DNA of 64,000 nt from Marsupella aquatica (taxonomy: Eukaryota; Plantae; Marchantiophyta). The stretch covers positions 21,504,513 to 21,568,512 of the forward strand of contig OZ316891.1 in NCBI GenBank assembly GCA_973895155.1. The letters are read 5' to 3'. The notes below the pieces were generated by a model. The model searched no databases and was not told the DNA's origin. It worked only from the letters and a program-made list of their open reading frames with translations. This document shows positions 1 through 64,000 of the stretch, in pieces (positions within the stretch are counted from its first letter, which is position 1; the number at the start of each line of letters is the position of its first letter). Made by a program: the position numbers and the translations under genes.

Positions 1-426
1 CAATGTGTCATTAATGAAGAAAAATATATCGTGTCACCCAAGATGTTGTTGAGAAGAAAAATGTTGTGACACCCAAGATGTACTTAAGAAAAATGACATT
101 GTGTCACCCAAGATGTTGTGGCACCCAATATGTCCTTAAGAAAAGAAATGCCACGTTTCCCAAGATGTTGTTAAGAGAAAAGTTGTCGTTAAGTAAAAAA
201 GACGTTGTTAAGACAAAAGTTGCAAAAAAGATGGCGTGGTGAGAGAAATATGTTGAGGTGAAAATAGATGTTGAGGTGAGAAAAAGAAGTTGAAGTGAGA
301 AAAAGAAGTGGAGGTGAGAAAAAGATGTCGAGGTGAACAAAGATGTTGATGAGAAAAAGAGATGTTGAGCTAAGAAAAAGAAGTAGAGCAAAAACTATGT
401 CAAGGAGAGAAAAGATGGCGATATGA
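1..426. repeat. Degenerate ~20-22 bp purine-rich tandem repeat (GATGTTGAGGTGAGAAAAA-like), probably the interior of a non-autonomous Helitron-like element
   Basis: Repeated gatgttgag/gtgagaaaaa units. The reverse-complement array (tttttctcacctcaacatc) occurs at ~62900-63355 in front of a Helitron-like 3' end. Confidence 0.55.
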
Positions 427-429
427 CAC

Positions 430-800
430 TAGAAGAATCCGAGGTGAACTGAGACCGCAATATATGACTCATTTTGGCTCATGTGACTTCATTGTGACTC
501 AACGTGACTTGACCCACGCTGTGACCCTTGGAGTTGCAAAAGTTGAGACCAAAAAATGGAAGTCACTATTGATACTGGGCTTTGCAACTTGCTTGATACC
601 CATTTGTGACTGATCTGTGACTTTATTGTGGAGTCTAGCCTTGTTTCGACGTGACTGCAATATGACTTCAGCGAGTCACATCGTAAGTCACATACATGAC
701 TTACCCGCATTCAACAACGACTAGCGTGTGACTATTTAGTGTCACAGGAGAGACCAATGGAGACCCTGGCCCGCGTCACACAACAGAACCATTTGGGACT
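430..800. repeat. CACTA subterminal repeat region (GTGACT/AGTCAC, GAGACC motifs)
   Basis: Dense short motifs in both orientations just inside the TIR, matched by a shorter array at ~18590-18650. Confidence 0.7.
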
Positions 801-1281
801 CTATATACTCATGTTTATAACTAATAAGGTTCACATGCAAGTTATAACCATGACTAATGAACACAGAGGGACAGTTCATAAGAAGAGAGAGCACTCGACA
901 TTACAATACATAGAAACCTGATGTTCTAACTTTAGAAATATAACACATTGAATACAAGAAATGAACATAGCATGAATGACATCCACATGAAACAAAGCAT
1001 CATATAAGCAGATCCTACATAAAACATTCATAAGAATTAAACACAATCACAATCTTGCTAAAAAATGAAGATCATTTGAATTCCAATGGAATAGTTTACA
1101 ATGTGATCAATGTAATTTAGACAAAACAGGAACTCATAATTGATGACTGTAGGATGAGATAACTGAAAGCACATGCATGATACTATGAATCTCCAAGAGG
1201 ACATGATTCTTGTACTGTTTCTTGACATCTAAAATCTACATAACATGACTCACACTACAAACAAATAATGGCATGACATTG

Positions 1282-4200
1282 TTATGGATCCTCTATGAAC
1301 TTGCTTGGCCATAATACCAAAGAACCTGCAGCATCTCCAAGTGTCTTTTGAGGAGGATCATCATTTGTGTTTGGAATGGGAAGGACAGCTTTAGGTTTCA
1401 CTAGTAATGTGACTAACACTACTGAATAACCTGGGGGAATCCTCTTGCCATGGAACGTTGTGGAACCAACCTGCACTCTGGCAAATCCTACTCGTGTTCC
1501 ACTCTCATCAACAGCTAACAAGCCACTTTGTCCCTCAGCATTAGGTGCTTTCCCCACTTCCACCTTAGATCTTTCTGCCAGCACTGTTCTTGGAGGTTTG
1601 TATGAAACCTTTGACGTGGCTCTGCTCCCACCAGCAGACTTGCTTCGTGTGCGCATGCTTCCTCTCTTCACAGTAGTGAAGCTAGGCTCAGTAGGTTCCT
1701 CTGTTAGGACTGTCACAGTAGCAGGTTCATCACCTGGGAGTGTCATACCAACTAACTCTTTGGTTGGATTTATCTCAACAAGAGGCACACCTGTCATTGA
1801 GAATGATACATTCTGCAAATCATTTATCTCTGCAATGGAGTCAAGATCTACATAGCATGAATCTGGCTCAATGGTATCATTGTCATGCTTGCTGATATCC
1901 TCATTTGCCCCAACATTGATATCATCCACTCCCTTGCCAATGTCATCCTCATCCAAACATGGTTGACTGCCCTCTGTCAAACAAGTTGCTTGTACAGACT
2001 GCAACTTTGTTGCCTCTAAATTACAGCGAGTATTTGCCAGGTTCTCATACTTCTTCTCTGTAGCACCTGTCTTATTCTCTATGGACACAACAACCACAAT
2101 ATATGTTACTGAAAATAACACATTCAACAAACAATGTCAATTCAAACTATACATTTAATAATCATATCCCACACAGTTGTAAAGGCCTTACCTTCAAGCC
2201 TACATGTCGTTGGCATGCCAGAAGAGTGCATCGACTTTGCCACCTCAAGTGGTGATGGTGGAACTCCTGCAGAATTGGAATCAATTTTATCTCTCACCGA
2301 CACAACAGCTTCCATTAATGTCTTGAAGTTCACATGGAACAAGTCAGTCAATGAATTCAAACGTTCATTGATCTCTGGAAGACATGTTTCGACAGCCTTC
2401 AAACGACCACTTATCTCTGTAAGTGAAGATCCACCTCCCTACATGACACAGGGGTATAGGTTCAATCACTCCATATGAAATGTTGGGCAATATATGCACA
2501 ATCAATGTTATATACAGTGTACACCTGAAATTCAACGCAGGTCATTCAATTACCAATCAGAACTCATATAACTTACATGCTTGGAGGATTCAGATGCACC
2601 CTCTTGAGCCCGGGTGTTCACAATTTCAGCCCTCAACTCTTCTTTTGAAGGGCTTTGCCCCAATTGGGCTTTCTGCACATGCATGGCAAACACAAGTTAT
2701 CGATCAATATTCAGGGAACGTACACTAAAAAACAAAGTTTACATGTAGGGACAGTACACTAAAAAATAGTACATAGTGTAGCATAAATTACATAGCTAGG
2801 CCATTCATTCTTACCAAACGTTTAGCTGTCGGTGCAGTGCCGGTCCTTCCTGTCAGATTAGGGTTCTGAACACTCAACCTGGCCTCGGTCATCTGTGAAC
2901 TCTTCTTTTTTGAAGCATCTGTTACAAAATAAGCTACTAACCTTGCCCACACTTTATCATCACAACTGGCTGGTGGAGGCATATCTGGCTTCTCCCCACC
3001 TTCCTTCCAAGCCTTATGCATTCTCCACCTCTCTTGCTTGATAATTTTACCTGCTGTACTCTCTAGGCAACCTATGTCCACGCCATCATCACTGCCCACA
3101 TAATTCCATTTGGCAGCAACATTTTCACATACAGTCTTCCAATCTTTTGGATGCTGTTTTTTAAAATTAATAACACTCACATCTAACCAACGCAATACTT
3201 CAGCTTTCAAATCAGCATGCCATCGGTTCTTGCGAGGACACTCAGCATCCACCCATTGTCTCTCATTCAACTTTACGTTCCCTTTCTTTGTCACCTCCCC
3301 TCGTGCACTGCTCTCGGTAGTACTGGGCGTTGTATTGGCCACCCCTTCATTCACCCTACCTGGGGTTCTGAAGCCACCTGGGAAAATACAATGCCATTCA
3401 TGCTTGAGAACTACATATAGCAGAATGGATGACGGCAACATTCAATGCTTCACTTCAAGAAAAATTCTTCAAACATACATACCTGTAGCTCTGCCTGTAG
3501 ATGCCTGTGCAGGGACTGCACTCTGAAATTGTTGCGACCCTGGACCACCTGTCCAGCCTAGTACAGGGGCCGGATGATGTCACTTTCTAGGTATGTGTGT
3601 GCAAACATATGTACTGAAAACTAAGTACAAACTGTAGGAAAACAACTGAACATTCACCGACATACCTGTCCCCCTTCCGTGCTGCATCTGCATAGGGGCA
3701 TTAGTGAATACTTGAGTCGATGGTTCGACTGTCCAACCTGCACACATACATTTTCTATCATTATACATGTGCAGAGTCCCCCCCACGTGAATGGACTCCA
3801 CATATAATGAGTTCTTCCATTGCTGACAAGATCAGACATTACCTGCTCCTCTTCCAGCGTTTGTAGGTACTGAATTTTGATATCCCTGCCAATTACCTTC
3901 ACCACCTTCCCAACCTTGTTCATTCCACGACCCACCACCATCCTCCCAACCTGGTTCAACCCATGTCTGTCCTTGTGGACATTGGAACTGATCATTACTA
4001 GCATTTGCCCAATCAGGTTGGGCAGAATCTGCATGCAATGGCAGGTGGACAGAATTTCATGTTGTCTGAATCCAATACATCCCAAACAATGTCAAAAATT
4101 GATATGCAGTCTGAAATTCAGGAGTGCCATGCCTTCACAAAGAACTGGCATATAGATATATACTCACATCCCCACGGTTGAGGTGGACGTCCATACCCAC

Positions 4201-4989
4201 GAGATTGTGGGTTTGGACCTGCTCTGCCTCTACCACGGGCATAACCTAGAGCTTGCCCCCTGCCATAGTATTGGGCACCAGCCTGGGATCTACCACTACT
4301 ACCACCTCGCCAACCTTGATCAGAGGTCAGCCCCCCCTGCTGGTATGGTGCATGCACAGGCTTCGAAGGCAAAACAGAACTGGCAGGACGCTGCATCACA
4401 TCACCAACTACAATGTCAGGAACTAAGCAAGGTACATATGTGTAGTACTGAACATATGAAACCTCTAAACAAGAGTTTTTAACTCAAAACCTTGTTGGGA
4501 AAACTACTTACATGTTTCTTTTGGGGCTGCTCTGCAATGTATTCATCTTCATAACCCCCATCCTCATCCATTTCCTCTGGAAAATACTCATCATCTGCAT
4601 CTTCTTGTCTAGTGTCTGCACCCACCTGTGCAGCATCAATGTCATCTCCACATTCTGCCATTGTAGGTACGACCTTCTTGCTCAACCTGTCACTCCGACG
4701 CACAGGCCCAGAGATAGTGCTGGTCACCCTTCTTGCGTACTCCTTTTGTTTCTTTGAAAATGCTGTGGCTCTGCGACATTCCAATATGAGAATACAGTCA
4801 CAATTTCAGTGCCACATTGAACTATTCATGTCACACAAACTCAGCGGAGGGGTGTAGTTGAGAATCGTTCCCTTACAATTCAGCCACATCCTTTTCCAGA
4901 TCCAGTTCTGCGATTTTGGCTTTCACGTATGCTCGTTGTTCCATAGCTTTCCTTTCATACTCACACATCTCTGTGTCACTCTGTTCCAT
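1282..4989 (-). CDS. CACTA second ORF (TnpA-like, multi-exon, ~10 exons)
   Basis: Chain of minus-strand ORF pieces bounded by GT..AG. 2788-3378 resembles the Ptta/En/Spm family (..VWARLVAYF..SKKKSSQMTEAR..TGRTG). The last exon ends in the typical HGKRIPPGYSVVLV..LPIP..TLGDAAGSLVLWP motif. Proposed ATG at 4989; exon boundaries approximate. Confidence 0.75.
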
Positions 4990-5145
4990 CCTACTGGACC
5001 ACAAAAACATGTCATCTATGGTCACCCCGTATAACACAATGCAACCACAATCACCAGGCATCCATCCATACATCTGTGTTGCTTCAGAATTACTTTATTA
5101 CACATCCTTCCCCTCACTAATGTCTATGCAAACAATTCACATTAC

Positions 5146-8100
5146 TCATGGCACAGGCACACTGTTGGCATCTGCATCTCTGAATTCGCCTCCTTCAGCA
5201 AATGCATCTACCCTTGTCACAGGAATGAAGTCCCCGCTATCATGAACTACAGGCACTTGGTCTGAACGCCGACGATCAAAGGCACTATGAGAGTGTAAAT
5301 GAAACTCAAGGTTTGATCCTTCCATCCGGCGTTGCCTGGCCTGTTTATGACACACTACACGCCAACCTGGGGAGTCTTCCACATCCAGGAAGAAAGCTTG
5401 CTCCACCTGACTAGGAAACACAAATGGCTCAGACCATTCGGGCAATTTCCCTCTGAAATTGGCCAGCAAGAAACCGTCGTTGTCTCTCTTCATGGTAGCC
5501 CTGTTACCAAGCCAATCCTGCCGCACCCATGAACCTTTCATAAGAATCACAGGACTGGACACCGCCCCATAGTCCAGAGCCCATATGTCAACTAATTCTC
5601 CCACATATCCCATCTCCATCCAGGCCCTGTCGTGATTGTGGCTCTGTTGCTCAAATACAGTGATGAGCCCGCAGTCATTCGTCACCCTGTAGGCACTGTC
5701 ACCATCCTTCACTCGGAAGTGATTCCCATATGCTCTCATCCGTTTGTAAGTCTTCACTTTCAGGCTAGGGGCATTAGACAGTAGGTAAACATCTGCATCC
5801 ATGTCTGGGTGGGTCTCGTGATGCTCTCTAATTGCCACTCTGATCCACTCCATGAAACCTGGAAAAGTTGTTCCTGCAGTGGGATGGGCCGCCTTCAATG
5901 ACTCATACTCCCTGAACGAACAACCACACAGCATTAGCTTGGGTAAACATGAACAGGCTGAAGGAGAAAACCACACGAACACAACATTTAAGCTCATGAA
6001 CTGGATTATAGCACATGTATGCACTCACTGTATCCAGGGTTCCATCACCACAGTGTTGTGCAATACAAAGTCATGTGCCAAGTCTCTCATAGATATGGTC
6101 AGGTTCTTTGTGGTTGCAGCCCCTTCCAGTACTTCACCTACCACCCCTTCCTCCTCATCAGAATTCCACACCCTGGTCTTCACATGCTCATATTGTGCTA
6201 TGTATTCGGTCAGAAATCCCAGAGTCTCATCCTTGATGTAACCTTTAGCCATGCTTGCTTCAGGTTTGTAATATGTTCTCACGTGACCTTTGAGTAGCTT
6301 CATGTACCGTTCCAAAGGGTACAACCAACGAGCACTCACAGGCCCAAATTGGTGTAGCTCTTCCACAACATGGACAAGTAGGTGGGTCATGACATCAAAA
6401 AATGCGGGAGGAAAATAAATCTCCAGGTCACACAGCACCTGAGCGACATCTTCTGTCAGTTGTGGGAAGTGTGTTTCATCCCAAACCTTCACACAAATAC
6501 GACGAAACACATCACTGAGTCGCATGATCACAGTACGAACAGGCTTCTGCAACAGGCCCCTCAGGCATAAAGGCAACACCTGTTGCATCAACATATGGTA
6601 GTCATGGCTTTTCATACTACCAAGCTTTCTAGTCATGATATGCTTCTTGAAAGCACTGCCATAGTTTGAAGGAACCTTCAAAGAACTCAACCTCTGCACA
6701 AATAGTTCCCACTCTGTGTCTGTCAGAACATAGGGCGCTTGGTACTTCAAGAGCACATCAGCTCTGTGGGCATGTGGCCTCAACCAAAGATGGGGTTTCA
6801 TTCCCCTCTGTTCAAGATCCAATCTCACTGAACCAGTGTCTTTCTCTCCACACAAGAATCTGAGTAGACTCTCACAAATATTCTTTTCAATGTGCATAAC
6901 ATCAATGTTATGTTTGCTTGGCTCAAACTCCTGCATCGTTGCAATGCAAAAGCGTCAGGAAATGCCTCAAGTTTAGTCTCTCTCTTCGAAATGAATGCAC
7001 ATGCTCTGAACCAAAACATGTATCCCAATTAGCATCAACTCCAAGAGGCTTACCCTCCAGTACTTGAGCTCCAAGTCCAATATGCTCAGTCTTTTTACAC
7101 CATATCGCTTTATTGGATCACTCACTCCATCTTCCCTGCCCCCTCGTTTGATATAGTCATCCCTCAGTGCTCCCCACTGCCTGATCTCCTCTTTGGTCAC
7201 TCGTGCCGGGGGTCCACGTTGCTCAATCTCATTGCCAAAGTGTGCAATCAGTGCCTGTCTTTCTCTGTAAGGGTGATCTGTCTTCAGAAAACGACGATGG
7301 CCCATGTATATCACTTTCTGCAGGGCTCTGGAGTACTCACTGGTGACATTGCGCCCACAGATAGTACAAGCACAATATCCTTTTGTTGTTTGGCCTGATA
7401 TCATCCCATGGGCTGGGTAGTCAGCTATAGTCAGAATGACAATGGCTCTAAGGATGAATGGGTTTAACCTCCCAAGCCTCTGTAGGACATCATATGTGAG
7501 AACTCCTTCCTCCCAAAGCTTTCTCAATTCCTCCACTAGGGGAGCCAGAAACACATCTATGTTGGCAGATACAGCACTGTCTGGCCCTGGTATCAGTAGG
7601 ACCATCAGAACAAAAAATCGCTTTGTAGTCATCCAAGGAGGAAGGTTATAATTCAAAATAGTTACAGGCCAGCATGAAAATTTGTTGTTCTTGTCTCCAA
7701 ATGGGTTTACCCCATCCAATGACAGCCCAAGTCTGACATTCCTCGGCTCAGCAGCAAATTCGGGATACATCTCATCTATGAGTTTCCATTGCCTTGAATC
7801 TGCAGCATGTCGTTGTAGCCCATCATCACTTTTCTTGTCAGTTGCCCAAGTCATCATCTCCGAGATGGCACGGCTTCTGAACATCCGCTGAAGTCTGGGA
7901 ATGAGTGGAAAATGACGAAGTACCTTGGCGGGAACCATAGACTTTCCTGAGTTCCGATACCTGTGCTTCCCACACTTAGGGCATGTCAACGATTCTTTAT
8001 ACTCCTTTCTGAAAAGAACATGCCCATCAGGACAGGCATGGATCGAATCATAGTTCAATCCAAGATTAGATATGCATCTTTTTGCCTCGTACATGTTCTT

Positions 8101-8877
8101 GGGCAAAATATTACCATCTGGTAGCACAGTTGTTCGCAAGAATGCCAACAACTCAGAAACCAAAACGTTGGGGACATTGTGGTTGCCGCAAATGTTCAGG
8201 AACATGATGACAAATCCCAGTTTAGAACATTTGCTACCGGGGTACAAAGACTTCCTGCCTTCCTGTATTTGCAAGGGAGAGCCAAACATCCCATCATGCC
8301 CAGGGGTTTCCTGCCCTATCTCAAACTCATCAAGAGGCTCTTCGACAGGGGGCACACTTGCATCTGCAGCCGTATCCTCTTCATTGTCCAGCCCATCATG
8401 AAATGCATCCAAGTCTTGGAAGATGTCTCTCACCATCTCTTCCACATGAATTCCTTCGTCACGTGGTGCTGCCTGAGCACCATCCCGTTGGAGAGCTGAC
8501 AACCCACAGAGACCAGCTACAACATTTTCAAATGCACCAGGCAGAACCTCACTTGCCCGTCTTGCAGCATTGGCAGCATCAAATTCTAACCTCCACTCCT
8601 CGTCGGAAGAATCTTCCTCTGCAGGATCATTCCAAACTCGATGTCGTGGATCTCTTCCATGAACCGCGATATGCCGCCAAACCTCATTCAGACCCCTGGT
8701 ACGGGATCCTTGGCAGATTGCACAAGGACATCTCATCCTACTGGCTCCTGAAAGTCTGGTTCGTAACCTTTCACGCTGCCAAAGCTTATTATCATGGCGT
8801 GATATCCTTGTGGGATGATGCAAAGGCAGTGCCTGTGCCCTGGGCTGGGTCTGGGGAGGGTGGTGACCAGGGTGCAT
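5146..8877 (-). CDS. En/Spm (CACTA) transposase, TnpD/TNP2-like; 3 exons 8877-7054, 6930-6029, 5911-5146 (~1163 aa)
   Basis: N-terminal CPC..C transposase-associated motif. Transposase_21 motifs IHACPDGH, LRHFPLIPRLQRMF, RLGLSLDGVNPF, YNLPPW, DYPAHG. HNIDVMHIEKN, KSHDYH, FPPAFFDVMTHL, WLYPLERYMKLLK (DUF4218-like) and EPFVFPSQVEQAFF (DUF4216-like). Both GT-AG introns join in frame (1824+902+766 nt). Confidence 0.93.
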
Positions 8878-9310
8878 TGTAACAGGCTGGGAGCTCTGCA
8901 GTCATGGACAGCAGTGAACAAGGATGCCTAATGGTGGTATTTGTGTTCCATATATCCCTGACTGTATCTGCCAAAAGAGTTAACATAACGTGTACTAAAT
9001 TCTCACAAACCCTAAACCACCCCAAAAGAAAAAAACAGGTTCGCAAGTAGTGTACCTATTGTCAAGTGAATGACACAAAATTTCTAAATGTTGGAGGGTG
9101 TCACCACCTCCTCCGCTGTCCTCAAATGTACCGCCTCTGCATGTACGTTTACAGTGACACCCCCAGGCAGCAGGAAACAACAATCCGCCAACAGTAAAAT
9201 AAGCCCAACTGCCACCAACCATAACAAGGTACATTAGTTCAAAGATCACATTTATTTCAATGATCTGATTTATACAAAAAAACTTGTGTCCAAACTGATG
9301 CTACTACTCC

Positions 9311-10183
9311 TCACTCTGATTCAGAATCGCTAATGACCCATTCCTCACTTGTTGTCTCATAGTCCTCTCTGTAAGGATCCTGACCCTTCCGTGGCCAGGC
9401 CTCAAAAAGATCATAGTCCATTGGGTTTTGACGCTTCCCAGCTGCTACTGATTCCACAAGCCAAGCATATGAAACCACAAACACATTATGGGACATGACA
9501 TAAAAGCGAATGTCTCCCTTCCCAAACTTGCGGCAGGCTTTGGGATATGACTTAGTAATGACATGAGTGGTGTCCTCTGTTATATTCTCCTCCACTGTCC
9601 CACCTAGGTCAAGCACTGTGGACTTGTACACTTTGCACTTAACCTCTCCAATTCCCGCCTCCACAAATACCATGCTCAGCCCTTTCAGAATGGGGGTTGG
9701 TTGCTTCGTCTCCTCAGCCAACATACTCTTCAGCCTTGTAGAGCTCTGTCCTTTGTTGAGTACAGGTCCATATTGGAGATCAGCAAGCCGTGCCTTTGCT
9801 TCCCAGACTTCTTGTTCAGCCCAAGCTGATGCAGTAGCTTCTTCATCCTCCCACAACTCATATTGCTCAGTATCCTGTACAATCTTATGTGCTATGGAAT
9901 CTGTGATCCAAGAGGCCTCAACTACTTTTAGGCCTTGCTTAGTAATTGCAGAATTCATGTAGGACCATGACCACTTCTTTATCACTGATAGCCATGTCCC
10001 TGCAACAACATGTGTAGTCTCTGGAGTGATGTCCTGAACTACAGTGCCATGGAGCTCAGAGAATCGTTTCTGTACAGTTGGCCAATGCACTTTGGTCAAC
10101 CCATGCTGGCCATGGACCAAAATCGCTCTGACCCCTGTAAACACTGCTGGGTGGTCACACTTTCTACGTTTACCAGGCTCCAT
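9311..10183 (-). CDS. Intronless tandem-BRCT protein (~290 aa) encoded inside the CACTA
   Basis: Two BRCT-like repeats, each with G-x-V..THVV/I and a W(I/L)xxS helix. Basic NLS-like PGKRRK at the N-terminus and an acidic tail. ATG at 10183. Confidence 0.8.
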   Translation of the reverse strand: MEPGKRRKCDHPAVFTGVRAILVHGQHGLTKVHWPTVQKRFSELHGTVVQDITPETTHVVAGTWLSVIKKWSWSYMNSAITKQGLKVVEASWITDSIAHKIVQDTEQYELWEDEEATASAWAEQEVWEAKARLADLQYGPVLNKGQSSTRLKSMLAEETKQPTPILKGLSMVFVEAGIGEVKCKVYKSTVLDLGGTVEENITEDTTHVITKSYPKACRKFGKGDIRFYVMSHNVFVVSYAWLVESVAAGKRQNPMDYDLFEAWPRKGQDPYREDYETTSEEWVISDSESE

Positions 10184-10775
10184 GTACACACACCCTACGT
10201 GATGACAGTGAATTTTGGAAGAATGGGTTCACCTGACAATACAAGGACAACAAAATTCCTGCTTTTTGAGTTGATCTGGCCCACTGGTGCTCAGGTCCGA
10301 TTTTGATAGGTACAAGGGATATGTGAACAATACGTACTAGGCACCTGCACGGATGCAGGACATTGTTTGAATATATACTACAAAATCCATATCCGTGGTG
10401 AAATGAAGTGCAACCAACTTGTCATGGCACATACATATTTTGTTGTAAAGGAGGATACATTCAATGACAAACTTATAGGGCAATTTGATTAATTGCATGC
10501 CTGATAATTTATACGCTTACAACTTAGAAGTCCTGTTTTAATTTAGCAGTGTGATGAAAGTGTTTATGAAAATGACCACTCAGCCTAAATACTTCCAAGA
10601 AGGCTTGTAAGGATAAGTTTGTATAGGCATGTACCCAGCCACTGACGCCAGAGCACAAGATAAGTGCTGCCTATATAAACTCGCCTACCCAACTCCTTTT
10701 CAAAATTGGAATCTCTGCAATCTCAAAAAATAGTACATCCACATCAGGTGCACTGTGCATGTACAATGTTCAGCT

Positions 10776-11456
10776 TCACAGCCAAGATATGTGATCTCTC
10801 ACAGGAGTGCGCGAGGTAGGATCAATGGCATGGCGATGACAATAAAATATCCATCGATCAACACCATGTGCAGAGTGATCATAGATTTCTCTGTCACAAG
10901 CATAACCCTCTGCTTGATGATCTTTCAGGCAATGATAGTGCCACATAGTGGGACACCTAGCACAGTGGACTATGTCAGTCCAGTAGTCATCATCATGCTC
11001 ACCACATGCCTTGCACCTATGAAGTGGGCAAGCTGTGGCATGAGCAGGCAAACACTCAAAACAGAAAAATCTCACACAAAAACGGTCTGGACATTTCCTA
11101 ACATTTGCTGCAGCATCAACAGAGCCCTCATAGGACCCCAACTTCCCACACTGTGCACACTTAGCCTGCTTCTCCAAACAATCAGTGCACATCCAGTCTC
11201 CCTGGTGTGTTGACGGGAGGCCCACCCCTGGACAGTTGTTTTCTGCAGCAAGGTCAGACTCCGGGTTGAGGTGGAAATGCCTCATGCAAGGGCCCTCACA
11301 AATGACCAGGCCCCCACCATCGTCACAAATGGCACAACAATGAGCTGCCTTCTGGAAAATCTGACTTGCAGAGAAGTTAGTAGCATCTGCCCCAAGTACA
11401 CCTGTGTTTCTCACCTCTGTCACACGCTTTTTGGCTTGAATTTTAGGCCGTGCCAT
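10776..11456 (-). CDS. Intronless stand-alone EDM2/NSD-type PHD finger protein (226 aa) encoded inside the CACTA
   Basis: CAICDDGGGLVICEGPCMRHFH, CAQCGKLGS, CPLHRCKAC, CARCPTMWHYHCL and terminal IFYCHRHAID..TPVRDHI follow in order the PHD region of plant EDM2 (recalled: CAICDNGG..CEG.C.RSFH, CPLHKC, CRRCP..YH..CL, IYC..H.ID...TPVRDH). Confidence 0.85.
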   Translation of the reverse strand: MARPKIQAKKRVTEVRNTGVLGADATNFSASQIFQKAAHCCAICDDGGGLVICEGPCMRHFHLNPESDLAAENNCPGVGLPSTHQGDWMCTDCLEKQAKCAQCGKLGSYEGSVDAAANVRKCPDRFCVRFFCFECLPAHATACPLHRCKACGEHDDDYWTDIVHCARCPTMWHYHCLKDHQAEGYACDREIYDHSAHGVDRWIFYCHRHAIDPTSRTPVRDHISWL

Positions 11457-11467
11457 GCCTGCGCATG

Positions 11468-11611
11468 AGATAGACTCTACAATTTAGCAGACTGCACAGA
11501 AAGTAATATATATTTAGCATTTAAGGTACAAAGGCATTTAGATAGACTCTACAATTTAGCAGACTGCACAGAAAGTAAAATATATTTAGCATTTAAGGTA
11601 CAAAGGCATTT
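11468..11611. repeat. 72-bp tandem duplication immediately upstream of the PHD ORF
   Basis: agatagactctacaatttagcagactgcacagaaagtaa..ggcattt occurs twice, near-identical. Confidence 0.9.
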
Positions 11612-12226
11612 GCTACTGCAATGAATTGGAATGGCCACACAAGGATGCAGAGCACACATACTTTTGGTATGTTGAGCCCACACACAAAACTGATCCCCTA
11701 ATACAATTTCTCCACCAACACCTCAATTTTAATTGTGGCTATGATTCACCAAAGGAGATCTGCAACAACATTTCATGCATTTGAATCACATACAATAGTC
11801 GTGACATGTAAAACAGGCATTCTTCGAAGAGGATTGGTATGAAGCAGTGTCATAAGGGTTGAAATTTATACATCCTAAATAGGTTATGATAGTGGCTGAG
11901 ACAAATAAGTGAGGCATAAATCATTTTGCATATTATCACATGGCCCATTAATTCATTCAACGTTGCAATGTTCACCAGGTTAAAGCAGTCATGAAAGCAG
12001 TCTTTCAATAGAGACTTTTATGCGAGTTTGCTAGCCTCTTAAATTAGGATATTTTGCTTAGTGCAGGCATAATAGGATATAAGTTATATACTGTTGACCC
12101 TAAACCCTGGACCCAAAATTGCTCATACATCAAAATTTTAAGTAAATATCCTCTGTGTTGAAGTCAGAGTGTTAAGCTATAGGTCAATGGTATCTGGTCT
12201 GTGCATGCGGTGTGACAAGTGGTCCT

Positions 12227-12676
12227 CTAGAGCATGTGATCCAAACATGTGTAGACACCAAAGTCACCGGTGGTGGGGTCTGGGAGGGCAGGACAAGTGA
12301 CATCACCAGGCACACTGCAGGATGGCGAGTGGTTCCAAATGATACATTGTGCTCTATGCAAAAATCGGCATCCAAGAGAACGGTCATCCAATTCTGGGCC
12401 AGAAGCCCTACAGGCAGGACAGTCATATTGGCAACTGTGTACACACCCTTGGCACCTAATTTGTGGCGGGTCATGTACAAGAGACACAAATACCAAGGAT
12501 GTCGGGAAGGGTACTGAAGCAAGTAGAGGCCGGCTGTAGTTGTTCCTGGAAACAACAGGGTACTCAAAGTACCATGCAGACTGGGCTGGAAGGATCCCAA
12601 GTCTGACATACTCAAGGCGCAACATCTCTGCCTTGCGTGCAAGTCGCACATGTTCAGCGTTGCGGGTCCTCACCAT
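12227..12676 (-). CDS. Cys/His-rich hypothetical protein (149 aa), possible zinc-binding
   Basis: Uninterrupted ATG-initiated ORF co-oriented with the other CACTA genes. Contains CxxC, CPAC and further C/H residues; no family recognised. Confidence 0.5.
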   Translation of the reverse strand: MVRTRNAEHVRLARKAEMLRLEYVRLGILPAQSAWYFEYPVVSRNNYSRPLLASVPFPTSLVFVSLVHDPPQIRCQGCVHSCQYDCPACRASGPELDDRSLGCRFLHRAQCIIWNHSPSCSVPGDVTCPALPDPTTGDFGVYTCLDHML

Positions 12677-13671
12677 AAGTGTTGCTTTTGTTGTGATGTC
12701 CTCTGTTCACGTCCTTTGATGAGCAAGGTGAGCAGGAGGTCGACTTGCCTCGCCAACAGCAACCACCTAAACTAATCAGTTCCCACTCAACTACAGGTCA
12801 TAGTATACACATAGCATGAAACGTGCATAGTACATATTTGATTCTGAGTTTATGAGTTTCCTAAGACAAAGAGCTTGGTGATAAACCCATATTCTCGATG
12901 GACATGTATATCAATCGTATTAAAATCCTGTTTTTTCATCCAGAAAGACCGAAAGTCTCACCTTGCAGGTTGCAGCAGAGAGAAAATTCACTGGTTGTCG
13001 TGTTGTGCAAGTGAACCTCCACTGATGCCCCCGGTGTAGCCCCTCAGATGCAGGTGACACTTACCAACTCCCAAGTTGCCTGGTCTAACAGAAAATGCTT
13101 ATATCTTCAGAACTTTATAGAGCAAGTACATGATCACATACTTCTGGATCTATTCATATTTGGAACTCTTGCCAACTACAACTCCCATTATGCACAAGCT
13201 CACATCAACAGAGAAAAATACAGAATGCATACTTACTATGGCTCTAAGCACCTTCACTACCTTGTTGAACCCAGTCCTGAAGTCTTTTCAGCGTGTTTGT
13301 TGTGCTGTCTCCTTTGGCACCCAACACCTTAGTCCTTGATGTAACAGAATGCGATTTTACAAGTTAGATGCTTTGGAACCTTCTATGGTCTTAGCTGAAT
13401 TGATGTCATCGTAAGTGGTGAAAGACAAGGAAGACGAAAGCTGGTTGAAGAGCTGTGGACAACACACTAGCATGAAGTGCTTCAACCAATCCACTGCCAA
13501 ACGGAACTCTTACACAGTCACATTCTTTCAGTAAACAGAAACTCAATCAAACTTCATAATCAAAGTACAGACTCTGAAGGACCAAAGGAGGATGTTGTGA
13601 GTTTCTCTGTTGTTTAATGTGTTACCCTTCTAGTTTCGAAGTTAGCAAATGCTGAATAATGTGTCTACCAG

Positions 13672-14011
13672 ATCTTCGAAAAGAAGCCCACCACAATTAA
13701 GAACTTTGGTATCTGGGTGAGGTATCAGAGTTGTACAGGTTATCCCAACATGTACAAGAAATATTGTGATACCACATTAAACAACCACACAGCAGATGTA
13801 TGATGAGATGGCTTCTTGTCATAGAGTTCGGTTCCCTTGCATCCAGATCATCAAGACTACGACAGTCCCTGTCTCTCTGTGCAAGCGAGAAAGTACCAAG
13901 CAGTTCCATGATTCAAAGATCAAGTTCCCCTTGACGTACCGCAAGATTCAACCTCCATCGCGAAAGCTAAAGACGACTTACAAGGCCACCAAGCCCAACA
14001 CATTTGTTTGA
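13672..14011 (+). pseudogene. RPL18A: Captured last exon of 60S ribosomal protein L18a (eL20), frameshifted
   Basis: Translates [32 protein letters not shown] / [54 protein letters not shown]. Frameshift near 13785; preceded by the intron acceptor ctaccag. Confidence 0.92.
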
Positions 14012-15850
14012 GTAGTGCGGGTGTAGGTTCCCAATTTTGAAACAATTTGGCTCATTTTATGTCCCGAGGGACTCCAGGAGTTTATGTATTGAGTTTCTAG
14101 GTCAAGATGCTTAATATAAGGAAATTCAATTATCACCTCGTTCCCAACTTCTATTAATTGAATATACACAAGCTGGAAGCAAGAAGACAAGCCACAATCT
14201 AGCATCTTAGCCAAACACAATCGTCCCGACAAAGCAAAACTCAGCTGGACAGAAGTCACTCGGATCCACAAAAAATTGAAGATTCACCTCCAAGCCGGAG
14301 GCCGATCACTTCAGTACAGCAGCTTCTGGACGGAACAAACTCTGCTCAGCCCCACAAAAACACAAATGTTAAGGCTCCAAGTCAGAGCTCACAAACAGAA
14401 ACTCAGATAAATAACATTCAAAATCTGTCCAGGTTTGTGCAAAGTGTACATATTCATTCTTCTGGAATGAACACGCAATGCATACATCGCCTAGACACAG
14501 TCATTATAAATCATTGGGCAATTGGGGACCACTAAGCAGGTGTGTTCCTATTTCGAGGCTACAAGAAAGGATAGAGTGACACCAAACTGAAGAGTACACC
14601 AAAAGAAAAACAGCAAGAACCAAAGTCAATCATGTGTGGATATTTTGCACATGGGAAGTTCCCCTGAAGAAGCACCAGTTGCTAACATTGTCACCCGAAC
14701 CACACCCAGTTTATTACCTCAATGTCTTCAGCCTCAATATCCAATCCTCAGCCCCCTGGTGCTTCCGTGTTTGTTCTGAAAATTTCTGTGATGAAATAAT
14801 TATTCAATACATTCAATAGCAAAGAGAACTCAATCACAAAAGAAAAATAGTTAGTGTGAATGCTAATTTCTCAACACTTAACTAAATTCAAACCACCAAT
14901 TCAAGTAGTAAGTTTCAAAAACTTGCCTTTACATGAAGAGAAACCAATTGGCCATGCATGTTACTAAAGCAATAAACAAATAATTAGGCTCAACCCCGGG
15001 CTCAACACACAGGCAAACTACTCGAAACATGCTGCTGAGAAGTAACATTTTTTGAATGTCAGACTATGTGTAAGTGCCATGATCGTGCTCCTACGTTTCA
15101 CAAGGAGGGCTGGCCCGAAAGGGAGAAGCAACAATGTGGAGTCTATACACGTAGCACAAATCCCAGTTTAGAAGGGTGGATGAAGTTCAGACAAGAGTTC
15201 AGAACTTGCCATTTGAGATTGCCAATCTGAACTTCACATTCAGACAGGACTTCATCCAGTTCAGGAGTTCAGATAGGAGTTCAGACAATCTGAAGAGGAC
15301 TTTGGACTTGAATGAGGGACAGCGTGGCCATATAGTTATCCTTGTGGCCTTCAGCTGCGTGTCTCAGGCTGAATTTCACTTTCCAGTTTCGAGAGTTCTG
15401 AAGGTCTAGTTTTAGTAACTTCCTCCTGACTCGACTTGGGAGCATTCTCCCTATTTGCTAGCTTGTAGTTAGCTTTGACTCCTGTGAGCTTAGTTGACGA
15501 CCCTCTTGAGATATTAACAATTAGAACAAACACAAGTTGTCAAGACAGATTCCACCGGAGCAAAAAGTCCAAAATCAGGTGAAAGAAAACCTAAGGAAAG
15601 TCCATAAGAACGAAAGTAGGAAGGCAGGTGCACGGGCCACCGAGAAAAGTAAAGGATGCATGTGATTAGTGGGGAGGGATCTTAGCAAAAATAGGGGAAA
15701 GCAAGGGAACTTGCTGCTAAAATCAGCTGAACGATTGCACGGTTCCTATAAATTTAGTGGACCTTAAGGCCGTCTGTTCAGCCCCCCACCCCATTGCCAG
15801 AGCACGGGGCACAAGGCATGTTCTGATACAGGGAGGAGCAAAACAGTCAT

Positions 15851-16900
15851 GTCAAGCAAGAAATGTGGAGAGACCAATCAGTAAGCAAAAATAGGGGAGA
15901 ACATACATACATGATCAGCAGCAGCAGGAAACAAGAAAGATGATTTTGGGTGGCATCTTAGGGTCGGGGACACCACTGCAACACCGGGACTTAGGATATG
16001 AGTTGTTCTTAATCTGCTAGTAGCATCCGGCAGGCCGGCGACCCATGGCAAAAGGGCAGAGCAACAATCCGCTAAAACTACCGAGTCTCACCTTTGCGCT
16101 ACTGACTGTCACCTTTGTCCAAGGTAGCTAGTAATAGCAAGTTGAAGTCCCGCTCCAAGTTGTCGGCTTCCACTCCAAGCTCCCTAAAAGATTGTGGCCT
16201 CAGGTCCAAGTCGTTAGCTCGCACGCGCAACTCCCTAAACCTACACACAGCGGAAGCTTAGCTCACCAACAACTTGCAGAAACAATGACCTCCCCTCTGA
16301 AACTGATAAAAACACCTGAATACAAATAGTGAAGCACGAGGACAGAACAGGGAGAAGCGTTTTGCAGTTTGGGACGACAATGCTAGGAGTGTATACACTT
16401 CGGGCAACAGGGAGGTCCAATAATAGTTTGAATCTGACGGATGAAGCTCTAGGCGAATGAGCTCCAGGAGATTGGGTGCATGATTGAGTAGGCAATTGTA
16501 ACAGCAGGCACCTGGCGATTGAAGGAAGCAGCATTCGGCAATGGACCTAGGCAGCTCGCGAATTTTGCTCAGCAGCGATGTCACCTAGACCCTAAACACG
16601 CAATGCATACATCACCTAGACAACTATACTTGCAGCCACGAGGTGAGTCCGCGATAGGGGATTGAAGGAAGCAGCAAGTCAAGCAAGAAGCGTGGAGAGA
16701 CCAATCAGTAAGCAAAAATAGGGGAGAATAGACATACATCAGCAGCAGCAGGAAACAAGAAAGATGATACTCTGTTCCATCTTAGAGTCGGGGACACTAC
16801 TGCAACACCGGGACTTAGGATATGACTTGTTTTTAAACTGGAGATAGCATCCAGCAGGCCGGCGACCCATGCCAAAAGGGCAGAGCAGCAATCCGCCATG
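15851..16900. repeat. ~220-bp dispersed direct repeat (15851-16072 and 16678-16897)
   Basis: gtcaagcaagaa..ggagagaccaatcagtaagcaaaaatagggg..caacaccgggacttaggatatga..ggcagagca.caatccgc occurs twice with moderate divergence. Confidence 0.9.
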
Positions 16901-19404
16901 TAGCGATAGGCGAGAGCAGCGATTACGACGATGAAAGATGGTCAAAGCTGAAGCAAAACCCCTAAAGATGCAGCTTGGCCATACTCTCTTTCCTCACCTC
17001 ATAGCGCTAGGCATTCAACCTCCCTCTTCAATGAACCTCACAACAGCTTGAAGGTCGATAGATTTTACCTCGTCTCCTGAGCAGAAACGTCTGCATTAGC
17101 TGAACAGAGCCCGGAACAGAGCTATCGCATTTAGCCTCCCGACTCCAAAATTGAACGCAACACAACCTCCAACTCCCAATGGCAGCTCAGTAGGTTGATC
17201 AGCTCGGTCAATGCAGGTCAGTCGACCTCAATAGCCACACTAGAAGCTCACCGCAAGTCACTCAAAGGTCAGACTAGAAGCTCCGCCGCCTTCACACCGT
17301 AGCAAAAAACAATGAGACCAATATCGAGCAAGGCGACCCTGTTTGAATATTTGGCGACCATCAGGCTCCACCCCTCCTTTCTCGCTACCGTTCCCCCATG
17401 TGATGGTTAAGCTTCTGAGGACACAATCAATCGCACAAATGTAGCTTAAAGCAGGACCTCACTAAGCAGACTATCGGTTAGGACCTTATAGACATAGAGA
17501 TAGATAGGTCAATGCAACCTTACTTGGGCCGATGCAGCATGTCTCTTCACAATGTGAAGCAGCGCAGCATTCCTCCACCTAGCTCGCAGTGATCCTCCGC
17601 CTTGCTTGCAGTAACCAGCCTCCGCCTAGCTAGTTTGCACTGTCACGGCTGCAACTTTTTGTGCAATGACTTGGCCCTCCTACCAACTACGAGCTCCCAA
17701 AAGTATGTCGAGCAGATGTACACTCAGGCACCACCTCGTAGAGCTCAACTCCAAGTCGGCAGCTCTCACTTGAAACTCAATAGCAGCTTAGCTCACCAGC
17801 AGGTTGAAAAGCGACAATGGACTCCCCTCAAAACTGATTGGCAGACCTCCACACTGACGCTCGTAGCAGGCCCAATCCTAAACACATTTGCACCCTAAAG
17901 TCCAGTCGCGCTCAAACACTTTCAAACGACCCTGCAGGAAGTTCGCGAAGAGTGCAGCTGGAATGAAGGTCGTCGACTCCCAATTTCCCTCGCAAAACCA
18001 ACCTCTGCGGCACACTGACCCTGAACACTTAGGGCAAGTAGTACCCCCAAAATCTCTCGCAAAACCAACCTCCAAGGTACACTGACCCTGAGGGAAAGTA
18101 GTACCCCTCACATGTGGGCAGCCATCGAGTGACTTAGCAAACAGGTTGGTTTGGACATAAAAGAACCAATGCAAATGACTTAGCAAAAAGTTCAATGTGG
18201 GGAGAGTGCACTTTGGTCAAGAACAAGGCCAAATATAGTCAGGTATGAATCCACATTATAAGTGAAAGTACCCACCATTCTGATGAAAACCCCCATATTT
18301 ATACCCATTATATTTGGACTTATTGAACCATGAGTGTGCAATATGTAGTTGCACCGGGAGTTGCATATTAGGGATTGGCATCCGAAATTGGCTAATGGGG
18401 TATGCATGCTGACGGAATTTTAAAAAATGATGTCCAATTCATATTGCACTATTGTGGAGTAACTAACATAACTTACCTATTTCTTACTTACTAGTGTTAC
18501 AATAGCGACATTGGATAAAGTTGTAAGCATGACTTCCCACAACCTCACCAAAACTTAGTTGGTATGATGTAACTAACATGACACCCACAAACTTGGAGTC
18601 GCATATTTATGAAGGTCTCGCACAAGTCACATAGGGGAGGGTCTCAGAATGGGTGGTTTTCTTCTAGTGCATGCAGCTCTCACCATAGCTTTCCAGCCTC
18701 GTGAGCTACCTTCAATCTCCATAGCTCAGTAGCACGAAGCTGCTCTACCCGGTCACCAGCCAGCTCTCCACTTTCAAGCTTTTGATTTTGCTGCAACTAC
18801 TTCAGGCAGCCACGAGTTTCAGGGTAGCAACATCAATCTCAAGGATCGATCAACAACTAATGTAGTGAGCTCTCTCCATAGCCTATCAATAGCAAGCTCT
18901 AAGCAACAAGTTCTAATTGAATAGAAGCCAATTGTGCAACAATACTCCTTCCATCAGCATTGCTCCATCTTCCATAGCACAATGCTCTCCCTGCAACGGA
19001 GCTCTAATTGAATAACAGCTCTCCTTATGCAGCAACACTACTCCCGACAACTGTAAGCTCTCAGCAACAAGCTTGAAGCAACACCACATTTTTGATTTAT
19101 CAGTAGCAAGCTTCTCTCTCTAGACTCACAACACGAATCTTTTTTAGCCCAATATTTCCTCTCAAACGGCAACACCAATCTTCGCCCTTCATTACGGACC
19201 CGGGCTATAGTAGCAAGCTTTCATAGCAGTAGCAAGTGTCCAATGCGCGTAGACCGAGCTTCAGACCCAAGTTTGTTTAAAACGATGTAGCAGAGTTTGA
19301 GCAACGCAACATGTCTCTCTTTACAAATAACAACAATTATTCTCAACCAACATCGAACTCAATAGCAATAGCGGTTTAACTCAACAGCACAAAATTGAAA
19401 TGCC

Positions 19405-19747
19405 TGTTGAGCATAGACCACACTTGTAACAGTAAGCACATGACACATCCAACGCGCAAGTAGTCGACACAAGAGATACGTGGTTCACCTCCTCGAGGCT
19501 ACGTCCATGGGAATACACAAGAGATCTTTACTGAACTCTAAGCCCGTCGCCTATACCAAGTCTCCATAGTGTAAGCTCTCCTCATTTCTCAAGTGGCTCC
19601 ATAACAATGAGCCTAAGTTCCACTTAACCAAGCAAACACCGCTTGGCATATAGTGTATATCCTAGTTAGTCTAACCACATCTCCGACTATAGTTAGTCTA
19701 ACTACGGTTACATATCGTAACCCTAGACCTTGAGTAAATACCTAACA
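19405..19747 (-). repeat. 3' LTR of copia element
   Basis: TGTTGAG...CTAACA, adjacent to the PPT. Confidence 0.93.
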
Positions 19748-22700
19748 ATCTCCTCCTTGACTGTGGTCTAGGGGAGGGTAATACTGCTAGCCTATATGAT
19801 TCCTCAGTGGGAAGTTGCGGACAAAAACCAACATGGTTTCCCCTCTCTAACTAGAGCAAACCAAAACTAAGCCGTAGCCTATTACTAGGAGTGAAGAAGA
19901 GCATATATCAGTAATTACAGCGAATGTTAAGAAAAAACATTTACTTGTGACGCAATTGCAAAACCTACAGCACGTCATGATGTCTAGAGAAATTTTCCGA
20001 AGGAATCACTTTGTTAAATGCGTCAGCTGGGTTGAGTTTACCGTCTATCTTGACTAGCTCAAACAAATTATCAAACACAGCCTGCCTGATAAAATGATAC
20101 CTGACGTGTATGTGCTTTGCTCTACTATCCATCACCTGGTTCACAGCAAGGTGGAGCGCACTTTGACTATCACAATGAAGCTTCACATTCCCTTATGGCA
20201 ATCCCATTTCAATGATAAATCTATCCAACCAAATTGCTTCCTTCGCTGCTTCCGCTGCTGCAACATACTCTGCTTCTATAGTAGACTGAGCAATACACTT
20301 CTGCATAGTAGACCTCCAACTTATGCATCCACTGCCAAGTGTGAACACGTACCCTGTTATTGATCTCCTTTGGTCTAGATCTTGTCTATGATAGTCAAAA
20401 TCTACATAGCCAATCAATGATCTCGCATTCTTTGCATTTGCATCAAATAAAAGACCATGATCCACGGTATCCTTCAAGTACCTGATAATCCACTTCACTA
20501 CTTCCCAGTGTACCTTCCCTGGATTTGACATGTACCTACTCACCTTGCCCATAGCCATGGCAAGATCAGGTCTAGTGCAAGTCATCAAATACATGAGACT
20601 TCCTACTGCCTTCTCATAAGGAACCTTTGACATCAGCCCCTACTCTGTCGCATCTGTAGGACAAAAAGCTTATGACAGTTTGAAGTGTACAGCCAAAGGG
20701 TACTTACTGGCTTACTATCCCCCATGTTGAACCTAGCAATTACCTTCCTCGCATAACTGCTCTGTGTCAATCATAGCTTACCAGTCTCCAAGTCTCTAGT
20801 GATCTCCATACCCAAAATCCTCTTAGCTGGCCCTAGCTCCTTTATCTTAAACTTTGCACTGAGCAGTACCTTAAGCTTAACAATCTCAGACCTATTCTTG
20901 GCCGCATCAAGCATGTCATCCACATAAAGTACTAAAACAATGAACCCAAAGACAACATTCTTCACCGGTTTCAAATATACACAAGGGTCAAACACACTCC
21001 TGTGAAAACCTTGTGACCGAATCCAATCGTCAAACTGCTTGTTCCACTGTCTTGGTGACTGCTTCAACCCATACAAGGATTTCAGCAATCTACAAACCAG
21101 TTCCTCCTGTCCTCTCTTCACAAAACCTAGCGGTTGTCTCATGAAGATCACCTCTTTCAAGGTGCCATAGAGGAAAGCTATGACAACATCCATCTGATCT
21201 AGAAGCAGATCAAATATTACAACAAGCACACACAATAGCCGTATTGTTGAGTACTTAGCAACTGGTGTAAAGACCTCATTGTAATCCACACCTTTTTCCT
21301 GTGTGAATCCCTTGGCTACCAACCTAGCCTTGTAGACCTTTGATCCACCTCTCGTAGACTGATTCTTCAGCTTCTATATCCACTTACTGTCCACCACTTG
21401 CTGACCCTTAGGCAACTTAACAAGCTCCCAAGTTTTGTTGTCCTTCAGTGACTGCATCTCCATTTGCATTGTTGTAGTCCACTTCTGCTTCTCCTTTGAA
21501 GCACTTACCTCATGAAATGAAGAAGGTTCCCCTTCTTCCAAATTTAACGCATCATCCTCATCATCAGCTGCAAAATTGTCCTCTTGTAGTTGAGATGAAT
21601 CAACCCACTGTCCATACCTAGGAGGAGCGCGTACAATGCGACCATATGTTCTTCTAGCCGATGACTCCGGTTGAATTGCATCTACTAGTACAATTTGAAG
21701 CTCAACAACATCCACTTGCTGCTCACCAGCATTAACAAACTCCTCTTGTTCCTCTGGCACAGGAACTAGCTCCATGCTTGAAGCACATCCTTCTCTCCGA
21801 TCATGCACTTCATGATCAATCTCCCCCTCAATGAGATCTGGGATAGGAGATTTCCCTTTGTCAGTATGAAAGACCTGAATATTCTCCCCCTCCTTCAATA
21901 ATTTGGATTCATTGAAGGAAACATCCCTATTGACAACAAGCTTATAGGCAATAGGATCCCATAGCATGTAGGCCTTCACACCACTCTGATACCCAAGAAA
22001 AATACATTTCTTGGATGTAGGATCCAACTTGGTCCTATTCTGCTTTGGTGTGAGAACATATGCATCACTTCCAAAAACTACCAAGCCATGATAGTCTGCT
22101 TGCCGCTTATAACGCATTTCAAATGACGTTTTGAAATTGATTGCACTAGAAGGAGAAAAATTTACCAAATAAGCTGCAATATTGACAGCTTCTACCCAAA
22201 AATTTTGTGCTAAACCTGATTGGCTCAGCATACTCCGTGACCGCTCCCATAGTGTTTGATTGAGCCTCTCAGTGACACCATTCTGCTGCGGAGTATAAAC
22301 TGTGATGAGCTGGTGAGTTATCCCCTGTTCTGCACAATACTCTTCAAATTCTATTGAAGTATACTCCCCGTCGTTGTCTGACCTCAGACCCTTCACCCTG
22401 GTATCCAAACACTTAATCGTGTTTCCTGTCTGATTCTCCACTTGGGCCTTCTACTTTGTAAAAATGGACAAGACATCGGACTTATGCATCATGAAACAAA
22501 TCCAGACAAATCTCAAGTAATCATCAATGAAGGATACATAGTCCAATTTTCCAAAATGTGAGGGAGTTGGGGATGGTCCTCACACGTCACTATGTATGTA
22601 CTCAAGAACCGCTTTGGAACAATGAGTTCCAACACCAAAAGCACGATGATGCTGCTTTCAAAAAATGCAATGCTCACAAAAATCCAATTTACAAGACTGC

Positions 22701-24256
22701 AAATAAAAAATGAGCCAATTCTTCTATAAGATAGCCAAACCCTTCTCACTCATGTGGCCTAGCCGTGAATGCCACAATTGTCATTTCCTCGTGAGACTTG
22801 GTTACATTGGCCTCTCCGCATACTATATTGCCCTGCAGCACATACAAATTCTTCTATCTGCTCCCCTTTAAAATCACTGTCTCTCCCGACATGACTTGAA
22901 GTTCACCATCAATTAATTGCCATTGATGACCATTTGTATCCAGCACATCGAGTGAAATAAAATTCTTACGCATGCCAAATACAAACCTGACTCCAAACAC
23001 TGTAATGCCATCAACATTTGAATCTTTACAGACCCAATACCCTCAACTCGACAGGAGTGATCATTTCCCATCAAAATTGAACCGTTTGACACAGAATAAT
23101 AATTGAAATACTCATGAATGTAATAAATGTGAAAGGAGAAAACATAATCAAGAATTCACACATCGTTTGCTCTCCTAGATGATGTGCACAGGGCATACTC
23201 CTAGCTTCATAAAACATACTCATCATTGAGTAAATCAACTTCTTCATCAGCACTAGCCACATTGGCTGATGAAGATTCAGTTGCCTTACCCTTACAATCC
23301 GTCTTAACGTGACCAACCTTGTGACACTTCCAGCAGACTACTAGCTTTCTCTCTTGGGACTTCCCCCTTGAAGCAAATCTTGTCCTAGATTTACTTCATC
23401 CCTTGCCATTTGTGCGTTGCTCGGGATGCCGTTGTGACCTCCCATGATTCACATTCAAGGTAGCACCAGACGACGATGCTGTCTAGGCTTGACCCAGTTT
23501 CTTCTGTGCATTATCTGATAGCAAAGAGCTTACCACCTCATCGTATGAAATAGACTTCAGGTCTCTATACAAGAGAACCTGCTTCAAATCCTGATAAGAT
23601 GGGGGTAATGAGCTGAGAAGAACCAAGGCCTTGTCTTCTTCTTCAACGCCCTTATCGAGATTAGACAATCAACAACTAGGATGTCGAATTCATCCAAGTG
23701 ATCCTGAAGCTTGTTCCCTTCTTTGAGCCTAAGGCTCATCAAGAGAGACTTCTTGTACAATCGGTCTGATGCATCCTCCCGATAGTACTTCTCCCTTAAG
23801 ACTTTGAATAGAGATGCATAATCCGCGTAGTCATCCAACTTCTTGATGATACGCGGCTTCAGATAAAGCATCACCGCATTCACTACAATCACTTGTTTTT
23901 GCCTCCACCTTTTTAGTGGAATCTGCTCCTTATTATCGTACATCTCGCACGCAGAGAGAAGATGATCTAGGCCCATAGCACAAAGAACTCCTTTCACTTG
24001 CTTCTCCTAGAGCAAGTAGTCCGTACGCCCATCATACTTTTCCACCTCAAATTTGACACCTCCAAACCTGGATGCCATCTTTTTTTCCTTCACAACCCCC
24101 TCTACTTGCTGCACCGGTGATTGTACCGGTGTCACGTGCGCTTCCTCTTGCTCCTCTCTCTCCTTTTCAAACCGTCGTTGTGATCCTCGTACTTCAAGAT
24201 CCACTTCACTAGTATATTTTTGTAGTTTTTCCGATGCTCCGGTCGCGGCCTAAAAG

Positions 24257-26694
24257 ATGCGTCCCATGCCCTTCCTATCGGACATGTCCGATATTTTAAG
24301 ATTGGATAACTTAGATTCAGAATCTGAGGGCGTGGCACCCATCCCTGTGCCTCCAATTGGTGCAACATCTCGAGGGCGTGAAGGTAGTCAGTCTAGACAG
24401 AGGACACATGATGGTGGTAGGGGTCGTAGTGTTGGAGGAAGTAGTGAGGGTGCTCGTGTAGAAGGTGCATCTTGCCATACAGTGGCTGGTGGGGCTAGTG
24501 GTTCTCATCGCTCTGCTCCTGGTAGCGGGGGTGGTAGTAGGGCACCCAATGGTTTGCACCGATCGATTTCTGGTAGTGGGGATGGTAGTAGGGCACTTGA
24601 TGGTTTGCACTGGTCGACTTCTGGTAGGGGGGTGGTAATAGGGCACCCGATGGTTTACACCGGTCCATTTCTGGTGGGGGGGCAGGGCGGGGGTGGCACT
24701 GGGGCCCCTAGTGGTTCTCATCGGGCGGGTTCTGGTGGGGGGGAGGGACCAGGACTCCTGGTGGTTCTCATCGTGCAGGTTCTAGTGGGGGGGTGGTAGT
24801 GGGGCACCTGGTGGTTATCACTGGTCCGCTTCTGGTGGGGGGGTGGCATCGGTGTCGTGATAATTTAATTATTCATGATAAAATCATTACCACTAAGTAT
24901 ATTAGTAAGTATATAGGTTAGATTTATATTTTATTACGGGGTAACTAAATAATTTGACTATTACGTATGTGCATGCAAGGTAAGCGACTATACAAACCAC
25001 AAGATGCATGCACAAATTGTTTGGATGCATGTGCAAATTGTTTTATTTGCATGCAATAGTCGTTTTATGTGCATGCAAGGTGAGCAAATGTGCAAGCCAC
25101 AAGGTGCATGCACAAATTGTTTTATTTGCATGCATTAGTTGTTTTATGTGCATGCAAGGTGAGCAAATATGCAAGCCACAAGGTGCATGCACAAATTGTT
25201 TTAGATGCATGCAAATTGTTTTATGCGCATGCATTAGTTATTTTATGCACATCAAGGTAAGCAAATGTGCAAGCCACAAGGTGCATGCATGCACAAATTG
25301 TTTTACGTGCATGCATTATTTGTTTTGATTGCAATAGTACTAGCACACATTCTTACGTTGGATGTGTGCCACTTGGCTTTTATCCAAGCGTTTGGGCGTA
25401 ATCCATGCCCTCTTGGATTCAATATAAATAAAGTGGTGATGGGCACTCTCTCTTCATTCCCACATTTTGAGAATTTTTGCGTCGAAGCGATCCTCTTTTC
25501 TTCTCTCATCTTTCTCTTCTATTCTTTGCCTTATGTACATAGTAGTGGGGCATCCTTTGGCCCGGATAGCAAATGAATGAGTGATAGACTTATAGATGGG
25601 ACCTTAGAGAACAAGGTCTCTTTGGGAACTTAGGGGTGGGGCATCTTTTGGCTCGGATAGCAAAGGAACACAAAAGTCATTATGAATCTAGGAGGGAGAG
25701 ATATCTCTAATCTTCCCCTTCGTAACCCATTTTTGGTTAGAGTTCATCTTTTAGACAGGCCATCCATGAAGCAACATTTAACTTATCACTTTGGAGCTCA
25801 ATTTGCAGCTGTTGTTATGAGTTCTAATGAGCCAATAGTGTACCCAGTGATGTCTTATCGAGAGGAGTGGGAGTGTATTATCTTTGTCCTTTATTGAGTC
25901 ATGAATCTAAATAGGAGTCTAGATGACATTTCTATTTCATTTTCTCTTGGAGATATTAGGATTGTATGTCGTAAAAAAATTAGTTTTTGAGATGTGTTGA
26001 TCCGCAAGTATGGTGAAGTAGGATTTAATAGTATATTAATTTCACTTGAACCTTTCTTAATATCCACCACCCTTCTTACAAGAGTTATCATTTTGGTTTT
26101 AGTGTAAAACTTATGGGCATGCAAGGTTGATTTCATAAGAGCCAACATGCTCTTACCAGAAAATACTGTCACCCGGACACCGGGGCTCCTAGTGGTTCTC
26201 GTCATTCAGGGGCTGCAGGTGGCGGGAGTAGTGGGGCACATGCTGCTTTTTGTCATTCAGGGGCTGGTGGTGGGGAGGGTAGTGGGACCCCTGTTGGTTC
26301 TCACCAGTTAGTTGGGGATGGGGGCAGTGCCCCAGTTGACCAATTAGAGGCCAACCAGGGTACTACGAGCGTTGGAGGCAATGGCGGTGGTGCGAGTGGG
26401 TCTCACCAGTCGGGTGCCATCGGGGGTGATGGCTCTCACCACTCTGGCACCCAAGTGGGTAGTGGGGATGCATCCTTTCATACTTGCTCTGCTGGTGGGG
26501 ATGTTGCACCACCTTCGCATGACTCAAGAGGTGTGTCTGGTGGTAATGCCCGTGGAAGTAGTGGTACAACAAGTCCTAGCACCACAGGTGCAGGTGGGTC
26601 ACATGCCCCCATTGACGAGGCCCTAGAGGTAGTGCCAGCTGCTAGTACCCCACCATCAAGATCTCGCACCCGTTCCAAGAAAAGGAAGGGATGA
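24257..26694 (+). pseudogene. Gly/Ser-rich repetitive ORF remnant of the second CACTA, split by a solo LTR
   Basis: ~40-bp G-rich repeats (ggtggttctcatcg..tctggt) encode GGSHRS/AGSGGG units. The frame resumes after the LTR and ends PPSRSRTRSKKRKG*. Confidence 0.5.
24853..26179 (+). mobile_element. Solo LTR-like element (family X, copy 1), 1327 bp
   Basis: TGTCGTGA...CCGGACA termini; 4-bp TSD TCGG/CCGG; U3-like tandem repeats (24965-25315); TATA box at ~25423. Homologous to 28966-30089 and 32234-33810. Confidence 0.85.
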
Positions 26695-28965
26695 CATGCA
26701 CCAGGATATGGATAGGGCAGCCTAGGATAGGCCCATTTATAGGTAGGCATTTTGCCGATTGACTTAGAGTACACTTGTGCATTTAGTACTTAACATGTTC
26801 ATTTGGCAAGGCCAGGCCAGTGATCCTATTTTGTATATCTATTTTGGGGTCTCCCCTTTTTGATTATATATTTATACCTTTTTTCCTACACATAGATACT
26901 GGGGTCTATGTGTGTCACCATCTTAATACCCTAATTCAGCCCCCAAAATCCAATAAAAACCCCAAATTTATGAGCCCTACTCTATTGCTTCCGATCTACT
27001 TCCAATACTAGATTTGACGCTCAGTCCGATACACATTCAGTTGCTACTATATTTGCAATGTCCGATGCCACATCCTACGCACTTACCAAATTAAAAAATA
27101 ACACAACGTCCGATACTTATAATTACGCAATTTCCAATTTTTAAATAAATGGATAAACCAATATTATTAGAATCGGAGAATGATTGCATGTGTACAATGC
27201 CTTGCATGCAGTAGCTGCCTCATTTTTGAAACTCTTTGCATCGGGCGTGATTTTATTCGATACCCTCTGAGTCGATCTATGCGATTACTACAACATCAGA
27301 AAGTCCGAAGGAGATCCGATTTTGGTATCCGATGGTTGAAACAACGAACAATGCCATATGAGAAACATCGGAAATATGGTTTTCTATGGAACATTTTTCC
27401 GAAGGAATCCAATGTCTGTAGAGTTGGAAAATGCCCAATAATGTACTAGTGCTTTTTCAAAAATCTCCTTTGAATCACTCATGTGAGAATGCAAGAAAAA
27501 ATGACATTTTCTCAACTTCTTCAAAGAACTCAAAACTTATCACCGCCATGTAGCCCACGAGCCTAGCTTTCCAACATTGAAAACCAGAATCAAAACCAAA
27601 CTCCGACGTAAAAGTTATTCACTTTTTGGTCGGGGTGGGTAAAACTTGGAATTCTCCCCCGTTTTGACCACCTCGGGGAATAACCAAAATGTGAACTAGT
27701 ACCCGACATCGAAAATGCAATTTGATTTGTGCACCGCGTTGTCAACTCTGATGGCTAGCAACTTGCCGAAGACGAACAAAAAAAGTTACGATTTGGCGGA
27801 CGAAATCTTTGACGGACGGCCCAAAACACGCTCTATGTTTTTCAAGAATATTCTCACACAGAGCAACAGGGCTCACAGGGGGCCGTTCCCCCTGTCCAAG
27901 CAATTAAAGTGGAGGGCGGCAGGTCCCGAGATGCGATAGCCAATCAAAAACCGGGAAAAGGAAAATTAAAAAATGCTTTAAGGGGGTGTCCCGGGGGGTG
28001 TGGATCCCCTTAAGAAAATCACGGAGGTATAGGGCCAGATGTGGGGGGGTAGGAGGGGCGGCGGCATCGACAGCCGCATCCGCCTGAGTCGGGGTCGGAG
28101 GGCAGCCGCGACTCCGGAAGGAGTCGTCGGGAAGGAGAAACCGAGCGCGGGGGGGCATACTGCAGCCAGCCGATGGGCGGGGAGGAAAAAACTCTGGGCG
28201 GGAGGGTTTAGCCTGAATGGGCGTACATGGGAGGGCAAGCGACAGGCGTAAAGGGAGGGGAGCGACGGGCGAGGGAGGGGGATCAAGGGGATCGTGTGTG
28301 TATACGCACACAAGCCTTTAAGAAACCCCCTTAAAAACCCTAAAGAAAAATGGCCCCCAACAATACAAAGGGTTTAACCGGAGCCAAATCCACACTCATC
28401 ACCGGTAAGGGCCCGAAAAGAATTTCTCTCCAATGTGCAATGGAGGTTGAGAGAGAAAGAGAGAGAGAGAAAGAGAGAGAGAATATTTTTCGAACAAAAA
28501 ATTGGCCCGTAAGAAATCCAAAAAAGCTTGTGGAAATCAAACAAAAAAAGCTTGCACCTTGTAACGTTCGGATTACGGTGAGGAATCAAAAACCGATGTC
28601 GATGGGTGGGAAAGATTTGCGCACCGGCACTATTTACTGGTCAATCAATGGCAAAAGTTCAAAACTCCTTCCTCCGATGGGCAAAACCGTCAATCTTGGA
28701 CTCAAAACGATCACCTCTTTGTGATCTCTTCGTTCAGCCTAAGCACTTCACGTCTCTCCCTCCAAGTTGAGCGCAATGACAAAAAACCCCGCTCAGGCAA
28801 AAGAGGACTCCATAGCCAGTCAGAAAATCAGAATACTCCTTTTGCTCGTTGCGACGCACTCGTTACAAACTCGACAACAAACCATCTACCAAAACGATCT
28901 GCTCGTCCCGATCTACAAGTAGAGCTATAGCATGCGACGCTCCTTCGCCGTAGAGCTCACACCAT

Positions 28966-30089
28966 TGTCCGGGTGACCGTGTTTTCTGGCAAGAGCATGT
29001 TCGCTCTTATGAAGTTAACTTTGCATGCTCATAAGTTCTACACTAAAATCAAAATGATAATTCTAGTAACAAGGGTAGTGGGTATTAAGAAAGGTTCAGG
29101 TGAAACTAAAATACTGTTAAACCCTACTTCACCATACTTGCGGACCAACACATCATAAAAATTAGTTTTCTTCCGACATATGATCCTAATATCTCCAAGA
29201 GAAAATGAAACAGGAATATCATCCGGACTCCTATTCAGATCCATGACTTCAATAAATGACAAAGATGATGCACTCCCACTCCTCTCGGTACGACACCACT
29301 AGGTATATTATTGGCTCGTTAGAAACCATAACAGCAGTTGCAAACTGAGCTCCAAAATGATAGGTTAGATGTTGCCTCATAGATAGTTTGTCTAAAAGAC
29401 GGATTCTAATCAAAAACGGATTACGAAGGGGAAGATCAGGGATAATTCTCTCTCTTGGATTCATGATGGCTCTCCTATTCCTTTGTTATCCGGGCCAAAG
29501 GACGCCCCACCCCTACATTCCCAAAGAAACCTTATTCCCTAAGGTCCCATCTATAAGTCTACCACTCATTCCTTTGCTATCCGGGCCAAAGGACGCCCCA
29601 CTACTATGTTCAAGGCACAAAAGAGCTTCACAACCTTGAATGATAAACACTGCGGAATGAGGGGAGAGTGCCCCTCACCACTTTATTTATAGTGGACACC
29701 AAGAGGACATGGATCAAGCCCAAGCACTTGGATGAAGGCCAAGTGTCAAACATCTAATACCTAAGAGTGTGCTAGTACTGTTTATAGTTGGTGAAACTAC
29801 TTTTAGTAGGTGGAACTTACTACCGTGCGTTGGTGGAACTACTATGCGTTGGTGGACCTACTATGCATTGGTGGACCTACTGTGCGTTGGTAGAACTGCT
29901 GTGCGTTGGTGAATATTATTGTAGTTGGTGGAACTACTCATATGCATTGATGGAACTACTATAGTCTGTTAATATAGCTAAAGAAGTTTAATAAAGTCTA
30001 AATTTAATAATCTAACTACTAAATTACTTATATAATCTATAGCATATTAAAATAAATAATTTTTTATAACTTAAGAGAAAATCACGACA
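28966..30089 (-). mobile_element. Solo LTR-like element (family X, copy 2) in the copia 5' leader
   Basis: Reverse-complement homolog of copy 1, termini TGTCCGG..CACGACA, 4-bp TSD CCAT/CCGT. Confidence 0.85.
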
Positions 30090-30386
30090 CCGTCGAGAAA
30101 ACAAACTCTGGTCCCTCCTCCGAAAAACCGTCAAACATGAATGTTGTCAACTTTCTTCACAAAATCCAGAATGACAAAAACTTAGATCTCTTTGCACCAC
30201 GAGCTCCATTCAGCAATTTCTTCACATCGTTAGAAAGCCCTTGCCCCGATCTATCCGTTGAGCCCATAAACTCCAAGTTTCATGTGACAAAACTCCGGAA
30301 AATCCACCGACACTCAATGCTAGAAAAAACTATCATGAAATCCCGTCACGAACAATGTCACCTCCCAGGCATGCTTTGATACCAAT

Positions 30387-30730
30387 TGTTGAGTATAGAC
30401 GACACTCGTAACAGTAAGCACATGACACATCCAACGCGCAAGTAGTCGACACAAGAGATACATGGTTTACCTTCTCGAGGCTACGTCCACGGGAACACAT
30501 AAGAGAGCTTTACTGAACTCTAAGCCCGTTGGCTATACCAAGTCTCCATAGTCTAAGCTCTCCTCATCGCTCAAGTGGCTCCATAACAATGAGCCTAAGT
30601 TCCACTTATCCAAGAAAACACCGCTTGGCATATAGTGTGCATCCTAGTTAATCTAACCACATCTCCGACTATAAGTTAGTCTAACTACGGTTACATGTCG
30701 TAACCCTAGACCTTGAGTAAATATCTAACA
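30387..30730 (-). repeat. 5' LTR of copia element
   Basis: TGTTGAG...CTAACA, 2 nt from the Met PBS. Confidence 0.93.
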
Positions 30731-32233
30731 ATACCGGCTACTCTCTATTGCCACAACAAGATTGCCCGAGTAATGAGATTTTCTTATCTCAAGAGCTCCT
30801 TCCAGCACCACAGAGTTTTCCCGTGCTAACGAGATTCAATTTCTTATCTCCTCATGCCTTACCTTCAGGCAATCCTGTGTTCCTCTATTTTTTCAGAGTC
30901 AACCCGGTTGTTCTTATGGAAGGATTCAAATTCTTTTCAATGCACCGAGCTGTCATTGCTGAATTGCTGCTGAAATTCTACTGCACCTCTCTTGGCCGTA
31001 ACATAAATTGTTCCTGGACTTTGTGTCCCTATGAGAAGGACTCCCATGATGACACCTGGCCTTCTCAGCAAACTCCTATATATAACATTGCTTACCTTGT
31101 ACTCAGAACCCGTAATTTTCTTTAGACGACATCCCGTTTGAGTGCACTTATAATGAAACCTCTATTTCATAATTCTTCAGTATTGTGCCCCGACCTCCGT
31201 TTTACTTGAAAACTTTTCGGTGTGTTCCTTGAACCTAAGACTACATTCTTGCTAAATTTTTAGATCTAATTCTATCTAAGACTTTTCTAAAATTCCGCTA
31301 AGCAGACCGCCTGTTCAATTGTATGCAAAGTACTATAACTACTAATGCTAACCTAATAAATATTAATCTAACTTAATCGCACCTAAGTCAGCTTGACACT
31401 CATGCTAAGTTGTCTCGATCTTCTACCATTTACTATGCATCCGCTTCCTCTGCTTAACCTTACTTGACCTCTAACTGCGGTTACTTCTAACTGTAGTTAC
31501 TCTAGTTTTAACTCTAGTTAAACACTACTACTTAATTTGACATCCGATAGTGCGCACCCCATTATTTTTAGCGACAAATATGTTGACATTGGGAGTTGGT
31601 CCAACTGAAGTGTTTAGATTGGCAGCCACATTATGCGAGGATACTCCAATTTTTCTTCTCATGCAGAGGTAGCATGCAGTTCTAGAGCAGCAGAGTTGAC
31701 ACCACCTACTACTACTAGTGAGACATGGCATGCAGCAACGACAAAGTTGATGGATTTGCCACCAAAACTTTGTAGAGTTTTGCACCAAGTGGGTGATGGT
31801 TAAGAGAGAATACCATCACGCCACATTACCAAGAATTGCTGGACTCGCAAGGGCTTTGTTCATCGCATGTCTCCACCCTCTTTAATTTTGGAAGGCAAGC
31901 GTATTCACCATGATCAATTCAAAGGGTTGTCCAAAATTTTCCTCACTCATAGCTTATCAAATGGGAGTAATAGTGCACAACGTGTTTTGGGTCCAAGAGT
32001 CACATAATAGAGCTCCACCAAAAAAGTTGGATTTGAGAGAGTCCAAAAAAGAAAATCAAGTAGAAGCCTAGAGGAAGGTTCAAGTGGGGACTGCATTAGA
32101 ATCCACCACCAACGTCAATATAGATGCCCTGGAGTACGACAAGGAGGATTTTGAGGATGACAAAGAGGAAAAGGAGGGGGAAGCACCTCTGAATTCAGAT
32201 ATAGAGAGCAAAGGAGGAGCAAAAGCTTTATGA

Positions 32234-33810
32234 TGTCCAGTCACCGTATGTTCTGTAAGAGCATGTTGGCACTTATGAAATCAACTTTATATGCCCATAA
32301 GTTTTACACTAAAACTAGAATGATAACTCTAGTAACAAGGATAATGGGTATTAAGAAAGGTTTAGGTCAAACTCATATATTTTATTAAATCCTACTTCAC
32401 AATACTTGTAGACCAACACCTCTCAAAAATTAGCTTTTCTACGACATATGATCATAATATCTCCAAAAAAAAATGAAACAAAAATATCATCTAGACTCAT
32501 ATTCAGATCCATGACTTTATTAAAGTCATCTATACTCTATTATAGTCATGACTTCTCTCGATAAAATACTACTGGGTATACTATTGGCTCGTTGGAATCC
32601 ACAATAGTTGCTGCAAATTGAGGTCCAAAATGATAGGTTAAATGTTGCCTCATGGATGACTTGTCTAAAAAATGGACTCTAATCAAAAACGGGTTACAAA
32701 ATGGAAGATTAGGGATATCTCTATCTTCTAGATTCATGATGACTCTTTTGTTTCTTTGCTATTCGGGCCAAAGGATGCCTCACCCATATTATCTCAAAAA
32801 GATCTTATTTTCTAAGGTCCCATCTATAAGTTTAGCACTCATTCTTTTGCTATCTGGGCCAAATGGTGTGCGCACTACTATGTATAAAGGCAAAGAATAA
32901 GAAAAAAAAGATGAAGGATAAAAAAAAAATCGCTTTGATGTGAGAATTATCAAAACATAGGAATGAGGAGAGAGTGTCTCTCATCACTTTATTTATATTG
33001 AATCCGATAAGGCATGAATTATGCTCAAACGCTTAGATGAAAGCCAAATGATACATCCAATGTAAGAATGTGTGCATAGCAATACTGCAATCAAAACAAA
33101 TAATGCATGTAAGTAAAACGACTAATGCATAAACCTAAAACAATTTGTGCATGCATGCACCTTGTGGTTTGCATATTTGTTCACTTCATGCGCATAAAAT
33201 AACTAATGTATGCAAATAAAATGATTTACATGTATCAAAATAAATTGTGCATGTACCTTGTGGTTTGCATATTTGCTCATCTTGCATGCACATAAAATGA
33301 TTTCAATGCAAATCTAATGTACACAATATGCACTCTATGCACTCTCTATCTTGGCACTCATACGCTTGAAGCGCTAGAAAATGGACTCCCCTGGGAGGGC
33401 GAGCTTCCCTCATATTCATAGTTGAAGCTAGGCTGGTCCCTTTACAAGAGTATCCTAGAAGATACTAGAAATTACAACTTACTAGATTTTATTTTTTTAC
33501 CACGACAAAATTTAAAACTTACTTTTTTTATCATAATAAATTCTAGAAGATACCAAAATTTACCTTTTTACTACGGTAAATTTTAGAAATGACTATATAC
33601 TATGATAGATTCTAGAAGTTACCAAAATTGACCTTTTTACTATGATAAATTCTAGAATTATTTTTCATTATAGTAATTCTTGAAAATTATCAATACTTCC
33701 AATTTTACTTTGGTAGAAGTCAAAAATTTACTTGTTACCACGGAAATCTCTACTTTTATATTTTTACACAAACCAAACTATTTTCTATATAGTCTAATTT
33801 CCTTACGACA
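32234..33810 (-). mobile_element. LTR-like element (family X, copy 3), more decayed
   Basis: Homologous to copies 1 and 2 and ends TTACGACA followed by CCGC. The left flank (ATGA) does not match as a TSD. Confidence 0.75.
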
Positions 33811-34998
33811 CCGCCTAAGAGCCTTGAGTGATGATAGGTTCTAAGGGCCTAGGCATGAGCACTGGGTTGGGCCAATCATAATTGGCTAAGGCATTCCACT
33901 CACAGACATCTAACTAGAAAGTTATGGGCATAACAAGTTAGTTGCGTGCCCATGCGTGTAGGTTGGAGTCTAGTTGGGGGGCCAAAATATGGGGACCAAA
34001 GTAGGTCTAGGAGTGGTAGGACTCCAAAAACATATATGAGGGTAGTGGTGTCTCATTGGGAGCCAAGGGCGAGCCCAAGTCATGAGCCGTTATAGTTGCG
34101 ATACCAAGAGAAAACGCTAAATAGAAACATCAATAACTTCTCAACAAAAAGTCCCTTGGGGGACTTCTTGGATGCGTTGAAAATCTCTTGATGAGGACAA
34201 AATACTCCTGAGATCAGCTAGGTCTGGGGGTGCCATGGATTCTTAGGGCTTGTAGGGGCTTTCTTGCTCGCTTGCCAAATCTTGTCGAAATGGCAGCCAA
34301 GCCGCGTTCAGTTTCCCAAGGGAGCTTGCATTGGAGAGGCAAAGCCAAGTAGGCATGGAGGTTGAGTTCTAAGTGCACTTGGCCCCTAGGCTATCAGTTG
34401 GGCAAGGACCTTGAGTTGGTTGAGCTAGAGCCTGAGTCAATCAGGTTCCGACATTTAGGACAAGCCTGGGACAAACTTTGAGACAAACTACGCTATTTGG
34501 GCCATGAGCATGTCCTGGGGAAAGGACGATAAGCCAATGACGTACAGAAACTTGTGGTGAAGCACAAGTTATTCTAGATAAACAATGGATGTTGGCTCAG
34601 GCTTCGGCTTATGGCAAGGCCATATGTGGGTGTGGGAGGTTCTATTCGCTGACCTACTTACCAATGTTTGTTGAGCTTGAGTTAGAATGCTAGTCTTGGA
34701 ACTTATTGAGATGTTTGGTTGGTGCAGATAGTGAAGACCGTTGAGGTTGGTTGTGTTAGGGAGCAAGTGTAGTGTTGTATGGGAGTGGCCATTGGAGGTG
34801 CAAAAGGGCACCAAGTTGCTTTCTCAAGGAGTTTTGTGGGGGCGTTTTGGCACCAAGAGCACTTAGGCATGGATGTTGGGATTGGTGAGGGTGCTGGGTT
34901 GCAAGGTCCATCACTATTGCCTTCGCCCATTATGATCGGGCCGACCCAATGCTCATGCCTAGGCCCTTAGAACCCGTCATCAGTCGAGGTCCTGGACA
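33811..34998. repeat. Inverted repeat, ~80-bp arms separated by ~1 kb
   Basis: ggttctaagggcctaggcatgagcactgggttgggccaatcataa at ~33837-33881 versus its reverse complement at ~34930-34975. Confidence 0.8.
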
Positions 34999-35953
34999 GC
35001 CCCACCTGGATCACGTCGTATCGTATGCGCCAAACTCTCATTGTGCATGAAGTAAACTTTGTTAGCCTTGGGCCCAAGGGGAGCTATCACTCAAGCCCTT
35101 AGAACTCCAAGTCCGTCCGGATCCACCCTGAGCCCAACCATGACCCGACCAACTCTATGCTAGTCTAAATACTTAGTGTGGGTCACCAACTTAGTGTCTT
35201 GCTCCCGCTAGTGCAATGCCTCGTTGCCCGCTAGTCTCCCCATACTTAGTCACCACCGAATGGTTGTTCCAAAGGCTTAGACCATAGAGGAGCTCGATGT
35301 TGGAGTCAGCGATGCCGGAACTAAGTGTTAGGGTAATCAAGTTCTTTGACTGCTAGACTTAGCCCCCGCCAAGAAATTTGTGATATGTCTTTGGGGTTTT
35401 GACAAAAAAAACCGATTTCATATTCCAAAACTTGGCTTCAAGGCGCTTCAAATCAATCTAATAAACTTTGAAAATGGTTAAAAATTGAGAGAGATAAAAT
35501 TTGGACAAGATCACTAATTTTGACCTAGCCGCTAGAGTCGGAAATTTTGAGCTTACTTCATGAGGATTCAATCCAAGAGTTCTTTGCAACACCTTAATTA
35601 AACACATTGATTTCTTCACCACCATGTTCCATATATAACAACACCAATCGCACCAGCTTACCTTCCACAGTCACTAACATCTTACAAGAAACCAAAATCA
35701 CATCACAAAAGTCACATTTTATTTGGTAATCAAGTCGAGACCTCAAAAATTGTCAAAAAATCATTTAATATGAAAATTGCAATTGCTTGGCCTTATGTGA
35801 AGAATCTTGCGATTAAACGTGCAAGTTTCCACTCCATAGAAATCATTATTAAATCATCACTTTGTATGACAAAGTTCACATTACCATCGTGCCTCCCAAA
35901 ATCGTCAATCAATCACGATGAATAGTTAAGACATCAACTAATCCTGATCCAAA

Positions 35954-36292
35954 ATTCTGGTACCAATTGTAGGATTCAAAGGAACAACATAACATCTTAC
36001 TTTCATCCAACACAAAACACACAAGTACACCGACACAAAATACATGGTTTACCTTGTAAGTTTGCGCTACGTCCATGACCGTACCAAGAGCTCTATTATG
36101 AACACAAAAAGTATATATCACCGTAGTTACACAGTCCAAACTTTTTCTCTTTCCCACAAAGTTTCCAACCGAGTGCTTTCTCGTCATGGAATACAAAGAG
36201 TTTTATCAATTTATGAATAGTCTAGTTAACTAATATTAACTTTGGTTAATTTACTTTAATTAACTTAGTCAAGGTTGAGTAAAAATAGAACA
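35954..36292 (-). mobile_element. Decayed copia-type LTR with degenerate PBS
   Basis: TGTAGG at 35968 preceded by the reverse complement of TGGTACCAGAA. Shares tacatggtttacc..gctacgtcca and the terminal ttgagtaaa..aaca motifs with the 19405/30387 LTRs. Confidence 0.6.
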
Positions 36293-36314
36293 CTTATGTT
36301 CATTAATAAAAACC

Positions 36315-36505
36315 ACTAAGCTTTGGAGAATGATGCTCGCAAGTGTAAATTTTGCGCTAACTAATCAAAGCCAGTAAGTTTTGGAGAATGATATTGTAAC
36401 TGTAAAATTTGCGCTAATCAATAGTTCTGGAGAATGATGCTCCATTGCTCCCAAGTGTAAAAAAATTTGCGCTAATTAATGAAAGCCAGTAAGTTTTGGA
36501 GAATG
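36315..36505. repeat. Imperfect tandem repeat (4 units, ttggagaatg..aaattttgcgctaa) upstream of ACP
   Basis: Visible repeated blocks. Confidence 0.7.
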
Positions 36506-37068
36506 GTCCTCTGTGGGAGTGAGAGAAGGTTTTGCCCAGAAAGTACCGGTGCTGGGGCGTGGCCGTGCGCCTCGGAAGCTCCGTGGGGTTGCAAAGACGG
36601 AGCACTCAATGACAGCAACGGGGACGAGAGGCAACAGGGTGGTGGTGGTGGTGGGCACAGAATTCTTCGATCGATTTTTCCGATCCTTTGCCTGATGTTA
36701 TGATCGCCGCCCCTCGCTGCTCCTTTGCTTCTCCTCTTTTGTCCCGATTCTGCGTGCCCCGACGTTATAACCACGCCCATGCGAATGCTGAAATCCAGTG
36801 AGTTCTCATTGCATTTTCATTTCCCTTTCCAGCTCCGCCTGAGGGAGTGAGTGAGCGCAGTAGTTCTTCTTGTTTGAGTTCTTGATCCATTTCTCCCCCC
36901 TCTCCTGTTGTTGTGTGGTCTACTGCTTCACCCACTCACACACACTTACGCACGTACTCCCAGCTCATCCATCTCTCGGCAAGAACATCTCATCAAACGG
37001 CCCTCCACTCTGCTCTCGTCTGCCTCTCGGTGCAAATCGAATTTTCGGAGTTCAATTGTGAAGCTGAG

Positions 37069-38422
37069 ATGGCCGCCGCCGCCGCCTCTTTCGTCTCCAT
37101 GTCGCTCGGGACCTCTGCTGCTCTTCAGACCGCAACGACCCAGAAATTGGTGAGATTTCGTTCTTCTGCACCCACTCTCTCTGGAAGTGATGGAGTGATG
37201 ATGATGCTCTGCTCGATGATACTCTGCTCTGTGACGCTCGTGGTCTTAGATTAGAGCCGGCTGCAAGAGACTGAAACACGGACAATGCCAGGGGTGTTTT
37301 GGGTGGTTGGGTGGCCTGCGATCGGTGACACAGCTTTCTTTAGAGGCAGAGGAACCGCTACTCATGGTGGTTTTTGAGTTGAGAATATCTAGAGCTGGTT
37401 TGAACATAGTTCAAGCTTGCTCGTCAGGAGCAGACGTAGACTGTTATTCTTTTTTTATTGGGGCATTGGAGCAGACTCTCCCTTGAATTTTGGGTCCCAT
37501 CTCGTGTGAAATTGGGAAGAGAAGCCCACCCAAACGAAGTGGTCCTACTTAGAAACCAGAACCGTCCCATTCATGTAAATGTGATTTTTTCAAGACGTGG
37601 AGTCTGACGTTTCATCGAAATCGAGCTAGTTTGCACTGTTCCAGAAATAAATCTGATCTATGTTTGTCGGTTCTCTTGCAGTCTGTGGCTAGATTCAATG
37701 GACTGAAAGCCTGCCCGGTGCTCAGGCAAAGAGCTGTCATCTCCCGCCCGGTTGCCATCCGCAGCCTGACCATCAGTGCCTCTGTAAGCTACAAACTCTT
37801 CGACGTCTTTCATGTGAAACTCGTACTATTGCACTGAACTATGGGCCTTGACCGATTTTTACTTTCGATATTCTCCTCTGGTAAGTATGAACCGATGTGC
37901 CTGTCTGCAGTGTTAATCCCATTGGCTGGTTGCTGTACAGGCTAAGCCAGAGACTCTCTCAGCTGTTCAGGGGATAATTGCCCAGCAACTGGCTCTAGGC
38001 GTGGAGAAGGTGGTCCCTGAAGCCAAGTTCGCCGATCTTGGTGCTGATTCTCTCGACACGGTAAGCAGTTCTACTGTGAAAGTCTTGAAGTGGAAATAGT
38101 CACGACACTGGAAGATGCTGAGGAATATATATTTTTTCGCATAGCCTTCTACGGAAATGCTTGGCGTCCACCTGATGTGCCTCAATGCACGTCCACTTTC
38201 CGTCTTCCGGACCAGAGCCTGTCCTGTGCCACCAATGAACGACAAATGCAATGTCCAAAGGATTTATTTGTGGAGGCTGATATTCAATGTGGGCGGATTC
38301 AGGTGGAGATCATCATGGCTCTCGAGGAGACATTCAAGATCACTCTCGATGAGGAAGGTGCCCAGAAGATCTCAACCGTACAAGAAGCAGCTGACTTGAT
38401 TCAGACCTCCATCCCCGAGTAA
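37069..38422 (+). CDS. ACP: Plastid acyl carrier protein, 140 aa; exons 37069-37149, 37682-37783, 37941-38060, 38303-38422
   Basis: Ala/Ser-rich transit peptide, AKPET.., and the phosphopantetheine site [18 protein letters not shown]. Three phase-0 GT-AG introns give a continuous frame. Confidence 0.96.
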
Positions 38423-39647
38423 GAAGTTAGACCTCACATCGTATTTGACGACTTTCAAATCGTTGTTTTCGAATTTAGAGAAATAATCCTTCATCATTGA
38501 TCCAGAACCGGTGTTGGATGAAACAATTAGAGTTGGGGAATCACTGCGATTCGTGGGTTCCCGACCTCATTCCACATTTTTGGGCTGGCCCACTCATATG
38601 GTCGGCATACGGATTAGAGTAGGGGCATTGGCAGAAGAAAGTCTGACATGTGTAGGAAAAATACTCATTGTTGCAAGTCTAATAAAGCACTGGGTTCCTA
38701 AACATCCCCTGACAGACAACTTTTCTAGCTCAAATTGCATGGAAGTTTGTAAAGGTGCTCGAGGGGTCATTAATTGCCACATTGTGAATGCATTCGAGTG
38801 TTTGAAGCTCCGGCACTGGAGGAAAATTTGAACGTTTCCAGACTGTCATGTCCGACCGACTCAGCTGACTCGGTAAGGCAAGTCATGAGGAATTCACACA
38901 TGCATCAGTGATGAGGAATGAACATATTCATGGACGATGAGAGGCAGGGACAGATCAACACAAGCCGAGATCTCTGAGGGTTGTCGTTAACCGAGAACAC
39001 CACTAGATGATGTTGATGACGTTGACGGCTCGAAAATTGGGGGAGTTGGGTGTCAGTTTGAAATGTCAAGCCTTTGTCCATTCTCCCCTGCACTATCTCC
39101 ATTACTTCGATCTGGAAAGAGTCGGATCTGGTTTTCACTTTCTTTTCACGCCTCGATTCATACGCCCGCATTACAATAAGTTCGAGTTACCTGGGATCTC
39201 TCATGTTTTGTCAATGAAAGGGTTCCTCTCCTCTGTTTCTCCTCCTGAATCGAATCTCCCGAGAATACGGAGCGAGGAATGTCGCCCACAGCCAGAAGCT
39301 TGAATCGTCCGAAAAGGAATCTTTCTAGGGGCGTCTCACAAGGATGGCAGCATAGAGAATCAAGAATGACAGCCTGTACCGAACGGACCAACGTACCCCA
39401 CCAGGGATGTGTCCTCCACCAGAAGTCCAAATGCAAGGTTGTCTTCTGCCCAGATTGCCTGTGATGCACAAACACTCCCTTAAATCTCTACTCAGACAAG
39501 AATCAAATCCATCCTAGACGAGATCCGTCTCATGCTTCGGAATCGTCGAACCGTTCAACAAGACTAGATTCCCTCATGTTTTCGGATTTGTCGAGGCTTG
39601 CTTCCAAACGACAACCATAGTCTCTCGATATTCAGTGAGTGTATTCT

Positions 39648-39910
39648 TCAAAATGCAATCTAAACGACTGTACCCGTCAGAATTGGAGTAAATCTCTTCA
39701 CCTCATATCTGAAATATTTCAACTTGCTCCTATAACTTCTCTCCATGTCGTCAAAATGCAATCTACACGGTGTACCCGTCAGAATTGGAGTAAATCTCTT
39801 CACCTCATATCTGAAATATTTCAACATGCTCCTGTAACTTCTCTCCATGTCTCTCCCGGATGGGGTGTCTCTATTCGTCAGAATTGGAGTAAACCTCTTC
39901 ACCTCATTAT
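39648..39910. repeat. ~102-bp tandem repeat (2 full copies + partial)
   Basis: cgtcagaattggagtaaatctcttcacctcat occurs three times. Confidence 0.85.
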
Positions 39911-40560
39911 AACATATCCCAAACATAAGTCCGCAAATTCCTCACCGTCTCTCTCCCGAATGGAGCTTTTCAAAAGTCTGGATGAAAACATTGATCACGT
40001 CAGCTGTCTCAGAGAAACAAACGAAGAGAATTGACACGCAGCAATGTTCTCGTCCAGTCCTTCGAGAAATTCCAATGAATGCATGAGACTGCTTAATTAG
40101 GCTTTGGAGAGAAAATGGGATTGGGAATCCCGCGCTCCCATTCAACCTAAACCCAAGGAACCAGGGAGCGTAACAAGACAGAAGTGGACAATGTGAAGAT
40201 TTCTATCGCACGTCACAATTTCCTTCACAGAAAGTCGGAGCTCACTTTCGTCGTCAGCTCTAAAGCTTCGCTTACATTCGATTTCTCTGCTGCGATGGCG
40301 ATTTCTGCTGCTGCTCCTGCTTCTGCCTCGATGCGCGTGGGACTGCTGTCCTCCACGGACTCCGTCTCGCACCGCCTGTCCACCGCGCGGGCGGGATTGG
40401 CGTCCTCCTTCATCTCCTCTCGCGCAGTCGCATCCCCCTCGTCCTGCTCCTTCGCCGGCAACCCCTCGTCCTGCTCCTTCGCCGGCAAGTCGAGCAGCAG
40501 CTCTAATCTCCTTCAGCTCGCTCTCTTTACTGAAGTCCGTTTTCTTGAGGACGGTTTGAG

Positions 40561-41300
40561 ATGATTGATGCCTATGCCGCAAGTGGCAATATAGATGATG
40601 CCCGACTATTGTTTGATAGAATGAAAAGACGAGATCTAATTACCTGGAACATAATGATTGGAGCATATGCAGCAAGTGGTCTCGGTTTGGAAATATATCG
40701 ACTATTTCTCGACATGAGAGGGAAGGCCTCGAACCCAATGCAATCACGTATGCGAACACTGAATGCATCTGCAAGTGCAGGGGCTTTGGCGTGGGTGAAG
40801 GCGCTTCATGGCCATGCTAGCAAAGCTGGACTGGAGTCGGATTTGCGTGTGGGCAATGCACTTGTTCACATGTATGCGAAAAGTGGTAGCATTGATGATG
40901 CCCGATTGATTTTTGAGAAATTGAAGACGCCCAATGTAATCACATTTAATACCATGATTGGCGCGTATGCAGAACGTGGTTGCGGTGAGGAAGCATATCG
41001 ACTATTTTGCCAAATGTGACGGGAAGGTTTCGAACCAGATGCATTCACTTATGTAAACATCCTGAATGCATCTACAAGGCCGGGGGCATTGGAGTGGGTG
41101 AAGGAGGTTCATGGCCATGCTAGCAAAGCGGGATTGGATTTGCGTGTTGGCAATGCACTAATTCACATGTATGCAAAGAGTGGCAGTATGGATGATGCCC
41201 GACTCGTTTTTGGCAAAATGGAGAAACGCGATGTATTCACATGGACCATAATGATCGGTTGGCATGAAGCCCTGGAACTCTTTAGAAAAATGAATGTGGA
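40561..41300 (+). pseudogene. PLS-class PPR gene fragment (moss type), disabled
   Basis: Repeats GNALVHMYAKSGSIDDAR..F..M, ITWNIMIG.YA, HGHASKAGL. In-frame stop at 41017, local frameshifts at ~40722-40755; no E/DYW domain seen. Confidence 0.9.
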
Positions 41301-42779
41301 AAGTGACTCCAAAGCAGTACTCACAGGCAGCCCAGATACAATCAATTTTTCGTTGTTCGCTTGGTCAAGGAAGGGCATGCATTCGTAAAGCATTGTTTTC
41401 GAGAGGGTTTTATAGCAACTATCGACGGTGGCAATTCTATAGCAGGAAGTCCTAGATTTGCAATTTGGCGTCGTAATTTTTCCTTGTAACCACGCTGGAT
41501 GACTCTTTCATCCACTCACCAATTGTGCGCGCAACGGGCGCTCTAAGCTATCCCAATCCTTCAGGTACCCTCACGGTCAAACAATTGGGAAAATAACGTT
41601 GATCGTAGTGAGCGTCGACGCATCCAATTTCTAGGGTCACGGAATACCAGGCTCGATACCATGTAACAGAAAGGTCTGTGAGTGTTTCTTGACAATCGAA
41701 ATCCAGATGGTACGAAATCAAGCTCTTTGCTTGATAGTTATGTAGAAAGTAATTTCTTGCGATAGGTACTTCCAATGTCCTCGTCAGATTAAGCGCTCCA
41801 GTAGTGCCTTTCCGTGGACTTTGTACTAGAGCGGAACTCACGTTGCTGACAGGAAATGGTAAACTCGAGGGTACGACTCCGACATGCTGGACAAATTGCC
41901 CGGAGTTTCAGTTTATATGATCCTTGGAAAAGTTATCACAGTCCCGATCACAGTGGATAGTGAAGTTGGTTATTGTCCATGTAATGTATATTACAACTGA
42001 TTGGATATTCTTTTGGTGTAAGCGTTTCTTAGCTTGTTTCATTTGCTTGCGTGTCTTGCTGTGTCACAATGGATACGTGGATTGTCACATTTCCTTGTGG
42101 GTTACAATGTGGGGTTGAAAGCAGTGCATGATGCAGTCCTTCCTGGAGTTTGATTGGGAGCGAATCCGGAAACTGTCATCATTGCTATTTAGGGTTGAAT
42201 GAAGTGCAGCGTTTTGTGATGCGGTCCTTCCTGGAGTTTGATTGGGGCGAGTCCGGAAATTGTCATCTTTGCTTCCAGAAGAATTTGTCTTGGTAGTGAC
42301 GCTGTACAATACCGGAACTTCGGCCATCTGACCAGGACCCCAATTTGAAGCTGACCTCATCTAGCTTCAGAACATTGGCACTCGGAACACTCTTTACTCT
42401 CAATTCCCTGCATTTCAGTCCTCTTTCAAATCAAATGGGAGCCTGGAAAATATTCGAGGACTTTTTCAAGGATTCAGGATGTGCCCATCGTCACCGTGAG
42501 AAGTAATACATCCCGAATTGGGTGTTATGGGTGCCAAAATTCGGGGAAGGACCAGCCCCTTACAACAGACATAGCATCATTCGAGGGATGTGCCCGGTAA
42601 GAGAATTGAAGTCCACAGTCTGAACTTGAGTGCGTCACGGAGTTTTTCACAAAAAACGAGGGCGAACGTGTCAATTGCAGTGCCGATTGAGTACTGGAGC
42701 CATCTGAATTGATATTCAATGATGCAACTTCTGGCTAAAAGAACATTTTTAATATTCAATTACGCTGACCCTGCAAGGA

Positions 42780-43922
42780 TTCGCCTGGGGCATCGCCACA
42801 GCCTGCACTGCCGCAGCAACCGACTACACCACCCTTTTCGTCGCGCGCGTCTTCCTCGGGATCTTCGACTCAGTCATTGCGCCATGCCTTATGCTCATCT
42901 CGTCGCAATACTGCACTCGCAGCGAGCAAGCTCCCCGGTTCAGCTTCTGGTACTGCGGGGTCGGCACGGCGCAGATCCTCGGCGGTCTAGTTTCGTTCGC
43001 ATTCCAGCATGTAAATCCCGCTGCAAGCCTCAATGGCTGGAGACTCATGTTCCTCGTGCTGGGCGTTGTCACAGTGCCGGTCGGAGCGCTCGCGGGATGG
43101 CTTCTGCCGGACACCCCGATGAGGGCGAGGTGGATGAGCCCGACGGAGAAAATAGCTTTGCTGAATCACGTCGGCGAGAACCGGACGGGGGTCGAGAACC
43201 GCCACTTCAAGCCTAAGCAGCTCGTGGAATTGCTGCTGGACGTGCAAATGTGGCTTCTGACGATGATTACCGTCTTGATCTCCATTTCCTCCGGCGTCAT
43301 AGCCAGTTACTCTGCCACACTGATCCGCAACCTGGGATACAAGCCAAAGACCGCCGCGCTCCTGAACATGCCCTCTGGAGCCGTCTCCATTCTCAGCGCG
43401 CTCACCGTTGGCTACGGGGCCCGCTTCATCAGGAACGGGCATCGCTGGTTCTGGCTCGTCGCCTGCTGCAGCTGCGGGATCATCGGCGGTGCTCTGATGG
43501 CGTTCGCTCCGAATTCCAACAGAGCCGCGATACTAGCAGGCATTTATATCGTGAATGCCGTCACTGCGACGCTAGTGATCCTCTTTCAGTGGACAATGTC
43601 GAATGTGGCCGGGCACACGAAGCGAGCTGTTGCCTTTACGCTGATCGTCGGGTGTTTTGCGGTGGGAAACATAATCGGGCCGGAGACGTTCAGAGCGAAA
43701 GACGCACCGCAGTACCGTCCTGCGAAGATCATCTTCCTTTCGACGCAGGCAAGCGCAGCAGCTATGTCGGGGGTGCTGTTTTTGTATTACGTGTGGGCGA
43801 ATCGGCAGAAGGAGCGACGACAGAAGTTGTTGCAGAGCGAAGGTGTGCCCATCAATGCTCTGGACGATACATGGGGGAACTTGACAGATAAGCAGAATGT
43901 TGAGTTTAGATACGTGTATTGA
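42780..43922 (+). pseudogene. 5'-truncated fungal-type allantoate permease (MFS, ACS/Dal5-like) paralog
   Basis: Open frame from FAWGIATACTAAA.. to ..NLTDKQNVEFRYVY*, about 80% identical by eye to 58846-60408, lacking the first ~140 codons. Confidence 0.85.
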
Positions 43923-43989
43923 GATTGCTTGTGTCTAGGGACGAACTAGGCTCGAACGCTAACGTGATGTGCCCTGAATGTGAGACTAA

Positions 43990-44436
43990 GGGCGTCTTGC
44001 ATGTGCAAGGTCCTTCGCTTTCCTGCCCAGAAATGAAAACCCCTAGCATGAGTTCATGAGAGAGTTCTGCAGTCCTGACTGGTCTTTGGTTGAGATGCAA
44101 AGGCAAGGGCCCAAATTTTCCGGGCTTTGAGGTCCCAAACCTTCAAATCCCAATAAAACAAAAGGACATTTATCATAAGAAGGCAAAGGATTTTCGGGCT
44201 GTGAGGTCCCAAACCTTCAAATCCCAATAAAACAAAACGGCATTTATCATAAGAAGTCAAAGGAGGCAAAGGAGTAGACACAACTGAGTGGGCGAATCAC
44301 ACATTTATGTTCAACTGAGTGGGCGCATCACACTACCTTCTTTGCTTGAGTTTAGATTCAGGTTTACACTTTTCCAAATATTTGTGGGCTGGTAAGAACC
44401 ATTTTTTTGAGGACTCTTGCACATGCAAGACAGCCC
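43990..44436. mobile_element. Tourist-like (PIF/Harbinger) MITE
   Basis: TIR GGGC(T)GTCTTGCATGTGCAAG; TAA target duplication at 43987-43989 and 44437-44439; internal ~74-bp duplication. Confidence 0.85.
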
Positions 44437-44439
44437 TAA

Positions 44440-44807
44440 GGCCCAACTCGCATGTGCAAGGTCCTTCAAAATGCGGCTTCATTTCGAGTAGTGTGAGTAT
44501 GTGCATGACTGAGACTTTTCTGCCAGGACCACCTCATGTGCCAGGCCTGGCAGCAGAGATTTTGGGGTCCCAAGGGCAAGGGCCAGAAAGTTTTTGGCCC
44601 TTGCAGATCCTGAACTTCAACTTTTAAATAAAACAAACTCAGAGGTGCTTATTTGTAGATCATCAAGAGATTGTTTGAGCAAAGAGGGACACCCGAGCTA
44701 CCATGCGCACTGCCCACTGTTGCACTTGACAAAACCCAAGATCTCCTTTTGCCTGAGATTTTGCTGCCGCGAAGGGCTGCTGAGGACTGGCGCATGCGAG
44801 TTGGGCT
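44440..44807. mobile_element. Second Tourist-like MITE directly adjacent
   Basis: TIR RGCCCAACTCGCATG; TAA at 44437-44439 and 44808-44810. Confidence 0.85.
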
Positions 44808-47764
44808 TAAGCTGATTGGCAGCAACCAGGAAGCTTTTTAGAACATTCAGGCAGCAGGGTTATAGTCTAGAACCCTGCCCTGACCTTTGCTAATATCTGT
44901 AAATCCTGTATTGAAAATGATTGTATTTTTGTGAGCAGCAGATCATGAGAATAGGAACACCAGATCATGAGAATAGGAGAGTGGACTAGAAATAATACCT
45001 ACCGGTAATTTACCTTTATTCTGTACATTCTGCAAGATGAGGCCTCCTGGCAAAGAGGCCTTGTGGCGATCGCGCAACAAAAAGCAGGAGCCCGATGATT
45101 AGAATTAACAACAGAATCGCACACATAAAGGTGGGAAGATAATTAATATATAGAAAAAACTATTGGGTTTCTCTTGGTAAGAAAATCAGTCCAACAGGCA
45201 CAATACACCTATGCTGCTGAGTTTTGATGTTCATTTATCAGAAAGGAAACATGATGGCTGAGCTGGAGTCTTGAAGGGCTATTACTGCCCATACTGTCCT
45301 CTTAATATGGAGCTAAAATAGTTAAATGTCTGGTGAGTACAATCCTAATACCCATCAATAATTGGTGAAAACAAAAGAAGCTCATCTCACTTCCCACCCT
45401 CGTAGTGATATGTTTCTGCCTCTGCCTGGCTTGAGTGTGGTCTAGAGGCTTCACTCTGGACCATAGCCCTTATTCTAGCTTGTTTTGACAATTATATAAT
45501 GTGTAGATTTTTAGAAAGAGTAGAGGAGAAGGTTCATTCATAATGCCCTTGTCCAAGTCTGAAATGGTGCATTCTTCCTCATAAGCACCCAGACTGACAA
45601 AGGAGACGGCATAATGCTGATTTGGGCTGCACATTTTTCTTCATAATCACCCCAACTTACAAAGACTTTCTCCTTAGCAGTGTGGCTCATTGGAAAGTCT
45701 TGTAAGTTGTGTGCAATATTACCCTCAACAATGAGAACTTTTCAGCTCAAGTTTCGAGGCTGCTATTATTGGTCGTAATTCAGGAGCACTTTATACTAAC
45801 CATTGGGACAAGATGGTCCATGCGCTACCCGTTCGGAAAGTCCAGCAAGTAGCTCCTCATCTCTATTTTAGGAGATGACTTAATTGAAATGATTCCAATA
45901 CCATATCGTAAAAAGTTCTAAACCAGGCAAAAGTTGATCCATTATTGCTCGAGAAAGAGTGTTATTGTTGTTAGCCACAGGGTCTAATTAGCCATCTGAC
46001 TAACACGCCAATTCGTTTTTGCGTCAGAACATTGGCACTGGGAACACTCATTACTCTCAATCCCTGCATTTCAGTCCTGTTTCAAATTCAAATTAAGAAG
46101 CTTGAAAAACATCCGAGGACTTCTTTCAGGATGTGCCCATCGCTCAATTGAATCTGTCATAATTATGTGCAGTGATCAGAAATCCTGATTACAACGAACC
46201 TCTATAAAAACAGTCACAGGTTTCCCCGTCAAGTCCTGATATTTCAGATGCAAACCCGACTCCCTACACCATGAGTTATGCGTGAGAATGTTTTCTTGTG
46301 TTGAAGGGACAGCAGCCACACTACTTATTTAGCAGAGTGCAACCATTGACAACTGCAGTTCAAGTGTGGTGAACGGTAGCACCATATATCACCATGTGAC
46401 TTGTTTTTCCTGAACCCTTAACGAAAACGATTTTCCAATGCAATGAAGTGATTTATTACAAGACTCCAGTTTGGCGGCTTCACTTAATCCCAAAACTTGC
46501 ATCCGGAAGAGAACTGAACTGAACTCATTCAAAGTCTGCCGTGCTTTGCTGTTCAACCCTTGTCCATGTTAGTGAAATCGTTTCTCAGCACGTAGGATTG
46601 ATTTCAATTCATTTCGTGATTTCCGCGCTGTCCGTGGCAGTTTGCAATGGAAGATGGAAACCCTCGTTGGTTGAGGCTACTGCTACTGGGACTCTAATTG
46701 CTATGTTCATTTTCGAGTTCTCTCTAGAAATCTTTCCTTCAGGGCATCTCCTCCCACCTCTCCAAGGCACTCACTAATTTACTCTTTCTCTTTTGGGCGC
46801 ATGAGATCATCAGTGAAGGACGGATCAAACGCATGAGCTAGAATTCTTCCAGAACCTCAATTGTTCCGTCCCCGGTTCCGTCCGGCCAGCCAGTGTTCAA
46901 CCCTTAAACATCCATTCTTGCTTTACAGTAAGCAGAGTACCGTGAATCCCGGGACTACTAGTGGCGAAGAGCGATCGAATTCCACTATGCCGCTGGAGAT
47001 ATCTGAGACGGAAGCTCAACAGAGCCTTCGCTCGTTCTCGGTTTTTGAGGCTTACCTTGGCCCACTTCTTTCGAGTTAATTTGGTGTTTGTTTTCTTTGG
47101 AGGTCTTTTGCTTTTCTTCATTGTACTTATTTTGGCACTTCATGGTAAACAAACTTAATATTGTGAATCTTCAGAGCCACTATGATTCTACTCCATCGAC
47201 GCACCCGGGACCACCTCTCGATGGGCCGCACGCCAAGTGTTGCCTACCGGTCTAGTCATGAACTCATGATACTCACTCCGTGATTCACACGCAGGACTTT
47301 TCATTGATCGGCTGCGCGAAAAGGCATTGTTTATGTGTAGTCTGCTGAAATTGAATCTGGACCATTCTGTGGTGAACCTCAAGGCTACGATCAAGGTATG
47401 GTCGAAGCTTATCAAGAATTGAAGCTCCTGTAGGGGCATGGGCAATGCAGCGTGGCTCGCAGCGTGGCAGTTGAGGGCTGAAGTTCGTGGTGATTTCCAT
47501 TCGCGTGGCCCTCAAGTTCTGTTAAATAACTTTGCCGAATCAGAACGTAAAATGTGGGCAATGGGGGATCACAGCTTCCTAACACTTCCACTAGGCCCTC
47601 GACGAGGCCCCGCTGCACTAGCAACGTTTTTCAGAATATTCGAATAAATGTATTATTAGACCTTGTTGGACTAATAATGTATGTTGGTCTGGCAAGGGTC
47701 TTGTCTAGACCGGGTCAAAAATGGACCCTCGTTGGACTTGAGGCCTGCATATCTCAAGGCTCAG

Positions 47765-48040
47765 GACTTGAGACTTACAAAATGTACATGACCCTCTACT
47801 CTTGTCATCACTTGAGACCTACAAAATGTACATGACCCTCTACTCTTGTCATCACTTGAGACCTACAAAATGTACATGACCCTCTACTCTCGCCATCACT
47901 TGAGACCTCCATTTCTTGTTTATGATGCAAAATGTATATGGCTCTCTCCTCTCGCCATGATTTGAGACCCTCGTTTTCTTATTTATGATGCAAAAAATGT
48001 ACGTGGCCCTCTGACTCATCTCGTCATGACTTGAGGGCTC
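47765..48040. repeat. 44-bp tandem repeat (3 good copies + degenerate copies)
   Basis: cacttgagacctacaaaatgtacatgaccctctactcttgtcat. Confidence 0.85.
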
Positions 48041-50167
48041 CTGGGACCAGAGTGAATGGTGGGCCTGGCCATCCACTCCTGACTCTAAAACTTGAGATTT
48101 GATCTTAATTAAAAGTGATGAACTGGGGAAATGATCTCTACCATATTGGACATTTGAGAGTATATGGAATCTAAAAGTATATAATGGCAATCAAAAGCTA
48201 CTCCCTGGCCTACCATCATAGAGTGAAGTCTCTAGACGTGACTCTGGGACCATAACTGAAAGAGAAGGTGGAAAACAGGGATGGGGGCGAGGATCAACAG
48301 TAATAGTAAGGAATCGCTATTTGCAAGGCGGTTATTTGTCGTCCTCTACAATATGCTTTCAAGGAACAGGTAGAGACGCTATTAGATTCCTAAGAGCCGC
48401 TTTCCATTTGCCCCCTTGCCCTGTTGGGGCAAAGGGATGAGATAGGGGAAGTCTATGGTTTTAGCAGTAATACACTTCACTTGACTGTCCACCCCTCACT
48501 TTGCAGGAACCTGCGTTGATTCCTGTTTGGCCCATTGTTACTCGGGTATTTCATGTATGCTATTCATGGTGTCAACAATTATTCAAACATAAGGGACACT
48601 TGTTGGAGTTCCTTTAGGAGGACCAAAATAATTATCCAAGAAAACACTTGAGAAACCAACACACTAAGAACGGGGTGAGCTGATGACAAAAGCATAATCC
48701 TGACCAGGAAAGAAAAGTAGAGTGTGGCCAGTGTCAATGAATTAGCAAAAGTACAGTGCACAGAATTGAGAAATTATAGAGAGGAAAATGTGGGGAGCAG
48801 AAAGTTTGAAGGAAATGAATGCCTGAAAAATGTTGGCCCTCACTAATGGAATCAAATCAATGATGACCAGCGCCAAGGAAAACAGCCAAATATGTGCTTG
48901 ATGGACACCCTGACTGGAAGACCTGGCATGACGTGCCCCCTCAAAACTTTCACCCCTTGTTGCACATTCGTGTCAAATGTTCTTGTAATGGTAATTATAA
49001 GGGCTTAGTCCTCCATTGTAGATCTGGAACCCAGTAGATTGTAAACCATGGTAAAATGTCATTGTAGTGATGATGAACCACACCCTTTCACAAATTAGGA
49101 TCATCCAAAATTGAGATGTCCATCATAAATTCAAACTCAAAGTGAAGACAATATATGAATTGTTAATGCCTTCAGTCAGGAAGAAAAAAGTCACTTGCTA
49201 TAGGAGAAAGGACTCATTTGAAATCCATCACAAGGATTTATATGCGGTAGCTTAGGCATGACTACAACAACAGTCCAATGCAAAAGGCGTATGCTGGAGG
49301 GTTCCTTTCACGGCAGATGGGCAAAGAGTCAAAGTGGAGTTTGGTGGATTAGACAAGTCGGGCTATCAAGTATAATAAAATGCCCCTCTTGTGATGAAAT
49401 AGAGGATGAAATCTTTATAACAATGAGCACTTTAATTATCTGAATGAGTTAACACTTGAAAAGTGCTCATCTCTCTAAGTGGTAAGTGTTATGGTCATTT
49501 GACGACTACCTCCATGTTGTCTTTTCCAAGAAGTACCATTTACCCGCCCAAACAGGGTCTGTGGTCAGAAAGTCTAGAAGCCCCAAAATTGTGCTAAGTG
49601 TTCAAAGAAGGTCATTTTTGGCCATTTACTCCTGCCTCCCACCTTTTCCTCCGTCTCATAGTTGCTCACTCCCTTGCCTCATCCACTGACTGGAAATGTC
49701 TAACTTGTCCATTGTTCCACACTGCCTCCACCTTAATCTCTGCCTAAATCTACAAGAAAATAGCACAATCTCCCAATGTGCAGAAGCTAGTTCATTCCCT
49801 AGTACTTGCAACTTGGTGAGCCCGAAATTCAAAAACCAACTGAAGATCCATTATGTCTTCCCAAGAAGACATCAGGCAAACTCGTGGTAGGCTCAGCAAT
49901 GCATAGAGAGCGTTATCAACCATAGTAAGTTGTACTATGCTATTGCCTTGTGCGACATGGTAAGGCTGAAACAATGAACTTTGCAGTAAGGCACCAGTCA
50001 CACAATAACTCAATCTACAAAATTTGGATGGGGGTCCAAACTCTAGCAAATGAAAAGTTGGGGGATGCGAGGGGCCATCAGGGCATATTTTCCACCCAGG
50101 GGTTCCATCAAGCATATGCCTCCAGAAAAATGAAGAGCAGACATAAAAAGAATTTGGTACCAGGATA

Positions 50168-50355
50168 GACTCTGGAACATCAGATGGCCCCAGCAAAACT
50201 CTCTTCTATGCTCATCAAGTACATATTACACCAATGAGTGACAAGTGATAAGCAAAGTAATTGGAACCCGAATGGACAGACTCTGGAACATCAGATGGCC
50301 CCAGCAAAACTGTCTTTTCTGCTCATCAAGTACCATATTACACCAATGAGTGACA
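50168..50355. repeat. ~75-bp direct repeat (period ~111 bp)
   Basis: gactctggaacatcagatggccccagcaaaact..gctcatcaagtac.atattacaccaatgagtgaca twice. Confidence 0.85.
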
Positions 50356-52004
50356 TGTTATTAGCAAACATGTTATTAGCTAACGAGTCAGACATAAAAA
50401 GAAACTCAAAGCTTAAAAGCACCTTTTTGTTAGGTTTGTTGCATCTGGTCTTTCGGCCTGCTCTGTTCGCCCTTCCAGTGGGGTTTTTCTGTGGGGGACC
50501 AAAATTTATAAAAATGTCTCTTTTCAAGGAAAAGCGCAACTGCAGCTATAAAGGGCTACTGGTTACCCTAGCTCTCATTATGTTCAGACTTAGTACGAAT
50601 GTGCTTGAGCTCCACAAAAGGCATGGAATTGGGCTTTTAGAGGGGCAGGTTTTAAAAATCCATCATTAAAAATGCGATGATGGAAGGGGACGAAGGTTGA
50701 AGCCACACGAAGCAAAGCACCAACGTCAACACCTTGAAGAGCAGACACGAGACTGGAAGACCCGTGAAAACTTGGAACACAAGTTTAACTGTATGCCATC
50801 TCTCGTCTTACGAACCTCCTGAACCTGATCTTCCTGGTAGGGTGCTTCCTGCCGACTTCCCGAATCTACCTCCTTGGATTGCACACACTCACCATAGAAA
50901 TCCGGTAGGTACATTTCGAGGACACGAGGGCAGCCTTCACCAAAATAAGAAAGCGAGAGACTCGTTTGGGTCTTTGAAACGAATCTGCAGATTACTTATA
51001 TAGGAAAGGTGCCATGCAGGGTCGGAGAAATCTGGCACCCATTTGTGGATTGAGCCTTATTTAGGTCGACACACCCACAAAGTAGGATGGAGGTCGGCCT
51101 GGGTAGCAAAGAAGCTTAGTTTATTGTTGGCTTTCCTGGATTCTTCTTACTGGTGCCCTATTTCTTCCGCGCTCTTTAATCTCGCCACAGGCAGTCTCGC
51201 GTTTCTCTCCAGCGACAGTTGGAGCTACATAGCAGACCCATTTGTAATGGTGATGATGAATTGTTTGTACGTGGGGGGATTGATTGGTTGACGAAAGAAC
51301 CTAGCGTGTCAGGCGAAGTTGATAAGGTATTAAGCGAGTTGATTGCATTTCTTCCGTCTGCCTAGTACATGAGATTGCGAGGTGAGATTGCGAGGTGAGA
51401 GCTGCAGCTGGAGTGGATGCAGTTTAATTCTTAATTCTTCCATGTGCCTGTGGAGCTATTTGTGACGGAGATGATTAATCGTTTGACGTTCGTCTGGGGA
51501 TAGATTGGTTGATCACAGACCTGACTGTCTGCGAAGTTGACAAGCTTAGCGAGTTGATTTTTGGGGCTGTTCTTGTTCGATCTGGCTAGACGGAATTGTT
51601 TCAGTTCCTTCTGGTTGGGGTCAATCACATTGTCAGGGTGCGGGGTCGTTTCACATGACTTATGGCGGCGAAAGTCTCGTTGTTTGAGAGGCATCGTTTG
51701 CTTCAACTGATTGTATGAGTTCAGCATGATTTTGTAGCGAGGCACTGCATCCACGAACCTGGAGCCAGTGGTGGAAAGAGTAGCATGAGAACTTCGAGAA
51801 GAACAGTGGAAATTGAGCCTTTGTCTCAACTTTTTCAACGTCGCACACGGTTCACGATCCATTTGTTCTTTCTGGTGACACTCCAGGTGAAAAGTTTTGT
51901 CATGCAGGATCTTTGCGACCCATCAACACACCCCCGATGATGAGATGCCGACATTGAATTCCATCTAGACGTTCACTACTGTCCGTGAATTCACAACCAA
52001 CTCG

Positions 52005-53648
52005 ATGGTTCTCATTACAACCGGGTTGATAATCTACGGAATTGGAAAGACCATACAGCATACTGTCAATCATGTGAAACAGAGCAATAAGGCTGCGGGT
52101 TGCGATGGCAATCTTTCAGCTCTGGAACTGTCTGACCCAGCCGCGGCCATCTTCGATAATGCGGCACGACCACGGAGGCCTGATGCAGTGGCTAAGCTGG
52201 TGCAACAATTGCAAAAGAAGCAGAAAGCCAGACTTGCAGAAAGAGGAGGAGGAGGAGGAGGAGGAGGGATAAAGTTTCGTAGAAAGGCAAAGGCACTAAA
52301 TGCAGAGCCCATGCTCACAATCGGGTGGAATTCCGTAGACTGCACTGGAACCACCGAGGGCCAAGCAAATCTGCAGATCAGAGCCATTATGACGGATGAG
52401 ATTGCCTGGTATTCGCTGCCTCCGTCGCTGAGTGACTGGTGGAGCTCGCCATTTCGGGAGTACAAGCAGCGGAGTCTAAGATATGCCACACAAAATTTCG
52501 CCTCACAGATTGGAGTCGGGGGGTATGCGGACGTATACCACGGCATGTTGCCAAATGGAATGCAGGTTGCAGTGAAAGTCACCGCAGAAAAACCCAATTC
52601 CAATTCCAGATCCGAAGATCACTTCAACCGGTGGTTGACTGAACTGAAATTGGCACGGCAATGTGAGCATCGGCATGTCCTCAAAGTACTGGGCTACTCC
52701 TATCAGAAGAAGTCGTGTAAAACCATTTCGAATCCCTTCAGGAGAAAGGCTCTCAAGATGGATCTGAGAGCAGACCTGGGCGAGCCAGCCAGCCCATTCA
52801 AGGGCATGCAAGTGCTCGAATTCATGGAGAATGGAGATCTCGCGGGTGTTCTGGACTCCCAAGATTGCGCCATGGATTGGAACACAAGACTTGACGTGCT
52901 AGTCGGCGCTGCAACCGGTCTAGCGTATATCCACAGTCAGGGGATTGTACATAGGGACATAAAACCGGCCAACATTTTTTTGGATCAGGACTATTGTCCT
53001 AAAATAGGGGATTTTGGCATTTCTAAGTCCTTATTCCAGATTTCAGCTGACTCCCCATCATCACAGTCCGCTCCCTCCACGTCTTCTAGCAACTCTTTGG
53101 GTGCGTTGCCCTCTGCAAGGGAGGGTTCTGAAATTGACTCAGATGACTTTGTCCCCCCTTCCGACGACATCGTCACTGCCGCCAAAGGCACCATTGGATA
53201 CCTGGACCCGGAATATCTTTCCACAGGAGTGCTAACGTTGAAATCGGATGTGTTCTCATTCGGTACGACCATCCTGAATGTCGTCAGTGGGAAGCAGGCG
53301 TTCGAGCTTGCAGGCCTGGAGGACGAGAACCGAGCGACAGCTCTCCTGCTGGAGGGCAGAGTTTTGGAAATTGTTGATGCTCGGCTCGGAATGAGTTGCC
53401 AAAACTTGATAGCACAGGCGACAAAAGTCACCCGGATAGCCGTTCTATGCATGCAGCGGTCTTCATCCACTAGACCGACAATGGAGCAGGTGGTTGCACT
53501 TCTTGCAGCTGTGCGAAATTCTGAAACCAGCTCCTCCAACCTCTTGGAGCGTCTCTGGGAAGAATTCACGACATTGAAAGATGATTTCATGAAGGACCTA
53601 AATTTGATTTTGGATCAACAACTGGGGATCTCCATTCCAGCACAATAG
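52005..53648 (+). CDS. Intronless RLK/Pelle-type Ser/Thr protein kinase (547 aa), no ectodomain
   Basis: ATQNFASQIGVGGYADVYHG, VAVK, E in helix C, HRDIKPANIFLD, KIGDFG, GTIGYLDPEY, LTLKSDVFSFG, RPTM. All catalytic residues present. Confidence 0.92.
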   Translation: MVLITTGLIIYGIGKTIQHTVNHVKQSNKAAGCDGNLSALELSDPAAAIFDNAARPRRPDAVAKLVQQLQKKQKARLAERGGGGGGGGIKFRRKAKALNAEPMLTIGWNSVDCTGTTEGQANLQIRAIMTDEIAWYSLPPSLSDWWSSPFREYKQRSLRYATQNFASQIGVGGYADVYHGMLPNGMQVAVKVTAEKPNSNSRSEDHFNRWLTELKLARQCEHRHVLKVLGYSYQKKSCKTISNPFRRKALKMDLRADLGEPASPFKGMQVLEFMENGDLAGVLDSQDCAMDWNTRLDVLVGAATGLAYIHSQGIVHRDIKPANIFLDQDYCPKIGDFGISKSLFQISADSPSSQSAPSTSSSNSLGALPSAREGSEIDSDDFVPPSDDIVTAAKGTIGYLDPEYLSTGVLTLKSDVFSFGTTILNVVSGKQAFELAGLEDENRATALLLEGRVLEIVDARLGMSCQNLIAQATKVTRIAVLCMQRSSSTRPTMEQVVALLAAVRNSETSSSNLLERLWEEFTTLKDDFMKDLNLILDQQLGISIPAQ

Positions 53649-56600
53649 TCCTTTGAGATGGACCAATCCATCTAGAGGGTAGATAGATCGGCTCCCTTCT
53701 TCGGCATATTATGGTGGACGGTTCTCAGGAAGATTCATGGGCCTCTTTTGCTCTACCACTCCCGGTCACAGAAGCCAAACCATGCCACTCCAGTGACTTC
53801 ATGGACTGAGCTGCCTCTCATGGAAATGGAACGCCACCTTTGGGCTTACCCCAAGCCTCTGAAGAGCTTTGTTGTCCACGGCTGATGACAACGAAACCAC
53901 GGCAGAAGAAAACTGATCGAGGACCACATATGAGTCTGGAATCATCAAAGAGTGCGACAATGTCAGGTGGTTCGTCACGTAAGAGTGAACAAGGACTTCC
54001 ATCGAAGGAGTGGACTACGAGTTTCCAGCTTGTCAGTCTCAAGCCATGAATTTTGACAATGATCTCAACCTCGATGATTAATGTACTTATAAGCTTGCTG
54101 GTGATTACTGTGAATAGTTGTGTTAGTACATCCTAGCAGCGAACATTTTTCCTCCATGAGGACCTTTTTGTGTGTACAAACATGTAGACATTTTCGAATG
54201 AGCGAGAGAAAACCTGGAAATTGCATCTGGTTTAGGAATTAGCTCCCTTTGTGGATTAACTTAGCGTGTTTGAACGTTTCACTAGCGATGGTTCTGCCGT
54301 CTTGTACTTTTATCCCTCATCCCAGTGAAGGGTCGCTGGGCTTTGAAATCAAATCTTCAATTCATTCAGAGTCTAAAGAAAACTTTCGAAGATCGAAATG
54401 AGGAGACTGTCTACGTTGCTCGCACGTATGTCTAGTTATCAGTCCTGAAATCGGAAAACATCCCATGTCTTTAGCCGGCAGTTCTCCAATTTATATATCT
54501 CAACACCAGACACGGCATTCTTCATGGCTTACTATGGATTTCAAAACCACATCCTAAGACCTTTCGCTGGCTCGGATTTCGGATCCACATTAAAGGCAGA
54601 CATGGTCCACTTCGTACAATGCCAATTGACCTTGTCATTATATTCGAGATCTCAAAAACGTAAGGCCAGTTGGTCTTTATACAGTCTCATTTAGAACTCA
54701 CAAATACATTCAAGAAATAATAAACATCCGCTTCATGAGGTCTCAATTGGATGCCATGAAACATCCCAGGAGCTCCGTATGACTGAATAGATTACCAAAA
54801 TAAACCTGGTCCTCGTTAGACGGTCTCAATGCATCTCACAAGTATATTACAGAAATTTATTCCCTCAGCTTCTAAATTCGTATCCTCTAAAATTCAGGCC
54901 TGGTCTCCTTTATACATACCTGACAGGTGAAACCGTTGTCAAGAATAAAGCACCTCAATGCATGAGCCGTGCATTTCTTTATTTATTGACTTGCAATTAT
55001 GAAGTCTCTGAGCTTTAACAGGGAACAGTCGTAGGGGTAGGTGTCGCCAGGTTTGACGTCCCTGTGTATAATAAACATAACCGTTCGCCATGGATTTGGT
55101 GTTGAGCTGTGATCTTGAATTCTCGAAAATGTTCTATGCAATCCCGACTACCTCATAGTGGGTAAGCGAGACTCATTTCCAGATGGAAGTACGGCAAATC
55201 TGTTTATTGCGTTCACTATCTCAGCGATGGTGGTCAGACGAGGTCTGGTGTGGTCTGGTCGATCACTTGCGCCTGGGCGAAGCTTGAAGCTTCGGTTTGG
55301 GACGCTGTTGCTCTTTTACTGCCCACATGTACATGTAAGCAGCCGGATCTGCGAGCAATGCAGCACTCTGATTAATTGGAGGCAGTCATTACTAAATGTG
55401 AAGTCTCAACACCCGATTGTTTTGTTTGCATGACCAAGGTAGACAGAAACTAAAGTACCTGTTTCGTTAGCTATGAAACTTGGCACTCAATTGTTAGTCG
55501 CCCCAGTAATGGAACTGGGAGTATAACTACTGCCCACCTGGAGGCTCAGAAGTGAGAAGATCGGTAATGAAGCGTGTAAGTAGTTCGTGGACGTCTGGAC
55601 GGCATCCGTAGTCTTCCATGGCTTTCCGCCTAGGATTGAGGCGAGCCTCATCCCTCTCCTTGCCCATGTCATAGCCTGCCATAATTTCCTCGCCTTCCAA
55701 TCTTGAACCTTCTCCCGAGGAACAAAAATCTCAGAATTTAAGGTCAGAAAAGTCTTGGAGATGGCTCCAATTTATGACCTCGTCTGGACTCAGAATTATG
55801 TTGATTATTTCACGAAGCTGCCGCAATCTAGGCCGATGGATATATCAAACCTCGGCGTCTGACAAGAGAATTTTAAAACTGTAGGAATTCCCCTCAATCA
55901 TGGCATATCTTATACCATTCGTAATTCCACCATGAAGCTGCCGAGATCAAATAATTGCAATATGAATCTGCATTAAAGCCAGGATGGAAGCGATCCAGAG
56001 TGCCAGAGGAATGAACACTCCTGGCAAGGGGTCAATGGAGCGAGCGAGCGCTCGTACCTCCTATAAATTGTCGTTTCACATCACAATGGTCAAGAGTCTG
56101 ACGAGAGTCGAACTGGCATCCAGCCTGTGCCCTGTGCAATCTCAGGAACTCCGAAAATCCTCGTTCGATTGTCGATCTTCATTATGCAATCATGATTATC
56201 CTAAACCCTGAACCTTGATTCCGAAAGGCGTCGGAGCCCAAAGCTAAGTCACCCTCGGCGTTCGTTGAATAGCTCAACTTTTCGTATCTTTGATCCATAA
56301 ATTTCTTGAATTGGATCCAAATATTGAGTAACGTCTTAGCTAGTTTCGGCCCTTCAGACCATCCTGAACTTCTAATGACGTCCACCTATGATCCGTTTTG
56401 AGATTTGTGCAGCCCAAACGAAGTATTCCTTGGAACAAATGACACAATGTGCCAAAATCCTAAACGCTCCTAAACACAGCAGCATGACAGAGGGGTCAGG
56501 CTGTTTACTCTCTGTTGAAGACTCTGTTGGGCAGTTCAGAAATCCGTCCCTCCGCGATGTTCGAGCTGTAAAAGTAAGGGCAACGAAACTGTTGGCAGCT

Positions 56601-58845
56601 ATTTGCTCTGTCATGTGGGCAGAGAAGTCATCAATTGGCGAGAGAGGCAGACTACCCCGGTTTTAGCTGACCATTGTTGAAGATCTAAGAATAATTTCTG
56701 CTTTGTTCTGTGTCCACAGTGCCTTCAACTACTGGGATCTCGTATATCTCCTTCAAATAGTCTAACAAATTATAGCTTTTCTGCTGCACTTGAGGAGCAA
56801 CAAATATACCTGCGTCCGCAACAAAGAATCATCCAGTGAGTGCTTTTGATTGGCATCCTCAAGGTCTGATAAATTAGTACATGCCTTCCATTACACTTCC
56901 GTGAGGATTAAAAGAGAAGTTGATTGCAACCATCCTGTTCACCTTGCAAGACCATGACCCTAAATATGACTAACACCGCTCTCGTGTTATTCGTCTTGTC
57001 CCATAGTATCTGGTCAAATCCGACCGACAGCTTTCCTGTCGTTTGAACATTTCGGGAGATTGCCATATGAAAGTATGCTCCATCTCTTCTTGGTCAAATT
57101 TCTCGATGTGAAGATTAATGTGGAGAGACTTTGTTTGATCACGCTGACCTATGGTTCATCCGTAATGCACATTTTAAAGTAGACGGTGACAGGAATTCGG
57201 ACGAAATATGGAGATCAAGGTATTGAGAGGACTAGGGTCCTAGAAAGAAACTTACAGGGAACCTGCCACTGGCTATAGGATCAACCATATCATACAAGTC
57301 ATTGATGAACTTTGCTCCATTTCAGTTAAGCGGTTGCCCAGCACCTTGCTCCTTGAGGCGAATTACTAGCAGTCGTGATCATCCGACGCGTCTTGTCTCG
57401 TCCTCGCAGCTAGAAGCTCGTAGTCTCATTCAAGAACCTGCCTGGACAACGAAACAACTCCGATCAACTATATATAGCAACATATATCAACCTTCCAATG
57501 CTTCCAACTCAGAAGAAACAGCTACTTAGTCACTGACACAAGTGAAGTACAGTTGGCCTACGTTCAGTATTTTCATTGACTCGACTAGAGCATTTGCTAA
57601 TCAGCTCAAAACTTGTATCCAAGCTTTGGAAAGGCTCTAGAGAGAGATTTCATGAATGTACGAAATGGAAAGTCATTCCTAGGGATCTCAGTTGTATATT
57701 GCAACGGAATTGAAGAAACTTTGGTAGTGATGAATAGATCCAGGCAGTCAGGCAGACGAACCCCACTGGTGAAGGTGCTGAACATGAGCAGTCCAGTTGA
57801 ACTGTTGCTGGGCACGCCCTCCAACGTCTTGTCCCCCAAACGAGGTCCTGAAAAACTTTTCATAGCGAAAGGTCTCTAGAAATTGCCGTTCGAAAAAGTT
57901 CCTACAAAGGTCATATGAATCCTACATGCCACCAACTTGGATCGTAATTGTACGATTCATACATTTCGACTTGGTTGCGTGATCAGCTAGACTGATCCTT
58001 TTTCTGAAATCCAGGATTTGATTCTAAAGGTTCTTGAATTCGGCTTCACTTTAGGCTCGAATGACGCGACAACAGCTGCATCATGACCGCATGTTACGAT
58101 ACAATCTCTCAACCTGCCTTTTGAGACGACACCAACCCAGAGAAGAGGAACAACACCGACGTAGTCCACTGAATAAGCCTCTGAATGATTGCATTCAAAA
58201 TTTCTTCGCTTTGAAATTTGTAGGCGGAAGAAAGAAAATTATCCTTGTGACGACATTGCCAAAAGTACTTTTCTGTCTCCTTCACCATGCAAGACTTCTG
58301 AAAGAGTTCGACTACTACTTCACTCGGAAATTGTAGAACAGAGAAGCCAGGAAATCGCGAACAGGAAGCCAAGGAACTACATGAAATGATGATTTCCTTT
58401 TTCTACTTCACAAGATCATTTTCGATTTGTGTCATCAAGGTACCCAAGTTGCGGCGTTTTTGGGCTGGAATCAATGTCTTTCTGTCTTTTTGGGAAAGTT
58501 AACGATCAAAATGGCCAATTTTCATCGATTCTTAGTAACCAGATAATTTCAGAGCTTTCTCGGCCCCCCAGGCCTGCAATGGATCTCTTCGATCCGAGGA
58601 ATCTCCCAGACTTTCATTGCAAAGTCTGTATGCTAAAGATCTGCAGACTACGAGACGCGTTCAGTAGAACGAGAAAGTACAACGTCATATATTGGTTTCT
58701 CTAAAATCCCCGAAAGCGGAAGGGCACCCGAAACGGTTGCCGTAATTCAAGGTAAGGATCATTTTGTACAATCAGCAAATCCAAATCAAAGATTTAGTGC
58801 ATCTCTAACGATATAGTTACTGAGTAATATTACAACCACAAAATC

Positions 58846-60408
58846 TCAATAGACGTATCTAAACTCGACATTCTCCTTATCCGTCAAGTTCCCCCATGTT
58901 TCCTTCGGTGAATCGATCTCCACGCCTTCGCTTCGCACCTTCTTCTGTCGTCGCTCCTTTTGCCGATTTGCCCAGATATAATACAAAAAGAGCACCACCG
59001 TCACAGCTGCTGCGCCCGCCTGTGTAGCAAGGACAGTAATCTTTGCAGGACGGTACTGCGGGGCGTCTTTCGCTCGAAAGGTCTGCGGCCCGATTATGCT
59101 TCCGACCGAAAAACCCGCGACGATCAGTGTACTCGCAACGGCTCGCTTCGTATGCCCGGCCACATTTGACATCGTCCATTGATAGAGGATCACTAGAGTC
59201 GCAGTGATTGCGTTGACGAGATAAATGCCTGCGAGCTGCGCGGCCTTGTTGGAAGTCGGACCGAAAGTCAGCAGACCACCGCCAATGATCCCGCAGCTGC
59301 AGCAGGCGACCAGCCAACACCAGCGGTGCCCGTTCTTGACGAATCGGGCGCCGTAGCCAACGATGAGCGCGCTGAGGATGGAGACGACTCCAGAGGGCAT
59401 GTTCAGGAGCGCGGCGGTCTTCGGCTTGTATCCCAGGTTGCGGATGAGAGTGGCAGAGTAAAAGCCGATGACGCCGTTTGAGGTGGAGATCAAGACGGTA
59501 ATGATCGTCAGAAGCCACATTTGCACGTCCAGCAGCAATTCCACGAGTTGCGAAGGCTTGAAGTGGCGGTTCTCGACCCCTGTCCGGTTCTCGCCCACGT
59601 GGTTCAGCAGCGCTATTTTCTCTGTCGGGCTCATCCACTTCGCCTTCATCGGGGTGTCCGGCATAATCCATCCCGTGAGCACTCCGATCGGTACCGTCAC
59701 GAGGCCTAGCACGAGGAACATGAGTCTCCAGGCATTGAGGCCTGCCCCGGGGTCGACATGCTGGAATGCGAACGATATTAGACCGCCAACTATCTGTGCG
59801 AAGCCGACCCCGCTGTACCAGAAGCTGAACCGGGGTGCTTGCTCACTGCGAGTGTAGTATTGCGATGAGATCAGCATTTGGCAAGGCGCAATAACTGATT
59901 CAAAAATCCCAAGGAAGATGCGCGTGACGAGAAGAGTGGAGTAGTCAGCTGCTGCGGCTGTGCAAGCTGTGGCGATGCCCCAGGCAATGACGTTGGCGCA
60001 GAGCCATTTTGCTGCTGGAAGTTTTTGGATGATATAGCCGTTTGGCACTTCGGCAATTAGATATGCGACGAAGACGGCAGTAGATGCGTTGGAGAAATCA
60101 TTGCCTCTTAGATGCAGGTCCTGATTGAGGCCCATCACGGCTGCATAATTGAGGAGTACTTTGTCGAGGAACTGCATCGTGTAGCAGACGAACATGATTG
60201 GCATGATTCGCCCATCGATTTTCCTCCTGAGCGCTGCGAGGTTGACCACTCTTGAGGTGTCGACTTCGCCAGCATTGGAAGCGGTTTGCATGTACTTGTA
60301 TGCGTTGTCGAGGTCGCTACTGTTCAGGCCTGGGCTGTTGTGGAATGCCTCAGCTCGTATTCCTCCTGAGGACTCCAACGTCAACTGTCGAGGTATCGTC
60401 GTCGCCAT
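58846..60408 (-). CDS. Intronless MFS transporter, anion:cation symporter family, allantoate permease (Dal5-like), 520 aa
   Basis: RRKIDGRIMPIM..YTMQFLDKVLLNYAAVMGL, RIFLGIFES, YTRSEQAPR..WY, SNVAGHTKR, GSIIGPQTF, and C-terminal LTDKENVEFRYVY are signatures of the fungal Dal5 family. Multiple hydrophobic helices. Confidence 0.93.
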   Translation of the reverse strand: MATTIPRQLTLESSGGIRAEAFHNSPGLNSSDLDNAYKYMQTASNAGEVDTSRVVNLAALRRKIDGRIMPIMFVCYTMQFLDKVLLNYAAVMGLNQDLHLRGNDFSNASTAVFVAYLIAEVPNGYIIQKLPAAKWLCANVIAWGIATACTAAAADYSTLLVTRIFLGIFESVIAPCQMLISSQYYTRSEQAPRFSFWYSGVGFAQIVGGLISFAFQHVDPGAGLNAWRLMFLVLGLVTVPIGVLTGWIMPDTPMKAKWMSPTEKIALLNHVGENRTGVENRHFKPSQLVELLLDVQMWLLTIITVLISTSNGVIGFYSATLIRNLGYKPKTAALLNMPSGVVSILSALIVGYGARFVKNGHRWCWLVACCSCGIIGGGLLTFGPTSNKAAQLAGIYLVNAITATLVILYQWTMSNVAGHTKRAVASTLIVAGFSVGSIIGPQTFRAKDAPQYRPAKITVLATQAGAAAVTVVLFLYYIWANRQKERRQKKVRSEGVEIDSPKETWGNLTDKENVEFRYVY

Positions 60409-62759
60409 TGGAAGCTTTTTGAATTTTCTTCAATGCTATGTCGAGGTCGCTGTTGCTGTTCCTGTTGGCATGGTATTGTGTGAGATCATGCCACAACTGA
60501 AGTTGTGTGGAAATTGATGAAAGAACCTTCTCCTCGGAGGTGCAGTACCATTTGGTTTTGGTGGCGACGGATTCCGGAACAATATAGAAGGGACTTCCCC
60601 GCTGGCTTCAATTTCAGCCCCAAAACGAATAGTTCGTGGTAGTCATCTGTCTCTTCCAACAAGCCTTGAGAGGGCGAAGAAAAACTGGAAGCAAGCAAAA
60701 CGTTGACCTCCTTTTCATCGGCTTCTTTGGCTGTCTCAAAAGCACGTCATTCTCCGGAGACTAGAGCAGCCTAGAAAGGACAACAGCTGCCTCTCAACCG
60801 TTCAGCAATCTTGCACATTTGAGCCAATGAAACACATTTTCTACAGCCTGAACGAAAGCATTGAAGAATGATGTGCGACTTGCAACAAGAATTGATGTAC
60901 TCGAGGGGTCAACAGTCAGCCTGTGAGCGAACTCTGTCAGTCTTTGAAGCTACTCTCACAATAGTCAATCCCACAGATCTCACCTTTGACAAATTGGGGT
61001 TCTCCTGCAATAATTGGAGGAATCCAAAGGCAGAATGTAACTATCTCTCCATCACCCTTACCTTCTGAGCTCGTCGTTCTGGGCTGGACATATATGGGAG
61101 GTCTAGCAAAAGTTCATTCTCTCCCTCGCTAATGACTGTACAGCTGATGCACTCTTTATCTCATATCACTACCTTCAATTCCTTTCTCTTATATTGTAAA
61201 CGTTACACCCAGAGCCCTCCTCCGAATAAGAAATTGTTGACATATTCGCACCTTATCCCTCAATGAACTCCTCTCCTCCTCTCTGATGTACGGGAACTAC
61301 ATATTCTATGCAGAAACGATCCTTTGACCTGGTTGACTGGGAATTCTTCTATGAAGATACGTTGCTTTGGCTTGACTTGAATTGACTGAAAAATGAACTG
61401 AAATGCGAGTCGCTGAGGACGAGCTTGAGTTCACCTGTTCCAATTCTCCAATTCTCCAATTCTCCAATTCCCCTGCCAGTAATCACACATCAAAATGTGA
61501 TTAATATTAGGGCGTGCACTCATTGATCTAAGAAAATTAACGAGGTTTAACGAGGTTTATCATGGTATGGAGTGCTGTCATACACACAATGTTACCTCCA
61601 ATTCTCGTACATTTGTCGGAAAATTATCCGACATGTTGGCTAGCTGCCGATGTCGTTGCCAAGTATGACGCTTTGTGGAATCCTATGTCGTTGCCTAGTA
61701 TGACTCTTTGTGGAATCATGTGAGCGAACTGCTCTATCTTTCTAGTGCTGGCCACACGTACAGTACTTCGGCTGCTGACCTTGTGGTAGTCTGCCGGCTT
61801 TGTCTCAAAAGCCCCTCTCGCTTTCATTTAATTAGTTCGTGGACCCCTTGAATTCTTGAAAGTACACCTTCCCATTACCATCCCCATAGACTCCTTTGAT
61901 ATCTGCCTACATTTCTTATAACTATGTCCTTCTTTCATGTCCAGGCTCTTCAACACTATCTGCACTAGACGAGGCCCTTAGTGAACCTTGCTAAGCTTGC
62001 TTCTCTTTCGTTCGCTCGTGCCTCATGCGTTGGACAATCTAACAGTAACGAGAGGCATCACCGAGTTAGGAACTGCAATGATGACGCCATGGAAAGGAGT
62101 GATGAGTGATCCAACATAGAATCATGTCCACTTCTTCCTTCATGGCAGCAGAATGTCGAGAAAATTGCCATGATTACTTTGTCATCAGATCAACTTGCCG
62201 AGAGAGAGTTAGTTATTATTCAATTGAAATACAATTCAGAATGCGGGTGGGCAGCGGTTACTCAGGGTAAAAACAGGGAAGGTGGGCCTCCTACTAATTG
62301 AACAGTTTGTTACCTAGGGTAAATGAAACGATTATTTTTCAAACATTTTTACATCAAGGTTTATGGCACGGCATCCTCAATTTTACCAAAATCCTGCCAC
62401 AAACACGAACGGTGAAGTAATTTTATTTTGTAAACCAATACATACTTGTTTGGAATGTGTCATGATGACGTGGCGCGCTGTGGAGTCTCGAATTTTGGAA
62501 GGGACCTCTAGTGGGGTCCATAATTAACAAACATGAAGTACTCTAATACAAGGTTCTGCTCTCTTTTTATAGAGGGGTAGTCTTTTAAATTTGTAGGGCC
62601 AGAAGGAATAAACAAAATTAATTACAATAGTGCGAAGGGAAAATGCGATATGGTATTTCAAGCAAAGGAAAACGGGCTGCAAATGCAAGAGAGTCCTTTA
62701 AACTTCAACATTTTTTCCTCTCACTGGAATGTGTTTGTACTCAGTGGCCGCTATCTCGT

Positions 62760-63387
62760 ATCTCAAATACCTATGTGCAATGGATGGGTTATTGAACACA
62801 AACACAAAAGTGTATGGCCCAGATCATGACACACAACATTTCTTGATAACTACATCATAAAGCTTATAATTTCCTGTCTCGCCTTGGCATACTTTTCACC
62901 TCTACATGTTTTTCTAATCAACATATTTATCTCTCCTCAACATCTTTTCCTTGCTTTGCCATTTTTTCTCATCTTTTCTCACATTGATATCTTTATTGGA
63001 TCACAACATTTTTTCACACTTTGACACTATTCCCACCTTGACATCTTAACTTTTTAATTCTCATCTCGTCACCTAGCTTTTTTTTATCTCACCACGACAT
63101 TTTAATTTCCCTTACCCTCAATATCTTTTCTCTCCTCGACATCTTTTCCTCATCTTGACATTTTTTTTCTCACCTCACCATATTTTCTCTCCTCAACATA
63201 TTTTTTTCATCTTGACCTCTTTTCCTCAGTGTACTTCGGCATTATTTTCTCTCATCAACATATTTTTTCATCTTGATGTCTTTTTCTCACTTTGATATCC
63301 TTTCTAACTCAACAATTTTTTCTTCACTTTGATGTTTTTCTCACCTCAACATGGATCTTTTGTGCAACACATAGGTATTGAGCTAGT
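62760..63387 (+). mobile_element. Non-autonomous Helitron-like element with pyrimidine-rich internal tandem repeats
   Basis: 3' end tgtgcaacacatagg..gagCTAG-T (degenerate hairpin plus CTAG at 63383-63386). Related ctcaaatacctatgtg at the left end. Internal repeats are the reverse complement of 1-426. Confidence 0.55.
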
Positions 63388-64000
63388 TATATATACTCGG
63401 GCGTCTCACTATATGGATGCCTCCCTATCACCTGCAAAGGCCCCGGACCCCCTAAAATGTAAGCAAAAATAATAAGTTTTCAACCCCTATAAGTTGAAAT
63501 ATTCAAAACATTGGTTTGAAAAACCCTAATGTTCTTGTAAATCTCAAAATTGGATTTAAAAGACCCTATTCTTATTCTGAGAAAATTCTTAAGTTTTTCC
63601 CTTTGAACCAATAAAAAGACCCTATCCTTTGTCGCACATGATGTGTCATTTTTGTGGAAGTGAAACCTGCGAGTATATATATAACACTGCCAGAAGAAAG
63701 GAATGTCAAACAAGGAGACTTGGCAAAAGGATCCAATAACAGGAGGGAAATGAGAAGACAGAAAGGCTGACCCGAGAGACACGGAAAAAGGACCAGCCCA
63801 TTAAAGGCAGGGAAAAGAGAAAACCCACGAGAAGGCCAACCTTCCTTACTTTTAGTGCCTTTTATGAAAGCAGTGCGTATTTATATTTACGGACCCCCAT
63901 GAGAGGTCTCTTGCAAATTCCCTACCACAAGGTTGCACCACATTACCACAACCAGCCACAAACAGGAATGATCCTACTTTTAACAACAACAAACATGCAC

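Follow-up and report, generated by a model that had tools for sequence, protein, structure and literature searches.

The transposon and its gene complement

The window, a stretch of 64,000 nucleotides of Marsupella aquatica contig OZ316891.1, holds a transposon whose coding core is of the CACTA type, with three additional open reading frames (ORFs; the cassette) and a captured piece of a ribosomal protein gene (Table 1). Within the transposase, Pfam models for Transposase_21 (E 2e-70) and DUF4218 (E 5e-28) match strongly, with TAD and DUF4216 (E 1e-4) below cut-off. Splicing of two GT-AG introns (6931-7053, 123 nt; 5912-6028, 117 nt) gives a protein of the full length with one stop, so that the transposase is intact, as a prior sequence-only reading had stated. 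The last exon of the neighbouring TnpA-like gene has no Pfam match. Among the variants listed for the transposase and TnpA frames in public DNA runs, ten are synonymous and five non-synonymous.

Table 1. Features of the transposon locus, in window coordinates
Feature	Position	Strand	Basis or remark
Candidate left terminal inverted repeat, starts CACTA	427..456	+	21/30 match to right end
Probable multi-exon TnpA-like gene	1282..4860	-	Transposase_24 match within 2788-3441, E 1.5e-4, below cut-off
CACTA/En-Spm transposase (TnpD), three exons, 1163 aa	5146..8877	-	TAD, Transposase_21, DUF4218, DUF4216
Double-BRCT ORF, 290 aa	9311..10183	-	Two BRCT stretches above Pfam cut-offs
EDM2-type PHD block ORF, 226 aa, 22 Cys, 16 His	10776..11456	-	NSD-type PHD models, EDM2 alignment
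Recent 72-bp tandem duplication, copies 99 % identical	11468..11611	.	Just upstream of PHD start codon
Orphan Cys/His ORF3, 149 aa, 10 Cys, 6 His	12227..12676	-	No family
Captured 3' part of ribosomal protein L18a (RPL18a)	13676..14011	+ (antisense to element)	Frame change near 13782 in this copy
Candidate right terminal inverted repeat, ends TAGTG	18640..18669	-	Paired with left end 427

The sequence-only reading had placed the cassette between the terminal inverted repeats. When 7322 CACT[AG]..[TC]AGTG pairs were ranked, the 427/18669 pair tied with three others at ranks 2-5 and was the best to bracket both cassette and transposase; a bracketing pair thus exists, but it is identical at only 21/30 positions and lacks a 3-bp target-site duplication (flanks TGA vs CAT), and these termini are plausible only. 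Because of the missing duplication the copy is not classed as a complete intact insertion, and the coding core alone is designated CACTA-type. Eleven GTGACY/RGTCAC and four GAGACC copies occur in 451-760, and a cluster with fewer copies of the subterminal motifs lies at 18614-18640. The string of transposase domains, the probable downstream Transposase_24 gene, the candidate CACTA-like ends, the subterminal repeats and the host fragment captured in the 5' region all resemble CACTA/En-Spm elements, which encode TnpD and TnpA and have gained Peptidase_C48/Ulp1 and Transposase_24, as described in passages of PMC8978399. What distinguishes the present element from them is that three separate and intact ORFs precede its transposase.

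These three ORFs, as had been read from the sequence, run uninterrupted from ATG to stop on the minus strand, upstream of the transposase and in its orientation, and are intronless. First-order resampling of 9001-13600 (1000 rounds) never gave a longest ATG ORF of 290 aa, but gave one of at least 225 aa twice and one of at least 149 aa 74 times; the length of ORF3 alone is therefore within chance. Full-length relatives were found for all three at 37-82 % identity, and down to 23 % for the BRCT family; they were found as intact called proteins, which biases them towards open frames, and none of the distant ones was placed beside a transposase. A shared leader with alternative splicing was considered, in view of a site at 12963 that resembles a donor and of acceptor-like sites ahead of 3/4 start codons, and was rejected, since a background of 0.5 such sites per 160 nt makes them no more frequent than expected by chance. 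No VANC or PMD Pfam match occurs in any of the three ORFs.

The PHD ORF as a probable derived EDM2 module

The PHD triple finger reported from the sequence was recovered, with three NSD-type PHD models matching in order, each below its own Pfam cut-off. Residues 41-225 align at 30 % identity to L001, a 1305-aa grass protein with RFD and PHD domains, and both end in a shared TPVRDHI tail; from its architecture we take L001 to be of the EDM2 type. At the same database size the ORF scores 53 and 60 bits against the EDM2-type L001 and L004 and 18 against human NSD2, and its best Atlas cluster is streptophyte NSD-type PHD (0.92). A metagenome scan gave 11 loci from 221 candidates, of which L001-L007 are EDM2-type plant sequences and L008-L011 weak matches; no transposase was seen by eye among their long ORFs. 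None of the 42 candidates from a PHD alignment search of viral contigs is a relative.

The ORF is collinear with the 2.5 atypical PHD fingers of EDM2 and the Cys/His segment that follows them, and zinc fingers fill almost the whole protein (residues 39-226). It differs from EDM2 in its size (about 1300 aa in the latter), in lacking the N-terminal RFD seen in L001, and in ending right after the PHD block, without the acidic domains, the ELP methyltransferase-like domain or the proline-rich C-terminus. By these sequence features it is classified as a derived EDM2 module and not as a member of the EDM2 family. The acidic run that precedes the first PHD cysteine in EDM2-type proteins is replaced in the proteins of the element, so that their histone specificity may differ from that of EDM2.

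Origin of the double BRCT

The tandem BRCT of the sequence-only reading was likewise confirmed. A basic N-terminus is followed by repeat 1, some 45 residues, repeat 2 and an acidic, Ser/Thr-rich tail, and no polymerase family was found by Pfam in the ORF or in its scanned relatives. In a tree, 25/26 family BRCT domains cluster with 20/20 Pol lambda or Pol lambda-like domains, separate from 78 other BRCTs (SH-aLRT 90); among these 20 rows, four carry the name or a polymerase domain and the other 16 were labelled in this analysis. A second tree of 59 chosen rows recovered the Pol lambda grouping with support of 77/94 and in 80 % of 200 bootstrap trees, and the Pol lambda branch was unstarred in both trees. 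Profiles of repeat 1 and repeat 2, used separately, each placed 14 Pol lambda-type or short single BRCTs at the top of 104 host domains. Both repeats are thus likely, with moderate support from sequence comparison, to derive from the BRCT of DNA polymerase lambda. The basic N-terminus leading directly into a BRCT, probably of the Pol lambda group, is shared with that enzyme; the doubling, the spacing of the repeats, the acidic tail and the lack of a polymerase or lyase domain are not. The arginine of the Pol lambda GIxxxR helix motif is a lysine in repeat 2 here and a threonine in the relative P0002, and is absent from repeat 1 here.

Tandem BRCTs of the BRCA1 type bind phosphopeptides through a Ser/Thr-Gly phosphate pocket after strand 1. 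At the aligned place repeat 1 has His-Gly and repeat 2 has Ala-Gly, which speaks against such a reader. Ten chosen relatives measure 264-321 aa at 23-60 % identity, and no annotated host gene for the double-BRCT family occurs among the clusters looked up. A BRCT alignment search found no relatives among 128 candidate stretches in viral contigs or 74 in bacterial genomes. The predicted structure of the ORF has a pLDDT of 36.

ORF3 and the captured RPL18a piece

ORF3 bears out its description as a Cys/His-rich orphan, with no Pfam family, PDB sequence hit or Atlas hit; seven Cys and three His are invariant across three sequences. Its predicted structure (pLDDT 60) gave no Foldseek match at E 0.001 in the PDB and viral libraries, and the best VIA score was Z 4.0. 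A frame of 155 aa that overlaps it (12184-12651) matches no Pfam family.

The RPL18a piece had been described as antisense and frameshifted. It does lie antisense to the element and is frameshifted in this copy, but in run X2 two extra bases at 13782, in 3814/5919 of the contig depth, join both RPL18a halves in one frame; the frameshift is therefore not family-wide. The contrast drawn between intact ORFs and decayed cargo is weaker than stated.

Selection and distribution

Maintenance of the genes by selection had also been proposed. Of the 27 Cys and Trp positions of the PHD ORF, 21-27 are retained in five relatives, against neutral means of 10-22, with values as high in 0-2/400 simulations per relative, and zinc ligands are retained between relatives that are only 37-53 % identical. 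Substitutions in the BRCT ORF are more conservative than under neutral simulation (0 and 4 of 400 as high), and at the observed divergence a neutral ORF stays stop-free in 0 and 2 of 400 runs; three-way invariance (63/500 simulations) and domain versus linker identity (p 0.14, 0.057) are not above neutral. For ORF3 the results are borderline (invariance 34/500; Cys 35/500; BLOSUM 38 and 368 of 400). The sole cassette variant among those listed is non-synonymous. These protein-level tests favour purifying selection, strongly for the PHD ORF and well for the BRCT ORF, and partly support the proposal; for ORF3 the indication is only borderline.

The ORFs are not confined to one copy, the stretch being present in whole or in part in 10/12 of the public runs listed, which were chosen for containing the cassette; no RNA run appeared among those with the stretch, which carries no information on expression. 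Median summed contig depths, which are not copy numbers, were 57k, 59k and 19k for the transposase, cassette and RPL18a bins in X2, and 131k, 124k and 41k in X3; the cassette is thus about as deep as the transposase and the RPL18a fragment about a third as deep. The depth profiles of X5 and X6 have their maxima at the transposase and PHD bins, with a smaller rise at BRCT and none at the spacers. In X2 and X3 the PHD and ORF3 bins lie above the transposase and show loose ends, so that these two modules occur in other contexts as well.

Relation to known systems

Among 775 active plant CACTA clusters, in a survey limited to elements of 2-12 kb, one accessory protein gives a hit to RTT107_BRCT_5 and none to a PHD (PMC12973397 Table S6). 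Neither domain appears in the main text of the CACTA paper PMC8978399 or of the paper on the giant En/Spm elements of Chondrus crispus (PMC6431247); the latter are comparable CACTA elements of 16-20 kb with 4-5 ORFs, the passage on which gives no domains for the extra ORFs. No paper describing an element of this kind was found in the literature searched, mostly papers outside subscription, with the supplements of PMC12973397 and PMC13547354. The VANC protein of VANDAL (MULE) elements is similarly a transposon accessory protein, probably a captured host chromatin regulator, MAIN (passages of PMC13547354). It belongs to another superfamily and stems from another donor, and VANCs bind noncoding regions of their own elements sequence-specifically (PMC10398659, in part), whereas the present element probably took up a block that reads histones, and none of its proteins was identified as binding DNA sequence-specifically. 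What is new in the present element is the likely host donors of the PHD and BRCT ORFs, as judged from their sequences.

Cutting by a transposase-derived enzyme is coupled to the PHD reader RAG2 in RAG1/RAG2 (PMC5175335, in part), and to Ku/Lig4 and a BRCT-bearing lambda-type polymerase in Paramecium PiggyMac with PolX (PMC11997757, in part). Those are domesticated host systems with full host enzymes, whereas in the present case it is apparently the selfish element that brings its own adaptor parts.

A proposed role for the cassette and its alternatives

The heterochromatin and break-repair toolkit suggested by the sequence-only reading may be sharpened to an EDM2 PHD block and a Pol lambda-type BRCT. 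We propose, at about an even chance, that this CACTA-type transposon keeps three extra genes, two of them binding-only pieces of likely host origin, as its own adaptors, which would link it with silenced chromatin and with the complex that repairs breaks by end-joining. The 2.5 PHD fingers of EDM2 are atypical; the protein binds H3K9me2 and helps full-length transcripts to form where introns contain heterochromatin, and COPIA4 transcripts need it (passages of PMC7529245 and PMC9292364; PMC3632883). The PHD protein would attach to histone H3 tails in the heterochromatin of the element itself and recruit or out-compete host EDM2 partners, whereby the silenced element could yield full-length transcripts. 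Arabidopsis Pol lambda binds Lig4 and XRCC4 via its BRCT and is implicated in repairing transposon excision sites (PMC4444747, citing Roy 2013 / Huefner 2011), and Ku is bound through the same domain (PMC10657183, PMC11997757; all seen in excerpt). At the break left by excision, the double BRCT would sit on those sites of Ku and XRCC4-Lig4 where Pol lambda docks. It might act there as a decoy, slowing end-joining and promoting gap repair that restores the copy, or alternatively as a bridge that speeds sealing; because the BRCT protein lacks a polymerase we lean slightly to the decoy. ORF3 might be a zinc-binding partner of the PHD or BRCT protein, the least-supported step.

The same conservation would be expected if the genes are maintained for another purpose, with the PHD protein tethering the transposase to marked chromatin for target choice, as the RAG2 PHD does for RAG1, and the BRCT protein helping to finish insertion. 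PHD domains occur in 5/1846 MULE transposases (PMC12973397 Table S6), transgene integration is impaired in Pol lambda mutants (PMC4444747, in part), and the altered acidic run before the first finger permits a new specificity; however, the PHD protein is nearly all zinc fingers, with no segment identified that would bind the transposase, and we consider a targeting role possible but rather improbable. It is unlikely that the ORFs are old host captures kept as camouflage, small-RNA decoys or hitchhikers of a recent amplification, their conservation stemming from repeatedly captured host genes. CACTA elements often bear host fragments, for which camouflage has been proposed (passages of PMC8978399), and short host genes of both kinds exist, as seen in the stand-alone EDM2-type proteins L004 and L005 in grasses and short single-BRCT proteins in Riccia fluitans; the borderline tests on ORF3 would fit as well. 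Against this, the intronless, co-oriented ORFs share no more than about 30 % identity with the closest host-type proteins recovered, so that the near-identity to host genes expected of recent capture is not observed for the EDM2-type proteins, and camouflage requires a DNA likeness to the host gene that 30 % protein identity does not supply; the ligand retention among diverged PHD relatives and the want of an annotated double-BRCT host gene among the clusters looked up also speak against passive capture.

The least probable explanation, and a very unlikely one, is a separate nested element, or domesticated host genes within or beside a CACTA copy. It would accommodate the candidate ends without a target-site duplication and the greater depth of the PHD and ORF3 bins in X2 and X3, with loose ends at 9146 and 12079 in X3; no contig among those listed spans the whole cassette. 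Contigs from two other organisms nevertheless overlap, X5 at 8811-9146 from the transposase start into the spacer and X6 at 9117-9480 from the spacer into the BRCT ORF, depth starts at the left end and runs unbroken as far as about 13250, the cassette is removed by none of the 15 joints listed out of 132, and no internal terminal repeats occur among the 25 longest inverted repeats.

Implications

Copy gain and silencing escape of cut-and-paste transposons hinge on break repair and on the transcription of methylated DNA. To our knowledge, plants offer few known examples of factors for either process that an element itself encodes. For both candidates a likely host donor can be named whose partners are known (H3K9me2 and the AAE complex for the one, Ku and XRCC4-Lig4 for the other), so that binding and footprints lend themselves to direct tests. 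Genome editing would also profit from a small BRCT protein able to tilt the balance of end-joining and homologous repair in plants. Adopting the adaptor proposal, we tentatively extend it, as a doubtful possibility, to a widespread plant CACTA lineage that may encode catalysis-free mimics, an EDM2-derived reader for heterochromatin transcription and a doubled Pol lambda BRCT that occupies Ku/XRCC4-Lig4 and diverts excision repair to copy-restoring gap repair. If true, such transposons would encode a regulator of the choice between repair pathways, a eukaryotic-transposon counterpart of viral end-joining inhibitors.

Structure of the element and its cassette

The coding core of the element is CACTA-type. 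After splicing of two GT-AG introns (123 and 117 nt), the transposase forms one open frame of 1163 unbroken residues with the Pfam domains TAD, Transposase_21, DUF4218 and DUF4216, and a Transposase_24 match lies downstream of it. The intact transposase of the sequence-only reading was thereby borne out, as were three uninterrupted ORFs located 5' of it, all on the minus strand. When the region was resampled, ORF lengths of 290, 225 and 149 aa (the latter that of ORF3) were reached in 0/1000, 2/1000 and 74/1000 resamples, respectively. The BRCT ORF includes two BRCT stretches above the Pfam cut-off and the PHD ORF three collinear NSD-type PHD models, every one below the cut-off, while ORF3 has no Pfam match, and sequence and structure-library searches linked it to no known family or fold. 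Across three ORF3 sequences, seven Cys and three His do not vary, suggesting that this protein may bind zinc.

Features of the element and the remainder of the window
Feature	Position	Strand	Description
ORF3 (orphan)	12227-12676	-	ATG-to-stop ORF, 149 aa
PHD ORF	10776-11456	-	ATG-to-stop ORF, 226 aa
BRCT ORF	9311-10183	-	ATG-to-stop ORF, 290 aa
Acidic tail of BRCT ORF	9311-9380	-	Ser/Thr-rich
Transposase_24 match	2788-3441		Pfam
RPL18a piece	13676-14011	+	Captured 3' part of ribosomal protein L18a
Tandem repeat arrays	1-420		17-37 bp, purine-rich
Direct repeat	15848-16072 and 16675-16896		~825 bp apart, 84-89%
Copia-type LTR retrotransposon	~19400-24250	-	Broken; RVT_2, integrase and SH3 matches
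CACTA..TAGTG pair	24207-27451 and 25420-29694		Pair (21/30 match, CTT/CTT 3-bp duplication) and overlapping long inverted repeat (arms ~650 bp, 85-87%)
MFS_1 transporter ORF	42753-43922	+	Intronless; Pfam E 6e-27
Protein kinase ORF	51969-53648	+	Intronless, 559 aa, receptor-like cytoplasmic type
MFS_1 transporter ORF	58846-60429	-	Intronless; Pfam E 5e-41

The placement of the ORFs between terminal inverted repeats held in part. Subterminal motif clusters support the candidate ends 427/18669, which match at 21/30 positions, but three other pairs among 7322 score the same and no 3-bp duplication occurs at these ends. The coding core alone is therefore termed CACTA-type, and the boundaries of this copy are treated as candidates. 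The tandem repeat arrays lie just outside the candidate left end and the broken copia-type element just past the candidate right end, while the direct repeat falls within the distal, low-depth segment. The CACTA..TAGTG pair and inverted repeat beyond possibly represent further non-autonomous DNA elements.

The two MFS_1 ORFs are inverted relative to each other, with the kinase ORF between them, and have a GC content of 55-57% and a CpG o/e of ~1.1, versus 0.2-0.4 in the transposons. They presumably resemble fungal allantoate-permease-type proteins, and horizontal transfer or chimeric assembly is possible.

Occurrence of the cassette in other samples

The cassette region (9000-12900) is wholly or partly present in 10/12 listed public runs, none recorded as RNA, and five runs (three organisms, three studies; one maybe the source) contain more than half of its words. 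Contigs from four of the twelve (X2, X3, X5 and X6), picked for having the cassette, were compared with 300-18800. Median summed contig depth, which does not equal copy number, was 57k in the transposase bins, 59k in the cassette, 19k in the RPL18a bins and 6k beyond 14.5 kb in X2, and 131k, 124k, 41k and 11k, respectively, in X3. Given this measure and the choice of runs, the comparison is taken as a hint only that the cassette moves with the transposon core, with the distal 5 kb, including RPL18a, in fewer copies. Contigs of both runs continue across the left-end side at 1-420.

Transposase depth peaks at up to 2309 in X5 and 2582 in X6, the remainder being shallow in both, while the PHD bin peaks at 556 and 2718, respectively, and BRCT shows lesser peaks. 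This is the pattern expected from diverged repeated relatives that are alike in their coding parts only. Overlapping X5 and X6 contigs (8811-9146; 9117-9480) link the transposase start, across the spacer, to the BRCT ORF, and no contig among the listed pieces spans the whole cassette. Counting against a fixed three-gene unit, depth in X2 and X3 is greater over the PHD and ORF3 bins than over the transposase, and loose ends occur in X3 at 9146 and 12079; the modules are thus probably shuffled among subfamilies. The RPL18a piece, previously read as decayed cargo, is a fragment on the strand opposite to the element genes, but its frame change near 13782 is not family-wide, as the majority of X2 depth at this position has two extra bases that bring both halves into one frame.

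Relatives and selection

Full-length relatives were found among unannotated assembly proteins for the BRCT ORF (two; 60% and 54%), PHD ORF (five; 82-37%) and ORF3 (two; 56% and 54%). A BRCT profile search retrieved 60 proteins at E 0.001, the top ones being short with one or two BRCTs alone; ten selected proteins (264-321 aa) gave best-segment matches of 23-60%. The relatives were compared with neutral codon simulations at the protein level. The PHD relatives retain 21-27/27 Cys/Trp against 10-22 expected, a level equalled in 0-2/400 simulations for each of five pairs. In 5/5, conservation is higher in the finger block than in the N-terminal arm (p 0.013 to 1e-6). In the BRCT ORF, substitutions are milder than neutral simulations predict (0 and 4/400), and a neutral BRCT ORF is still open at the relatives' distance in 0 and 2/400 runs. 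Neither three-way BRCT invariance (63/500) nor the difference in identity between BRCT domains and linker (p 0.14, 0.057) was significant. For ORF3 the signal is borderline, with 69 invariant columns observed against 61 expected (34/500) and seven invariant Cys against four expected (35/500). The use of called proteins biases these comparisons to open frames. Among 40 shown variant rows of 796, 15 fall in the transposase or TnpA frames, ten of them synonymous, and one, non-synonymous, in the cassette.

Origin of the BRCT and PHD ORFs

Single-BRCT host matches include proteins named DNA polymerase lambda (Pol lambda) or carrying its catalytic domains. From the matches 131 BRCT domains were excised, and 128 of them, after removal of three as fragments or duplicates, entered a quick tree. 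It grouped 25/26 family domains with 20/20 domains of Pol lambda or Pol lambda-like type plus three short single-BRCT proteins, with 16/20 Pol lambda labels and every 'family' label being the analyst's own assignment. With SH-aLRT 90, this group is separate from 78 others, among them TopBP1-, REV1- and PARP-like domains. The same split recurred in a careful tree built from 59 selected rows (77/94; 80% of 200 bootstrap trees); it is unstarred in both trees of this short domain. Of 104 host domains, the 14 ranked highest by the repeat 1 profile, and likewise by the repeat 2 profile, are BRCTs of Pol lambda type or short single ones. Derivation from Pol lambda appears likely on these comparisons. 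Among named land-plant proteins, two short single-BRCT ones from Riccia fluitans come closest, and the closest algal protein is from a 'Mesen1' gene set, a hint that the host lies outside the seed plants. BRCA1-type phosphopeptide readers have a Ser/Thr-Gly pocket; it is absent from both repeats, and this assignment was rejected. The acidic Ser/Thr-rich tail is common to the double-BRCT family, including the distant relatives P0014, P0079 and P0082, and we take it to resemble casein kinase 2 sites bound by FHA-domain repair proteins. The Arabidopsis Pol lambda BRCT binds Lig4 and XRCC4, and the Arabidopsis polymerase has been linked to the mending of sites left by transposon excision (PMC4444747). 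Pol lambda contacts Ku by way of its BRCT (PMC10657183, PMC11997757).

The PHD ORF aligns, from first Cys to last residues, with L001, a 1305-aa grass protein from the metagenome scan with an RFD domain and identical PHD string, and with shorter grass proteins of this type (L004). By architecture, we take L001 to be EDM2. Scores are 53-60 bits against EDM2-type grass proteins and 18 against NSD2, and a six-sequence alignment has 34 invariant columns, Cys and His for the most part. Unlike EDM2, the element's protein is the finger block alone, and the acidic run ahead of the first finger in EDM2-type proteins is replaced. L002-L007 are short stand-alone EDM2-type PHD proteins (~220-330 aa) from grass-like transcripts; in L004 and L005 the N-terminus is a basic MARK.. 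arm resembling that of the element's PHD ORF. EDM2, which binds H3K9me2, comprises 2.5 atypical PHD fingers together with acidic, PGR, methyltransferase-like and proline-rich regions (PMC7529245), the AAE complex including EDM2 yields full-length transcripts through intronic heterochromatin (PMC9292364), and EDM2 affects transcripts of COPIA4 (up) and Mu1 (down) (PMC3632883).

Known systems and proposed function

CACTA elements are known to capture pieces of host genes and to acquire the domains Peptidase_C48 and Transposase_24 (PMC8978399), 4-5 ORFs are present in En/Spm families of red algae (PMC6431247), and VANC probably derived from the host regulator MAIN (PMC13547354), three supplements of the last giving no match to BRCT, PHD or EDM2. 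A 1007-genome survey, covering 2-12 kb elements only, lists a BRCT-family match in an accessory protein of 1/775 active CACTA clusters, PHD in accessory proteins of 0/775, and PHD in 5/1846 MULE transposases (PMC12973397). No description of a CACTA element with BRCT or related combinations was found in the literature searched; the principle of transposon accessory genes is already known, while the present combination appears undescribed there.

It is considered quite likely that the three ORFs are accessory genes kept for a function of whatever kind. It is improbable that they are cargo retained for other reasons, and more improbable still that they constitute a nested or domesticated unit; tethering to target sites is a somewhat better, though doubtful, alternative. 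The two identifiable cassette proteins are predicted to be docking parts of host proteins without the catalytic parts, which fits adaptors or decoys. The proposal of maintained genes that act on silenced chromatin through PHD and on Ku/XRCC4-Lig4 through BRCT is, as a whole, given about even chances. The PHD protein would bind the element's own silenced chromatin, aiding full-length transcripts, while at the excision break the double BRCT would occupy Ku/XRCC4-Lig4; a decoy role favouring gap repair from a sister copy is more likely here than that of a bridge.

Follow-up and report, generated by a model that had tools for sequence, protein, structure and literature searches.

A predicted stand-alone EDM2-type PHD protein encoded within a CACTA transposon of the liverwort Marsupella aquatica

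Introduction

Arabidopsis EDM2, a protein of 1297 residues, and the EDM2 proteins of other land plants carry three atypical PHD fingers with a long His-Cys spacing in PHD1 and a TPVRDH tail. The accessible parts of three studies describe a specificity of EDM2 for H3K9me2 (PMC7529245, PMC7472560, PMC3632883). Captured host domains that act as transposon genes, and accessory anti-silencing proteins, are both already known. According to the available text of the respective reports, Kaonashi is a Ulp1 protease gene that was captured by non-TIR MULEs and kept as a regular coding gene (PMC13317346), and VANC of VANDAL elements and TnpA of Spm are accessory transposon proteins that counter silencing in trans (bioRxiv 10.64898/2026.08.24.746577, PMC10398659).

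Our search of the transposon and CACTA literature, whose scope took in few subscription papers, found no report of a PHD- or EDM2-bearing CACTA element. A term search of the accessible text of PMC13621724, PMC10241880, PMC13547354, PMC11982613, and the Spm preprint (bioRxiv 10.64898/2026.08.24.746577) also returned none; the part of that preprint available mentions unnamed accessory domains in a survey of 962 Spm proteins. A search for EDM2 together with Marchantia and transposons returned nothing beyond one review. As far as these searches reach, the combination described here, an apparent EDM2-type PHD module in a CACTA element, is unreported.

We analysed 64,000 nucleotides of M. aquatica DNA (hereafter the window) containing a short open reading frame, the PHD ORF. 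Like Kaonashi, it appears to be a host nuclear-regulatory domain serving as a coding gene of a DNA transposon family, but the superfamily differs, and its predicted product is a non-catalytic chromatin-type module rather than an enzyme. Like VANC and TnpA, the PHD protein is transposon-encoded and may have an anti-silencing role; unlike these sequence-specific DNA binders, of which TnpA is transposase-derived, it is apparently host-derived and built of PHD fingers.

Results and discussion

The CACTA element and its genes

The element is 18.2 kb long and is bounded by 11-bp inverted termini (CACTAGAAGAA) at positions 427-437 and 18659-18669. Its features are as follows (strand given where one applies):

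427..800, CACTA terminus downstream of the genes: inverted terminus at 427-437 and subterminal GTGACT/GAGACC repeats (10 and 4 copies)
1282..2136, minus strand: open frame of 284 codons without a Pfam match
2788..3441, minus strand: TnpA-like exon (Transposase_24, E 1.5e-4, below cut-off)
about 5146..8901, minus strand: TnpD-type transposase in three open frames (Transpos_assoc, Transposase_21, DUF4218, DUF4216)
9311..10183, minus strand: tandem-BRCT ORF, 290 aa, intact and intronless (BRCT, E 2.6e-13, 2 stretches)
10776..11456, minus strand: PHD ORF, 226 aa, intronless (ATG at 11456, TGA at 10778-10776)
11459..11460, minus strand: candidate 3' splice acceptor AG, 2 bases ahead of the PHD ORF ATG
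11468..11611: 72-bp tandem duplication immediately upstream of the PHD ORF
12227..12676, minus strand: Cys-rich ORF, 149 aa, basic start, third accessory gene candidate
13670..14011 (start approximate), plus strand: ribosomal protein L18a fragment, frameshifted and intronless, within the element's variable 5' region
18659..18669, CACTA terminus upstream of the genes: matching inverted terminus

The subterminal motifs are common to both ends and sparse toward 18669. Two GT-AG introns (7053-6931 and 6028-5912), whose phases match, link the three TnpD frames, and the transposase domains score strongly (Transposase_21, E 2e-70; DUF4218, E 5e-28). The frame at 1282..2136 probably belongs to the TnpA-like gene as a later exon. 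The genes thus read, all on the minus strand, in the order 149-aa Cys-rich protein, PHD protein, tandem-BRCT protein, TnpD, and TnpA-like exon. The initial annotation had described the PHD ORF as transposon-encoded, which its position between the CACTA termini and its shared strand with TnpD and the TnpA-like exon confirm. The tandem-BRCT ORF, lying between the PHD gene and tnpD, is likely a second captured nuclear module and a candidate accessory gene; the 149-aa Cys-rich ORF had no Pfam, NCBIfam, or Atlas match. The L18a fragment is decayed cargo, and the element therefore does take up cargo.

The triplets flanking the two termini differ (TGA before 427, CAT after 18669), that is to say, this copy has no target-site duplication and may be recombinant or rearranged. 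Across the 5' part of the element (13400-18669), contig depth was several-fold below that of the coding part and many deletion joints were present; a 225-bp direct repeat also lies there (15848-16072 and 16675-16896). This part is likely variable or nested sequence, which may account for the lack of a target-site duplication.

Four public runs, drawn from 3 studies and 3 coded organisms, supplied contigs (699 to 14061 per run) over 30 of 30 bins. None of the 12 rows listed in a sequencing-run search was an RNA data set, which bears on expression in neither direction. In run X1, a contig that lies immediately downstream of the ORF, its end 54 bases from the stop, had a depth of 1641, compared with 1554-1782 for the TnpD contigs. 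Such depths are in keeping with a repeated family to which the PHD region belongs, although contig depth does not measure copy number and none of the contigs reaches from one gene to the other. Because contig depth cannot rank the parts of the element, the depth peaks over the PHD ORF and over the ORF at 12.2-12.7 kb were left out of the evidence. The 12227-12676 bin had the top summed contig depth within 9.7-19 kb in 3 of the 4 runs. One listed joint deletes the start of the PHD ORF in some copy. Variation within the ORF is too thin for use: S215L was the one in-ORF variant among the best 40 of 1046 variant rows, and no in-ORF indel occurred among the best 12 of 95 rows.

The observed/expected CpG ratio is 0.25 in the PHD ORF, 0.37 in TnpD, and 0.31 in the adjoining copia remnant, compared with 0.70-1.10 in four nearby genes; the depletion of the PHD ORF fits long residence in methylated DNA. 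That remnant is a broken copia-type retrotransposon (20193-24006, minus strand; RVT_2, integrase, SH3) beside the CACTA terminus.

Three PHD fingers of EDM2 type

The PHD ORF product begins with MARPKIQAKKR, ends exactly with TPVRDHISWL, and contains 22 Cys and 16 His; its length, basic start, and end are all as first annotated. When the 2 kb around it were shuffled 1000 times, no ATG ORF of this length arose, the longest being 165 aa. The reported absence of introns also held, with one uninterrupted frame from the ATG at 11456 to the stop at 10776. The AG at 11459..11460 may be the acceptor of a 5'-UTR intron; two relatives show E-G-M and V-G-M at the start site, which is compatible with the same AG. 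The product is divided as follows:

Residues 1-16: basic N-terminus (6 Lys/Arg)
Leader before PHD1: conserved F/W-x3-E/Q-x2-Q-x3-H
C41-C93: PHD1
C100-H146: PHD2, with Cys132 in place of His
C148-H209: PHD3, followed by the TPVRDH tail

The full Cys/His scaffold claimed in the initial annotation is complete in number (24 of 24 ligand positions) but altered in kind, with Cys132 standing where host EDM2 has His. A Pfam scan found PHD models and nothing else, in agreement with the claim that the remaining EDM2 domains are missing: the RFD, the acidic regions, and the methyltransferase-like (ELP) domain are all absent from the ORF.

Residues 41-225 align with residues 225-432 of Arabidopsis EDM2 (EDM2_ARATH) over 211 columns (30% identity, E 2e-27), and the two proteins have the same TPVRDH sequence; identity to any host protein compared was 30%-32%. 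A profile search of 1.84 billion representatives yielded 564 matches at E <= 0.001. Among the best 150 of these, the five highest-ranking ones were short proteins like the PHD protein itself; most of those below them were long, and the long matches that we checked were EDM2-family proteins of liverworts, mosses, lycophytes, one fern, and seed plants.

Comparison with the PHD1-PHD3 array of NSD1/2/3 revealed that (i) the same Pfam models (PHD-1st_NSD, PHD_NSD, PHDvar_NSD) occur in the same order, each below the cut-off in the PHD ORF; (ii) the profile matches NSD2/NSD3 PHD1-3 (E 3e-11 to NSD2); (iii) the spacing from His to Cys in PHD1 is 12 residues in the PHD ORF and 8-13 in land-plant hosts, unlike the spacing of 2 (His-x2-Cys) in 6 of 6 NSD-like rows; (iv) the TPxxDH tail is present in 14 of 16 rows of the short family and in 25 of 26 from land plants, and absent from all 14 algal or NSD-like rows, including the 6 NSD-like ones; and (v) the PWWP and SET domains of the NSD methyltransferases are absent from the PHD ORF, as is their canonical PHD1 spacing. 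The initial assignment to EDM2, rather than to a generic PHD or NSD protein, thus agrees with the similarity, the PHD1 spacing, and the tail. By motifs and scores, the PHD ORF is a three-finger PHD module of the EDM2 family.

An AlphaFold2 model built with a 12-row alignment had a mean pLDDT of 72; that built with a 6-row alignment (pLDDT 48.8) was not used for the fold search. The best Foldseek matches of the former were PZP and NSD PHD-C5HCH histone readers (6 at E <= 0.001). With VIA-align, the best match was NSD2 PHDvC5HCH (Z 4.7, rmsd 2.8, 75 aligned), a weak match, with no Z >= 5.

A conserved family of short relatives

Relatives of the short protein numbered 5 of 123 candidates and then 15 of 841, of which 14 were short. 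All short relatives come from raw-read or metagenome assemblies and carry no NCBI or UniRef gene name. Their pairwise identity ranges from 28% to 91%, with a median of 42% (152 pairs among 18 near-complete rows). Many begin with MAR(P/K), 33-46 residues ahead of the first Cys. All 24 zinc-ligand positions are kept in 13 of the 18 rows, whereas 3 rows lose 1 or 2 and 2 rows are truncated; the loss of ligands across copies that the initial annotation had set as refuting was not seen. In 14 of the 16 rows that have the tail, the stop lies at most 4 residues after it. Between the PHD ORF and an intronless relative in the metagenomic locus L001, identity at the three codon positions is 0.59/0.60/0.32 over 194 codons, and 48 of the 84 identical residues use a different codon. 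The retention of ligands and stop, together with the strongest divergence at third codon positions, indicates purifying selection on a stand-alone protein, so that, as far as the coding sequences tell, the family is not fresh cargo.

These data also bear on whether the PHD ORF could be neutral Pack-CACTA cargo, or could be kept only as camouflage at the DNA or siRNA level, in either case without a functional protein. The accessible text of PMC13317346 describes decay as usual for captured genes and camouflage as proposed, and many relatives are broken: ten more short matches were truncated or off-frame, a pattern of decayed repeat copies (these were excluded from alignment A4 and the family counts), and together with the joint that removes the ORF start they imply that many copies are dead. 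However, third codon positions are far more diverged than the first and second, the ligands and the stop position are kept down to about 30% identity, the 30%-32% identity to hosts is too distant for siRNA cross-talk, and the true neutral cargo of this element, the L18a fragment, is frameshifted. The codon and ligand data largely refute this explanation, which we regard as highly improbable.

A search for the genomic context of the relatives gave 321 pattern matches but 0 confirmed ones in viral contigs, 0 matches in prokaryote genomes, and one locus in metagenomes, L001, which is 1.9 kb long and cut at its 5' end.

Probable descent from the EDM2 family

In the first tree (55 rows), the 16 short proteins form one clade with support of 97/92, the bootstrap being not fully settled; P0006 and P0141, which have incomplete modules, and 8 rows without an extracted module were left out. 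The clade was recovered again at 100/100 under a mixture model (40 rows), from 11 of the 16 short rows plus 29 rows of hosts or outgroups, P0156 being left out. The best trees nest the short clade inside the streptophyte EDM2 family, but a grouping with NSD-like rows was not rejected (p-AU 0.29). A chlorophyte origin, suggested by a Cys shared in PHD2, was rejected, as grouping with two chlorophyte rows had a p-AU of 0.009. P0156 (JGI, 226 aa), another stand-alone EDM2-type PHD protein, has a host-type PHD2 and falls outside the short clade; it may represent an independent capture.

EDM2 paralog groups without the methyltransferase-like marker occur in liverworts and in mosses (P0015, P0018, P0020, P0026, P0031, P0061; P0047, P0069, P0109). 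For 13 of the 16 short proteins, the best-scoring hosts are liverwort paralogs of this kind, and sister pairing with them received weak tree support, 94/86 (one long branch included) and 65/20 (mixture model). Comparison with the paralogs of Calypogeia (CAM6087769), Marchantia (Mp1g03210 and Mp4g03050), and Riccia (KAL3685775) revealed that (i) several of them, like the short proteins, end shortly past the tail; (ii) the two groups have R-H/Y-F-H in common, whereas canonical EDM2 has RSFH (17/17); (iii) they also share a W-x-H motif ahead of the final ligand pair (5 of 6 cases), which occurs in 0 of 17 canonical EDM2 proteins; and (iv) unlike the short proteins, the paralogs have 280-768 residues, mostly with long N-terminal parts, and a PHD2 that keeps the His and a long linker. 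On these grounds, the donor was likely, though not provably, a liverwort-type EDM2 paralog. Because these paralogs already lack the methyltransferase-like domain, its loss need not date to the capture.

A further explanation holds that the short family does not belong to CACTA elements in particular, its members being host retrogenes or genes of another mobile element, one of which the CACTA element took up secondarily. This would accord with L001, a single locus in whose 1.9 kb nothing but the ORF matches this element, with the cargo uptake attested by the L18a fragment, and with the presence, in grasses and Marchantia, of short EDM2-like host proteins (280-390 aa) centred on PHD fingers. The existence of the latter means that a PHD-centred build is not unique to the transposon gene. 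However, those short named host proteins that were placed in the trees fall outside the short clade, the short-clade matches have no gene names and many are decayed, as expected of repeats and not of host genes, and the PHD ORF is as CpG-depleted as TnpD. We consider this explanation decidedly improbable.

A remodelled module

The short proteins differ from EDM2 in two regions that may bear on histone reading. First, all 18 short rows have Cys as the fifth PHD2 ligand, which is His in land-plant hosts, and PHD2 is shorter by about 20 residues across the short family, a deletion relative to the hosts. Second, the sequence before PHD1 is basic, not acidic as in EDM2: within the 14 residues before PHD1, the PHD ORF has 0 acidic residues compared with 9 in Arabidopsis EDM2, and acidic residues number 0-3 in 26 of 26 short rows, 6-9 in canonical EDM2 (9 of 9 rows), and 2-5 in the liverwort paralogs. 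At position -2 before PHD1, 22 of the 26 short rows have His, whereas AIRE has Asp there. An acidic residue at that position binds unmodified H3K4 in AIRE-type fingers. Some plant PHD domains bind no H3 at all, according to the accessible text of PMC9640981.

With PHD2 remodelled and the acidic stretch gone, the H3K9me2 reading of EDM2 cannot be carried over to the module. The term "heterochromatin reader" used in the initial annotation is thus not supported so far, and the remodelled module may read a mark different from that of EDM2.

Possible roles of the PHD protein

The reading we prefer, at a probability of about 0.45 and drawn from sequence comparison, is that the PHD ORF is a conserved accessory gene whose product would be a chromatin-docking helper: it would bring the element's own machinery for anti-silencing or transposition to chromatin, to the benefit of silenced copies. 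The gene would have been captured long ago from a methyltransferase-less liverwort-type host paralog, and its intronless state suggests an RNA intermediate or later streamlining. It could be expressed through alternative splicing or from its own promoter. The basic N-terminus would drive nuclear import, the module would bind nucleosomes or a chromatin partner, and the protein would act in trans with TnpA/TnpD, so that methylated copies could be transcribed or excised. A broader version, which we put forward as doubtful, is that this bryophyte CACTA lineage assembled a three-gene anti-silencing toolkit based on chromatin recognition, composed of the rewired reader module of a host read-through factor, the captured tandem BRCT protein, and the Cys-rich protein.

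The accessory gene might instead work through the host EDM2 pathway, either as a decoy for host EDM2-family proteins or as a mimic that recruits the ASI1-AIPP1 read-through machinery. EDM2 acts on transposon chromatin and, with ASI1 and AIPP1, promotes distal polyadenylation, as the available text of two studies reports (PMC7529245, PMC7472560); the genes of the element cover more than 11 kb of CpG-depleted DNA on one strand, and the TPxxDH tail kept in the short family could be a partner-binding surface. Against such a role, the ORF has no RFD, acidic, or methyltransferase-like regions, our literature search found no published assignment of the AIPP1-binding region of EDM2, and the remodelled PHD2 and lost acidic stretch fit divergence rather than mimicry. 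This role is therefore unlikely in our estimation.

Insertion guidance, in which the module would hold the TnpD transpososome at target sites in a given chromatin state, appears quite unlikely. Chromodomains tether some retrotransposon integrases to chromatin in this way, the predicted fold resembles histone-reader arrays, the PHD ORF is encoded beside TnpD on the same strand, and the co-encoded tandem BRCT would suit a repair or target-capture step. However, the PHD ORF is separate from TnpD, with its own conserved stop, and no fused form was present among 3 matches of 3101 longer candidates, a count that is weak evidence. Fusion of the PHD module to BRCT was considered as well as fusion to TnpD, and, at the level of genomic sequence, the conserved stop speaks against both.

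If the preferred reading, a docking helper for the element's own machinery, is correct, chromatin recognition would be a second route of counter-silencing besides the DNA-sequence binding of TnpA and VANC, and its module would stem from a family with which the host controls transcription through transposon heterochromatin. At 226 aa, the protein would represent a natural minimal EDM2 module and a handle on the fold and on the residues for mark specificity; since no EDM2 structure was found among the solved structures searched, it would be convenient for solving the fold. The PHD protein may also serve as a tool for reactivating or targeting transposons in model bryophytes.

Other features of the window

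PPR and other genes in the window mark it as land-plant DNA, and the nearest host paralogs together with the PPR style suggest a bryophyte, possibly a liverwort. Two intronless MFS transporter genes (42753-43922, plus strand, and 58846-60429, minus strand) form an inverted pair that is 86% alike, with a GC content of about 0.57 and no CpG depletion. NCBIfam gave only sub-threshold matches of anion:cation symporter type; we take the pair to resemble fungal allantoate-permease-type carriers, and it is a candidate for horizontal transfer. Degenerate arrays of 17-37 bp repeats at 11-393 and 62864-63351 are mutually inverted and are possibly the subterminal arrays of another element. A repeat of 0.7-1.2 kb occurs in three related copies (24966-26179, 28966-29694, and 32255-33300), one of them inverted, which contain tandem units of 79-98 bp; it is probably LTR-like or MITE-like.
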